DNA from: Eledone cirrhosa | Lineage: Eukaryota | Assembly: GCA_964016885.1 (NCBI GenBank) | Contig: OZ024744.1 | Span: 34,720,001 to 34,784,000, forward strand | DNA length: 64,000 nt | Reading direction: 5' to 3' | Shown here: piece after piece, positions 1-64,000 of the stretch | Layout of the letters: every line of letters begins with the position of its first letter | How positions within the stretch are numbered: position 1 is the stretch's first letter | The notes under the pieces: generated by a model | Seen by the model: the letters and a program-made list of their open reading frames with translations, nothing else | Told to the model about the DNA's origin: nothing | Database searches by the model: none | Translations under genes and position numbers: made by a program

Positions 1-2760
1 TATACTGTCACACATAGAGCTTCCCAAAATCTCGACATCACTGATGTGGTCTCTCCAGTGAACGCTATGGATCCGTCTGAGACACATCCAATTGCTTAAG
101 GTGGTGTCGATATGTGACCCAGGTCTCGCAGGCATAAAGAAGACAAGAGAGCACACATGCCTGTACACCTTTACCTTTGTCCTCCTACATATGTCTCGCC
201 GACGCCAGAGTCGCCTTTCTAGCTTTCCGAAAGCATCACTAAGTGAGATTTCACTGTCATGGTTGCTGTATCGATTGACAGTGCTTCCCAGGTAGACAAA
301 CTGATCAACCACTCCAAGTCGTTTGCCATACACATAGATGTTTGGTTCAGTGTACTGCTTACTAGGGGGCAGGTTGGTACATGACGACGGTTTTCTTGAG
401 ACTGACAGTCAATCCTAGGGCAGTGCAAGCGTCAGAAAATGCATTGAAAATGTGCTGCATATCACTCTCTGTGTGCGCTACAAGATCGCAATCATCTGCA
501 TACAAGAGGTCTCTTATGATTGATGTAAATACTTTTGTCTTCGCAGCAAAGCGCCTGATGTTAAATATGCTGCCTGAGGTTCGATATCGGGTGTAAACAC
601 CATGCTCGCAATTCCCGAATGCAATACAGAAAACCATTGCAAAGTATATGGCAAACAGGGTCGGTGCTGGAATTTCCCCCTGTTTCACTCCATTTATTAC
701 TGAGATAGGCTCCGACATGTTACCTCCGACATTAACCCAAGCCTTCATGTCGTCATGGAAAGACCTAACTAAAGCAAGAAACTTATCAGGGCAACCAAGT
801 TTCTGGGGAACCTTCCATAATGCATCTCTGTTAACAGTATCGAAAGCTTTTGTCAGATCGACAAAAACCTGATACAGATCCAAGCCTTGTTCCATGCACT
901 TCTCCTGGAGCTGTCCAGCTGAGAAGATCATATCAGTAGTGCCGCGTCCAGCACGAAAACCAGATTGACTTTCAGGAAGAAAACAATCTGCAATGTGTGT
1001 CAGCAGACGGTCCAGAAGCACCTTACATAAACATTTCCCTACGACAGAAAGCAATGATATACCTCTGTAGTTCCCACAATCATTCCTGTTACCCTTTCCC
1101 TTGTACAAGACCACCATTACTGCATCTCTCCAGTCCTCAGGTACGGATTCATTAGCTCATATCCTGCCAAACAAAGAGTGAAGATGTTGCAGGAGTCTCT
1201 CACCACCATATTGTAGGAGCTCAGCATGTATGCCACCCATACCTGGAGACCTTCCACTGTTCAGCTTCGAGATAGCCACTGCAACCTCTACAAGCGTCGG
1301 AGGTTTCTGCGAGAGCTACTTTCACAGGACTTTCTGGAATGAGATTAAGGAAATCTTCACTGACGACAGACAGCTGATTCAAAAGATCATGAAAGTGCTC
1401 TCGCCACCTTCGTAGAATTCCTTGTGAGTCACGAAGAAGTTCTTTGCCATCCTTGCTGCGAAGCGGTGTCACCAAAGAAGAAGACGGTCCATAAACCTCA
1501 CGCAAGAGACTGTACAACAGCTTTGTGTTATTGGAATCTGACGCAGTTTGTATCTCACCAGCCTTCTCACTCCACCACTGATCCTTCATCTGAGAAAGAC
1601 TCCGCCTAACACGTGATTTTACATCCCTGAGTTCCTCATGCAACGTATTCCTCTCCTGTGGTTTTGCCGTCAAGTAGCGTGACAGAGCACGCCTCTTATC
1701 AGCCAAAAAGTCTTCTATATGTACATCATTCTCATTAAACCAGTCCTGATGTTTTCTCTGCACCAATCCCAGAACACGCCTGCCTACATCATAAACCGAC
1801 TTTTTAAGGGTCGGCCAATCCTCACCAAGATCTGCAGCCTGCATCTCTTCTTCCAATGTCCTCTTCACATTTTTATCCTTAAGACGAGCAGCATTCAATC
1901 TTTTGAGCCCTGATTTTACGTTTAGTGATTAGTTTCACTTTTGCGCGTACCAGGCGGTGGTCCGTCCAGCACTCAGCTCCACGAAGAGCACGAACACACT
2001 GCACATCCTGTCTGTCACGCATCCTGACTAGGACGTAGTCCAAAAGATGCCATTCCTTAGATGCAGGATGCATCCATGTGGTCTTGAATTTGTTCTTTTG
2101 TTGGAACATGGTGTTGATAACACACAGATCCAGCTCCTCATACATCTGCAGCAGGAGCATACCATTGTTGTTACACTTACCCACCCCATGCCTTCCGATT
2201 ACATTCCATGTGTTAAAATCCCTACCCACTCTAGAATTAAAGTCACCAAGCACGATGACTTTGTCTGCCTGAGGGATATTTCTTAAAACACCTTTCAAGG
2301 CATGGTAAAAGGACAGTTTTTCTTCATCGACTGAATTCATAGTTGGAGTATACACACTCACCAGGGTAGCATATCTTCCTTTGTCCAGCGGAACTCTCAT
2401 GGACATAAGACGCTCACTAATCCCTACTGGGAATTCTTCTAATTTATTCACAAGTACAGTCTTAACAGCAAATCCTACCCCAGCCTCTCTTCTGGTTCCT
2501 TCATCTCTTCCTTTACAGAAGAATGTATATTCTCCACAAAATTCTATAAGATGACCATCTCCAGCTAACCTCGTCTCAGATAAAGCCACGATGTCAAGAT
2601 CGTAACGTCGAAGCTCCTTTGCAACAAGAGCGGTCCTTCGTTCAGGACGCTCCAAGGAATCCCTGTCAAGCAGCGTCCGTACGTTCCAGCCGCCAAGACT
2701 AAATGCCTTGTTTGGCTCTATTACAATGGCACGATGACGAGCGGGTCCAGGCTGTGATAA
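1..2760 (-). mobile_element. Decayed RTE-BovB-type LINE (APE endonuclease + reverse transcriptase), runs off the left edge
   Basis: ORF 1879-2850 has APE motifs (WNVRTL, ALSETR, LGDFNSRVG, WHLLDYV, TDHRLV). ORF 362-1117 has RT motifs (NYRGISLL, QSGFR, FVDLTKAFD, GVKQG, LLYADD). Pieces are separated by stops/frameshifts. Confidence 0.93.
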
Positions 2761-2888
2761 CCTGGGGCCCCTGGCCTTATTGCCAATTATCTTTTTTGTT
2801 CCAGAACCTAAATTGCCAAATATCTCTTTTATATTTTTCTGGAACATCATTGAATTGGAAAAAAAAAAGAAAAAAAAGAGTAATAATA

Positions 2889-2933
<45 letters not shown>

Positions 2934-2954
2934 GTACACTATTAATAATTATTA

Positions 2955-3235
2955 ATGCACTCGTGCAATGCCTGTGCGTGACGAATATTTTTAAAGTGAG
3001 GAAAGACTGTGCACTGAGCCAATCCCACTCTCTGAGCGACAGTAGCTATAACCCGAAAAGAAGAAAAGATCAACATCATCGGTAACTACTGAGCCGCAAG
3101 TTTTATGTCGGAGTTAACCCAGTTTCCTGAGATGCCTTCTCCTAGAAGAATGCCCTGACAAGGGCTAGGGGTTCTTCACTCCCAGTGGTTTAACTGTGCG
3201 ATCGGGCATCCAGCCCGATTATTTCTATGTCCCCG
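2955..3235 (-). mobile_element. Fragment of non-autonomous RTE-leader family, followed by (TAT)n 2880-2935
   Basis: Nearly identical to 30905-31180 (aaagactgtgcactgagc...gatcaacatcat...ctagaagaatgccctg). Confidence 0.7.
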
Positions 3236-3439
3236 CGCACAAAAAAAAAAAAAATCACTTATTGACACTTATACGTACGACATACACACACGCGCATACA
3301 TATGCGCGCACACACACGCATACATACGCGTGCACACAGCAACACTCATACATACAAACAAACACACACACGCTACTCACTTACACATACATACATACAT
3401 ACATACATACATACATACATACATACATACATACATACA

Positions 3440-3470
<31 letters not shown>

Positions 3471-3472
<2 letters not shown>

Positions 3473-3853
3473 GAGGACTGCAAACTCTGCTAAGAGTATT
3501 GCAATCGCTTGTCAGATTATAGAGTTTGGTGCACTTTTAGGCTATGGCCAGCCACACGAACCTGTAACAGACCCTGAACAAGCAAAGCCTGTGCTTTGAA
3601 GGTTTAAGTGGCGAAAGGCCTTGCACTCGACCAACCCACTCCAAGAGCATCGAAAACACTACCCGAAAAGGAGAACTGGTCAACATCATCGGATGTTTCT
3701 GAAGTCCCAGGGTTTTTTTTTCAGAGCCTCCCTCGCCTAGAAAGGTATTGTGACAACAATTGGGAGTCTTTCATTCCCAATTGAGAGAAAAAAGAAAACT
3801 ACTATTTGGATGGCATGAGACAGGTTACATGTTACCAGTGGCACTCGAGAGTG
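3471..3853 (-). mobile_element. Non-autonomous RTE-derived element (internally deleted) in (ATGT)n
   Basis: Reverse complement of 12790-13330. Ends gcagtcctcat(atgt)n. Confidence 0.75.
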
Positions 3854-3937
3854 ATACATACATACATACATACATACATACATACATACATACATACATA
3901 CATACATACATACATACATACATACATACATACATAC

Positions 3938-4539
3938 AAGTGGCTGCCAACTCGTTTTCGAGTACGGCCACTACTTTATATCCATGTAGGAGAACCCCTA
4001 CCGATGCGCTGAACGAGTGTGACTTTTTAGTCCAGCCAGCGACTTGAAAACTCTGGTACAAACACTACACTTGTGACAATTATTGACACATAGTGCTGGG
4101 CCCATGGTACCATGTGATAACAAGTGCAGAGAGATCTCCAGATATAAAACAATACCTGTGCCGTGAAGCTTTTATAGTGAGCAAAGGCACTGCACAAAGC
4201 CAGTCCCACTCTCTTAACCAAAATGATATTTACCAAAAAGAAGTCAACATCATTGGATACCATCAGGGTTGCAGGTATTATATCAGAGTTTTCCTTCTCC
4301 TAGAATTCTGCTTTGACAAAGGCTAAGGGGTCATCTCTCCCGGTGATTTTGGATGGCCATTGACTCTTAAGAGCTCCTTTGCCCTTTGACTGGTTTTGTT
4401 TTTAGTCCTGCAGGATGTCCAAAGTCACCCTCCTCACCAAGAAACCTTGGTGGGGTTGCCAGTTTAGTCGCCAACGACCCGACCATGGGACAGGTTGTAC
4501 TGGCATACATGTTACCAGTAGCACCAACTGGTGATCTGA
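3938..4539 (-). mobile_element. Non-autonomous RTE-derived element (~600 bp) in (ATGT)n
   Basis: Near-identical copies at 42001-42598 and 48796-49200. Minus strand carries ctaggagaaggaaaactctga, a motif typical of RTE-BovB 5' UTRs, and ends gcagccac+(atgt)n. Confidence 0.8.
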
Positions 4540-5087
4540 CATACATGCATGCATACATACATACATACATACATACATACATACATACATACATACATAC
4601 ATACATGCATGCATGCATGCATGCATACATACATACATACATACATACATACATACATACATACATACATACATACATACATACATACATACATACAACG
4701 TGTAAATTCATATAACTTAATGAATTACTATCTGTTCAACGGCTGAATAACCCAAATATGGTTATAAATACGGAAATTTTGATTGATTAGATATTGCATG
4801 GACCGTTGAAAGATATTGTAAAATAACATAACTACATAGACTAAAATTTCTCCTGAAGTTCAAGCTGCCTTAATGAAACAAGATTCTTGCTGTAAACATT
4901 TTAGTTTTATCCGTGATTTGCTACTGTGTTAGGATCCCCTAGTGAATTAAGACTAAGATTGATGAGATGAACTGTACTACAAGAAAATGGTGACCATGCA
5001 TAAGGCATTTCTTCCATAGGCACTTGTAAATTAGCTGTACATAAAAACCAGTTGGAAGACGAGGGCTGATAAGGGTTAAAGAATGTA

Positions 5088-5290
5088 CGAGAGTCAACTG
5101 AAGAATTCATAGTTTGAAAAGTTCATAGGCTGACCAAGATACTCTCATGGAATGGCCAAATGAGGTTTATTTTCAACATAGTACCAGGAATAAAACAATG
5201 CAGTTATTAATTAGAAGAGTTGAAATTAATGCATGCAAGATTTCACAGCTCTAGCATCACTCTTTCAGTCATGAATTTTTTGGGGCGACT
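5088..5290. mobile_element. Degenerate mariner-like MITE
   Basis: Homologous to 11975-12172 (ctgaccaagatactctcatggaat...gcaagatttcacagctctagcatcactc). Confidence 0.6.
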
Positions 5291-5429
5291 AAAGAACTAC
5301 TGATCTCAGACCAAGATCAGCTTTCGAGTATTAAGTCGGTGACTAAAAGGATTTATCATATTGGTGAAAGTGTGAAGTACTGTCTGTGTGGAATTAATAT
5401 ACAAAGTATCACCTACAAATTGAGCGCAT

Positions 5430-5710
5430 ACAGGATGCTAGCTCAATAAAAGTGTAAAAAACAGGATATGCCAAGGTCACTGGTCAATGTGCCAAACCAT
5501 GGATACCAGGTGTCCGATAAGTGATACCATTATTCCCTAAACACTGTCCAAGATACTCAAGAATTTCACTATCCAGCTGGACCGCAGACTTGAGCACAAC
5601 AAACCGGATATTGTAAACATACTTAGAATTAGGCGTGAATGTCTGATTATTAATGTTAACGTCCCAGGAGACCACAACATAGCCACGAAAGAAATTGCAA
5701 AAATAACTTC
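5430..5710 (+). mobile_element. Fragment of restriction-like-endonuclease (R4/NeSL-type) non-LTR element
   Basis: Translates to HNKPDIV...CLIINVNVPGDHNIATKEIAK, a PD-(D/E)xK RLE remnant. Confidence 0.6.
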
Positions 5711-7069
5711 TACTTTTAAGAATAAACTTAATCTGCTACCTAGTTTAACAACACCTTTAGATATGTTTATCAAAGTTCACTGTTATAAGCATTCAAACTA
5801 GCTCTTCGATTTGAAAATAACTTTCTTATTTCCTTCAACTAGTCTCAGAAGTGGTGAAGAAACGAGTTGGATCAGATCATGTTTGCTGCCCTTCCACCTC
5901 TGACTTAAACAATAAAACAAATTTGGCAATTAGTATCCATATAAACCACGTCCTGTCTTAGAAAATCACAATGTGAAAAGAAACTGTGACTTTAGCACAC
6001 TAACAGACTAGGTAGCTCAGAGCAGCTTGATATTATTTTCCATGTGAAAGATGACAATACTATACTAATTAGTAACACAAAGATACTGTCTATAATATAG
6101 TGTAGATGTGTGCTGTAAAGCTAACGAATTACTTCTACTTGTCAATTGAATTAATTAAAATGATTATGGCTTTTCAGGAAACTGTCTGCCATACCATTTG
6201 TAATTAGTACAATCGGAGTGATACATAAAAGAAAAAAAAAAGGAGTCGATCATCAGATCCGACGTCAGATACTACGTTCCCATTATTCTATCCATTGTTA
6301 ATACTATCTGCTTGTCACAATTCCTGACAGGAAGAGACGGGATTTGAACTCAGAGCTCACATTAGGTACCCCAAAGCATCACGTCTGACTAGCAACTCCC
6401 TCAATCCGTCCACTGTTCAATATCCCCTGGACAAGTACTTTATTTATTGATCCCAAAAGGATGACAGATAAAGTTAGCCTTAGCGGCATTTGAACTCAGA
6501 GCACAGTGAGCCAAAACAAATGCCAATTATTGTAATCCAGCGCTTTAATACCAATTGGTAACCCCTTTTGTAAATACACTAACAGACTACCTATAACAGC
6601 GATTTAGCAGAAGCACGAGAGCATCAAAGGAAATCCCTTGTGATCTGATATTTATTTCGGCTCTTTGAGTTCTCAGTTCAAATCCTGCTGAGGTTAATTT
6701 TGCTTTTCATCATTTCGATAAATGAAGCATTAGTTTAGAGTGATGGATTGGCGGAATAACTAGCATGTCAGGCGACAAATCTTGTAGTGTTTGTTCCTGT
6801 TCTTTGCTCTTTAAGTTAAAACCATAACGTCACCTCTTTCAGATGTAGACTTAATCCATCCCCCCGTTTAACACTACATCTAATAATTCACTACATTTAG
6901 GCGATTCCACTCTGTTACAGGCGGTTAGGTCAGGTCTCCGTCTCTTTCTCCCTCGAGCCTCAAAGTCTCTGTAAAAAATAATGCATACTGTCCTATTTCC
7001 TGACTAAGCGATATAAAAATAAACGACATAGTCCCGTTACAGAAAATAACTTTGTTAGGAACTGTAAAT

Positions 7070-7257
7070 ATTTGTTTCTACTTTAGGCACAAGGCCAGCA
7101 ATTACCCAGTTCATTACTGGTACTTTATTTTATCGACCCCGTAAGGATGAAAGGCAAAGTCAACCTCGGCGGGATTTGAACTCAGATCGTAAAGGGACGT
7201 AACTATGCTGGAAAGCATGGCGTCCGACCCTCTACCGATACTGCCAATCCACCGCCA
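7070..7257 (-). mobile_element. tRNA-derived SINE (abundant family). Diverged relatives at ~6430-6550, 6600-6720, 7300-7400
   Basis: Essentially the reverse complement of 58095-58283: Pol III A/B-box-like head, ttgcctttcatccttacggggtcgataaaataaagtaccag core, agtagaaacaa tail. Confidence 0.85.
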
Positions 7258-7494
7258 GGAACTGTAAATATTGGTATGAAAGGCAAAGTATGAAATATTG
7301 ATGAAAGGCAAAGTTAACCTCGACGGGATTTGAATTCCTAAACTAAAAGGGCGTAATTATATGCGCAAAGCATCTTGGCCGACGCTCTACCGAAAAGTCA
7401 AATTCACTGTATTTTAATTCGTTATAAATAATTAAAATACCACCACCGAAGACTACCCCTTTAGTCTTTGGATTCTTGTATGTCATATTACTGG

Positions 7495-7574
<80 letters not shown>

Positions 7575-7580
<6 letters not shown>

Positions 7581-9259
7581 ATATTAAATAAATGGAAACT
7601 ATATTTATAAAACCATATTTATTCTATTATATATATTTCAAGGGTATCAAAACTTTGGTACGCTTTCATCAGATAAAATACAAAGTTTGTTTTATAAATT
7701 TTGACATAACCAAGAAAAAATACCTTAACGGTTCAAGTTATCTTTGGACAGTGAAGGGATAAGAGAAGAAAAGTCAGATATTTCAAATGATTAAGATGAG
7801 TATGCAAATGAGGTTGAGGTATAGGGCTGAAAAAACGTTATTTATACGCTATGCAGAATTTAAATAATTAGGATATATGTATGTATGAGTAGGAAGAAAA
7901 GCTTATATTTACGTTAATTTAAAAGGAATTAACACTTTGGGGGAATGGTGGAATATGATTCAAGAATTTAAATTTATTTAGCTATATTATGAGTTATAAT
8001 ATTGTATATATAATCAATTAGATTATATGAAGAATTATGGTTGTAAGTATATTTTATCTTATTACATTACAATAGGTTATATGTATATAAATATCTATAT
8101 AGATTAATAATTGTACATGCATTAGTATTATATAAATAGAAATAATTTACAATTATTAGTTGTTTACATTTCTCATATGATTTACGAAGGAAGTTGATTT
8201 TGCATTTTACATAAAAAACAGGTGGTTCAAGTTGTTACAGGAGAACAATTTGTAGATTCGAATATTTTGTTCCAATATTGAAAATGTTTTCAGAATATTG
8301 TTAATTTAGGAAAGTTATATAGTTTATCGTACATATTATGTTTATGTTTGCACGATTGAAAAGGGAAAGATAACTCCAATCTTGTTTGTTAACCGTTAAA
8401 TTTGATGAGTGATTTACTCAGAAAATATATAGAGAAAATTATATATTATTTTGTGTGAGATTAATTATTTTAGTCGAAAGATGTGTAAAAGTTTGAAGAT
8501 CAAAAGGAGAGGAAAAAGGTAATGTGCATTTCGAAGAACTATCGTAAAGAGGATAAATTTTCAGAATGTCAATTAAAGATTATCAATCTACATGTAAAAA
8601 AATGTATTTAGTGGGGTATCATTAGGAAAATAATGTCAGAAGTAAAAAATATTTTAAAATATATATTTAAAAAATTGAAAAATTAAAAAATTAATGTCAA
8701 AAGGTAAAAATAGTAGAAATATTAAAAAATTACGAATGAAGATCATTTTTAAAAATTACATTTAAATTTTTAAAGAAAATAGGATCATTTTGGAGGTGTA
8801 TAAGATATAGTCAAGTGTAATGAATATCATAATTTAAAAATACTTCTGAAAGTGGAATTTTGGCGATGTCTGCAAGAAGAAAATAATTTTGGTTTAAGAT
8901 TTTTGACAGTTAATTATATTAAAAATTTCCTCGATACACAAGTTACAGAATCTTGAGAAAGTCATATTTTGGTATGCAGGTGCTTTCGAAATCGTTCCCC
9001 AAGATATTGAATAGTCTATATTGTTGTCTTTTAAGTTCCAAATTAAATGTGAAAGTGAAGTGGAAGAATTTTTATCGGATCTCCTAAATGTGTGTTTATG
9101 GTTATACCAGCGTTCTTTGAATTTTGTAGAAGTGGCACCGCTATAGTTAAATACTTTGTCTCTAGTTTTAACTGTGCATTTATAAATTACGTTTTTGTCT
9201 AAGCAATTATTTTGTAAAGAGCAGTTTGATTTAATTCTACAGTTACATTTTCTCTGTTT

Positions 9260-9265
<6 letters not shown>
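7575..9265 (-). mobile_element. Penelope-like element 3' remnant (GIY-YIG + AT-rich 3' region) between two (TA)n tracts
   Basis: CNCRIKSNCSLQNNCLDKNVIYKC...YSGATSTKFKERWYNH...CNLCIEE is a degenerate GIY-YIG domain. (TA)n at 7497-7574 and 9265-9311. Confidence 0.8.
7623..7677 (-). ncRNA. Minimal type I hammerhead ribozyme motif
   Basis: Minus strand UUUAU-CUGAUGA-aagcguaccaaa..uuugauacccuu-GAAA-UAUAUA-UA-AUAGA. Stems I and II pair. Lies 3' of a PLE endonuclease remnant. Confidence 0.7.
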
Positions 9266-9315
<50 letters not shown>

Positions 9316-9500
9316 TGAAGGTGCGTGGCTGAGTGATTAGAGAACTGGATTCGCAATCGGGAGGTTGTGAGTTAGATTCCTGGACCGGGCAAGACACTTT
9401 ATTTCATGTTGTTCCTTCTACCTGGAGTTGCGACTGATAGATAGTATTAGCAATTGGAAACATTGTTTCATTGGTCCGATTTGACGAAATTCGATCAACC
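9316..9500 (+). mobile_element. tRNA-derived SINE, second family (relatives 12190-12430, 16280-16590, 59440-59605)
   Basis: gaaggtgcgtggctgagtgattagag...gagttagattcc head. actttatttcatgttgttcc is shared with 16373-16393. Confidence 0.6.
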
Positions 9501-9501
9501 G

Positions 9502-9541
<40 letters not shown>

Positions 9542-9611
9542 CATAATACGCAAAATACATACATATATATATATATATATGTATATATATGTGTATGTGT
9601 GTGTGTTATGA

Positions 9612-9861
9612 CTAAGGCGGTATTTTGGAATATTATCTCATTTTATTAATCACGTCATTGCTGTTATACACATTTTATGGCCCCATTTATGTAATTAATA
9701 CGACCTCGTCAGACAGTTATTAAGCAATTGTTTATACTGTGATATGTTTCTAGCGGGTATTTATGATATTAAGCCCGGAAAACAATTGATGCCATTGAAA
9801 TGCGTATAACACCAATGATGCAATTGATAAAATGATATAAGATTCCAGGATACTGCCTTAT
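9612..9861. mobile_element. Degenerate MITE with ~70 bp imperfect terminal inverted repeats
   Basis: taaggcggtattttggaatattatctcattttattaatc... mirrored by ...attgataaaatgatataagattccaggatactgcctta. Confidence 0.6.
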
Positions 9862-10879
9862 TCTTCATTTTTATTCAAAAGCTTCGTCGTACAATCTGGA
9901 AACTATACTGCGTTGAGTGATAAAACCTGCACACACAAGTATTAGTTGATCGACACGTACAATCGGGAAACGTTTACCGTAATAAGTATCCAAAGCTTGA
10001 TAGATCACTCAGTTCGGAGAACAAGTGTGGTATACAGTTATTTATAACATTAACAGATCCGGCTTACCGGAGACACATGTTTCATTGATTTTGTCAATTT
10101 CTCAGATAGCTACTTTAGGGGGTTTAGTAGAGAAAGAGACAGAAAGTTAATTTAAACAAAAGTTGTTTTGAAAAATATATGGAAGTCTAAATACAATGAA
10201 AAACGCATAGTAAGGGGGTATATGAGTATGGAGGGAAGGAAGCTATCTTGTGTGGGTTTCTGGATATTATGATAGAGTTGTTTTTTTTTATATTAAAACG
10301 TTTTTAAAAGAGGACTCCTAAAAAGAGATAAGTGATGTTAAGTGGCTTTATACGACTGATCTAGAAATCTGGTTGGATTAGCAGAATCGTTAGAGAGGAG
10401 TATCATATAAAATATCCTGCACCATTTAGATACATCACTTACGTTGTTATTGTTGTTGTTATTGTTGTTGTCGTTGTTGTTACTGTTGTTGTTGTTGTTG
10501 TTCTTCTTCTTCTTCTTCTTCTTCTTCTTCTTCTTCTTCTTCTTCTTCTTCTTCTTCTTCTTCTTCTGCGCCCACTTATTCTTAGTTCGGTGGGGGGGGG
10601 GGGGGTTCTAACAATTGATCAGGCTGGATCTCCAAGCGTGACCACCCGAGCTCATGGATGTTACTCACTGTAGATACTATTTGAAACACTGTTTCAGTAT
10701 TTTTTGAAAATAGCGAACAGATTAATAACAGTTATTAGGAAGCTGATCCCTGTATTGACCTCCAAACGAAAAGCATTAATCTTTATTTGACAAATTTCAA
10801 TTGGACTATATATTGTTGCCATTTAAAAAAGAAAGAAAACGAAAAGAAAAGTGAAAGTAACAGAAAAAATTGCAGAATC

Positions 10880-11240
10880 TACACGCTAATCTAGGCGGTG
10901 TACTTCAGCTACGTGAAAGCATTGACACGGAGAACTGCCAGCAGTACCGGCTACATCAGCCTCAGCAACTCCACCTCACGAAACTCTTTCCTCAAGTGGA
11001 AAATGGCAGTTCGGAGTCCGAGATCTTGAAAGAGACCGATACGAAAATGAAGCGGTCAGTCAAGTCCCAATATTCGACCACATTCCTCCTCTCCTTCGCA
11101 TCACAAGCAGCAGTGCCCTGGTTTGTGGCCGAAGTGACAAGGTTGGGGGCGGAGAATGTATCGAAGCTCGTGGCATCACATATTAGAGATTTACCTCCTT
11201 TGGACGGGATGATGGTTTTCACGTCTGGATACTTACCGTG
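10880..11240 (-). mobile_element. CRE-clade non-LTR 3' (RLE) fragment
   Basis: YPDVKTIIPSKGGKSLICDATSFDTFSAPNL...AKERR...FIFVSV resembles the RPDGxTxxPWxxGxxLxWDAT RLE signature. Confidence 0.65.
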
Positions 11241-11299
11241 AAGCTTCAGTTGAAACACAGCGTGTCAATAAAAGGCACATAAAAGTTTACATTTATAGG

Positions 11300-11312
11300 T
11301 CTTCTTCTTCTT

Positions 11313-11343
<31 letters not shown>

Positions 11344-11605
11344 GTACACTTATTCCTGAGAGGGGCGTGGAGGGCAGAGTCCTCAAAAAATACCCCCAGC
11401 GGGTCCTGTCAGAAGCAACAGTCGCCAACTGATCTGGCTGGATTCCCAAGCGGGACCAGCGAAACTTATTGATATTATCCAACAATCTTGCTCAGGGTCT
11501 ATCTCTGGGTCTCCTGCCGGCTGGTTTTGCTCCTAAAATCTCTCCAGTGATTCTTTCCTGAGACATTCTAACCACATGCCCGTTGTATCGAAGCTGCGAT
11601 CGCTT
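11300..11605 (-). mobile_element. RTE LINE 3' fragment with (AAG)n tail. Relatives at ~10500-10670 and 40030-40550 (+)
   Basis: RSQLRYNGHVVRMSQER...AGRRPRDRP is the typical RTE C-terminus. Confidence 0.75.
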
Positions 11606-11974
11606 TTTACAATTAACAGTTGTAACAGATTTCTTTGGTAAAATATGATAACATTTAATGTTTAAAATCTGTAGAGGTTTTATTGTCGACATTCTTATAA
11701 TTTTTTTTTTTTATATATTTCAGGTGGCACTTAAACTTCATTAAGTGGAAAGTTTTATAAATTTATTTTACAAACTGTTGGATAAAAAGCAAATTTTTTA
11801 TACGAACGCTGAAATTTCGAAGGTAATATTTTTTTTGTTTTTTGCTTTTTGCTTTTTGTTTTCTTTAGTTTTTTTTCCGTTAGTTTTAGTTTGGGAGGTC
11901 TTCGGTCTTGGTGCGACACCGTCATCAAAGGATTTAGCTGGTTAAATTAATTCCAGTATTTTATCTAGTACTTA

Positions 11975-12172
11975 CAAGGGTCGGCTGAAAAGCTCACAGT
12001 CTGACCAAGATACTCTCATGGAATTACCAAATGAGATTTAATTTTCAACAAAGTCCCTGGAAAGAAACAATGCAGTTATTAATAAGAAGGGTTGAAATTA
12101 ATGCATGCAAGATTTCACAGCTCTAGCATCACTCCTCCAGAGTTAGCATATGAACTTTTCATCCGACGCTCA
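11975..12172. mobile_element. Mariner-like MITE with TA target duplication
   Basis: TA-caagggtcggctgaaaagctca ... tgaacttttcatccgacgctca-TA. Confidence 0.75.
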
Positions 12173-12789
12173 TATTTTGTCAACTGTGAACGTAACGTGA
12201 CCGAATGGTTAGGAGCTTCGCTTTACAATCATTGGGTTCCGGTTTCGTTCTCACTGCGTGCAACCTTGGACAAGTGTCGACTTGTACTTTATTAGGTAGA
12301 AGGAAACTGTTTGGAAGCCCAACAAATGGATCTCCTTAAGTAATTACGTTTGGGTACACGTATCTATGAAATGCTCAGCCACTTATACATTAGTTCCATA
12401 AGCAGACTGTTCTATTGATCGAATAACTTCCGTTGCAGTTTGGGGATTGGAGGGGCTAATTTATCTTTTGCATTTTAAAAGTACATGGTCATTATTGACC
12501 GAAGGGGGTTCTTCTCTCTCTCTCTCATGTATATCGTTCAGGTTTCTTCTACTTTTGGTGTGTTATTTTCTTTCTTCTTTGAAGCAGTAAATAACCGGCA
12601 GTTGATAGAATTAAGCTTTATCGTAGGTATCTAGTATGTATGGTAGATAAAAACAGTTATTAGCAGCTTCTATAAAAAGATCGGATAGAGAGAAAAGTAG
12701 ATAAATAGGCAGTAAATGGAATTGAAGATATATATAGATAGATTGTTATAACGCATACATACACACGCACACATATGTATGTATTTTAT

Positions 12790-13338
12790 GTGAGGTCGCT
12801 CTCGAGTGTTACTGGTAACATGTAACCCAGTACAACACGTTACCAAGGTCGGGCCGTCGGCGACTAAACTGGCAACCCCAAGCTAGCTTGGTGAGGGGGG
12901 TGATATTTGGACACCATGCGGGATGAAATACAAGACCCGGCAAAGGGCGAAGGAACTCAGCAATGTCAACGGTCATCTAAATAATAGTTCTCTTTTTTCT
13001 CTCGCCTGGGAGTAAAAGCCCCCTCCCCCTATTGTTGTCACAACACCTTTCTAGGAGAGGGAATCTCTGGAAAAAAAACCTGCGGCTTCGGAAGCATCCG
13101 ATGATGTTGACCAGTTCTCCTTTTCAGGTGGTGTTTTCGATGCTTGGAGAGTGGGATTAGTCGAGTGCAAGGCCTTTCCCCACTTTAAAAAAACTTCAAA
13201 ACACAGGCATTGCTTGTTCAGGATATGTTACAGGTTCGTGTGGCTGGCCGTAGCCTAAAACTGCACCAAACTCTATAATCTGACAAGCGATTGCAATATT
13301 CTTAGCAGAGTTTGCAGTCATCATGTATGTATGTATGT
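12790..13338 (+). mobile_element. Non-autonomous RTE-derived element with (ATGT)n tail
   Basis: Same leader as other copies (tactggtaacatgtaacccagtacaac...ggcgactaaactggcaacccc), ctaggagagggaatctctg motif, tail gcagtcatc(atgt)n. Confidence 0.8.
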
Positions 13339-16190
13339 TCTTCTGATTATATAATTTTATAGATTCTTTACCTATGGGGAGAGAGTCGGTTTCTAACATA
13401 GATACATCAACTATGTAGTTATGTATGCATGTCTGCATGCATGCATATCTATGCAGGTATGGATGTTATTGTATGTGTGGATGTGGATGTTTTGAGTTTT
13501 ATGTGTGCATGTGCATTGCTTTGTATCTGTACAAGTGTATATGCAGTTAGTAGATGCAGAATTTTTGGAATGTTTTACATATTTTTACTATTCCATTAAT
13601 GGATAGTACTTGTAATTTATTAACTAATCGTTTCCTTTCTGTTTCTGAGAAGCCCAGCATTTCAAGATTTGTACTAAGGCAGTTACTAACATATCCCAGT
13701 GCCCCGATAATTACAGGTTTAAATCTGAAGGTGTAATCAGGGTGGAGTAACTGCAGATTTCTCATTAGTTTTACATAAATATTCTCCTTTTCGCTAATCT
13801 TTGATATTATATTGGCATCTGCTGGGCAGCTAACTTCCACCACTGTGCATGCCTTCTATTCTCTGTCCCATATCATTATATCTGGTCTGTTATGCCTGCA
13901 TTTTATTGGGGTTTTTACTGGAACATTCCACGAGTACTCTTTCATATTATGTATATGTATGTCTTCCACATTGCTGTAGCTTTTAATGTTTATTATCGGG
14001 GCTATCTTTTTTACAGATTGCATTGTACTGTGTTTTGGCCACTACATCATGCCTCATAAGTAGATAGTACTGTGCTGACATCTTTGGACAGCTGCTTATG
14101 ATATGGGTGACATCTTCGATGTTAATTCTGCAGGGTCTGTATTTGTTGTCACATCTAAGTGTTTTGCCTGCATCCCTATCTCTTTTGTGAATCAGGTATT
14201 TCGTGTTGATTTCCTGTTCTTCGATTGCAAAAGCGTATCCTTCAAAGTGGTAGCCAATATAACGATAGTTGGTCCAAGATAGACTACTTTGTTTATCTAT
14301 ATTACTCTCACTCTGGAGCTTCCTGACAACTTCCCTGGGTGTGAGTTTTAATTATCATGCAGGAAGTATCTTTCAAGGAATTCCCTCCCAACTCTCATGA
14401 TCTTATCTGTTTCATGCAGATAGAGTTGCTCAATAAATGGGCTTCTACGCTTCGAGGCTCGTAGATGTTGTCGGAGGGATATGATGCGATATTCAAATGT
14501 TGTCTGGACTGATGTTAGGCCTCTGCCTCCCTGCTTACGTTTCAAGTAAAGGCGGTCTATGTCACTGTTGATGTGGAAGTTTCTGGTGTTGTTTAGTATT
14601 TTCGAGTTCCAACATCAACTGCTCGGATCTCGTCTATCGTCCAATTGAGTATTCCAAACGTTGGTGTTAGGACAGACACAGCAAACACATTGTGAGCCAC
14701 TGTTTTGTTTTGCACAGAGAGTTCCGATGACCAGATCTTTCTTGATATGGTGTAGTATTCCCTGGTTACGCGTTCTTTATTACAGATACCATTATAGGAT
14801 ATGTTCTCATCTATCGCCAGGTATCTGTAGCAGTGCTCATCAGATATCGGTGAAACAGTTAGGCCATTGATGACAATGTTGCTAGATTGGGTTGTAGTTT
14901 TTCCCCGCTTTACAGTCATATTTGAACTTTTATCTTGCACAAACTCCGTTCCTATATCTTTTGAGAATGTTGTAACCAAGTCAAGATTTTTTTTCCTCCC
15001 ATTTATGGTCTTGGCATAGAGTTTCAGGTCATCCACAAAGAAAATATGGGTTATAATCGTATTTCTGTCCTCCTGTGAGCTAATGATGTATCCTTCACAT
15101 TTCTTGAGCAGAAAGGACAAGGGGTTTAATGAGAGCGTAAATAGTATCACAGAGAGATTGTCTCCTTGAAATATAACCTTGTAATATTCTATTTTATCAG
15201 TGAAAATAGAGTTCCCCTTTTCTGTTTTTAACTTTAGGATAGTAGCCCAAGAAGAAGACAGCTTCTTTGTGGCTCTGAAAATAATGTCTGGGACTTTAGC
15301 AAGTCGGAGGGCCTCTATCATCCAAGAGTGGGGAACAGAATCGAAAGCTTTCCCGTAGTCCAACCAGACTATAGCCATATTTCTCCTAAGTTGCCGCACC
15401 TCCGACATCGCAGTTTTGTTGATTAGGAGTTGTTCAGCACACCCCCAAACACCTTTCTGTCCAGCTGCTTGTTCATCTCTGATAATGTTATTATTTTCAG
15501 TGATCTTGGAGGAATAGGTTCAGGCAGCCTGTATACATCTTATACATCAGGTCCTGGCATGCAATGGGTCGGTAGTTTTTGCTAAGTGGGTGTCTTTGTT
15601 CTTGGGGACCAGTAATCTTTGTGCTAATGTCAACCATTCTGGTATAAGTGTATCTCTCTTAAGAACTTGTTGGTAGATGTCAGTAAGATACCTCCGATAG
15701 AATATCAGTTTTTTGTACCAGTAGCCGACAATCATGTCTCTTCCTGATGTTTTCTTATCTTGGAGTTTTCCTATCACAGTCTCAAGGGTACCCTCACTTA
15801 TTTCGTATGTTTCTGTTGTAGTGTAGGATCAATAGCTCTTTCGGATTTCTTTTAGCCACACTGCATCTTGGTTGAAATTCTTCTTTTCACTCCATATTTT
15901 TCTCCAGAAGGAATCTATGTCTTTCTGGGATGGGGCCTCAGTGACACTTATTATTTTGCCCTTTATATGTCTATAGACTGATGTTTGGTTTCGTCTGAAT
16001 CTTTTATAAAGTACTTTTCTTTCGTCTACCTACTTCAGGTATCGATCTTCCTCCCTGACAGCACCCAATTCTTGTTTTAGGATGATCAGCTTATATTGAA
16101 GAGTTCTAGTTGTACAGTTACCAAACATCGTTTCTCTTCGTTGGCGAGGAGTGAAGTTGTTTGCGTTTGTTTGCAGGTAAGGCGCATTGT
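13339..16190 (-). mobile_element. 5'-truncated decayed R4/Dong-clade non-LTR retrotransposon (RT, CCHC, RLE)
   Basis: WLDYGKAFDSVPHSW, IFQGDNLS, FFVDDLKLYA, RKQGGRGL, CRxC...HIISSC, RHDVVA, HNRPDI, VEVSCP. Both ends abut (ATAC)n. Confidence 0.9.
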
Positions 16191-16279
16191 GTGTGTATGT
16201 ATGTATGTATGTATGTATGTATGTATGTATGTATGTATGTATGTATGTATGTATGTATGTATGTATGTATGTATGCATG

Positions 16280-16590
16280 TGAAGGCACGTGGCTTTATGG
16301 TTAGGGTATTCGGCCCGCAATCGTAAGTCGTAAGTTCAAATACCGGATGCAAGTTGTGTCTTTGAGCAATACACTTTATTTCACGTTGCTCCAGTCCACT
16401 CACCTGGAAAAAATGAGTTGTACCTTTAATTCGAAGGATCAGCCTTCTCACATTCTGTGTCACGCTGAATCTCCTTAAGGGTACATGTCTGTGAAATGCT
16501 CAGCCACTTGCACGTTCATTTCATGAGCAGGCTGTTCTGTTGACCGGATCAATTGAAACTCTCATAATCGTAACCGACGAAGTGCCCAGT
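16280..16590 (+). mobile_element. tRNA-derived SINE (second family, full length)
   Basis: gaaggcacgtggctttatggttagggt...agttcaaataccgg head. Body homologous to 12190-12430. Confidence 0.75.
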
Positions 16591-16616
16591 ATATGTAATA
16601 TGTATGTGTGTGCGCG

Positions 16617-16717
<101 letters not shown>

Positions 16718-16961
16718 GTTTGTTTGTTTATATGCGCAGGGACATAAAACTAGTCGGTTTGAATCCCGAGCACATGGTTAGCTCGTCGAGAGTGAGAAAC
16801 CCTTCCATCTTGTTAGGATATCATTATAGGAAAAGGGAAACTCTGATGTAAAGCCTGTAACACGATGGCAACCAATGAGGTTAAAATAATCACAAGTTCT
16901 TCAATTGAAACAACCAATATCCTCCTTGTTTAACACGAAAAAATCCATAATTGGTACACAG

Positions 16962-17070
<109 letters not shown>

Positions 17071-17185
17071 AACGGGCTGTGACCCTGTCGCGGGACCACC
17101 AACACGGCCAGTCTGTGGAGCTAACATTGCTAGTAACTACAGACTGTCCTACTTCCTCTCCCTGATCATACGCCCCATCATTGAG

Positions 17186-18937
17186 ATGTCCCCAGATGTA
17201 TTTGACAGCACGGAGGACCTCCTCAGCAGAATCGGCGTGAGAAACCGATCTGGGGACCTAACAGACTGCATAATAGGCAGTATGGATGTTGTGTCCCTGT
17301 ATCCATCTATTGACGTGGATTTTGCTGTGGAGAAATGCGTAGAAATGATCAGCGAGAGCAAGGTTGAGTTCCGTGGGATTGATACCAGTGAGCTGGGAAT
17401 TCTACTTAAGCTTACCCATAGTAATAGTTACCTAGACACTTATGACCTTAGCAACCTGTGCCCTACAAGACCAGCAAGAGGCAGACCACCTACCATTACC
17501 TCAATGGCCAAGAAAACCCACACAGATAGATGGAACGGGTGGACCAGAGCCATACGGACACCCGAAAACCACGATGAACTGAAGAAAATGATTGCACATG
17601 CGGTAGGGGCCAGCATAAAATTAACCCTTAAGGAACATATGTTCAAATTTAATGGTAAAACATATGCCCAAGAGGAAGGAGCAGTCATTGGTGTTAGCAT
17701 TGCAGGCGACATAGCTAACTTATTCATGGTATGGTGGGACAGTAGACTTAAACAAAAACTTAAAGAACAATTAAAAGACAGCTTAACCCTGATAATGTAC
17801 TCCCGCTACGTAGATGATATAAACATCGTAGTTAAGACACCCCCACTAAAGAACAGTCAGGAACTAGAGAAAAACACAATGGAAAGCATCCAGCAAATAG
17901 CAAACTCCATCCACCAGAGCATTAGAGTTACTATAGACTACCCAAGTAGACACCCCAACCATCGATTACCTGTACTAGACACAGAGCTCTGGTTAGATAC
18001 CATTAACAACCAAAAACAAATCCTCCATTCCCATTACGCCAAACCCATGACTTCCAAACATCTGATCCACCGAAACTCGGCCATTTCGGACCATACCAAA
18101 ATCAACATACTGATTGCGGATTTGGTACGGGTGATGAGAAATGTGTCCCGCATGTGCAACCCCGAAGAACTAGAGAGACACATACAACACTTCATCCACC
18201 GTATGCAGTTCTCTGGCTACAATCAGAGCGATAGAATCAGAGTGTATAGAGGAGCCAGAACCAAATGGGAAAAAATGGTAAATAATGACATAAATGGGAC
18301 CTGCCCCTTGTATAGGAGCAAATTTTGGAATAGAATAAAAAGAACTAGGAACAAGGCCAATAGAATAAACTCATGGTATGATAACAATAAATACCAGAGT
18401 GTAATGTTCATCAATACAACCCCTAGAGGCGAACTAGCCTACAAATTTAGAAGGGCCCTAAATAAACATAAACTCAATATTAAGATAGTAGAAAGACCAG
18501 GTACCTCCGTAAAAATACTTATTAGCAAGACATACCCGTTCCCAAAACCCTCATGTATAGATAAGAAATGTATAACCTGTAAAATAATCCCCCATATTAA
18601 CTGTAAAACTAGAAATGTAGTGTATAGCATAAGATGAACTGAAGGACAATGTAGAAACAAAAATATAGTGTACATAGGTGAGACAGCTCGTAGTATAGGG
18701 GAACGAATAAATGAACACTGGCTAGACCTTCAAGATAATAAAGAATCATCTGTGCTCTACCAACATGCTAAGATAGAGCACAAGGGCAAATTAGAGAACA
18801 TAGAAATAAAAATAGAATCCGCACACAGAAAAGATGCAATGTTTAGGCAAATTACAGAGGCAGTAAGCATAAAAGAATTACAACCAAAATTAAATAGAAA
18901 ATATGAGTGGAACAGCAACATCACAACTTACAATTAA
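17186..18937 (+). pseudogene. Penelope RT-GIY-YIG polyprotein with a single in-frame TGA at 18635-18637
   Basis: GSMDVVSLYPSID, YAQEEGAVIG, YSRYVDD, LPVLD, CxxxxCxxC, NVVYSIR*TEGQC...VYIGETARSIGERINEH...RQITEA. ORFs 17186 and 18668 are in the same frame. Confidence 0.9.
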
Positions 18938-19153
18938 GGACAGAATGAAAACACACACACACATAGAACAAACAACCAACCAACAACATGTAAATAAATA
19001 AATAAATAAATAAACAAATAGATAAATGAACACAAACACACACAGACACCCGGATGTGGCGCATGCGCAAACTGAGCACACAACACACACACAAAAACAA
19101 AATGGCGTAGGACAGAGGAAAGGAAAGGCACAGAAACAAAGAAAGGAATCCCC

Positions 19154-19198
19154 AGTCACTGAAGAGGTCACAGAGTGTGTGACGAAAGGACTATGACT
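19154..19198 (+). ncRNA. Minimal type I hammerhead ribozyme motif in Penelope pseudo-LTR
   Basis: AGUCA-CUGAAGA-G-GUCACA gagug UGUGAC-GAAA-GGAC-UA-UGACU. Stem I is 5 bp, stem II 6 bp, stem III minimal. Confidence 0.8.
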
Positions 19199-19416
19199 AT
19201 ATATAAACAACTATCTGGTTGTGGAACCAACCAACCAACCAGAAATTTATAAGTTTGTAGATTTGTAAATTTATAAATTTATAAATATATAATAAATTGA
19301 AGTGAAAGCAACTGGTGCGTGTGTTTCTTATTGGCAACATGACCCTCCCAAAGTATAACAATATCGGTTTCAACACACGATTTCAGATAAAGAATCTTGC
19401 TAAACAAATTCAGAAA

Positions 19417-19505
<89 letters not shown>

Positions 19506-19587
19506 TATATTGTTATATTTGGGGAGGGTCATATTTGCGTAATATTGCCAGAATTAATAATATAAGTATATAAATATTTATATATAT

Positions 19588-19780
19588 GAAAAGAGTCAAG
19601 ACCCTGACGGCAGAGCTCAAGCCGTTTCGACGGCTATTTCTGGTCCAGAAATAGCCATCAAAACGGCTTGAGCTCTACCGTCGGGGTCTTGACTCTTTTC
19701 CTATTACCCACTCTACTATCCAAAGTATCGAGTACTCTGGTGCGTTATGGTCCACCTGGTTCCTTACCACACTTCCTTCG

Positions 19781-19783
<3 letters not shown>
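19588..19783 (+). repeat. 113-bp palindrome (19588-19700, centre 19644) plus unique tail, bounded by TA-rich tracts
   Basis: gaaaagagtcaagacc...ctatttctgg-t-ccagaaatag...ggtcttgactcttttc, with few mismatches. Confidence 0.9.
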
Positions 19784-19856
<73 letters not shown>

Positions 19857-19857
19857 C

Positions 19858-20020
19858 TTCTACAGGACTAGAACTGTTTCATTCGAAGGAAATCTTTCCT
19901 GGTGATTTCCTCCGAATGAAACAGTTCTAGTGCTGTAGAATCCATTTCTATATTAATTATTTATACTCTGCTATGTATTGAGTACCTTACTTACTGTGGT
20001 TACCCCCGATTGAACCTGGG
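19858..20020 (+). repeat. Hairpin (arms 19858-19894 / 19904-19940) plus tail, after (TA)n
   Basis: ttctacaggactagaactgtttcattcgaaggaaatc / gatttcctccgaatgaaacagttctagtgctgtagaa. Confidence 0.85.
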
Positions 20021-20459
20021 ATACACACACACAGAAACACACACAAACACACACACACATACACACACACAGCTTTCATTATATAAAATCTCCCCATTTT
20101 ACCTCATTTCTCTCCGTTTGAGGCACTTTTTTCATGGTACTCCCGTTTGGGTTTTTAGAGGTTAGCAGGTCTATGAAAGTGCCCCCTCCTTCATGTGTAA
20201 GGTTAATTAGTCTCTAATACTTAAACACCTCAATGAATGGATAAAATAAGATAACACTCAGAAAAGCAATATTTACATATATAATAATCTCCCTAACATG
20301 GTTTCGTCGGCGAAAGATCAATTTACTGTAAATACCAATATTTGAAGAATCCACAATACTGTTCAGGGAAGTTTATTCTTCAAGACCTGAGGCTCTATTG
20401 ATCATGAAATTATACATACCGTTTCCATTGTTGGGGCGACAGGCTGTCCAAAATCACGT

Positions 20460-20655
20460 TGCGTTCTTAAACTATTAAATGATAAAATATCGCTCCTTAC
20501 TCACCACCATAGGCGCTGAGCTGGCCAGCCGCAGGTGTGAGCCCCGTGAGTTGGAGTGGCTTTTCCAGCGCGTCTCCCTTGCTGTCCTCCGGGGAAACGC
20601 CTTCTCCATTCTATCCGCCGGGGCTGTGGGTGGGCCCCATCGCGTACCGTTTTAG
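20460..20655 (+). mobile_element. CRE-clade non-LTR extreme 3' fragment
   Basis: EPRELEWLFQRVSLAVLRGNAFSIL matches the FQRxSxAxxRGNA C-terminal motif. Confidence 0.7.
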
Positions 20656-21179
20656 TTGTTGTATACAGATATTAACTCATCAATCCTATACAGAACTATA
20701 GTTATTTATCGTTATAACGGCCTGACTACATGTGGCTGTGAAGAGCAGATACATATCGTCTCTGTTATTCTGAAGTTACTTCCATGTTGAGTAATCATCT
20801 CCTGGATAACATTCGTGGTACTTCGCAAACATTTCTACTATGATGTAATTTGACAGTTTATCCCAGTTTATCTATCTATCTATCTATCAATGAGACGAAC
20901 GTATCGATCTCACATTAAACTATACTTCTTCAAATTACTTAATATAACATAACTCATATATTAGGATTATGTAACAGGCTTATAATGCCGCTAGAACGAT
21001 GTGTGTGTGTGTAAACACACATACATGTGTATATTATATTATAGTATATATATATATATATATATATCACTAGACTTGTTTCATGTTCCAGACAGTAGAA
21101 TTGTTATTATAATAGAATAGCAGTGAGAATGAGAGTGGTGAAATATGTGAGCTTATACATGCAAAAACACATCTAAACA

Positions 21180-22410
<1,231 letters not shown>

Positions 22411-22464
22411 AAATTTGTACATATGTTGCAACACTGACTTTGACTTTTTTAATCTTTCTCTCTC

Positions 22465-22555
<91 letters not shown>

Positions 22556-23139
22556 ATGCCGATTTTGTTCCGTTTTCTGCGGTTGAAAGTACGGTGAAGT
22601 TATAAATTCATTTAAAGATATATACATATTTAAATGAATTGGTGATTTTGCCGTACTTTTTACGCACACACACACACACACACATATATATGTATATATA
22701 TATATATATATATATAAAACTAAAAATCAGTGATGCATCTGAACTCAATTTATTGTGTGTTACAATTGTTTCGCCGGCAGACAGCTCGAGACGTGGTCAT
22801 TGTGCGGATCTGTCTGATTCTGGACCCGCAGGTTCGACGGACACGTCTAATGATTTCGGAGCATATTCTCAGTGAGAATATGTTTTTTGGGGGCCCGGAG
22901 AGTGGAGAGCCGTTGGTCTTTGCTGTAAAGCAAACAATTATTATTATATAAAAACTGAACTGGAAAAGTCAACAGTTGACATGATTTTGATTTTGTATCA
23001 GTACTGACGGTTATATATATAGATATGTATGTGTGTGTTTGTATGCATGACTGTTGGTGTGTGAGTGAGTGTGTGTGTGTGTGTCGTGAGTGTCAATAAG
23101 AGTTTTTGTTTTGTTTTGTTGTTTATGACCATGCTGTAA

Positions 23140-26100
23140 AATGGACGAGTAGAGAGGGCCCATGAGTCCAGTAAGACATCCTCTCTAGTGCTGGTGGCAC
23201 AAATGAAAGCACCCTGTCCATGCTGTAAAGTGGCACTGGTGTTCGGAAGGGCATCCAACCAGTGTATCAATGCCAAAACGATTATAAGCACAGCAACAAA
23301 TATATAGGAACAACAAAATATGAAGACGCCGCATCTCAGAGTTGCAACACTTAATGTTGGCACTCTCACAGGTAGATCTGGTGAAATAGCGGAGATGCTG
23401 GAGAGAAGGCATGTGGATGTGTGCTGCGTGCAAGAGGTGAGATGGAGAGGTGCCTCTGGGAGACTAGTCGTAGGCAAATATCTTAGCTATAAGCTTTTCT
23501 GGGTAGGTAAGGATGATGGGTTAAGGGGAGTAGTCATTTTCCTGGCTGAGAGATGGATCAATAAGAGAATAGAGGTAGTTCGAGTTAGTAATCGAATAAT
23601 TAAGCTTAGATTAGTTGTAGGCAGGAGACTACTGACAATCATCTCTGCCTATGATCCCCAAGCAGGCCTAGGCAAAGATGAGAAAACTGCTTTTACGAGC
23701 AACTTTTACAAATAACCTCAATGACAGAGGACGGAGACATCGTTATGCTAGCAGGGAACTTCAATGGTCATGTTGGACAGCTGGGGTACATGGTAGGCAC
23801 AGTTACGGCTCAAGAAATGAAGAAAGAGTGAGACTTCTTGAATTTTGTGATGCAAGTACACTGACTATTTGCAACACAAACTTCCAGAAACCTGCTAACC
23901 ACCTAATAACCTACAAATCAGGCGAGCACATAAGCCAGATTGACTTCTTACTAGTTAGTCAGCGGACAGGCAGATGGTGTCTAATATCAAGGCATACCCT
24001 GGGGAAGAATGTACCCCACAGCATAGGTTAGTCGTTAGTGTTATCTCAGTAAGCAAGAGATGGAATGAGACACACAGGAAGGTGTGGAGAAGAAAGGTCT
24101 GGAAGCTAAAAAACCTTTCACTAAAATACAAATTTGGGAAAGCCCTTCAAGATGTGTATGACGAAAAAGAAGACGCTTTAGAGACGTATGACATAGATAA
24201 TAACTGTAATTTCTTACGTGACAACTTATTGCAAGCTGCTGATAAACGTGTGGCTGGAGCAGAGCTCCAACCAGACAGAGAGTCACCTGGTGGTGGAACA
24301 GCACAGTAGATAAGGCCATTAGAGACAAAACACTAGCATGGAAGGCTTGGAAAAAGGGTGGGAGTATAGAAGGATATAAAGCCGTTAAGAGAGAAGCTAG
24401 ACGTCAGGTGTACTTAGCATGCAGGGAGGCTGAGAGTAGAAGGTTTGCCAATGTTCTGCGACGGGAAGATCAGAGGCGTGAGGTGCTCTGCATTGCAAGG
24501 CAGTGTGTCAATGCAAATCAGGATGTTGTTGGAGATATGTGTCCGGATGATGCCGGTGAACTTACTGTCACGAATTATCAGAAAAAGGAGGCCTGGAAAT
24601 GTCATTATGAGAGACTGATGAATGTGGAGAACGAATGGGAGAGAGAAAAATTACCTTCAGTAGACCCGACAGAGGGACTAGCTATTGAGATTGAGGAATA
24701 TAGGGTCCAAGAGGCGATTAAGGAAATGAAAAATGGTAAGGCTGCTGGACCATCGGGGATAGTTGCTGAGATGCTAAAGGCATCAGGGGACGTAGGCACT
24801 AAACTGGTTGCACGCATCATCAATCAAGCTATATATGGTGGTGTCATACCAAAAGACTGGTGCAGCAGTATTCTCATAAATTGCTACAAAGGTAAAGGGA
24901 TGCTCTGGAGAGGAGCAATTATAGGGGTATAAAACTGATGGATCAGGTTATGAAAGTGGCAGAAAGGATATTAGCACAACTCATTAGAGAAGGGGTCAAA
25001 CTAGATGAGATGCAGTTTGGTTTTGTGCCTGGGAAGAGTACAACAGATGGCCTCTTCTTGGTGAGACAATTACAAGAGAGGTTCTTAGAGAAAAATAAGC
25101 CACTATACTTAACCTTTGTTGACCTAGAGAAGCCCTTTGATAGGGTACCCCGGTCTGTCATCTGGTGGTCCCTAAGGAAACTATGTGTTGAGGAATGGCT
25201 TGTGAGGACAGTGGTACTTTGTACAGAGGTACTGTCAGTAAAGTCAGGGTAGAAATGGAGTTTAGTAAGGAATTCCAGATATAAGTAGGAGTACATCAAG
25301 GTTCGGTTCTCAGCCCGCTCTTGTTCATTATAGTCCTCCAAGCCATAACAGAGGAGTTTAAGACTGGCTGTCCATGGGAACTTCTCTATGCTGACGATCT
25401 GGTTCTTATAGCAGAATCAGTAGAGGAGCTAGAGAATAAATTCTGGCTCTGGAAACAGCAGTTGGAAGCAAGAGGACTGAGAGTGAAGCTAACTAAGACA
25501 AAAGTGTTGATGAGTAGAAAAGAGGACAAAACCCTGATTCCATTAGGGAAATGGCCATGTTCGATATGCAGAAAAGGAACTGGCATAAATTCTATAAAAT
25601 GTACACAATGCAGATCCTCTGTACACAAGAGATGTAGTGGGATAGCAGGCAAACTAACAGGTAGGGAGTAATACGTATGCAGTAGATGTACAGGGAAATG
25701 TACAGTAGAAGTCGCATTGATATAAACATTTTTCAAATGGCGGGTGCTATAGAAGTGGTGGATAGCTTCCGGTACCTAGGAGATCAGATTAGCATGGGAG
25801 GGGGAGGGGGGTGTTCCGAGGCCATAGTATCTATAATAAGGACGGGTTGGAAGACGTTTAGGGAGCTGCTTTTTCTGCTGACGAACAAGGGTTTCTCCCT
25901 GCGTACGAAAGGCCGGTTATATGATGCCTGTTTGAGGAACGCGATGTTGCATGGTAGTGAGACATGGGCAGCAACTGCAGAGGATATGCGAGGGCTGGAG
26001 AGAAATGAGACAAGCATGCTCTGTTGGATGTGCAGTGTCAATGTGAACGACCCAGCATAAATGTGTTGAGAGAGAAACTGTGTCTGAGAGGGATAGAATG

Positions 26101-26388
26101 TAGTGTGCGAGAAAGAAGAATGAGGTGGTATGGACATGTGATGCGCATGGAGGATGACCGATGGGTGAAGAAGTGCCAGGAAATGCCAGTTGAAGGAAGA
26201 CGTGGTAGAGGTAGACCACGAAAAACATGGGCGGAGGTGGTGAGAGCAGACCTCAGATCATTGAAGCTCACGGTGGAGATGACGAAGGACCGTGAAAAGT
26301 GGAGAGATGCTGTGCTGAATTAGAACCATCCCACCCTGGCAAGCAGGGAAAAGCGGAGGTAAAATAATGATGATGATGAGGATGAGGA
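23140..26388 (+). mobile_element. Nearly full-length decayed RTE LINE (APE + RT) with (GAT)n tail
   Basis: TLNVGTLTG, CVQEVRWRG, SQIDFLL, QHRLVV, QFGFVPG, FVDLEKPFD, LLYADD, RWYGHVMR, GRGRPRKTW. Many frameshifts. Tail gatgatgatgag. Confidence 0.93.
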
Positions 26389-26559
26389 TATATATATATA
26401 TATATATATATATAAATCAGGATTGATTCAGTTAGAAACTGGTAAGACCATTACTCACCAGAATACTCAATATTTAGGGTACATATATAAAAGATCCTGG
26501 AACTAGCTGTTGGAAAGGCAAGAGCTCAGCCGTCTGAGTCCCGACTTTTTCATATATAT

Positions 26560-28003
26560 ATATATATGAAAACAGGGAGAAAGAGAAGATTATTAGGAAG
26601 AAAAAAATTTTTTTTTTCCTTTTTTGTCTCTCTCTCTCTCTTTTCTGGGTTAGAAAATGATTAAAACGAAATGTTTTACTTTGTGTGAAGTGTTAAGGTA
26701 TTAGTTGATTAATTTATTATTTAAGAATGGCATTTATTTATCTATTTATATATTTAATTATTGTCTATTACCGGTTTCTGCATTTATATACATTATCAAA
26801 TGATAGTGAGATGTATCAGTGTGGTGTCGCACATGTTACACAGAAGGTGCAGAAAGAATAATGTTATTTACAAACAAGGTTTATGAAGTGTAAAGAAAAA
26901 AGAAAAAAGAAAAAAGAAAAAAGAAAAAGAGAACGGACATAATGTAGAGCATAAAAAGTCAATGTGGAAGAAAAAATAATGTTATTTACAGGCATAGTTC
27001 TTGAAGTTAAGCAGTTCAAAATGTGTTAATATAGCAAGAGTACTTAGTTGATCCATGATTCCATGAAGGAGGCAAATGGTGGACTGAGGTTTGATATGAT
27101 TTCCCTTTTTAGAGAGTTAATATGCAGGGGGAAGCAATTCTTGCTGGATGATATTTAATTTATTTAAGAAAAAGGGTTAAGTAGGGTGTGAGGCAGGTAA
27201 CTTTGTAAATGTTTGATTGTTGCAGTTTTAGATTGGTCCGATTTTTAGAGCATTAAGTAGGGGTTGGAAATTGTTAATGAAATGTGTTTCCTTATTGGTA
27301 CGTTGGATGAAAGTAGCGTTGTCTATGAATTTGTAAATGGGGAAAACTTTAAAGTTTGGATGTTGGTTGTGAGCCCAATTGGCGATATGTTCACTAAATG
27401 CAATCTTTCTGTATTCCTGTATTTTAATTTGTGATTTATGGACGGTCATACGTTGTCGGAGGCTGTTTTTTGTCTGTCCTATGTAGTGCTCTTGACAACC
27501 TGAGCAGGTCAAAACATAGATTAGGTTTTCAGATGCACATGTAAAGTTGTGTTTAACTGTGAAACGCTGTCCTTGTTTAAAATGTAATGTTGAACCTGCT
27601 ACACACGACTAGAAGAATTAAAAAACACACTTATCAGCAGAAACTACCCACCATCTCTAATCAAAAAGGGATTCCAACGTGCCCTAAAACTAGACATCCA
27701 GGAACTCAGACACCCCAAACGCAGGAATGAACCGCAACAAAAAACTCTACCATACATCTCCACACACAACCCCCTCAGCAATGAGGCATTCGACACCATC
27801 CTCCAGAACATTCCTTTACTAAAAAGAGACCCAAGAATGAACAAAATCCTCCAAACGCACAACATCATAAAGAGCAAAAGACAACCTAAATCCATAAAAA
27901 ACATCCTCACACAAGCCAAAATCCAACAAACCCTCACAATGAACCCTACAGTAACAAAATGCGGAAGGCCCAACTGTGGCATATGCATAAATCTAATAGA
28001 AGG
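26560..28003 (-). mobile_element. Penelope-like element 3' part with inverted 5' segment (27598-28003 on + strand)
   Basis: Minus strand gives FTCASENLIYVLTCSGCQEHYIGQTKNSLRQRMTVH (GIY-YIG). Plus strand gives RNYPPSLI...LPYISTHNP...RQPKSIKNIL...KCGRPNCGIC (thumb/linker). Confidence 0.88.
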
Positions 28004-28206
28004 GAATCTGAAAAGGTAACGGGCGAAGGATTCAAGAGTACACGCTTTGTCCGTTCCCATGTCGATTCAATTTGGATTGCCTCGGAAACATAACCTTATT
28101 ATGTAAGAAGCTGTCTGGTGATGTCACGGCACTGGGCACACCGAAGCGTGTGGCCTCTGTCGTCATTGAAATAGTATCACAGCATTATCATTAAAAGACT
28201 TTAACA

Positions 28207-29263
28207 TCTGAAACTACTTCGCTTTTTCTTATATATATATATATATATATCTATATATATATTAGAAGTTAGAAATTATAAGCTTTCACCGTATTTTAGA
28301 CTAAAGAAATTTCTAGCCTGATAGTGGGGTTTATAACCCTCGGAGAAATGGAAAAAGATGAGTGTTGCCGTACATGGGAGTCGAACCCACATCTTTGGTT
28401 ATCCAGACCACTGTGCTACCATTACACCAATACACATCCCATCTCCTTCCATTCGAATTAGAAGCTATGAACTTAGCAAGTGAATGATAAACAAGCAAAT
28501 TATAAACGTAAACATGTAAGTATGTTTTTGAAACGGTGCGCGAATTTGAAATTAGAAGTTAGAAATTATAAGTTTTCACCGTATTTTAGACTAAAAAAAT
28601 TTCTAGCCTGATAGTGGGTTCGACTCCCATGTACGGCAACATTCATCTTTTTCCATTTCTCCGAGGGGTTTATAACCCCACTATCAGGCTAGAAATTTCT
28701 TTAGTCTAAAATACGGTGAAAGCTTATAATTTCTAACTTCTTATATATATAGATATATATATATACATATATAAGAAAAAGCGAAGTAGTTTCAGGTTTA
28801 TAACCCTCGGAGAAATGGAAAAAGATGAATGTTGCCGTACATGGGAGTCGAACCCACTATCAGGCTAGAAATTTTTTTAGTCTAAAATACGGTGAAAACT
28901 TATAATTTCTAACTTCTAATTTCAAACTCGCGCACCGTTTCAAAAACATACTTTCATGTTTACGTTTATAATTTGCTTGTTTATCATTCACTTGCTAAGT
29001 TCATAGCTTCTAATTCGAATGGAAGGAGATGGGATGTGTATTGGTGTAATGGTAGCACAGTGGTCTGGATAACCAAAGATGTGGGTTCGACTCCCATGTA
29101 CGGCAACACTCATCTTTTTTCCATTTCTCCGAGGGTTATAAACCCCACTATCAGGCTAGAAATTTCTTTAGTCTAAAATACGGTGAAAGCTTATAACTTC
29201 TAATTTCAAACTCGTGCACCGTTTCAAAAACATACTTACATGTTTACGTTTATAATTTGCTTG
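28207..29263. repeat. Nested tandem + inverted array of a ~290 bp unit containing an internal tRNA-like cassette
   Basis: Unit starts attagaagttagaaattataag at 28261 and 28551. 28207-28388 mirrors 28615-28796, and 28797-29200 mirrors 28261-28680. Confidence 0.9.
29035..29105 (+). pseudogene. tRNA-like Pol III cassette (mirror copy at ~28365-28435, -)
   Basis: A-box tggtgtaatggtagcac, B-box ggttcgactcc, tggt/acca anticodon-like stem, oligo-T 10 nt downstream. Acceptor stem imperfect. Confidence 0.75.
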
Positions 29264-29433
29264 TGTGTAATTAATACACGCATGCATTTATTTTTTTAAT
29301 TTTAATTGAGTTTTTAACACGTTGGATTGATAATGTTTTTTGAAAAAACTAATTAACCCGCGTGAATATTATTTTTTCTTTTCTCGTGTACTGGTTGTCT
29401 CCCCTTCCCGCTTCGTGACGCTATAATACTTCC

Positions 29434-29523
29434 TCAGTCAAAAACTGCTGGAATTTCAAATTTGGCGGTCATTCGATGCGTGAGGGAGCAGCTTAGCAGA
29501 CACGATTTTTAACTGCGGTAAGA
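29434..29523 (+). promoter_or_regulatory. Candidate initiator (TCAGTC) and non-coding first exon ending at a GTAAGA donor
   Basis: CpG-containing non-repetitive patch, TCAGTC at 29434, cg|gtaaga at 29517/29518, 2.9 kb upstream of the TRPC acceptor. Motif-level evidence only. Confidence 0.3.
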
Positions 29524-29989
29524 ATTTTTTCATATATCAAAGTTTAATGGGCTTCCACTGATGATTTATAGGCGCCCACCTAAATATATTCTTACATGAA
29601 TATATGTTAGGCTTCTACATAAACTGGAAACATTCTCCTAATTTGTAGAAAACTTATAATGAAACAATTGTTTGGAAAGAGAGATATATTTTAACTTTAA
29701 TTATATCTCATAAAATAATACAACTGGCTTTCCACATAATACATATAGTTAGCACCCCAAACACTTAAATTGGGTTTATACTAACATATAACCTAATGTT
29801 TGTTGAGTGAGATGGTTACCAGTCAGAGTTTAGCTTTAAGCTATCTCTGTTATTGTATTAAATATATATAGGGTGGAGTCTTCGACTTGGCCTGAGCATG
29901 GACTCAAACTCAAATGAAATGAAATATATATATATATATATATAGTGAGGAAACATAAGTCAATTGCATGAACTCATAATCCTTTATTT

Positions 29990-30045
29990 ACTGCTATATA
30001 TATTTCGATGATAGCCATTGAGTGGCTATGACCTCATCAGGCAGT
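29990..30045 (-). ncRNA. Minimal type I hammerhead ribozyme motif in a short element between (TA)n tracts
   Basis: ACUGC-CUGAUGA-GGUCAUAGCCA cucaa UGGCUAUCAUC-GAAA-UAUAUA-UA-GCAGU. Confidence 0.85.
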
Positions 30046-30150
30046 TAGTCAGTTCTTAGATATGCCAGCTCTGTGTTTATGGTGTTGATTGTATCAGAGC
30101 CTTGGGACATATGTATATTTGTACATGTATATGTGTATATATATATGTGA

Positions 30151-30194
<44 letters not shown>

Positions 30195-30379
30195 TTACAT
30201 ACACATGCGCACCCATATATACACACGCACATATAAACCAATACTGTGATGGTCAACTTAGGAAACATGCTGATACCCATTTTTTTATTCTAAGCCTTTT
30301 GTTGTTTTGAGACTATTTTCTGTAGTCAAAAACTTAGGCAAATTAAATAATCCATCTGCTGTTTACACTCACACGCAGT

Positions 30380-30448
<69 letters not shown>

Positions 30449-30704
30449 TAACAGATTAAAGTTTAAGCAAACAATCGCTGCTTTCATCCTTAACGGGATC
30501 TTCTGAAACTAACAAAGTCAATCTGTGAACGCAGAAGTGAATATTTCAAAAAACGTTGCAACCGGAGGAAGATAGGAAGACGATACGGTTCTTATATATT
30601 TGATATATATCTATCCTTATCGAGCCCTCTTTGGATTTTAGTCTTCAAATTTATTATTATTACTATATATATATATATATATACATACGCAGAAGTTCAC
30701 TGTA

Positions 30705-31518
<814 letters not shown>

Positions 31519-31520
31519 AC

Positions 31521-31742
31521 ACAGCGAACCTCCGCATATTCGCGATTTTTTAAAGGCTTTTTTCGTGACAATGTATATTTTTCACGCTCTTTAAGGCTAA
31601 TATACCATATTTACTGGTCTATATTTTACGTTGTTTTGACGTTTAAAGGCATTTTTGTGGACGACGTCCAATATTAGATTTTTTTCACTCTTCGCGTGTG
31701 CTCTAGGAACGTAAGCTCCGCGAATACCGGGGCATAATTGTG
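31521..31742. mobile_element. Degenerate Tigger/pogo-like MITE (another partial at ~36760-36950)
   Basis: cagcgaacctccgcatattcgcg ... cgcgaataccggggcataattg imperfect terminal inverted repeats. Confidence 0.5.
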
Positions 31743-32451
31743 TATATATTCACACACAAGACCTTGATCAACCTGAGGCTATAGTAAAAGACACGTGCCC
31801 AAGATAGCATACAGTGAGACTGAATCCAGATTTAACTGGTTTCAAAGTGAACTGTTTTAACTGATTAGATACACTTGTAACAATAAATAACCCACGGATC
31901 AAATTGGGAATTCGCTATTTATATTTTCATGTAAAAGTTATTAAGCATTATATTTGACATTTTCATTTGCATTAATATCTTGATAACTGATGTAACTACA
32001 CGACCGTTTTAATGTCATTTTTTCCATCATAGCATGAGTCAGTGAACCTTGCGAGCCCATGGCAGGTTTTATGCTCACTATGGAGTCCTTTATGAAGCAA
32101 TTTTTTACAGCCATATTCAATAGCCTTTGGTATAGCTTTCATTATGTAAAATCTCCCTATTTTGCCTCATTTCTCCCCGTTTTGGGGCCCATCTTTTCAT
32201 GGTTTGGGTTTTTAGAGGTTGGCAGGTCTGCATATGCCTTCCTTCTACCAAAGCTTTCAGCTCTCTTTTACAACTATCAGAGATATTGTGTGCCTATTCT
32301 AATCCAGGTCCAATATATATTAATAATTAATACATATATAATTAATAGTTTTTCATCTTTCTTATAATTTTTTTAATTTTTTTTTTTTTTCATTTTATAA
32401 ACATCAGATATATTTTCTATTTTGCAGAAAGGAAAATCTGAAAATACGAAA

Positions 32452-33378
32452 ATGCCCTATCTAAACAAAAGAAGCAGCACTCGGTGCGGTCCTACTGGAC
32501 GGGGCGGTGTTCTAATTCCACTTGAACCACTGAAGGAAGGTCATCGAATCGATCCACAAGAAAGAATTTTCCTAGAAGCAGCAGAAAAGGGAGATAAGCA
32601 CACTATGATACGATGTTTGCAAGGCCCAAACCCTGTAAATGTTAATTGTACGAACATGCTAGGTCGATCTGCCATACAAATTGCTGTGGATAATGAAAAT
32701 ACAGAAATAGTAGAGCTCTTGCTGAAACAAGAGGGTGTGAAAATTGGAGATGCAGTACTGTATGCTATCCGTGAAGGTGTGTATAAGATAGTAGAGATGT
32801 TGATTGATCACCCAAGTGTTACACGGGGAATGCTTGGATCGGAGTGGTCTAAAACGAAACATGGAAACGAAGAGAGTTCAGACTATTCCCCAGATATATC
32901 ACCCGTTATTTTAGCTGCCCATTGTAACCAATTTGAAATTCTTCAGTTATTACTTCTTCGCGGTGCCACCATTGAAAGACCACATGAACTGTCTTGTTCT
33001 TGTAAGAAATGTCAAGAACATGTTCACGAAGACAGTCTCCGACATTCTCTGCTGAGAATTCACACATACAAAGCATTAGCTAGTCCTGCGTGGATATCTT
33101 TGACAAGCCTCGATCCCATTTTAAGTGCTTTTAAATTATCGTGGGACCTTGCAAAAAAGGGATTAAAAGAAAATGAATTCAAGGATTTATATTTCGACTT
33201 AGCAATGCAATGCAAGCGATTCGCGTGTGATCTATTGGACCAATGCCGGAGCAGTGAAGAGGTAATTGCTGTATTAAATAAAGAAACATCTTCTGATGAG
33301 GAGGAAGAGCCGAGCTCAAGTGGAGAGAAACTTACTTTAGCACGATTGAAACTAGCTCTGAAATATGAACAGAAACAG
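32452..33378 (+). CDS. First large coding exon of a canonical transient receptor potential (TRPC-family) channel: ankyrin repeats + TRP_2 region
   Basis: ERIFLEAAEKGD, VNCTNMLGRSAIQIAVDNEN, DISPVILAAHCNQFEILQLLL, PHELSCSCKKC, DSLRHSLLRIHTYKALASPAWISLTSLDPILSAFKLSW, ENEFK, LARLKLALKYEQKQ. Acceptor ttttgcag| at 32427, ATG at 32452, phase-0 donor |gtatgt at 33379. Orthology not assignable by eye. Confidence 0.95.
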
Positions 33379-33973
33379 GTATGTATTCAAAGAATTATTT
33401 GGTTGTTTAATTCCTTAGTATTTCAGTATTTTGTAGATTCTTATATTTTTTAGTTTGTTTTTGCTTTTTTGTTTTGTTTTGTTTTTATTATTTTCGGTAT
33501 TTCTTTAAACTCAGTTTATCTTTGACCAAGTAGACGTCTGATCAAGTAGACGTCTAATCCATCCAACATGTCCAGGATGTGATTTGAGGAATATATATTC
33601 TAGGTGGTCACTCAACCATGCCGAAACTCATTGATTGTGCTATTGAATATTTAGTTGTCCAAAACTGCTATGTATTTTTCATGATTGTGTACCATTATTC
33701 AACTTTCATACTAAATGTTGTAAATGGCTATTTTGTTTCAATGGATTCATTCCACTGGTTCGTTTGTTTGTGTGTTTTTTGTTTTGTTTTTGTTTTGTTT
33801 TTTTATCTATTTAAGCCTTCCGACACCAAACTGCTGAAACTGCCTCTCATTTTATAATACAAAATTATTTACTTTAAAGAGTTTATATTTATCTAAAAAC
33901 TTTCCATCACAATCTTATGTAAGACACTTTATTAAAGTATGCTTCAAACATCAGATTAATAATGAGAAAGCTA

Positions 33974-34144
33974 CCGTATTTCCCGGCGTCGAAGACGCTA
34001 CTTGTTTTCTAAAATAAGTCTCAAAAATATACCAATGCGTCCTGGAGGACGAAGGTTGTTATTTTCTACTTTTTTTTTTTTTTTTTTTGTCAAAATTAAG
34101 TTGCGTCTTCGAGGACGAAACGTCTTCGGTGCCGGGAAATACGG
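33974..34144. mobile_element. Tc1/pogo-type MITE with TA duplication
   Basis: TA-ccgtatttcccggcgtcgaagacg ... cgtcttcggtgccgggaaatacgg-TA. Confidence 0.85.
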
Positions 34145-34569
34145 TAGTTATATAAATAGAACCCTCCGAATTCTTGATTATTTTAAAACTTCATTAGAAA
34201 TATGGTATTAAAATACTTAATCCTGATACACAAGTTGTAACAATAGAAATTTTAATCCAGTTTCAAATATTTGAATATCTCTAATCCAGTTTTAATTATT
34301 TGTAGCCTTAATCTAGTCTCAAATATTTAGATTCAATTAGTTGCAAATATTCGTCTTCTTCTTCTTGAGTCAGCCTTCTTTCGAAGGTGAAGCATTCATT
34401 TTGTTTTTTCCAATGGCTAGAATATCTGTGGCTCACCAAACCTGCATACTCATAGATTTCTCCGCCAACTGGAGCAGTTGTGCCAACCCATTGTTGAATT
34501 AATAGTTGATCAGCTGTGAAGTCATCTAATTAAACTGATGATCGTCGCGTCAGTTACTACTTACTATTA

Positions 34570-34632
<63 letters not shown>

Positions 34633-34811
34633 ACACGCACACACATACACACACACACATACACATACACGCATACACGCATACACGCACACGCACGCAC
34701 ACACATGCACACATACACGCACACACACGCATACACACACGCACACACACACATACGTACGACCTTCCCGGGAATAAATGGGTGAAGAAGAAGAAGAAGA
34801 AGAAGAAGAAG

Positions 34812-34842
<31 letters not shown>

Positions 34843-35094
34843 TGGAATCCTGAGGCTAATCAATAACATTAAATCTCATTACACTTCTGAAATACTAAAC
34901 TAAAAAATAATGCACAAAACTTTACAGTACAGTAAACCAGATCATAATATATTATATATTACCCAACCTTAGTATATTATAGATCATCACACTAAAGTAC
35001 AGTTCAACCTCACTACACTGCACAATGCTACACCATACTACACCACACCAAAGTACACTATAGTACGTCATACTACATTACATCACACTACATG

Positions 35095-35305
35095 TAGACG
35101 CCACGGTAAAAAGCATCCAGCACTCACTGTAAATGAGGTTGGTGTTAGGAAGGGCATCCAGCTGTAGAAATCAAGCCAGAATCAGTTCCCGCATGAGCAA
35201 GATATTGTCACCTGACCTAACATTTCCCACAACAGGCCAACTTGTCTAACCCATGCTAGCGTGGAAGAATGGACGAAAAATGGTGATGATGATGATGATG
35301 ATGAT
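35095..35305 (+). mobile_element. Short bipartite RTE-dependent element (RTE 5' UTR piece + RTE 3' tail). Relative at ~54900-55130 (-)
   Basis: ggtgttaggaagggcatccagc is shared with the RTE 5' UTR at 23235-23262. Tail cccatgctagcgtggaag...(gat)n resembles 26330-26388. Confidence 0.7.
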
Positions 35306-35454
35306 TAGTAGATAGATAGACAGATAGTTAGAGAAAGAGATAGATGGACTAGCAGACAGACAGACAGACAGACAGGCCAACAGACAGACAGGTGGAGGGA
35401 CGAACAACCAGGCAGACAGACAGACAGACATATAGGTAGACAGACAGACTGATA

Positions 35455-36310
35455 GATATATTTCTTTATTTGCCATAAGGGCGTACAAAAACGAAACATT
35501 ACAAGACGGGGGTTTTACATAAAATCCTTAACAATAATAATGGATAAAGATAAACTATATAAAAAATAAAACAAATCGAAATCCCCAATAGGGGGGGGGG
35601 GGTGTAACGCTACTGCGGGGTTGTTTTACACCCCGTAGATAGAACAACCCTCAACACCAGAAACACGTTTTGTAGGTCTTCCCGTCTTCCCTCTGTTTAT
35701 CTTCCTCAACCAACAGGTTTATATACAGAGAAGGCCTTTTCACTCGGGCCTTTTTCGCCACATTCACCCACCTTTCAGCGAATTTACTGGGGTGTAGCAC
35801 CTCTCTCTCTACTATCACCTTCCTTCTGAAGTAATACTTAAAGAAGGGGATGGGTTGTTGTCCGGAGAGAAAGGTATTTGCCCTCAGTCCTTGTAACCTC
35901 GTCCACCATATTACCTCTTTCGCCATAGCCACCAGACAGAGGAAAACCGCCTCTCCTTCATTCTTAAATGAAGGCGACGGGGTGATCTTCACGATGGACT
36001 CGGTTGACAACTGGATGTGTCCCACACGTGACAGTAGCTGTTTGACATATTTCCACAGGTCGGTCACCCCTGGGCACTGAACAATTGCGTGCAGAACGGT
36101 TTCAATGTCCTGCTCGCATCTTGGACAGGTCCTTTTGGCAGGATCACTGCCAGGGGGTCTGTGCCTGTAGATCTTGTCTCGAACTGGTAGAGCTCCTCGG
36201 TAGTTATCCATAGGCCCTGGACGGAAAGTCCTCACGAACAGACTGGTCAGTTCGTCCTCTTCGATGCCTAAGGTTTCCCCGAGAATGTCGTCGCACTTAT
36301 CCTCCACAGA
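35455..36310 (-). mobile_element. L1/Tx1-clade 3' fragment (zf-RVT). More decayed relative at ~57115-58020
   Basis: ALPVRDKIYR...CPRCEQDIETVLHAIVQCP...LW, with an AATAAA-containing 3' end. Confidence 0.75.
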
Positions 36311-36474
36311 TAAGCAAACAGACAGGCATATAGATAGATAAACAGACAGACACAGATAGAGATACAGACGGATAGATAGTACGAGTGTACGAGTATTTGC
36401 TGTACGTGTCGAAGCTCGTGCAAATGTTTGTCTTGTAGTACAAGTAGAAATTTGCAGTGCGGGTGAGTTTCATA

Positions 36475-37520
36475 CAATTGTTTCTTATATAGGGCACAAG
36501 GCCAGCAATTTTGGGGTAGAAGAAAGTTGATTTAATCGACCCCAATGCGTGACTGGTACTTTATTTTATCGACCCCGTAAGGATGAAAAGCAAAGTTAAC
36601 CTCGGTGGGATTTGAACTCAGATCATAAAGGGCCGTAACTCTATACTGCAAAGCATATTGTCCGACGCCCTACCGATACTGCCAATCCGCTGCCCTAGTT
36701 TCATTAATAAAACTAGTTTACATATTTCTTTTATATTCTACGTTTTTATAATAGTCATTTTCCTTGTAACTACCCCTTTTCTGTTTTAAAACCCATAAAA
36801 AATGATTTTTGTGTTGTTTTCGGGGGCTGGAACAGATTATATATATTTCAATTAATTTCAATGGGGAAAATTGATTTGTAAAACAGATAAATCGTAAAAC
36901 AAGCTCAGATATGGAATGAATTAAACTTATACGGCGAGATATCACTGTATTCTAAAGATCTATCAAAAGTGATTTGAAAAGAGCAGATGTTTTAGAAAAG
37001 ATAAAAAATAGCAAAATATGGAATGATTTCTTTGGCAGTCTTTTTTTATATAACTCTTATCCAAGGTTGAAAATTTAGCTTGTAACATGTCGTTTTAGAT
37101 CATTATACTTGGGTGGTTGATTGGCAGTATTGGTAGGAGGTCGGACGTCATGCTTTGCAGCATAGAGTTATGGTCCTTTACGTTCTGGGTTCAAATCCGG
37201 CCGAGTTTAACTTTGCCCTTCATCCTTGCGGGGTCGATAAAATAAAGCACCAGTAATGCACTGGGATTAATTGCTGGTCTTGTGCCAAAAGTAGAAACAA
37301 TTATATTTGGGCAGTAGATTGGCAAAATCGGTAGAGTGCCAGCCAAAATGCTTTGTGGCATTTAGTTACGACATTTTAACGTTCAAATCCCGCCGAGGTT
37401 AACTTTGCCTTTTATCCTTAGGAGTCGATAAAATACGACACCAGTAACACAATGTGGTCAACTTAATCAATTTTCCCCTCCCTCAAAATTGCTGGCCTTG
37501 TGTCTAAATCAAAAACTATT
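36475..37520. mobile_element. Cluster of tRNA-derived SINEs: 36475-36693 (-), 37112-37303 (+), 37310-37520 (+)
   Basis: Same core as 7070-7257 and 58095-58283. Confidence 0.85.
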
Positions 37521-37904
37521 ATATTTATAATTTTGTTTGACTGCTGTAGCAATATTACGTGATTAATAAAACCTTGTATCATAAATATAATGAGCTGTCG
37601 TTCCCACCAAAGACTATTGCAACGGAATCATATTTTTTGTCTTTTTTTTTTTTTTAGACTGGAATGAGTGTTGCTTCCTTCTCTCTATCTCTCTCAATTA
37701 TTTACATTTTCAGTTTTATTAATTTCTCGTTACTTTCCATTCTTTCTTTATCTCTCTCTATATACTCATATCTCTCTCTCCCTCACACACATTCTTTCTT
37801 TCTTTCTTTTTATCCCTCTCTATATACTCATCTCTCTCTCTTTCACACACTCTTTCTTTCTCTCTTTTTTTCTATCTTTCTTACTTCCTTTCTTTATCTC
37901 TCAC

Positions 37905-38945
37905 TATATACTCATCTCTTTCTCATGGGAACTGTGCCGTTTTCTGACTTTGTGAGCATGCCCACGTGTGTTAGACACATGGAAATCAAAAAGATACTCA
38001 GGGTTGTTGTTGGCAAGATGGTTAACAATTTTGTGGGTGTTTACCAAGTCAGTTGCCAGGCGTCGGAGCTTCAATGTATCCATGCCCAGGGAAGCAAGGC
38101 GTTCAGAGTATGGTAGATGTCTGATGGAGGGCATTCGCTTGGTTGCACGTCTCTGAACAGTTTCCAGAAGGTCAATATTCTAAGCAAGATAGGGGTTCCA
38201 GACTGGTGATACAAATTCTAAGTGTGGCCGCACCATAGCTATATAATGCTTTAAATAGATAGCTGGAGAGCGGCTGACAAAGGTCTTGCTGAGTGATGCT
38301 AAGACACCCTCGGCCTTGTTGACAATTTTAGAGACGTGCTTCGTCCAACAGAAATTGCTGCTGACTGTAATGCCCAGGTCACGTTCACAAGAAGACTTCT
38401 TGATATTAGTGTTGTGGAGGGAGTATGTGGATGCTGGGTTTTTACTCCCAAAATGCATGGTGGTACACTTGTACACAGCCAGCTTAAGTTGCCAGTCCGT
38501 GATCCATTGCTGCATTGTGTCCAGGTCTGATTGTAGGAAAGATCTATAGTGTTCAGGATCTGTCCTTTTTATCTCAAGGTACAGCTTGGTGTCATCTGCG
38601 TATTTCAGTACTGTGGCATTCTTTAAGTTGGCATCTATGTCATTAATATATGCCACAATCAAAAGGGGGCCAAGAACAGATCCCTGTGGTACATCAGATG
38701 ACATCTCATAGGGTGAAGAATGCTGTCCTAGAACCGTGACTACCTTTCTTCGACTGAGAATGAAGGACTTCAACCAGTTAAAGAGATCATCCTTCACACC
38801 CATTGCAGAGAGTTTTGCCATAAGTCTTTTGTGTGGCCCAGAATTAGAAGCTTTAGCAAAGTCAAGGTAAACAACATCCTCCCATGACCCGCCATCAGTG
38901 ATTCGGGTGATGTCTTCAAGAAACTCAATAAGTTGATCACAACAG
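37905..38945 (-). mobile_element. CR1/L2-group LINE RT 3' fragment
   Basis: VVYLDFAKA, VPQGSVLGPLL, KYADDTK, ERDLGI, VRPHLE, YSERL...LKLRRL, NTRGH. Confidence 0.9.
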
Positions 38946-39457
38946 CTGGAGAGGGGCCACACCAAGTGAGAGATATTACATAGATAGAGAGAGAAAAGAG
39001 AACGCCGTGTGTTTTCGAGGTGACAAAAAGAGGCAGATAGACAGAAATGTATGACTTCACCCTCATCTATATAGAGAGAGGGGGAGCACCAAGCTAAAGA
39101 GAGAGAAAGCGGAACAATTTGTTTAGAGAGAGAGTGTGTGTGTGTGTGAGAGGGATAAGACGACGTTGCCCTCATCTAGTATAATATAATAAAATGTGTT
39201 GCAGACAAGACTGAGTTTTTTATCATGTGTAGAAGGAAATCTAAATATTGAAATGATAAATGGGAAAGGAGAGATTTAGAAAAAAGGTAAAAGAATGTAT
39301 TGAACTATATCAATGACCCAAACTTAGTTTGTCATGACACTCTTCTACAATATTCCAAACATTACTGAACCTATACTTATATTTTAATAGCCTCAAATAC
39401 ACACATACAGACACACACACAAAAGTAAAAGTTCATTTAGAATGGGAATATATATAT

Positions 39458-39885
39458 AATTGTTTCTACTTTTGGCACAAGGCCATCAATTAGTCAGTAC
39501 ATTACTGGTACTTTATTTTATCGACCCCGTAAGGATGAAAGGCAAAGTTAACCTCGGCGGGATTTGAACTCAGACCGTAAAGGGACGTAACTTTGCTGGA
39601 AAGCATGGCGTCCGACCCGCTTCCAATACTGCCAATTCACCGCCCATATATATATATAATGGTTATATATATATATATAATGGTTCCTGATTTAGACACA
39701 AGGCCAACAATTTTGGAAGAGAGGAAAGTAGATTAAAGCAACCCCAGTACATTACTGGTACTTTATTTTATCAACCCATAAGCATGAAGGCAAAGTTAAC
39801 CTCGGTGGGATTTGAACTGAGAACGTAAAAAGCTGTAACTCTATGCCATAAAGCATATTGTCCGATGTTCTACCGATTCTGCCAA
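39458..39885 (-). mobile_element. Two tRNA-derived SINE copies (39458-39645, 39680-39885)
   Basis: Same family core and tail as 7070-7257. Confidence 0.85.
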
Positions 39886-40674
39886 TAATAAAATTGTATT
39901 TTTAAATAATTTTGAAAGAAATCAAGAATTAGGAGAGATTTAATGATATAAACAACCATCTCACTATCAAGTTGGTGTCTGAGGGGCATAACTTAATAAA
40001 GGTTCTTACATATAATTATGATGGAATATTTTTAGCTGGTGCAGTCATGTGCCAGCTTCAGCATTTAATGATCAGAAGAAAGGAAGTAGGTCTAGAAGCC
40101 AAACTCGTTATCTTTCAATTCAGTTTCATGCCAACTCTTACCTATGGTCATGAATCTTGGTAATGACCAAAAGAATTTGATCAGGAATACAAGCCACCGA
40201 AATGAGGGTCCTCGTAAGTGTCTTTGGAGTAACGTTACTCAATAGTGTGTGTAGCTCAGAGATCATAGAGTCACTGAGACAGAGCCACTACTTCTCCGAA
40301 TTGAGAGATCACAGCTCTGATATTGTGGGCATGTAGTTAGACTGTCCCAGGAAAAACCAACTGGCAAGGAACCCAAGAGTAGACCCCGAGCAAGATGGTT
40401 GGATAATATCCATAAGCTTGGCTGGTCATGCTTGGGGATCCAGCCGGATTAGTTGGAGACGGTTGCTTCTGACAGGACCCATTGGAAGGAGTGTTTCAGC
40501 ACTCTGCCCCCACAAACCTCTCAGGTATAAATGGGTGAAAAAGAAGAAGATATTTTTAGATAAATATAAACATTTTAGAATAAACAGCTTTATATTATAG
40601 ATTCAGGATTAGTTTCATGTAGTTTCGTATCAAAAGGGTTAGATATAAAATTTTATTGAAAATTGCTTGTGGAA

Positions 40675-41532
40675 CCAAACTGAACCCTAGTTCCTCCTTT
40701 TTACAGTAAACAGGACTATTTAAAACATGTTGCCATTCTTCCTATGATTAAATATAAAAATATAATCATCATTTGAATTTGAGTTCTGTCCAACCAATAC
40801 AGCCAATGGAGCAAAATCTATTACTGTAGACGTAGAAGAGATAGAGAAAGCACAGCATATCTATGGCCTAATATAAGTTTTTTTTTTTAACCCACTTCAG
40901 AAAAGATCACCACTCTTCAATTGATACTATACTACCCAATGCCAGATTTACCATTGTGCTTAGGTGTGCTTAAGCACAGGGCACCGTTAGCCAGGAGTAG
41001 GGGCCCATCTTGCTGCCAAAAAATTTTTATGATGAATTTTCAAATATTTGGGGCCTCATAACTTAACTAGAACAGGGTCTCATTTGTCCTAAATCCAGGA
41101 CTGATACTACCCCTAACTAACCACCTGAGAGATAGAAATCACAAATTAAGTTTTGCAGTTCTAATGGGGTGATCAACAGATTGGTGGCTAATTATCAGAG
41201 CTTGTTACATACAGCTTTAGTATTTGGTCTGGCTCACTGCATTCTGTCAGAAAGAAAGATTTTTGGAGGAAATCATTAAGGATGAATCGACCCTTTCCTT
41301 TCCTCTTTCCTTTTAAAGTCTGTCTACAACATATATTAGGCCATAGATATGCTGTGCTTTCTCTATCTCTTCTACGTCTACAGTAATAGATTTTGCTCCA
41401 TTGGCTGTATTGGTTGGACAGAACTCAAATTCAAATGATGATTATATTTTTATATTTAATCATAGGAAGAATGGCAACATATTTTAAATAGTCCTGTTTA
41501 CTGTAAAAAGGAGGAACTAGGGTTCAGTTTGG
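40675..41532. mobile_element. Non-autonomous DNA transposon with ~200 bp near-perfect TIRs and 8-bp TSD TTGTGGAA
   Basis: TIRs 40675-40873 / 41334-41532. ttgtggaa at 40667-40674 and 41533-41540. Confidence 0.85.
40937..41103. mobile_element. hAT-type MITE nested in the previous element, 8-bp TSD ATACTACC
   Basis: atactacc-caatgccagattta ... taaatccaggactg-atactacc. Confidence 0.8.
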
Positions 41533-42000
41533 TTGTGGAATCTATTAGAAACAGCCGGTTCAACAATCAAGAAGAAGCCATTTTGGGGGGTAACAGAAAT
41601 GGAAATGGTTGGGGATGGGTAGAATTAGACAATACATAAACACAAATTTTAAGGAACCAAGAAGGACCCTTAAATATTTGGTACCCTACTTAAAACGAAA
41701 CAAAAAAAAACATTCAGTCCCCGTTAATTTTTAGAGTAGCTCACCACTACCACCACGACCACCACCACATAGATACACATACATACATACGTACATACAT
41801 ACATACATATATACATACATACATACAAACATACATACAAACATACATACATACATTCATACATACATACATACAAACATACATACAAACATACATAGAA
41901 ACATACATACGTACATACATACATACATACAAACATACATACAAACATACGTACATACATACGTACATACATACGTACATACACACACACATACATACAT

Positions 42001-42598
42001 GGTGGCTGCCAACTCATTTTCGAGTACGGCCACTACTTTATATCCATGTAGGAGAACCCCTACTGATGCGCTGAACGAGTGTGACTTTTTAGTCCAACCA
42101 GCGACTTGAAAACTCTGGTACAAACACTACACTTGTGACAATTATTGACACATAGTGCTGGGCCCATGGTACCATGTGACGACAAGTGCAGAGAGATCTC
42201 CAGATATAAAGCAATGCCTGTGCCGTGAAGCTTTTATAGAGAGCAAAGGCACTGCACAAAGCCAGTCCCACTCTCTTAACCAAGATGATATTTACCAAAA
42301 ACAAGTCAACATCATTGGATACCATCAGGGTTGCAGGTATTATATCAGAGTTTTCCTTCTCCTAGAATTCTACCTTGACAAGGCTAAGGGGTCATCTCTC
42401 CCGGTGATTTGGATGGCCATTGACTCTTAAGAGCTCTTTTGCCCTTTGACAGGTTTTGTTTTTAGTCCTGCAGGATGTCCAAAGTCACCCTCCTCACCAA
42501 GAAACCTTGGTGGGTTGCCAGTTTAGTCGCCAACGACCCGATATGAGACAGGTTGTACTGGGATACATGTTACCAGTAGCACTAACTGGTGACCTGAC
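42001..42598 (-). mobile_element. Non-autonomous RTE-derived element with degenerate (ATGT)n tail 41767-42000
   Basis: Near-identical to 3938-4539. Confidence 0.85.
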
Positions 42599-43033
42599 GT
42601 AAATATATATACATATATATAGATATATATATACATACATATATATATACATACATATATATATATATACATACATATATATATACACATACATACCTAC
42701 ATATATATATACACATACATATATACATATATATATATATACATACATATATACATATATACACATACATATATACATATATATATATATACATACATAT
42801 ATACATACATATATATATACATATATATATACATACATATATATATATACACACATACAAATATATACATATATATAGAGAGAGAGATTTTGAGTATATG
42901 TTGGTTGTATACCAACACCTCAGTATGCAGGCTGGAGCACTCGACGAAGTGCGCAGGTTGGTTTGGTTACTCCGGAGTAATGTAAAATAAAGTAAAATAA
43001 AAGTCAAATGTTTAAAATTTAGCTTCGTTTATT

Positions 43034-43088
43034 ACTGCTATATATATTTCGGTGACAGCCATCTTTGGCTGTGACCTCTTCAGGCAGT
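43034..43088 (-). ncRNA. Minimal type I hammerhead ribozyme motif (same family as 29990-30045)
   Basis: ACUGC-CUGAAGA-GGUCACAGCCA aaga UGGCUGUCACC-GAAA-UAUAUA-UA-GCAGU. Compensatory C-G/U-A change in stem II relative to the 30 kb copy. Confidence 0.88.
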
Positions 43089-44962
43089 CCGAATTAGTGT
43101 GGTATAGACAGGTGTGGTATAGACATATGTTGTTGAGGTGTATAATTTTGTCAATAGTCTGATATGCCCAGTTCCTGGTTGAGTTGTTATTTCACTGAGG
43201 AAATGGAATCATATGAATTCAAACAAACGAATTTCAGCGTCAAAGGGCCTCTTCTCCCCTCATTGGTCAGTTGTTAGAACATTCCTCATTCAAAAGTCTA
43301 TAGAAGTTCATTCTGAGGCAAGCCAATCTGTAGTTGTTGTTCTTGTTATTGTTAGGTACATCTGACCTCAATTCTTGTGTTGGTAGTGTTGTTATTGTTG
43401 GAGTTAGCTTAAAAAATTGATAAATTGGTAAAAGGAACAAGGTGGTAAAGGAACAAAATAACAAAAAAATGTCAAACTTCCCATTAGTCAGTTTTGAGAG
43501 CATTCCTCAGTCAGAAGTCTGTAGAAATTCTTTCTGGGGTGAGGCTCCCTGTAGTGTTTGTGTATGCTATTGTTAAGTACATCTGACCTCTACCTTTATT
43601 TTGGTAGTGTTGTTGGTGTTGTGGTCAGCTTATGTCTTGCTGCTGCTGACAATTTAGAAGTATCTGTGTGTGTATTTTCTTCATCCCTCCTGCCACCATC
43701 TCCCGTGGTGGTGGCTGGGGGGGGGGGGGGTTCTTCCATGTATATGAAGAAATATAAGGCAATAAATGAAGAAAACAGAAAATAAATAATAAACAGAGAA
43801 TAAAGAATAAATGAAAAATTGGTGAAAAAGTAATGAAAATGAATATGGAGAAGTGAGAAATAAAGTAGCATAAAGTGTGTGTGTGCTATAACCAATCTCA
43901 AGGTCGGAACTATGTTGGATAGATTGGTATGAGGGACAAGATGTTAAAATAATAAAAGAATAAAGGAATAAGATAATCAAACAAAATGTGTTTGTGTTAT
44001 AATCAATCTCAACTTAAAAATAAATATAAGGTGATAAAGTGAAGAGAACAGAAAACAAATAACAAATTAATAAAGAGAAATTAAGATTTAAAATTGGAAA
44101 TTGAAAATCAGAAATCAAGTAAATTAAAATGTGTTTGTGTTATATAGATGTTGGCCAAATTATAATGGCTGTGTCCGATAGAATCTCTAAGCTATCATGG
44201 TGTCCGCTCAGACTGGGTTGTTCCCTATGGCTTGAGGGGAGTTCTCAACCTAGGGTGTTGTTACTGCCCATATAGCTTGAGGGAGGTCTGGCCGAGAGGT
44301 GTCTACATGTTCAGGAGAAGTCCCTATAGCTTGAGGGGAGTTCATATCTTCTTGTGATGCTACTGTCCATATATTTTGAGGAAGGTCCCGGCTCTAAGGT
44401 GTCTGCATGTCCCGAAGAAGTCGGTTCTGAAGATGTGAACTCCTCTCAAGCTATAGGGACTTCTCCTGAACATGTAAACACTTCTCGGCCAGACCTCCCT
44501 CAAGCTATATGGGCAGTAAACAACACCCTAGGTTGAGAACTCCCCTCAAGCCATAGGGAACAACCCAGGCTGAGCGGACACCATGATAGCTTAGAGATTC
44601 TATCGGACACAGCCATTATAATTTGGCCAACATCTTTATAACACAAACACATTTTAATTTACTTGATTTCTGACTTTCAAGTTCCAATTTTAAATCTTAA
44701 TTTCTCTTTATTAATTTGTTATTTGTTTTCTGTTCTCTTCACTTTATCACCTTATATTTATTTTTAAGTTGAGATTGATTATAACACAAACACATTTTGT
44801 TTGATTATCTTATTCCTTTATTCTTTTATTATTTTAACATCTTGTCCCTCATACCAATCTATCCAACATATTTCTGACCTTGAGATTGATTATAGCACAC
44901 ACACACTTTATGCTACTTTATTTCTCACTTCTCCATATTCATTTTCATTACTTTTTCACCAA

Positions 44963-45065
44963 ATCCCGCCGAGGTTGACTTTGCCTTTCATCCTTACGGG
45001 GTCGATAAAATAAAGTACCAGTAATGCACTGGGTAATTGCTGGCCTTGTGCCTAAACTAGAAACA
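44963..45065 (+). mobile_element. 5'-truncated SINE with 16-bp TSD inserted in the right palindrome arm
   Basis: attactttttcaccaa at 44947-44962 and 45066-45081. The left arm shows the empty site (ttggtgaaaaagtaat, ~43819-43834). Confidence 0.9.
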
Positions 45066-45896
45066 ATTACTTTTTCACCAATTTTTCATTTATTCTTTAT
45101 TCTCTATTTATTATTTATTTTCTGTTTTCTTCATTTATTGCCTTATATTTCTTCATATACATAGACCCCCCCACCACCACCACCACCACCACCACCACCA
45201 GCACCACTACCACCAGAGATGGTGGCAGGAGGGATGAAGAAAAAACACACACAGATACTCCTAAATTGTCAGCAACAGCAAGACATAAGCTGACCACAAC
45301 ACCAACAACACTACCGAAATAATGGTAGAGGTCAAATGTACTTAACAATAGCAAACACAAACACTACAGGGAGCCTCACCCCAGAAAGAATTTCTATAGA
45401 CTTCGGACTGAGGAATGCTCTCAAAACTGACCAATGGGAAGTTTGACATGTTTTTGTTATTTTGTTCCTTTACCACCTTGTTCCTTTTACCACTTTATCA
45501 TTTTTTTAAGGTAACTCCAACAATAACAACACTACCAACACAAGAATTGAGGTCATGTGTACCTAACAATAACAAGAACAACAACTACAGATTGGCTTGC
45601 CTCAGAACGAATTTCTATAGACTTTTGAATGAGGAATGTTCTAACAACTGACCAATGAGGGGAGAAGAGGCCCTTTGACACTGAAATTCGTTTGTTTGAA
45701 TTCATATGATTCCAGTTCCTCTGTGAAATACATATATATATATAGATACATATATAGATACATATATATACATACATATATATATATATATATATACTTA
45801 CATATATATATATACGTACATATATATACACATATATATACATACATATATACATATATATACACATATACATACATATATACATATACATACATT

Positions 45897-46530
45897 TAGG
45901 AGCCCCTACATGGACACACTAGAAGAGGAAGACCAAGGTTAGCGTATGTTGATGCCCTAAGGACAGGCACTGGTCTATTGGAGACGCAGGACATGGCAGC
46001 GATAATGAGGGACAGAGACCGCTGGAGAGAACTCGTCCATGGATCTCAGGAATTTTACACGCCTTAGAATAGAATAGAATACATATATATACATATATAT
46101 ATATACATATATATACATATATATACATACATATATACATACATACATATATATATATATACGTACATATATATATATACATACATATATATATATACAT
46201 ACATATATATATACATATATATATACATACACATATATATATATATACATACATATATATATACATATACATACATATATATATACAGAGGAGACTGAGG
46301 TTAGCTGGACATGCTCACCAACATCCAGGGTTTACATTACACTCAGTGCTCCTGTGGAGCCCATGCATGGACACACTGGAAGAGGAAGACTGAGGTTGAC
46401 ATATGTTGATGCCCTAAGGACAGACACTGGTCTGTTGGAGATGCAGGACATGGCAGCGATAATGAGGGACAGAGACCGCTGGGGAGAACTCGTCCATGGA
46501 TCTCGGGAATTTTACCCGCCTTAGATAGAT
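45897..46530 (+). mobile_element. Two copies of a short LINE-like 3' end (45897-46080, 46287-46530) in TA/CA microsatellite
   Basis: Shared gatgccctaaggacag...gagggacagagaccgctgg...aattttacacgccttag with (AATAG)n or (AGAT)n tails. RTE-like C-terminus. Confidence 0.6.
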
Positions 46531-46558
46531 AGATATATATACATACATATATATATAA

Positions 46559-46604
<46 letters not shown>

Positions 46605-46670
46605 TCTTACATATATATAAACCTATATATATACACATACATATATATATAGATACATATATATACATAC

Positions 46671-46701
<31 letters not shown>

Positions 46702-46930
46702 CATATTTCGTTTCTGAATTTGTTTAGCAAGATTCTTTATCTGAAATCGTGTGTTGAAACCGATATTGTTATACTTTGGGAGGGTCATGCTGCCAATAAG
46801 AAACACACGCACCAGTTGCTTTCACTTCAATTTATTATATATTTATAAATTTATAAATTTACAAATTTACAAACCCATAAATTTCTGGTTGGTTGGTTGG
46901 TTCCACAACCAGATAGTTGTTTATATATAT

Positions 46931-46975
46931 AGTCATAGTCCTTTCGTCACACACTCTGTGACCTCTTCAGTGACT
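46931..46975 (-). ncRNA. Hammerhead motif, identical to 19154-19198
   Basis: Reverse complement agtcatagtcctttcgtcacacactctgtgacctcttcagtgact. Confidence 0.8.
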
Positions 46976-47096
46976 GGGGATTCCTTTCTTCGTTTCTGTG
47001 CCTTTCCTTTCTTCTATCCTACGCCATTTTGTTTCTGAAACAAAATGGCGTAGGATAGAAGAAAGGAAAGGCACAGAAACGAAGAAAGGAATCCCC

Positions 47097-47141
47097 AGTC
47101 ACTGAAGAGGTCACAGAGTGTGTGACGAAAGGACTATGACT
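47097..47141 (+). ncRNA. Hammerhead motif, identical to 19154-19198
   Basis: agtcactgaagaggtcacagagtgtgtgacgaaaggactatgact. Confidence 0.8.
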
Positions 47142-47203
47142 ATATACATATATATACACACATATATATACATACATATATACATATACATACATATATA
47201 TAT

Positions 47204-47285
<82 letters not shown>

Positions 47286-47333
47286 ATGAAATGACAGGAG
47301 GCTGGATTTGTGTAAATCCTTGAAAGGTTTATT

Positions 47334-47391
47334 ATACTATGATCATTTCAATGACCGGGTTCCGTATGAATCCGGTGATATCATCAGGTAT
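47334..47391 (-). ncRNA. Hammerhead-like motif (left arm)
   Basis: AUAC-CUGAUGA-uaucaccgg...ccggucauu-GAAA-UGAUCA-UA-GUAU. First stem II pair is a non-canonical U.U. Confidence 0.65.
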
Positions 47392-47594
47392 TCGAAATAT
47401 AATACGTGAATGTAATAGGTAAAATCCATGGGGCTGAAAATCGAGACCCGAGGGCGACCACTATTCTGTTCCTTCAACCTCAGCCGGTCGCCCTGGAACC
47501 GGCTGAGGTTGAAGGAACAGAATAGCGGTCGCCCTCGGGTCTCGATTTTCAGCCCCATGGATTTTACCTATTACATTCACGTATTATATTTCGA

Positions 47595-47652
47595 ATACCT
47601 GATGATATCACCGGATTCATACGGAACCAGGTCATTGAAATGATCATAGTAT
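47595..47652 (+). ncRNA. Hammerhead-like motif (right arm)
   Basis: atac-ctgatga-tatcaccgg...caggtcatt-gaaa-tgatca-ta-gtat. Confidence 0.62.
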
Positions 47653-47843
47653 AATAAACCTTTCAAGGATTTACACAAATCCAGCCTCCTGTCATTTCAT
47701 TATAATATTTAACTCCGTAATAGCACCACCAACTACAAAAACAAAGACGGTTGAACTGCTTTACGTTGAGTACTCTCTATATTATTGCATTACGATTGAC
47801 CATACGGAATAGACCAGCTCTATACAGTGGTGAACCTCAAACC

Positions 47844-47903
<60 letters not shown>

Positions 47904-47934
47904 CATTTATATACACATATATATATATACATAC

Positions 47935-48670
47935 GATGATGCATCTTTTTCTTCACATCATGAAAGTGGCGACAATGTGCAGACGACTCGCTGACTGGAT
48001 CTTGAAGACTTTCCGGACAAGAGACTGAGACACCATGTTGACACTATGGAGGACATTTGTCCTAAGCCGCCTGGAACTGCTCCCAGTTGTGGTCACCCCA
48101 TAGTGTCAAACTAACCACGGAGCTTGAGGTAATCCAGCGAAGCTACACCAACAGGATTGCCAAGATGAAGGAGATCAGCTACTGGGAGAGGCTAAAGGAA
48201 CTGTACCTCTACTCCTTGGAACGAAGACGGGAGAAATACGCAGTGATCTACATGTGGAAAATCCTGGAGGGACTAGCACCAAACTTTGGCATTGGGAGCT
48301 GGACCAACCGTCGAACAGGACGTCACTGTGTGGGGCCAAAGGTCCCATCTTCCACATCTAGAATAAGGAGCAGGTATTGCAATAACCTGGGATTCAAGGG
48401 CCCTCAACTCTTCAACAGGCTGCCGAGGGATCAGAGAGATTTGTATGACGTAGAGGTGAATGTCTTCAAGAAACATCTAGACACCTTGTTATCCAGGATC
48501 CCGGATGTGCCCACAGCAAGGCACGAGGGAAACCTGAGGGCAGCAGCAACAAACTCCCTCTTACACAAGTGGCCAACCTATACAGGCTGGAGATAAAATG
48601 TGTAGCAACAAGGGCGGTACCCCTGCATGGCCTCAGCCGGATGGCTGAAACAGGTAAAAGAGTAAAAGAG
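47935..48670 (+). mobile_element. CR1-group LINE 3' fragment with (GTAAAAGA)n tail
   Basis: LWSPH...LEVIQRSYT...SYWERLKELYLYSLERRREKYAVIYMWKI...GPQLFNRLP...FKKHLD...IPD. Confidence 0.85.
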
Positions 48671-48691
48671 TATACATATATATATACATAC

Positions 48692-48758
<67 letters not shown>

Positions 48759-48795
48759 CATATATATATACATATATATATATACATACATACAT

Positions 48796-49200
48796 GGTGG
48801 CTGCCAACTCGCTTTCGAGTACGGCCACTACTTTATATCCATGTAGGAGAACCCCTACTGATGCACTGAACAAGTGTGACTTTTTAGTCCAGCCAGCGAC
48901 TTGAAAACTCTGGTACAAACACTACACTTGTGACAATTATTGACACATAATGCTGGGCCCATGGTACCATGTAACGACAAGTGCAGAGAGATCTCCAGAT
49001 ATAAAGCAATGCCTGTGCCGTGAAGCTTTTATAGGGAGCAAAGGCACTGCACAAAGCCAGTCCCACTCTCTTAACCAAGATGTTATTTACCAAAAAGAAG
49101 AACAAGTCAACATCATTGGATACCATCAGGGTTGCAGGTGTTATATCAGAGTTTTCCTTCTCCTAGAATTCTGCTTTGACTAAGGCTAAGGGGGTCATCT
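48796..49200 (-). mobile_element. 5'-truncated copy of the non-autonomous RTE-derived element
   Basis: Matches 3938-4335 and lacks the leader, consistent with 5' truncation in the minus orientation. Confidence 0.85.
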
Positions 49201-49653
49201 CATATACATACATACATACACACGTATATGTATCTATGTTTTTTGTTTGTATGTGAGTTTGCATATATATGCATGTGCGTTTGTGTTTAGATACCCGTCT
49301 GTATGATTGTGTGTATACACCATATACACACACACACATACGCGCGCGCGCATGTATACATTACATATGTATTGCAATATATACTCAAATAGAAATTTAT
49401 TTAATGATGGCCAAGAAGAAAAGAATAACTTGTTCAGATTTGTTAAAATAATTTGTTTTTTTTTCTTTATTTTGGGGGTATTTTTAATTGTGCATAGGTT
49501 GTGGGAGGGGGACACTTATTGAATTTCTATTCAAGTTAAAACTAACAAAAAAAATCTCAAGTAAAAGCTTTATTTCATTACATTGAAAAATAAATTGTAA
49601 AATTAGCAAATTTAAATTAAAACACACAGAGGAAAAAAACACAAATATGATGG

Positions 49654-54175
<4,522 letters not shown>

Positions 54176-54312
54176 AGCTCTCACTACTGTTGCTGTACAA
54201 CTACTGCTACCAGTTCTATTATTGTTCACCTGTGGTTTATTAACATAACAACATAACACCAGGCTACACATGTTATAGTCAATTCAATAAGTCTAGTACA
54301 TAACTGGTAAAT

Positions 54313-54490
54313 AATTGCTTCTACTTTTGGCACAAGGCCAGCAATTTACCAGTGTATTACTGGTACTTTATTTTATAAAGATGAAAGGCAAAGTCAACCG
54401 CAGCGGGATTTGAACTCAGTCCGTAAAGGGACGTAACTCTATACTGTAAAACATGGCGTCCGACCCTTTACCGATACTGCCAATCGACCC
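54313..54490 (-). mobile_element. tRNA-derived SINE. Further copies 56895-57083 (-), 58300-58470 (+), 58480-58580 (+)
   Basis: Family core and tail. Confidence 0.8.
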
Positions 54491-55130
54491 CTCCACACTC
54501 ACCCATACACACAAACACATACACTCCCACACATACACTCCCACACATACACACACACACATACACACACCCATACACACAAACACATACACTCCCACAC
54601 ATACACTCCCACACACACATACACACACACCCATACACACAAACACACACACTCCCACACATACACTCCCACACACACTCCCACACACACACACCCACAC
54701 ATACACTCCCACACACACATACACTCCCACACATACACTCCCCCACACACACCCACATACAAGGTCAACCTAAAAAGAATTCACTTTTAGAATGTAATGA
54801 ATGATGAATGTGAAATACTGAAGTAATCATCATCATCGTCATCATCATCATCATCATCATCATCATCGTCATCGTCATCGTCACCGTCATCATCATCGTC
54901 ATCGTCATCATCATCATCATCATCATCACTGTATAATGTCTATTTTCCCTGCTTGCATGGGTTTGATGGGTTGTCATACTATAAGGCCAGACAGGTGCGG
55001 TGACTACATCCTGTTTTTGTTCTGTTTTTGTCTTCATTTCTATGGTTAGATGTCTTTCCTAACATCAAGAACTTTACTTTACAGTGTATACTGGGTGTTT
55101 TTATCCTGACTACAGCATTACCATATAGAA

Positions 55131-56290
55131 TTGACTGGGTACTTTTTGTCAGGGCACTAGCACTACCACCTTACTGGGTGGACTGAGTACTTGTTGTCAG
55201 GGCACTAGCACTACCACCTTACTGGGTGGACTGAGTACTTTTTGTCAGGGCACTAGCATAACCACCTTACTGGGTGGACTGAGTACTTTTTGTCAGGGCA
55301 CTAGCACTACCACCTTACTGGGTGGACTGGGTACTTTTTGTCAGGGCACTAGCATGACCACCTTACTGGGTGGACTGAGTACTTTTTGTCAGGGCACTAG
55401 CACTACCACCTTACTGCGTAGACTGAGTACTTTTTGTTAGGGCACTAGCACTACCACCTTACTGGGTAGACTGGGTACTTTTTGTCAGGGCACTAGCATG
55501 ACCACCTTACTGGGTGGACTGAATACTTTTTGTCAGGGCACTAGCACTACCACCTTACTGGGTGGACTGGGTACTTTTTGTCAGGGCACTAGCACTACCA
55601 CCTTACTGGGTGGACTGAGTACTTTTTGTCAGGGCACTAGCACTACCACCTTACTGGGTGGACTGAGTACTTTTTGTCAGGGCACTAGCATGAACACCTT
55701 ACTGGGTGGACTGGGTACTTTTTGTCAGGGCACTAGCATGACCACCTTACTGGGTGGACTGGGTACTTTTTGTCAGTGCACTAGCACTACCACCTTACTG
55801 GGTGGACTGAGTACTTTTTGTCAGGGCACTAGCACTACCACCTTACTGGGTGGACTGAGTACTTTTTGTCAGGGCACTAGTATGACCACCTTACTGGGTG
55901 GACTGAGTACTTTTTGTCAGGGCACTAGTATGACCACCTTACTGGGTGGACTGAGTTCTTTTTGTCAGGGCACTAGCACTACCACCTTACTGGGTGGACT
56001 GAGTACTTTTTGTCAGGGCACTAGCACTACCACCTTACTGAGTAGACTGGGTACTTTTTGTCAGGGCACTAGTATGACCACCTTACTGGGTGGACTGAGT
56101 ACTTTTTGTCAGGGCACTAGCACTACCACCTTACTGGGTGGACTGAGTACTTTTTGTCAGGGCACTAGCACTACCACCTTACTGAGTAGACTGGGTACTT
56201 TTTGTCAGGGCACTAGTATGACCACCTTACTGGGTGGACTGAGTACTTTTTGTCAGGGCACTAGCATAACCACCTTACCAGGTGGACTTT
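55131..56290. repeat. 48-bp minisatellite, ~24 copies
   Basis: Unit ttactgggtggactgagtactttttgtcagggcactagcactaccacc, with starts every 48 bp from 55171 to 56275. Confidence 0.97.
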
Positions 56291-58094
56291 ACCAAAACTA
56301 GGGAGACATTGATGTGAGTGGGGAGGTCATACCCCCAAGGGAGAAGCAGCATCAGGTCTAAATCATGTCATTTGTTTCGTCTATTCTCTTATTTTTTATA
56401 CTTTTTACTGGTTTCAGTTATTTGGCTGTGGCCATACTGGAGCACCGTCTTGAAAGGATTTTAGTCAATATAATCAACCCACACGCCCCCAATAATTATT
56501 TATTAAAGTCTGGTCCTGTTTTATCAGATGCCATTTCTCAGACTACTAATGTGCAGAACATAAACAAACAGTAAATGCAAACATAGACATGGATACACAC
56601 ACACATAATATATTTAAGATGGCGATGGTGGTGGTAAAGGTAGTGGAGGTGGTGGTGATAATGAAGATGAAGGTGGGTGAGGATGGGAATGAGAAGCGTC
56701 TACACAGTTACCATCAACCAAATCCCATTCACAAGGTATTGGTCAGCTTGAGGCTATAGTAGAAGACACTCACCCATGGTGCCATATGGTGGTACTGAAC
56801 TGGAAACCACTTGCTTATGAAACACAATTAACCACATAGCCCTGTCTATAACTTACACTGTTTCTACCATCCATATGGCTTTCTTAATACAATAATAATT
56901 GTTTCTACTTTTGGCACAAGGCCAGCAATTGCCCAGTACATTACTGGTACTTTATTTTATCGACCCCGTAAGGATGAAAGGTAAAGTTAACCTCGGCGGG
57001 ATTTGAACTCAGTCCGTAAAGGACCTTAACTCTATGCTGCAAAGCATGGCGTCCAACCCTCTACTGATACTGCCAATCCACCGATTAATACAATAATAAT
57101 AACAACAATAATAAGTATTTCTTTTATTTGCCTCAAGGGCATCAGATGAAGGAGATATTACAAAGACAAATTAAAACATAAAATTGTTAAAGGTGTTACA
57201 TAGATATAAGAAAATGGGTAACAAGTATATGGCATTCAGTCCTGCTAGTACAGAGAACTGACTACCTAAGGTTAATTCAGAGCCCACACAGATCCACACC
57301 CTGACCATCAAGAGTGAGTGCCCTCTCCCAACAGTCGCAGACATATCCTACGAGTAGACTTATTTACTTTACTCTCGCCATTTTCACTACTTTCACTACC
57401 CCGTTAGTACATTTACTGCAGGGGAACACGTCCTTGTCCTTACTTTCTTTTCCAGGTGAAACTTGAAAAGATCAGTGAGAGCTTGTTTAAAGAGGAATGT
57501 GTCTGTCTACAGACTTTTCAGCCTTGTCCACCACACAATCCCCTTTGCAATAGTCACCAAGTATAGGAAACCTGCTCATCCTTCCCTGTTAAAAGAAAGA
57601 AGATTGATGGAGTAATCTTCACAATGAACTGAAACAGTCAGATATGTCCTACACACAACAATTTGTTTAACCTAATTCCACAAGTCAGCAATATACAGGC
57701 ATTGAACGTGTGCAGAAGGGTTTCATCACTCTGCTTGCCTCTCAGACAGGCCTGTCTGACAGAACTTTCATGCTTGTAGAGTTTATCTTAAATCGACTGT
57801 GGCCACTGCTAGCAACTCCAGGCCAGAGATTTCTGAAATATCCACAGTCCCTGGACTCTAAGTCCTCTGGAACAGACCAGCCAGTTTGTTCTCATCAACA
57901 CCCAAGAACTTCCCTTACTAATGGGGAAATTCAACTGATTGAGGTGCCCAAATGGTAGAAGTGCCTGACAACCTCTAGATGCCTGATGCCATGCCTTTGT
58001 CTTTTATTCATGCAGGACTCCAACTCCATCAGGGAAATGAGTTGTGGAAAAGTGCATCTGACAACATCATTGTCATCATTATTGTATTTTTATA

Positions 58095-58283
58095 TGGCGG
58101 TGGATTGGCAGTATCGGTAGAGGGTCGGACGCCATGCTTTCCAGCATAGTTACGTCCCTTTACGATCTGAGTTCAAATCCCGCCGAGGTTGACTTTGCCT
58201 TTCATCCTTACGGGGTCGATAAAATAAAGTACCAGTAATGCACTGGGTAATTGCTGGCCTTGTGCCTAAAGTAGAAACAATTA
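58095..58283 (+). mobile_element. tRNA-derived SINE, full-length reference-like copy
   Basis: tggcggtggattggcagtatcggtagag (A-box), gagttcaaatccc (B-box), conserved core, aaacaattattat tail. Confidence 0.88.
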
Positions 58284-59683
58284 TTATATTTTTATATATA
58301 GGGTAGGGGACTGGCAGAATTGTTAAAGCATCAGGCAAAAGGCTTTGTGGTATTTAGTTATGTTTCATTACATTCTGAGTGCAAATCTTGCCTGGGGCAA
58401 CTTTTGCTTCTGGAGTTAAGATAAAGTATCAGTTAAGTACAAATTGCTATCCTTGTGTCTAAATTAAAACCTCCCTCCAAGGTTAACTTTGCCCTTCATC
58501 CTTACGGGGTCGATAAAATAAAGTACCAGTAATGCACTGGGGTAATTGCTAGCCTTGTGCCAAAAGTAGAAACAATTATTAATTTGGCCTTGTACCATAG
58601 GTAGAAACAATTATTATTTAGAAATCATTGCTATTTTTTACACATAAGTGAATTGTAACAACAACCTATACCTAACTCTTTTTCTTCTTTATCGTAGCCA
58701 ATATGTTGTATGTTATTCTTGTTTTCTCCTATTGCATATTTTTATTTCCTTTTCGGATAATGTTTTAGTTCAAAGGTAAATAGATACTTGTCAGATTGGT
58801 CATTGTATAGAAGAAGGTTTAACAACAGATAGACCATTGAGATTTTCTCTGTGAGCTTTGGACCATGTCACATGTTTATATGTAATATATAATATATATG
58901 TAATATATAATATAATGCACACAAAAAGAAGTTGCAGATCCCTAGCATATAATATGTATTTAATCCTTAATGTTCTGTATCACATTAGCAAAGCATTCTT
59001 GAAAAGTATAAAACAACACAGTTATTCAGTTACATAAAAAAATTAAAGTCTTTCCTTTAGTTTACTGCAACATTCCATGCTGATCTCTCCCAATTAGAAA
59101 AGATACTATAAACATTTGAATTAACAAATGCGTTTTTAAATATTTTCTGTTAAATTATTGCAAGATGTTAAGAGTTATTGCAATGTGTGTTACTGTAGGG
59201 GATATTTGCTATGAAATTTGAGGTTGATATTGAATCATAAAGGCCTTGTGTATACTGAGTAAACTTATGTTTTAGATTATGTGTCAAATTCTGAGCCCTA
59301 TTATCTCCTTCTTTCGAAGCCGAAGCGTTCCTTTTGCTTTTTCTAATGGCTAGAATATATGGAGTTTGCCACACCTGCAAACTTATTGAATTGATCGACA
59401 AGATTCCATGCTTCACTCAATTAGTGGGGTAGGGATCTTCAAATCGGACTGAGGAAACAATGTTTCCATTGGTCTTTCCAATTGCTAATATTATCTATCA
59501 GTCACAAATACTGGTAGAAAAAGCAATGTAAAATAAAGTGTCTTGCTCAAGGACAATTGAACTCGCAACCTCATGATTGTGAATCCAATTCTCTTACCAC
59601 TAACTCCTATTATAAGTTGTTTATATATCTATGTCAATATTCTTTTGTTTATCAGACTCAGTATACCCATTATTATTGGTATG

Positions 59684-59756
<73 letters not shown>

Positions 59757-59761
<5 letters not shown>

Positions 59762-60001
59762 ATACTTTGGGAGGGTCATGTTGCCAATAAGAAACACACG
59801 CACCAGTTGCTTTCACTTCAATTTATTATAATAAATTTATAATAAATTTATAAATTTATTATAAATTTATTATAATAAATTGAAGTGAAAGCAACCGGTG
59901 CGTGTGTTTCTTATTGGCAACATGACCCTCCCAAAGTATAACAATATCGGTTTCAACACACGATTTCAGATAAAGAATCTTGCTAAACAAATTCAGAAAC
60001 G

Positions 60002-60005
<4 letters not shown>
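59757..60005 (+). mobile_element. Penelope 3'-tail fragment with inverted duplication (palindrome 59757-59945) within (TA)n
   Basis: 59875-60005 matches 19290-19420. 59757-59830 is its reverse complement. Confidence 0.9.
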
Positions 60006-60070
<65 letters not shown>

Positions 60071-60202
60071 GTTTGCCACTCAGTGTGCTGTATTGAAGTG
60101 AATAACTATGTGTATACTCTGGGAATGTATCTTACATTGCCCATGGAGTACGCTGAGATACAACCGGTCCTGGCATTGATAAATATGCTGGGTTCGTCAA
60201 CT

Positions 60203-60252
<50 letters not shown>

Positions 60253-60857
60253 AATAGCATTGAATCTATGAGATTTTGAGGTTATTTATTTTGAGAACAA
60301 TACCTTAACATCAGTATGAGTGACCAGTTACAGCCGGTTTGAACAGAAAGAAGTGGGAGGATCCTGGCCGGATATGGCCAGTTTAAATACTAATAGATTA
60401 TAATTAAAACTTTATATAATTATTTAGAAAGCAAAAAAATGTTTGTATTATAGCTGAATTTATCAATTTCTATTAAAATTAATCTATTTAGATACAACCT
60501 CAATTTGATGAAAAGTTATATCGAAGGAAGATTGTAAAAAGAAAAAAATAATCAGAGAAAATAATGGAGGAAGATATTAACTTATTTAGTCATATAGTCT
60601 AGATTGTTTTAAAGAAAATAGAAAATCATTTAAAAATTAAATATAAAGGAATAGTACCTATCTTATATTATTTTATTGTTTTTTCTTATATATATATAAC
60701 ATTTAATTAAAAATTAAAATGTATTCAAGAATAAGTAGAGGTAAGAATTAAAACTATATATAATAGAATATCTATTAATTATGTAAACTATTTTAAAACT
60801 TAACTAAAGACTCTATGGAATGATTTTGAGAAATGGTGGAGGGGTGAACTAAATATC

Positions 60858-61640
60858 TCAGATTTTTTTATTAATAATTAATTTTATATTCTTAAGAATA
60901 TAAAAAATTTCAGTGGTACATAAGTTACAGCCTTTGAAATGGAAGAATTTATATAAGAGTTTTTGCCAAGAAAGAGAATATTTTATATCTTTATTTTTAA
61001 TTGACCAAATTAATTCAGATAAAACAGTACAAAATCTCTTATCCTCTCTCTTAAACGTGTAGCAGTGATTATACCATCTTTCCTTAAATTTTGAGGAAGT
61101 AGCACTTATATAATTATAAGACTTATCTTTTGTTTTGATAATGCATTGGTAAACTAGTTTATGGTCAAGACAGTTATTATTTAATGGGTAAGAGTAACTA
61201 CAATTGCAATTACCTCCAATGTTATTTAATGAGGCCACTCTGTTTTCATAGTTCGAGTTGTTGGTATAATTGTTGTTAATCGGGGAGTTTATTATACTAT
61301 TAGTGATTGGCTGATTATCATTAGAGGTTAATTCCATATGAATAATTCCGAGATTTTTATTATTAATTCTAGCTATATTTTGGGCAATATTCATACTGGT
61401 TGAGTATGAGAGTTTAATTGTATCCCTATTACAAATTCTACTATATTTATGCGTTTTGGGGAAGCATTTATCAAGAGCATTGAAGAATAGGTGGGCTAAA
61501 CTATTCCTCATTCCAAGCGATAGTGGTGGAGAATACCATAAAATAGAATGAGAGCAGATTCTTTTACTAGGTTTATTAGTTTTATAGGAGTTATATCTAT
61601 TATATGATTGATTTGGTGTTGATGCTATGGATATTGTCAT
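60858..61640 (-). mobile_element. Decayed Penelope-like linker + GIY-YIG remnant (related to 8894-9265)
   Basis: ILWYSPP, CFPKTHKYSRICNRDTIKLSYS, LNNNCLDHKLVYQC, YISATSSKFKERWYNH, CNLCTTE. Confidence 0.8.
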
Positions 61641-61777
61641 AAGATGTATGTGTATAAGTATTTTTATCTATATATTCAATTTTATCAACGTAACCTGCTC
61701 TATTTAATGCACCATTATAATATTTAGCTTATTATCTAAGATTTCCATATATATATATATATATGTGTGTGTGTGCG

Positions 61778-61808
<31 letters not shown>

Positions 61809-61811
61809 ATA

Positions 61812-62097
61812 TCAAGTAAGAATATTTTCGAAACAGAGAGCGAGTTTGAAATTATTAGAAATGTAAGCTATCGCCGTATTTTGACTAAAGAAATTAAAGA
61901 AATTATTTAGCCTGATAGTGGGGTTAAGAACCCCCGGAGAAATGGAAAAAGATGAGTATTGACGTACATGGGAATCGAACCCACATCTTTGGTTATCCAG
62001 ACCACTGTGCTACCATTACACCAACACATCACCCGTCTTTTACCATTCGAATTAGAAGCTATAATCTTAGCAACTGTAAATGTCAAGTAAGAATATT
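61812..62097. mobile_element. Single diverged monomer of the tRNA-containing unit with 15-bp terminal direct repeat, next to (TA)n
   Basis: tcaagtaagaatatt at 61812-61826 and 62083-62097. Body homologous to 28261-28550 but with a different start point. Confidence 0.8.
61960..62030 (-). pseudogene. tRNA-like cloverleaf (GGA at the anticodon position, atypical)
   Basis: GAUGUGU UG GUGU AAUGGUA GCAC A GUGGU CUGGAUA ACCAA AGAU GUGGG UUCGAUU CCCAU GUACGUC A. Several G.U pairs, U37 and a short variable loop argue against a functional tRNA-Ser. Confidence 0.7.
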
Positions 62098-62339
62098 CTT
62101 GACATTCAGGAAAGGTGTAAATATTGGCATGAAAAATTAACCCTCAGTTTCCAAGAGAAGTATTTTGTGCAATGTTTACTTTACACTAAGTTACAGACAT
62201 TGCCTTGTCACTTTCACTGTGAACCATTAATTATTTGATTACTGGAAACCTGTAAACACAGGTGGTGTTATTTACCTGTTGTGATTATGTATATAATATG
62301 ACAGACAGGTCAAAAGAAAACATAATCCTCTTCATTTTT

Positions 62340-64000
62340 GTCATTGTCATCATCACCATCATCATCGTGAACATTAACATCATTAGCATCATCGCCAACA
62401 TTATTATCATCATCAATATCATCATCATTATCACCAACATCATCACCATCATCATCATTGCAATCATCATCATCATCGCCAGCAAAACCATTACCACTAT
62501 CATATTTCAGGATCATCATCACACCAAAATCAGTACTACCACCGTCACCATCATCATCACTATCACCATCATCATCACTATCACCATCATCATCACTATC
62601 ACCATCATCATCACTATCACCATCATCATCACTATCACCATCATCATCATTGTCACCATCATCATCACTATCACCGTCATCATCATTGTCACCATCATCA
62701 TCACTATCACCATCATCATCATTGTCACCATCATCATCACTATCACCATCATCATCACTATCACCGTCATCATCACTATCACCATCATCATCACTATCAC
62801 CATCATCATCATTGTCACCATCATCATCACTATCACCGTCATCATCATTGTCACCATCATCATCACTATCACCATCATCATCACTATCACCGTCATCATC
62901 ACTATCACCGTCATCATCATTGTCACCATCATCATCACTATCACCATCATCATCACTATCACCATCATCATCACTATCACCGTCATCATCATTGTCACCA
63001 TCATCATCACTATCACCGTCATCATCACTATCACCATCATCATCATTGTCACCATCATCATCATTGTCACCATCATCATCACTATCACCATCATCATCAC
63101 TATCACCGTCATCATCACTATCACCATCATCATCATTGTCACCATCATCATCACTATCACCATCATCATCATTGTCACCATCATCATCACTATCACCGTC
63201 ATCATCATTGTCACCATCATCATCACTATCACCATCATCATCATTGTCACCATCATCATCACTATCACCATCATCATCACTATCACCATCATCATCACTA
63301 TCACCGTCATCATCATTGTCACCATCATCATCACTATCACCATCATCATCATTGTCACCATCATCATCACTATCACCGTCATCATCATTGTCACCATCAT
63401 CATCACTATCACCATCATCATCATTGTCACCATCATCATCACTATCACCATCATCATCATTGTCACCATCATCATCACTATCACCATCATCATCACTATC
63501 ACCATCATCATCACTATCACCGTCATCATCATTGTCACCATCATCATCACTATCACCATCATCATCACTATCACCGTCATCATCATTGTCACCATCATCA
63601 TCACTATCACCATCATCATCATTGTCACCATCATCATCACTATCACCATCATCATCATTGTCACCATCATCATCACTATCACCATCATCATCACTATCAC
63701 CATCATCATCACTATCACCGTCATCATCATTGTCACCATCATCATCACTATCACCATCATCATCATTGTCACCATCATCATCATTGTCACCATCATCATC
63801 ACTATCACCATCATCATCACTATCACCGTCATCATCATTGTCACCATCATCATCACTATCACCGTCATCATCATTGTCACCATCATCATCACTATCACCA
63901 TCATCATCATTGTCACCATCATCATCACTATCACCATCATCATCATTGTCACCATCATCATCACTATCACCATCATCATCACTATCACCATCATCATCAC
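62340..64000. repeat. (CAT/CAC)-based microsatellite grading into an 18/21-bp minisatellite
   Basis: Units catcatcatcactatcac and catcatcatcattgtcac repeat to the window end. Confidence 0.97.

Follow-up and report, generated by a model that had tools for sequence, protein, structure and literature searches.

A rearranged array of a non-coding ~290-bp repeat with an internal tRNA-like module, and its likeness to PLE insertions

Sm-alpha and Sj-alpha of Schistosoma carry a tRNA-derived module (of tRNA-Gln-TTG in Sm-alpha), are apparently transcribed by Pol III, and form tandem copies, where transcription of a unit comes from the one upstream of it and a multimeric RNA provides the template (PMC6765202, PMC2770079); in Sm-alpha, an active hammerhead excises the monomers. 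Non-LTR retrozymes are likewise non-coding, tandem units of ~300 bp with low GC content and a proposed dependence on PLEs (PMC7229834; bioRxiv 10.64898/2026.07.22.740005); their defining traits are a type I hammerhead per unit and circular RNAs. The preprint reports them as relatives of PLE pLTRs, from which they are derived, and its main text contains the terms "tRNA", "Pol III" and "promoter" zero times. For the PLEs themselves, insertions have been described as partially tandem, the 5' end carrying an inverted copy and one of the two ends a tail of 30-40 bp (PMC8557442), and those of the Neptune/Naiad type show a (TA)n target and no clear TSD (PMC8557442, PMC11167929). (TA)n is the preferred target of Naiads, which are devoid of canonical hammerheads, a CX2-5CxxC linker is the mark of Neptune, Nematis and Naiad (PMC8557442), and non-autonomous head-to-tail derivatives are known, among them non-autonomous Chlamys elements such as MRC1 (PMC8557442, PMC11167929). 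A PLE enzyme has been found to initiate internally at two adjacent sites and to cut and extend both strands, hammerhead cleavage being dispensable in vitro (PMC11167929). The comparison literature further spans PMC4209133, PMC13282606 and bioRxiv 10.1101/596502.

Here we describe an array at positions 28208-29264 of a 64,000-nucleotide stretch of microsatellite-rich, animal-like DNA, which as a whole is referred to as the window. Judged by analogy with the systems above, its repeat unit may work like a non-LTR retrozyme or Sm-alpha and insert like a PLE. The retrozyme-type non-coding tandem unit is present (monomers of 290 and 271 bp), but a hammerhead, the defining part of retrozymes, has been found in neither window copy; the same absence sets the unit apart from Sm-alpha, by description and not by sequence, and the present family is known from DNA alone. 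Inverted arms, tails and TA targeting are seen here, whereas they are not described for Sm-alpha and Sj-alpha in the available passages of the two reports (PMC6765202, PMC2770079). With PLE insertions the array shares the partial tandem with an inverted 5' copy, the one-sided tail and two adjacent start sites. In contrast to PLEs, it has no ORF, a predicted internal tRNA-like promoter in place of the pLTR promoter, a tail of 61 nt instead of 30-40 bp, and no 3' similarity to an autonomous partner, as judged from the one PLE 3' UTR in the window that was compared. Canonical tRNA SINEs, for their part, are characterised by A and B boxes, a tRNA-like head at the 5' end, a TSD and a LINE-related 3' tail. 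The present family has in common with them the A/B boxes, the tRNA-like fold, a high copy number and a simple-repeat 3' neighbourhood, but its tRNA part is not at the 5' end, its copies are permuted and can exceed a monomer, a TSD is missing, and 5' fold-backs recur; self-BLAST found no similarity of the unit to the LINE fragments of the window. Neither a canonical SINE head, nor a functional tRNA gene, nor a Helitron 3' end has been recognised in the unit. A hammerhead-free, tRNA-bearing PLE passenger has not been found in our literature searches, to whose scope most subscription journals, Repbase and supplements did not belong.

Layout of the array and of a second copy

According to a longest-match parse, the array consists of two-armed inverted copies of a unit of 290 bp, inside which a tRNA-like cassette is placed. 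The left arm starts behind flank F (28208-28261, +), which comprises 21 nt and a (TA)n tract, and is built of unit U1 (28262-28551, +; found by repeat search and parse), which is antisense to the tRNA-like RNA, and of a partial second unit U2p (28552-28618, +) with two bases, 28573T and 28596A, that parse and family reads mark as derived. The head-to-tail repeat at 28261/28551, already pointed out in a first-pass annotation of this DNA, has been recovered as a 68-nt direct repeat of 97% identity with a spacing of 290. At switch J1 (28614-28618) the hairpin side is joined to the T-arm on the other strand; this flip had been placed correctly at ~28613-28620, but its exact microhomology is 5 nt (GTGGG) and not the 7 nt (gtgggtt) originally given. 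Behind J1, positions 28619-28795 are the reverse complement of 28385->28208 and pass back through the unit's own TA flank, as had also been noticed. This stretch is composed of a fold-back copy of 28385->28326 (28619-28678, -), with a derived base at 28642 and an inverted hairpin loop (28668-28678), and of a central patch (28679-28795, -), in which the inverted start of U1 is followed by the inverted copy of F (28742-28795, -) and 2 nt are absent at the TA junction. The second flip, formerly given as ~28796, has been confirmed by the parse as a switch at 28795/28796 with 1-nt microhomology, which leads into the reverse complement of ~28672->28262. The right arm (28796-29203, -) is an inverted U1-U2p-J1-fold-back with a U1-type hairpin and a 7-nt slip at 29196/29197, and it is extended by a one-sided "tail" of 61 nt (29204-29264, -), the reverse complement of 28551->28491, which ends near a start point of the family, is exclusive to the right arm and is missing at the start of the left one. 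Both arms are 99% complementary over 321 nt and differ privately by substitutions (28517/28954, 28544/28927, 29215), the 7-nt slip and the loop inversion. A 29-nt core occurs three times in the window and in none of 100 shuffles. Only short stop-to-stop frames of 75 and 87 aa are contained in the array, and its Rfam matches to miRNAs and sRNAs have been discarded as products of the palindrome and the TA tracts.

On the tRNA-sense strand, the unit is read as leader, cassette with A box and B box, T5, GC hairpin and AT-rich region. The left cassette (28366-28438, -) and its counterpart in the right arm (29033-29105, +) have been detected by both ARAGORN and Rfam, with an Rfam tRNA score of 38.1 bits against a cut-off of 29; in the left one, the A box lies at 28419-28429 and the B box at 28378-28386 (-). 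The oligo-T run T5 (28352-28356) is located 10 nt past tRNA position 73 within a trailer (28345-28362, -), for which pairing with the leader (28438-28454, -) is predicted to give a stem of ~15-17 bp around the tRNA-like fold. The cassette and its oligo-T are hence situated inside the unit and not at a 5' head, in agreement with the first reading. Three of the locus's switches map to the GC hairpin, GGGGTT-NNN-AACCC(C/T), at 28326-28340.

A second copy of the family, ~80% identical, is found behind (TA)n at 61812-62097 (+), where a 271-nt monomer is followed by 15 nt of overshoot and closed by a 9-nt fold-back (62098-62106, -; hairpin arms 62079-62087 and 62098-62106). Its tRNA-like cassette (61959-62031, -) has a full acceptor stem and reaches 50.9 bits in Rfam, the GC hairpin has a preserved stem and a different loop, and the start register is 40 nt away from that of U1. 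As the 15-nt terminal repeat aligns within U1 (11/15), it is an overshoot and not a TSD. This copy (61812-62106 with its fold-back), the loop inversion at 28668-28678 and the slip with the 61-nt tail are additions to the earlier description. Both window copies (2/2) begin at (TA)n, which is present on one side only, and have no discernible TSD; ordinary TSDs, by which the previous reading was to be judged, are seen flanking neither. Flank F is probably target DNA, because the right flank starts with GTGT, as does the DNA after 7/102 TA-tract ends in the window, although this evidence is weak.

The family in public runs and its tRNA-like module

Alignment of four of the 12 public runs listed to the monomer 28329-28618 at 82% likeness has yielded 1750 contigs (run X1) and 2277 and 1817 reads (X10 and X11) for organism A, and 11 contigs (X4) for organism B; the family is high-copy. 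Contig 9 of X4 runs from 28426 to 28618 and then from 28329 to 28392 with 6 differences and is an independent crossing of the seam between U1 and U2p. Among the 20 of 354 loose ends listed, TA- or A-rich flanks abut 28487 (13 X1 contigs), ~28557 (one X4 contig) and 28567 (eight), further start positions of the family are 28512 and 28552-28567, and with 16 of 1825 pieces listed the start-point picture is partial. Position 28487, a TA-adjacent end in those 13 contigs, is nevertheless passed through by U1, X1 record 6 and X4 contig 9, and 28552, where U1 has an end, is crossed by X1 records 7-8, X4 contig 9 and the 62-kb copy. Since the same points are ends in some records and internal in others, all within ~80 nt, the starts are variable yet confined to ~80 AT-rich bases (28487-28567) among the loose ends listed. 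The unit had been called permuted: the registers do vary and a fixed end at the tRNA is missing, but the permutation seen is not random.

Fold-backs make up 5 of the 12 joints listed from the four runs, all of them at 28363-28381, and two are also contained in X1 contigs (depth 274 and 54.6); J1 is absent among these 12. At a loose end behind 28367 in X10 and X11 (130 and 123 reads), the trailer turns back on itself at the acceptor stem and a further short hairpin comes next; the reads may stem from a single locus common to both runs, or from a derivative that has hairpin ends and was amplified. RAD depth and "molecule ends" in the same two runs have been rejected as element ends: they coincide with AATT sites (28459, 28498/28501, 28553, 28564, 28598), so that they reflect library cuts. 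The summed contig depth of X1 drops ~28-fold between 28369 and 28478, a 5' truncation pattern that is confounded by subfamily divergence and does not represent copy number.

The window copies agree at 58/59 positions of the tRNA core, from D stem to T stem, compared with 171/205 ungapped columns elsewhere (Fisher p=0.0017), which suggests that the tRNA module is under constraint. The motifs of the A and B boxes are intact in both copies, and a promoter is predicted from them. A decoding tRNA, on the other hand, is unlikely, because the left cassette combines a GGA (Ser) anticodon with a short variable loop and a U at 37, and because anticodon-loop variants (28404, 28405) are frequent in family reads; the acceptor stem is damaged in U1. 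The leader-trailer stem is predicted in both copies, 14 of 1000 shuffles folding equally well in each, and the isolated duplex of the 62-kb copy shows no strand preference, so a clamp around the cassette has modest support from modelling.

The 22-nt pattern of the anticodon arm has no exact match in the metagenome contigs and none in the viral contigs, and the phage records gave no match. A 21-nt pattern of the D arm hits 11 metagenome loci, which have been excluded as family members, as they match the tRNA part only and are mostly tRNA arrays; the D arm of the cassette matches a tRNA-Gln(TTG) in metagenome contig L009. As a separate observation, the metagenome tRNA arrays L001, L006, L007 and L008 (and L002, L005, L010 and L011) include a 96-nt gene that ARAGORN names tRNA-SeC(TCA), with apparently two tandem anticodon-like arms, TCA and CCA; it is possibly a Trp/opal tRNA with a duplicated arm and not a tRNA-Sec, unrelated to the array.

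Possible origins of the array

No match to a hammerhead has been obtained in either window copy with a relaxed descriptor (one core mismatch, stems I and II) that recovered 4/4 motifs of the window, controls chosen by an earlier core scan. Rfam yielded no ribozyme at E<=10 in the unit copies, a weak negative, as it also missed the control hammerheads at gathering level. The window does contain a hammerhead-bearing non-coding family (19092-19535, 46626-47150 and 59717-60067; copies ~93-95% identical) with minimal type I hammerheads at 19159, 46970 and 47102, (TA)n anchors, palindromic arms of 229 and 194 bp and a 60-nt tail, which is a retrozyme/PLE-end family. Since its anatomy is the same, the TA anchor, inverted arm and one-sided tail of the array are, by this analogy, most likely an ordinary PLE footprint. 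Minimal hammerheads also occur at 30040(-), 43083(-) and 7672(-), with stem III supplied by a TATATA run; those at 30040 and 43083 show 85% likeness over 66 nt, and near the motif at 43083 lies an inverted repeat of ~650 bp (43188-43834 / 45066-45730; 92% identical, 1.2 kb apart).

Outside the element, ~190 nt from flank F, a Neptune-like PLE fragment (27228-28015) is made of two inverted halves, a thumb/CxxxxCxxC linker part (27594-28015, +) and a GIY-YIG part (27228-27608, -), which abut at about residue 627 of the relative P0003; this internal inversion can be likened to twin priming. Its 3' UTR probably extends down to about 26415-26570 and shows no similarity to the unit (best match 10 nt), nor does the hammerhead family beyond one 16-nt match (E 0.048). 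Because neither resembles the unit, the proximity of the PLE may be chance. A PLE reverse transcriptase, which the first-pass annotation had brought up, may by analogy be the copying enzyme, in that the anatomy fits published PLE insertions and the hammerhead family of the window; a helper with matching ends has not been found there.

We consider it rather probable that the array goes back to one complex insertion of a non-coding repeat of ~270-290 bp, reverse-transcribed from a linear multimeric RNA by a Neptune/Naiad-type PLE RT-endonuclease. The tRNA-sense strand would be transcribed into an RNA longer than one unit; its probable source is the tRNA-derived Pol III promoter, whose transcripts would run beyond T5 into the following unit, or else host read-through. 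The PLE enzyme would then cut (TA)n and prime cDNA in the AT-rich zone of the RNA at two sites ~60 nt apart, both target ends being extended, the left arm from register 28262 and the right arm from 28491, on a template that would already have contained fold-back J1. Template jumps at the GC hairpin would finally seal the arms, copying the left-arm start and 54 nt of flank, and the tRNA module would act as a mobile internal promoter carried in each new multimer. The position of T5, 10 nt behind the tRNA, counts against this reading, as most products of Pol III would not reach the length that a template needs.

A circular or multimeric template had been proposed from the outset. The non-identical multimer is favoured, as U1 and U2p differ at 2/68 sites and the right arm has both versions in order, and a circle is not required. 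The bases of U2p are the derived ones, since the family has C at 28573 and G at 28596, and 28642 differs from U1 and the 62-kb copy alike; the right arm carries all three derived bases and, further on, the U1 versions. Either non-identical tandem units and the fold-back were present in the RNA from the start, or unusually error-prone synthesis was followed by copying of the left arm into the right one. Repeated template switching in one pass, as originally suggested, reads less well than two-ended priming with a central patch, which we infer because the right arm has a U1-type hairpin and not the adjacent loop-inverted one, and because it ends at 28491, near the family start 28487. A single-pass route with the right arm copied from the left is possible, and under any model the central patch with its 54 nt of flank needs DNA-templated jumps.

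More tentatively, and somewhat improbably, such repeats might be "PLE-SINEs", in which a tRNA fold clamped by the leader-trailer stem replaces the hammerhead, and the host tRNA machinery (RNase P/Z, tRNA ligase, T-loop methylation) would delimit the template or close it into a circle and bring the PLE RT to a halt, which would give rise to the fold-backs. The modified base m1A58 stalls RTs. The deepest fold-back of the family ends at 28381, the position facing tRNA A58, with another joint one base on, at 28382; short palindromes near 28381 are an alternative cause of the fold-backs there, and the term m1A58 does not occur in the papers listed by a search on it.

We judge it unlikely that the template was instead a circular monomer RNA, retrozyme-like but hammerhead-free, formed e.g. 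by tRNA-processing nucleases and tRNA ligase and circled by a PLE RT. Unit size and GC content fit non-LTR retrozymes, which are circularised by RtcB in vitro (PMC7229834), both window copies are longer than one monomer, and all passes of the array share a locus-specific G at 28268/28558 where the family has A. The 2/68 differences, with both versions in the right arm, would however demand unusually error-prone copying of a circle; moreover, the observed starts are confined to ~80 nt, descriptor and Rfam found no ribozyme in the unit, and folding of the entire monomer does not surpass that of shuffles (z -0.47 and -0.67).

An ordinary tRNA SINE with upstream sequence, mobilised by a LINE, whose array arose later by DNA-level fold-back and template switching of the MMBIR/FoSTeS or polymerase-theta type, appears quite unlikely. 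Such a history is compatible with intact A/B boxes and T5, a 3' end at a simple repeat, the numerous LINE RT fragments of the window, the flank DNA copied in the central patch, the 5-nt microhomology of J1 and the clustering of the three derived bases within ~50 nt of it. It is at odds with the internal position of the tRNA behind an upstream sequence conserved in both copies, with copies that overshoot a monomer, with a right arm that stops at the family start point, and with fold-backs that recur in other copies and in the unrelated hammerhead family.

It is very improbable that the family is real and the array a read or assembly artefact, from fold-back reads, amplification chimeras or a repeat mis-join. 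PLE insertions are known to trouble assemblies (PMC8557442), J1 was not seen in the four runs compared, and the best run contained a fraction of 0.43 of the words of 27900-29700; but the arms differ by private substitutions, the 7-nt slip and the loop inversion, and several switches with different microhomologies exceed what one fold-back read would yield. The same anatomy at three loci of the hammerhead family likewise speaks for a genuine structure. A Helitron 3' end is marked by a hairpin and CTRR. A non-autonomous Helitron/HINE-type DNA element with a circular DNA intermediate giving head-to-tail copies, to which the GC hairpin on the tRNA-sense strand with CTAG 9 nt on (CTAA in the 62-kb copy) would correspond, has been largely refuted, as CTRR is read through in 5/5 passes checked, the ends are variable, and 5' inversions and a one-sided tail are PLE features.

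Other features of the window and implications

An open frame of 350 aa with ankyrin repeats and TRP_2 (Pfam E 3e-25) at 32401-33450 (+), ~3.1 kb from the array, is by its sequence an exon of a TRPC-type channel gene. A 48-bp minisatellite (55076-56288; 24 copies, 93% matches) has an open frame of 286 codons, a candidate coding frame. A dispersed repeat of ~190 bp, probably a SINE, is present in at least eight full or partial copies of 80-99% identity (7067-7257, 36541-36697, 37112-37304, 39447-39660, 44960-45072, 54302-54489, 56892-57105 and 58070-58587). Broken LINE-type RT fragments (RVT_1) lie at 23672-26323, together with a C1/PHD-like finger, and at 365-1928, 14596-15519 and 16934-18634.

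The peculiarity of the repeat is its cargo, a conserved tRNA module without a hammerhead; the rearranged array itself is unsurprising. If the reading as a PLE-copied multimer is true, PLE RTs would be exploited by SINE-like parasites, in which a portable Pol III promoter occupies the middle of the unit and a ribozyme is lacking, and annotation pipelines would misfile them under SINEs, tRNA pseudogenes or satellites. With its two mapped start zones and a switch-prone hairpin, the short unit would then lend itself as a compact substrate to studies of tandem and inverted insertion by PLEs.

Follow-up and report, generated by a model that had tools for sequence, protein, structure and literature searches.

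Results

The 566-nt palindrome at 47283–47848 is most probably (roughly 80%) a dead, heavily 5′-truncated insertion of a (TA)n-targeting Penelope-like element (PLE), the hammerhead-bearing 3′ end of which was copied twice, head to head. It lies in a window of 64,000 nt from Eledone cirrhosa, the window being the whole stretch of DNA that was analyzed. The architecture is an already-described product of PLE insertion: the accessible parts of an earlier study report 5′-truncated inverted copies, one-sided tails, hammerheads in the pLTR and (TA)n targets for PLEs (PMC8557442).

Anatomy of the palindrome

The two inverted arms, at 47283–47488 and 47498–47703, are 206 nt each and 99% identical, with two mismatches (47357/47629 and 47460/47526). 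The left arm is short and tail-less, with its sense on the minus strand, and its outer end corresponds to an internal TA-rich site where many reads end (47706–47709, run X23). The right arm, delimited by comparison of the arms, is the duplicated, pLTR-like part of a long arm on the plus strand and continues into a single-copy tail of 145 nt (47704–47848, plus strand) that is present on this side only. The tail represents the 3′ end of the family, and a contig of run X1 stops at 47849 in TA. Between the arms lies a 9-nt spacer (47489–47497, minus strand), which is part of the short arm and equals upstream sequence of the family in a run X2 contig described below. TA tracts detected with TRF flank the palindrome: a (TA)n/(TACA)n target tract at 47141–47282, also evident in the sequence and common to the neighboring insertion, and a (TA)n target tract at 47847–47929. 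No open reading frame was found in the 566 nt, the longest stop-free stretch being 74 aa. On re-measurement, the anatomy given in the original prediction was thus recovered in full, namely near-perfect 206-nt arms, outward-pointing hammerhead motifs, a one-sided tail, (TA)n on both flanks and no protein.

Hammerhead motifs

Each arm carries a type I hammerhead motif pointing outward. The right copy lies at 47599–47648 (+), with a predicted cut after 47648, and the left copy at 47387–47338 (−). The cores have a 4-bp stem I, a long stem II with a U.U at its base, and a palindromic 6-nt stem/loop III. A private C>A change at 47629 weakens stem II of the right copy; the left copy holds the family letter at the site pairing with 47629. 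The covariance or motif search suggested along with the original prediction gave a divided answer. With a hand-made descriptor, 8 hammerhead-like motifs were found in the window, compared with a mean of 0.05 (maximum 2) in 100 shuffles; this descriptor had been loosened once, after stricter versions missed a motif with an extra base, and the stricter form gave 5 matches versus 0.05 in 40 shuffles. No Rfam hammerhead match, however, reached the gathering score, and none was present at E ≤ 10 within 42800–48000 (0/92 matches). Matches to Rfam miRNA families at the palindrome were below the gathering score and were discarded, as they reflect the hairpin only.

In isolation, the focal hammerhead region folded no better than shuffled sequences (z = −0.04 and −1.29). 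Because the antisense arm would be made first and pair with the ribozyme, the focal hammerhead is predicted to be silenced in read-through transcripts, and forcing its fold within a transcript of either strand cost about 93 kcal/mol. The product of either strand is predicted to be plain double-stranded RNA, with no working ribozyme. Of the earlier proposal that a ribozyme-containing double-stranded RNA arises whichever strand is transcribed, the hairpin is retained for any read-through, but the ribozyme would be buried. Since the two focal motifs lie on opposite strands, with one sense motif per strand, no retrozyme circle could be excised and no monomer released. Minimal hammerheads are described as needing a same-strand partner (a cis dimer), and as weak even then, in the available sections of PMC4209133.

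A separate observation concerns stem II, in which a C.C mismatch at the fourth pair is common to hammerheads of three otherwise unlike families, with varying flanking pairs. In the descriptor scan, it was shared by the motifs at 47599 (+), 47387 (−), 43083 (−), 30040 (−) and 7672 (−), and it is possibly a conserved tertiary contact.

A Penelope-like element and its palindromic stubs

A 5′-truncated PLE, here called family A, lies between TA tracts at 17069–19420 (+) and comprises a reverse transcriptase (RT), a CxxxxCxxC linker, a C-terminal GIY-YIG domain and a 3′ UTR with a hammerhead at 19159–19193. It contains one in-frame stop (18635–18637), and its Pfam matches to RVT_1 (E = 7e-5) and GIY-YIG (E = 3e-4) are both below the curated cut-off. 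The closest relative of the PLE protein of the window was a hypothetical protein from Octopus vulgaris (69%), which points to an octopus as the probable host. The C-terminal GIY-YIG domain and the Cys-rich linker fit Neptune or Nematis, as far as these are described in the parts of PMC8557442 available.

This element, which has an RT and GIY-YIG open reading frame, is the parent of two of the look-alike palindromes. The stubs at 46705–47147 (−) and 59754–60003 (+) match its last ~330 nt (19095–19420) at 96–100% and share the same 3′ end before (TA)n. The two sequences, which had been listed as unrelated (46705–47147 and 59757–60005), therefore belong to one family. In the 46705 stub, a hammerhead is present in both arms, the center corresponds to parent position ~19095, and the short arm ends in TATATA directly past the hammerhead. 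The 59754 stub has no hammerhead, and its center lies ~200 nt further 3′ and consists of a self-complementary AT-rich stretch unlike the parent. Both palindromic copies (2/2) thus differ in center and in short-arm end, and the shared ends and center of a fixed-structure, MITE-like palindromic unit were not found in family A. At three positions the two arms of the 46705 stub agree with each other but not with the long copy, which is what a single template would produce. A diverged family A fragment at 19511–19545 has its start at the TA-adjoining internal site that is also used by the short arm of the 59757 stub. A second start site, ~57 nt from the 3′ end, may thus be preferred.

Further PLE pieces were observed in the window. 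Truncated GIY-YIG elements at 7575–9260 (−) and 60250–61745 (−) lie between TA tracts and have a CxCx5C linker like that of the Hydra clade; neither gave a Pfam match nor has an inverted copy in the window. In the 7575–9260 piece, 50 nt separate a hammerhead from the 3′ end.

Other palindromes in the window

The layout of a short arm opposite a long arm with a tail was seen at all five other places named in the original prediction. The count of six palindromes used here is that earlier set; candidates at 22586–22659, 28262–29210 and 40673–41534 were measured but excluded. The spacers of the six are 0, 1, 3, 9, 9 and 77 nt. Hammerheads are present in both arms of two, only in the single-copy tail of one (42890) and in none of the remaining three, and the presence of a ribozyme in a stub therefore appears to depend on where truncation happened to fall. 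Short arms end at TA-rich sites in the palindromes at 47283, 46705 and 59757.

A large palindromic insertion at 42890–45730 (−) is also non-coding. Its arms (43188–44351 and 44429–45730) are 96.6% identical and are separated by a 77-nt spacer, which belongs to the long arm and continues a tandem repeat there. One repeat lies within one arm only (44963–45073), and the hammerhead is in the tail (43083–43039). The spacer of the 46705 stub probably belongs to the long arm as well. Two small stubs lack hammerheads: 19584–19781 (+), with 59-nt arms and a 3-nt spacer, and 19858–20021 (+), with 37-nt arms and a 9-nt spacer. The former has a relative at 26414–26552, between TA tracts, that is not palindromic, has the same short-arm end and reaches further 5′. 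No motif common to the tails of different families was significant after multiple testing (best pairs at 13 and 23 of 1000 shuffles, 21 comparisons).

The excluded candidates are heterogeneous. That at 22586–22659 is an inverted repeat with 78% arms. At 28262–29210, a nested palindrome has arms of 98.6% identity, a 116-nt spacer with TA and a relative at 61908–62073; Rfam detected tRNA-like heads at 28369–28433 (−) and 29038–29102 (+), and the same process may here have inverted a SINE of tRNA origin. The 207-nt inverted repeats at 40673–41534 (99%, 448-nt spacer) lack TA flanks; they are MITE-like or represent another kind of inversion. Additionally, a ~190-nt dispersed repeat, probably a SINE, occurs at 7060–7257 and about ten more places (36472–39886, 44960, 54302, 56892, 58095, 58472).

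The focal family in sequencing runs

Sampled words of the focal sequence were present in 14 of 24 listed sequencing runs from 11 studies, and six runs held half or more of them. Four of the 24 runs, which may be from other species, were compared with the focal sense arm, spacer and tail. In one X2 contig, 47498–47611 was unchanged and was preceded by 183 nt of other sequence upstream, the last 9 of which are the reverse complement of the spacer. The spacer is therefore a property of the short arm, and the family extends past the center, as expected of 5′ truncation; this continuation was seen in one X2 contig only. In all four runs, depth in the first bin was at most 4/13 of that in the next bin, and no read or contig visibly entered the spacer. 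In run X3, 1777 contigs matched the arm; their depth was highest over the hammerhead, and their loose ends revealed several subfamilies. Of 405 molecules in X23, 112 stop at 47706, and loose ends follow 47708, where the short arm ends, in 205 reads; these clusters may be copies from few loci. Overall, two ends of the focal family were seen in the runs, at about 47706 and at 47849. A single opposite-strand joint was found elsewhere (47631/47806, one X3 contig).

The 99% identity of the arms, together with a center junction that appeared in no read or contig of the four runs, is what a fold-back artefact of long reads or assembly would give. The missing joint is weak evidence, since contigs break at palindromes, raw reads were few (about 45 over the site) and the runs may be from other species. 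We consider an artefact extremely improbable. One private change per focal arm, relative to the family letters in other runs, is in keeping with a real insertion of young age. An independent run also supplied upstream family sequence that agrees with the spacer. Furthermore, the 42890 arms have diverged to 96.6% with an insertion in one of them, and the ends of short arms coincide with TA-adjoining sites that the families prefer.

The same data bear on whether the palindrome could be a self-propagating "inverted retrozyme", transcribed, cut by its hammerhead and remobilized as a hairpin. The density of six palindromes in 64 kb, two of them with hammerheads in both arms, would suit such an element, as would the fact that no hammerhead core letter is affected in the 40 variant rows inspected out of 94. 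The centers of family A nevertheless differ, four of the six palindromes have no hammerhead in their arms, the focal family runs beyond the center, and the ribozyme is buried at the cost given above. One sense hammerhead per strand can neither release a monomer nor form a cis dimer, judging from the available sections of PMC4209133, and this explanation is very unlikely. The original prediction of a system of PLE-mobilized hairpin elements thus keeps its PLE origin but loses the distinct inverted-retrozyme system.

The parent of the focal family

No coding parent of the focal family was found: the window holds no other copy, the exact 23-nt core had 0 matches in metagenome and viral contigs, and 30 of the 183 upstream letters were seen. 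The possibility raised with the original prediction that the arms are simply the 3′ end of an autonomous PLE is borne out for the two family A look-alikes, but not fully for the focal family. The focal stub possibly belongs to an uncatalogued PLE family. In the literature searched, which was mostly open-access, we found no account of the family, of octopus PLE hairpins or of inverted-repeat or hairpin retrozymes, and the family may already be catalogued. The text supplement of PMC8557442, which tabulates octopus Naiads in (TA)n, had no match to a 14-nt piece of the focal hammerhead.

The parent might instead have been a PLE derivative that was non-coding and non-autonomous and depended on mobilization in trans, with the palindrome still a by-product of each insertion. 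Both the focal 566 nt and the 2.8-kb element at 42890–45730 are non-coding, the X3 contigs are numerous and fall into several subfamilies, and non-autonomous PLE derivatives are reported in the accessible parts of PMC8557442 and bioRxiv 10.64898/2026.07.22.740005. A missing open reading frame in a 350-nt stub is, however, uninformative on the parent, because the PLEs of this window have extended 3′ UTRs that do not code either, of ~480 nt in family A and ~1.3 kb at 7575–8894. We regard a non-coding parent as rather unlikely.

Among metagenome relatives, contig L005 repeats the layout of the stubs around a 1005-aa PLE frame, with an inverted 61-nt copy of its own 3′ region at the 5′ side; a hammerhead core is recognizable in this copy by eye, with a stem I too short for the scan. 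It was the only clearly inverted 3′ copy among 37 related loci compared with themselves, many of which are short contigs. The hammerhead scan was passed by 1 of 38 related loci, again including many short contigs, after exclusion of L037–L071 (weak, partial RT matches) except L051 and L063. In another PLE relative (L001:1–6055), direct repeats of 936 nt lie at the termini, long internal repeats have a 21-nt period, and a frame of 1632 aa is free of stops.

Origin of the inverted arms

Given a truncated PLE insertion, two-ended priming is the mechanism that we somewhat favor. GIY-YIG would cut both strands of the TA tract, and each 3′ end would prime reverse transcription, with one cDNA starting at the tail end (47848) and the other at the internal TA-rich site (~47703). 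The two cDNAs would stop no more than 9 nt apart, probably where a single broken RNA ended on its 5′ side, and their joining end to end would yield head-to-head arms, with the hammerhead carried along as a passenger of the pLTR. That both arms are truncated at nearly the same place (spacers of 0–9 nt in 5/6) suggests that both cut target ends primed on one RNA. Two cDNAs would also explain a spacer that belongs to the short arm in the focal palindrome and to the long arm at 42890 and, probably, 46705.

LINE-1 twin priming, associated with Ostertag and Kazazian, reportedly also involves priming of cDNA by both cut target ends, giving an inverted 5′ piece. Its two pieces cover different parts of the RNA, whereas the focal pieces cover the same part twice. 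One PLE with a non-overlapping inversion was observed in the window, where a GIY-YIG domain at 27231–27608 (−) (Pfam E = 4e-8) abuts a thumb and Cys-linker part at 27594–28016 (+); this arrangement has the layout of LINE-1 twin priming, here in a PLE.

In the available parts of the published work, inverted PLE junctions are mostly head to head (PMC3846280), and a purified PLE protein, for which a dimeric state is predicted, cuts both strands and extends them from two start sites (PMC11167929). These in vitro start sites are described as not homologous to the cut DNA (PMC11167929), unlike the TA-rich ends seen here. How PLEs generate inverted ends with a one-sided tail is called undefined in the accessible text of PMC8557442.

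From the same PLE origin, the second arm could also be the product of a single cDNA that snapped back and primed itself, or of self-priming with an antisense strand as template (Arkhipova 2013). Snap-back is the main, though tentative, alternative, in line with the very short spacers in 5/6 palindromes and the self-complementary AT-rich center at 59757, and such self-priming is proposed in the accessible parts of PMC3846280. The extra 9 nt on the tail-less arm would, however, need another template switch, and complementarity at the focal center junction is at most 1–2 nt.

Comparison with known systems

The insertions closest in layout are 5′-truncated EN+ PLEs, which, in the parts available of PMC8557442, PMC3846280 and PMC8969392, likewise have a head-to-head inverted 5′-side copy, a tail at one end, a hammerhead in the repeated end and a (TA)n target. 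The focal stub differs in having no coding sequence, in being a near-perfect hairpin, in a coding parent that was not found, and in its 145-nt tail, described PLE tails being 30–40 nt. It shows four of five EN+ PLE features: a putative type I minimal hammerhead in the terminal repeat (motif in both arms, depth peak across diverged copies), an inverted truncated copy, upstream continuation, and a (TA)n insertion preference as in Neptune, Naiad and Hydra. The fifth, an RT and GIY-YIG open reading frame in the element or its parent, is absent from the stub itself, and no coding parent came up in the searches described above; the frame is present in family A.

In Schistosoma mansoni, Cervera and De la Pena described dual minimal hammerheads on opposite strands, at distances of 100–700 bp, and linked them to truncated PLEs (available sections of PMC4209133). 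The focal motifs (~210–310 bp apart) resemble these pairs in their opposite strands, short stem I, long stem II and palindromic stem III. At the base of stem II, however, the focal motifs have U.U in place of G-C, and an unpaired base following A9 is not clearly recognizable; neither TA flanks nor an arm anatomy is mentioned in the parts describing the S. mansoni pairs. The axolotl hammerhead HHR_Amex2, which is weakly active, shares the U.U at the base of helix II, according to the accessible parts of PMC7229834.

Non-LTR retrozymes, as portrayed in the available text of PMC7229834 and bioRxiv 10.64898/2026.07.22.740005, are non-coding elements of a few hundred nt, with <45% GC, a type I hammerhead and PLE kinship, and in these respects are like the focal stub, which shows the retrozyme trait of a non-coding unit of 150–450 nt with a type I hammerhead. 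Retrozymes are, however, head-to-tail tandems with same-strand hammerheads and circular RNA, whereas the focal copies are inverted and mask each other. At least two same-strand tandem hammerheads were not found in the focal stub, and no direct repeat of the focal unit was present in the window.

Genomic setting and implications

The first coding exon of a TRP-like cation channel was recognized at 32452–33378 (+); it covers the first ~310 of 900–921 residues at 95% identity and terminates in GT. No further exon of the channel was found within the window, and the intron that follows appears to exceed 30 kb. The focal element therefore likely sits in this intron and would then likely give a 206-bp double-stranded hairpin in the pre-mRNA. 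In the presumed intron (33379–64000), an antisense arm masks each of the two sense hammerheads (47102 and 47599), and the one motif left unmasked, at 43083, is antisense, numbers too few for a selection test.

With six palindromes in 64 kb, young stubs are dense enough that center offsets, spacer ownership and short-arm ends can be counted, and such counts would test two-ended priming against snap-back. Intronic hairpins of this kind would be candidate double-stranded RNA substrates. In a bolder and distinctly unlikely scenario, the focal family would be a passenger of PLEs with no coding capacity, and PLE proteins of octopuses would make two copies of one short RNA as a matter of routine, one from each end of the cut TA tract. 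If this were true, thousands of perfect hairpins of 40–1200 bp would be seeded in introns, silencing their own hammerheads and feeding RNA editing or small-RNA pathways. The stubs would then record dimeric two-ended priming and constitute a major unrecognized source of double-stranded RNA in cephalopods.
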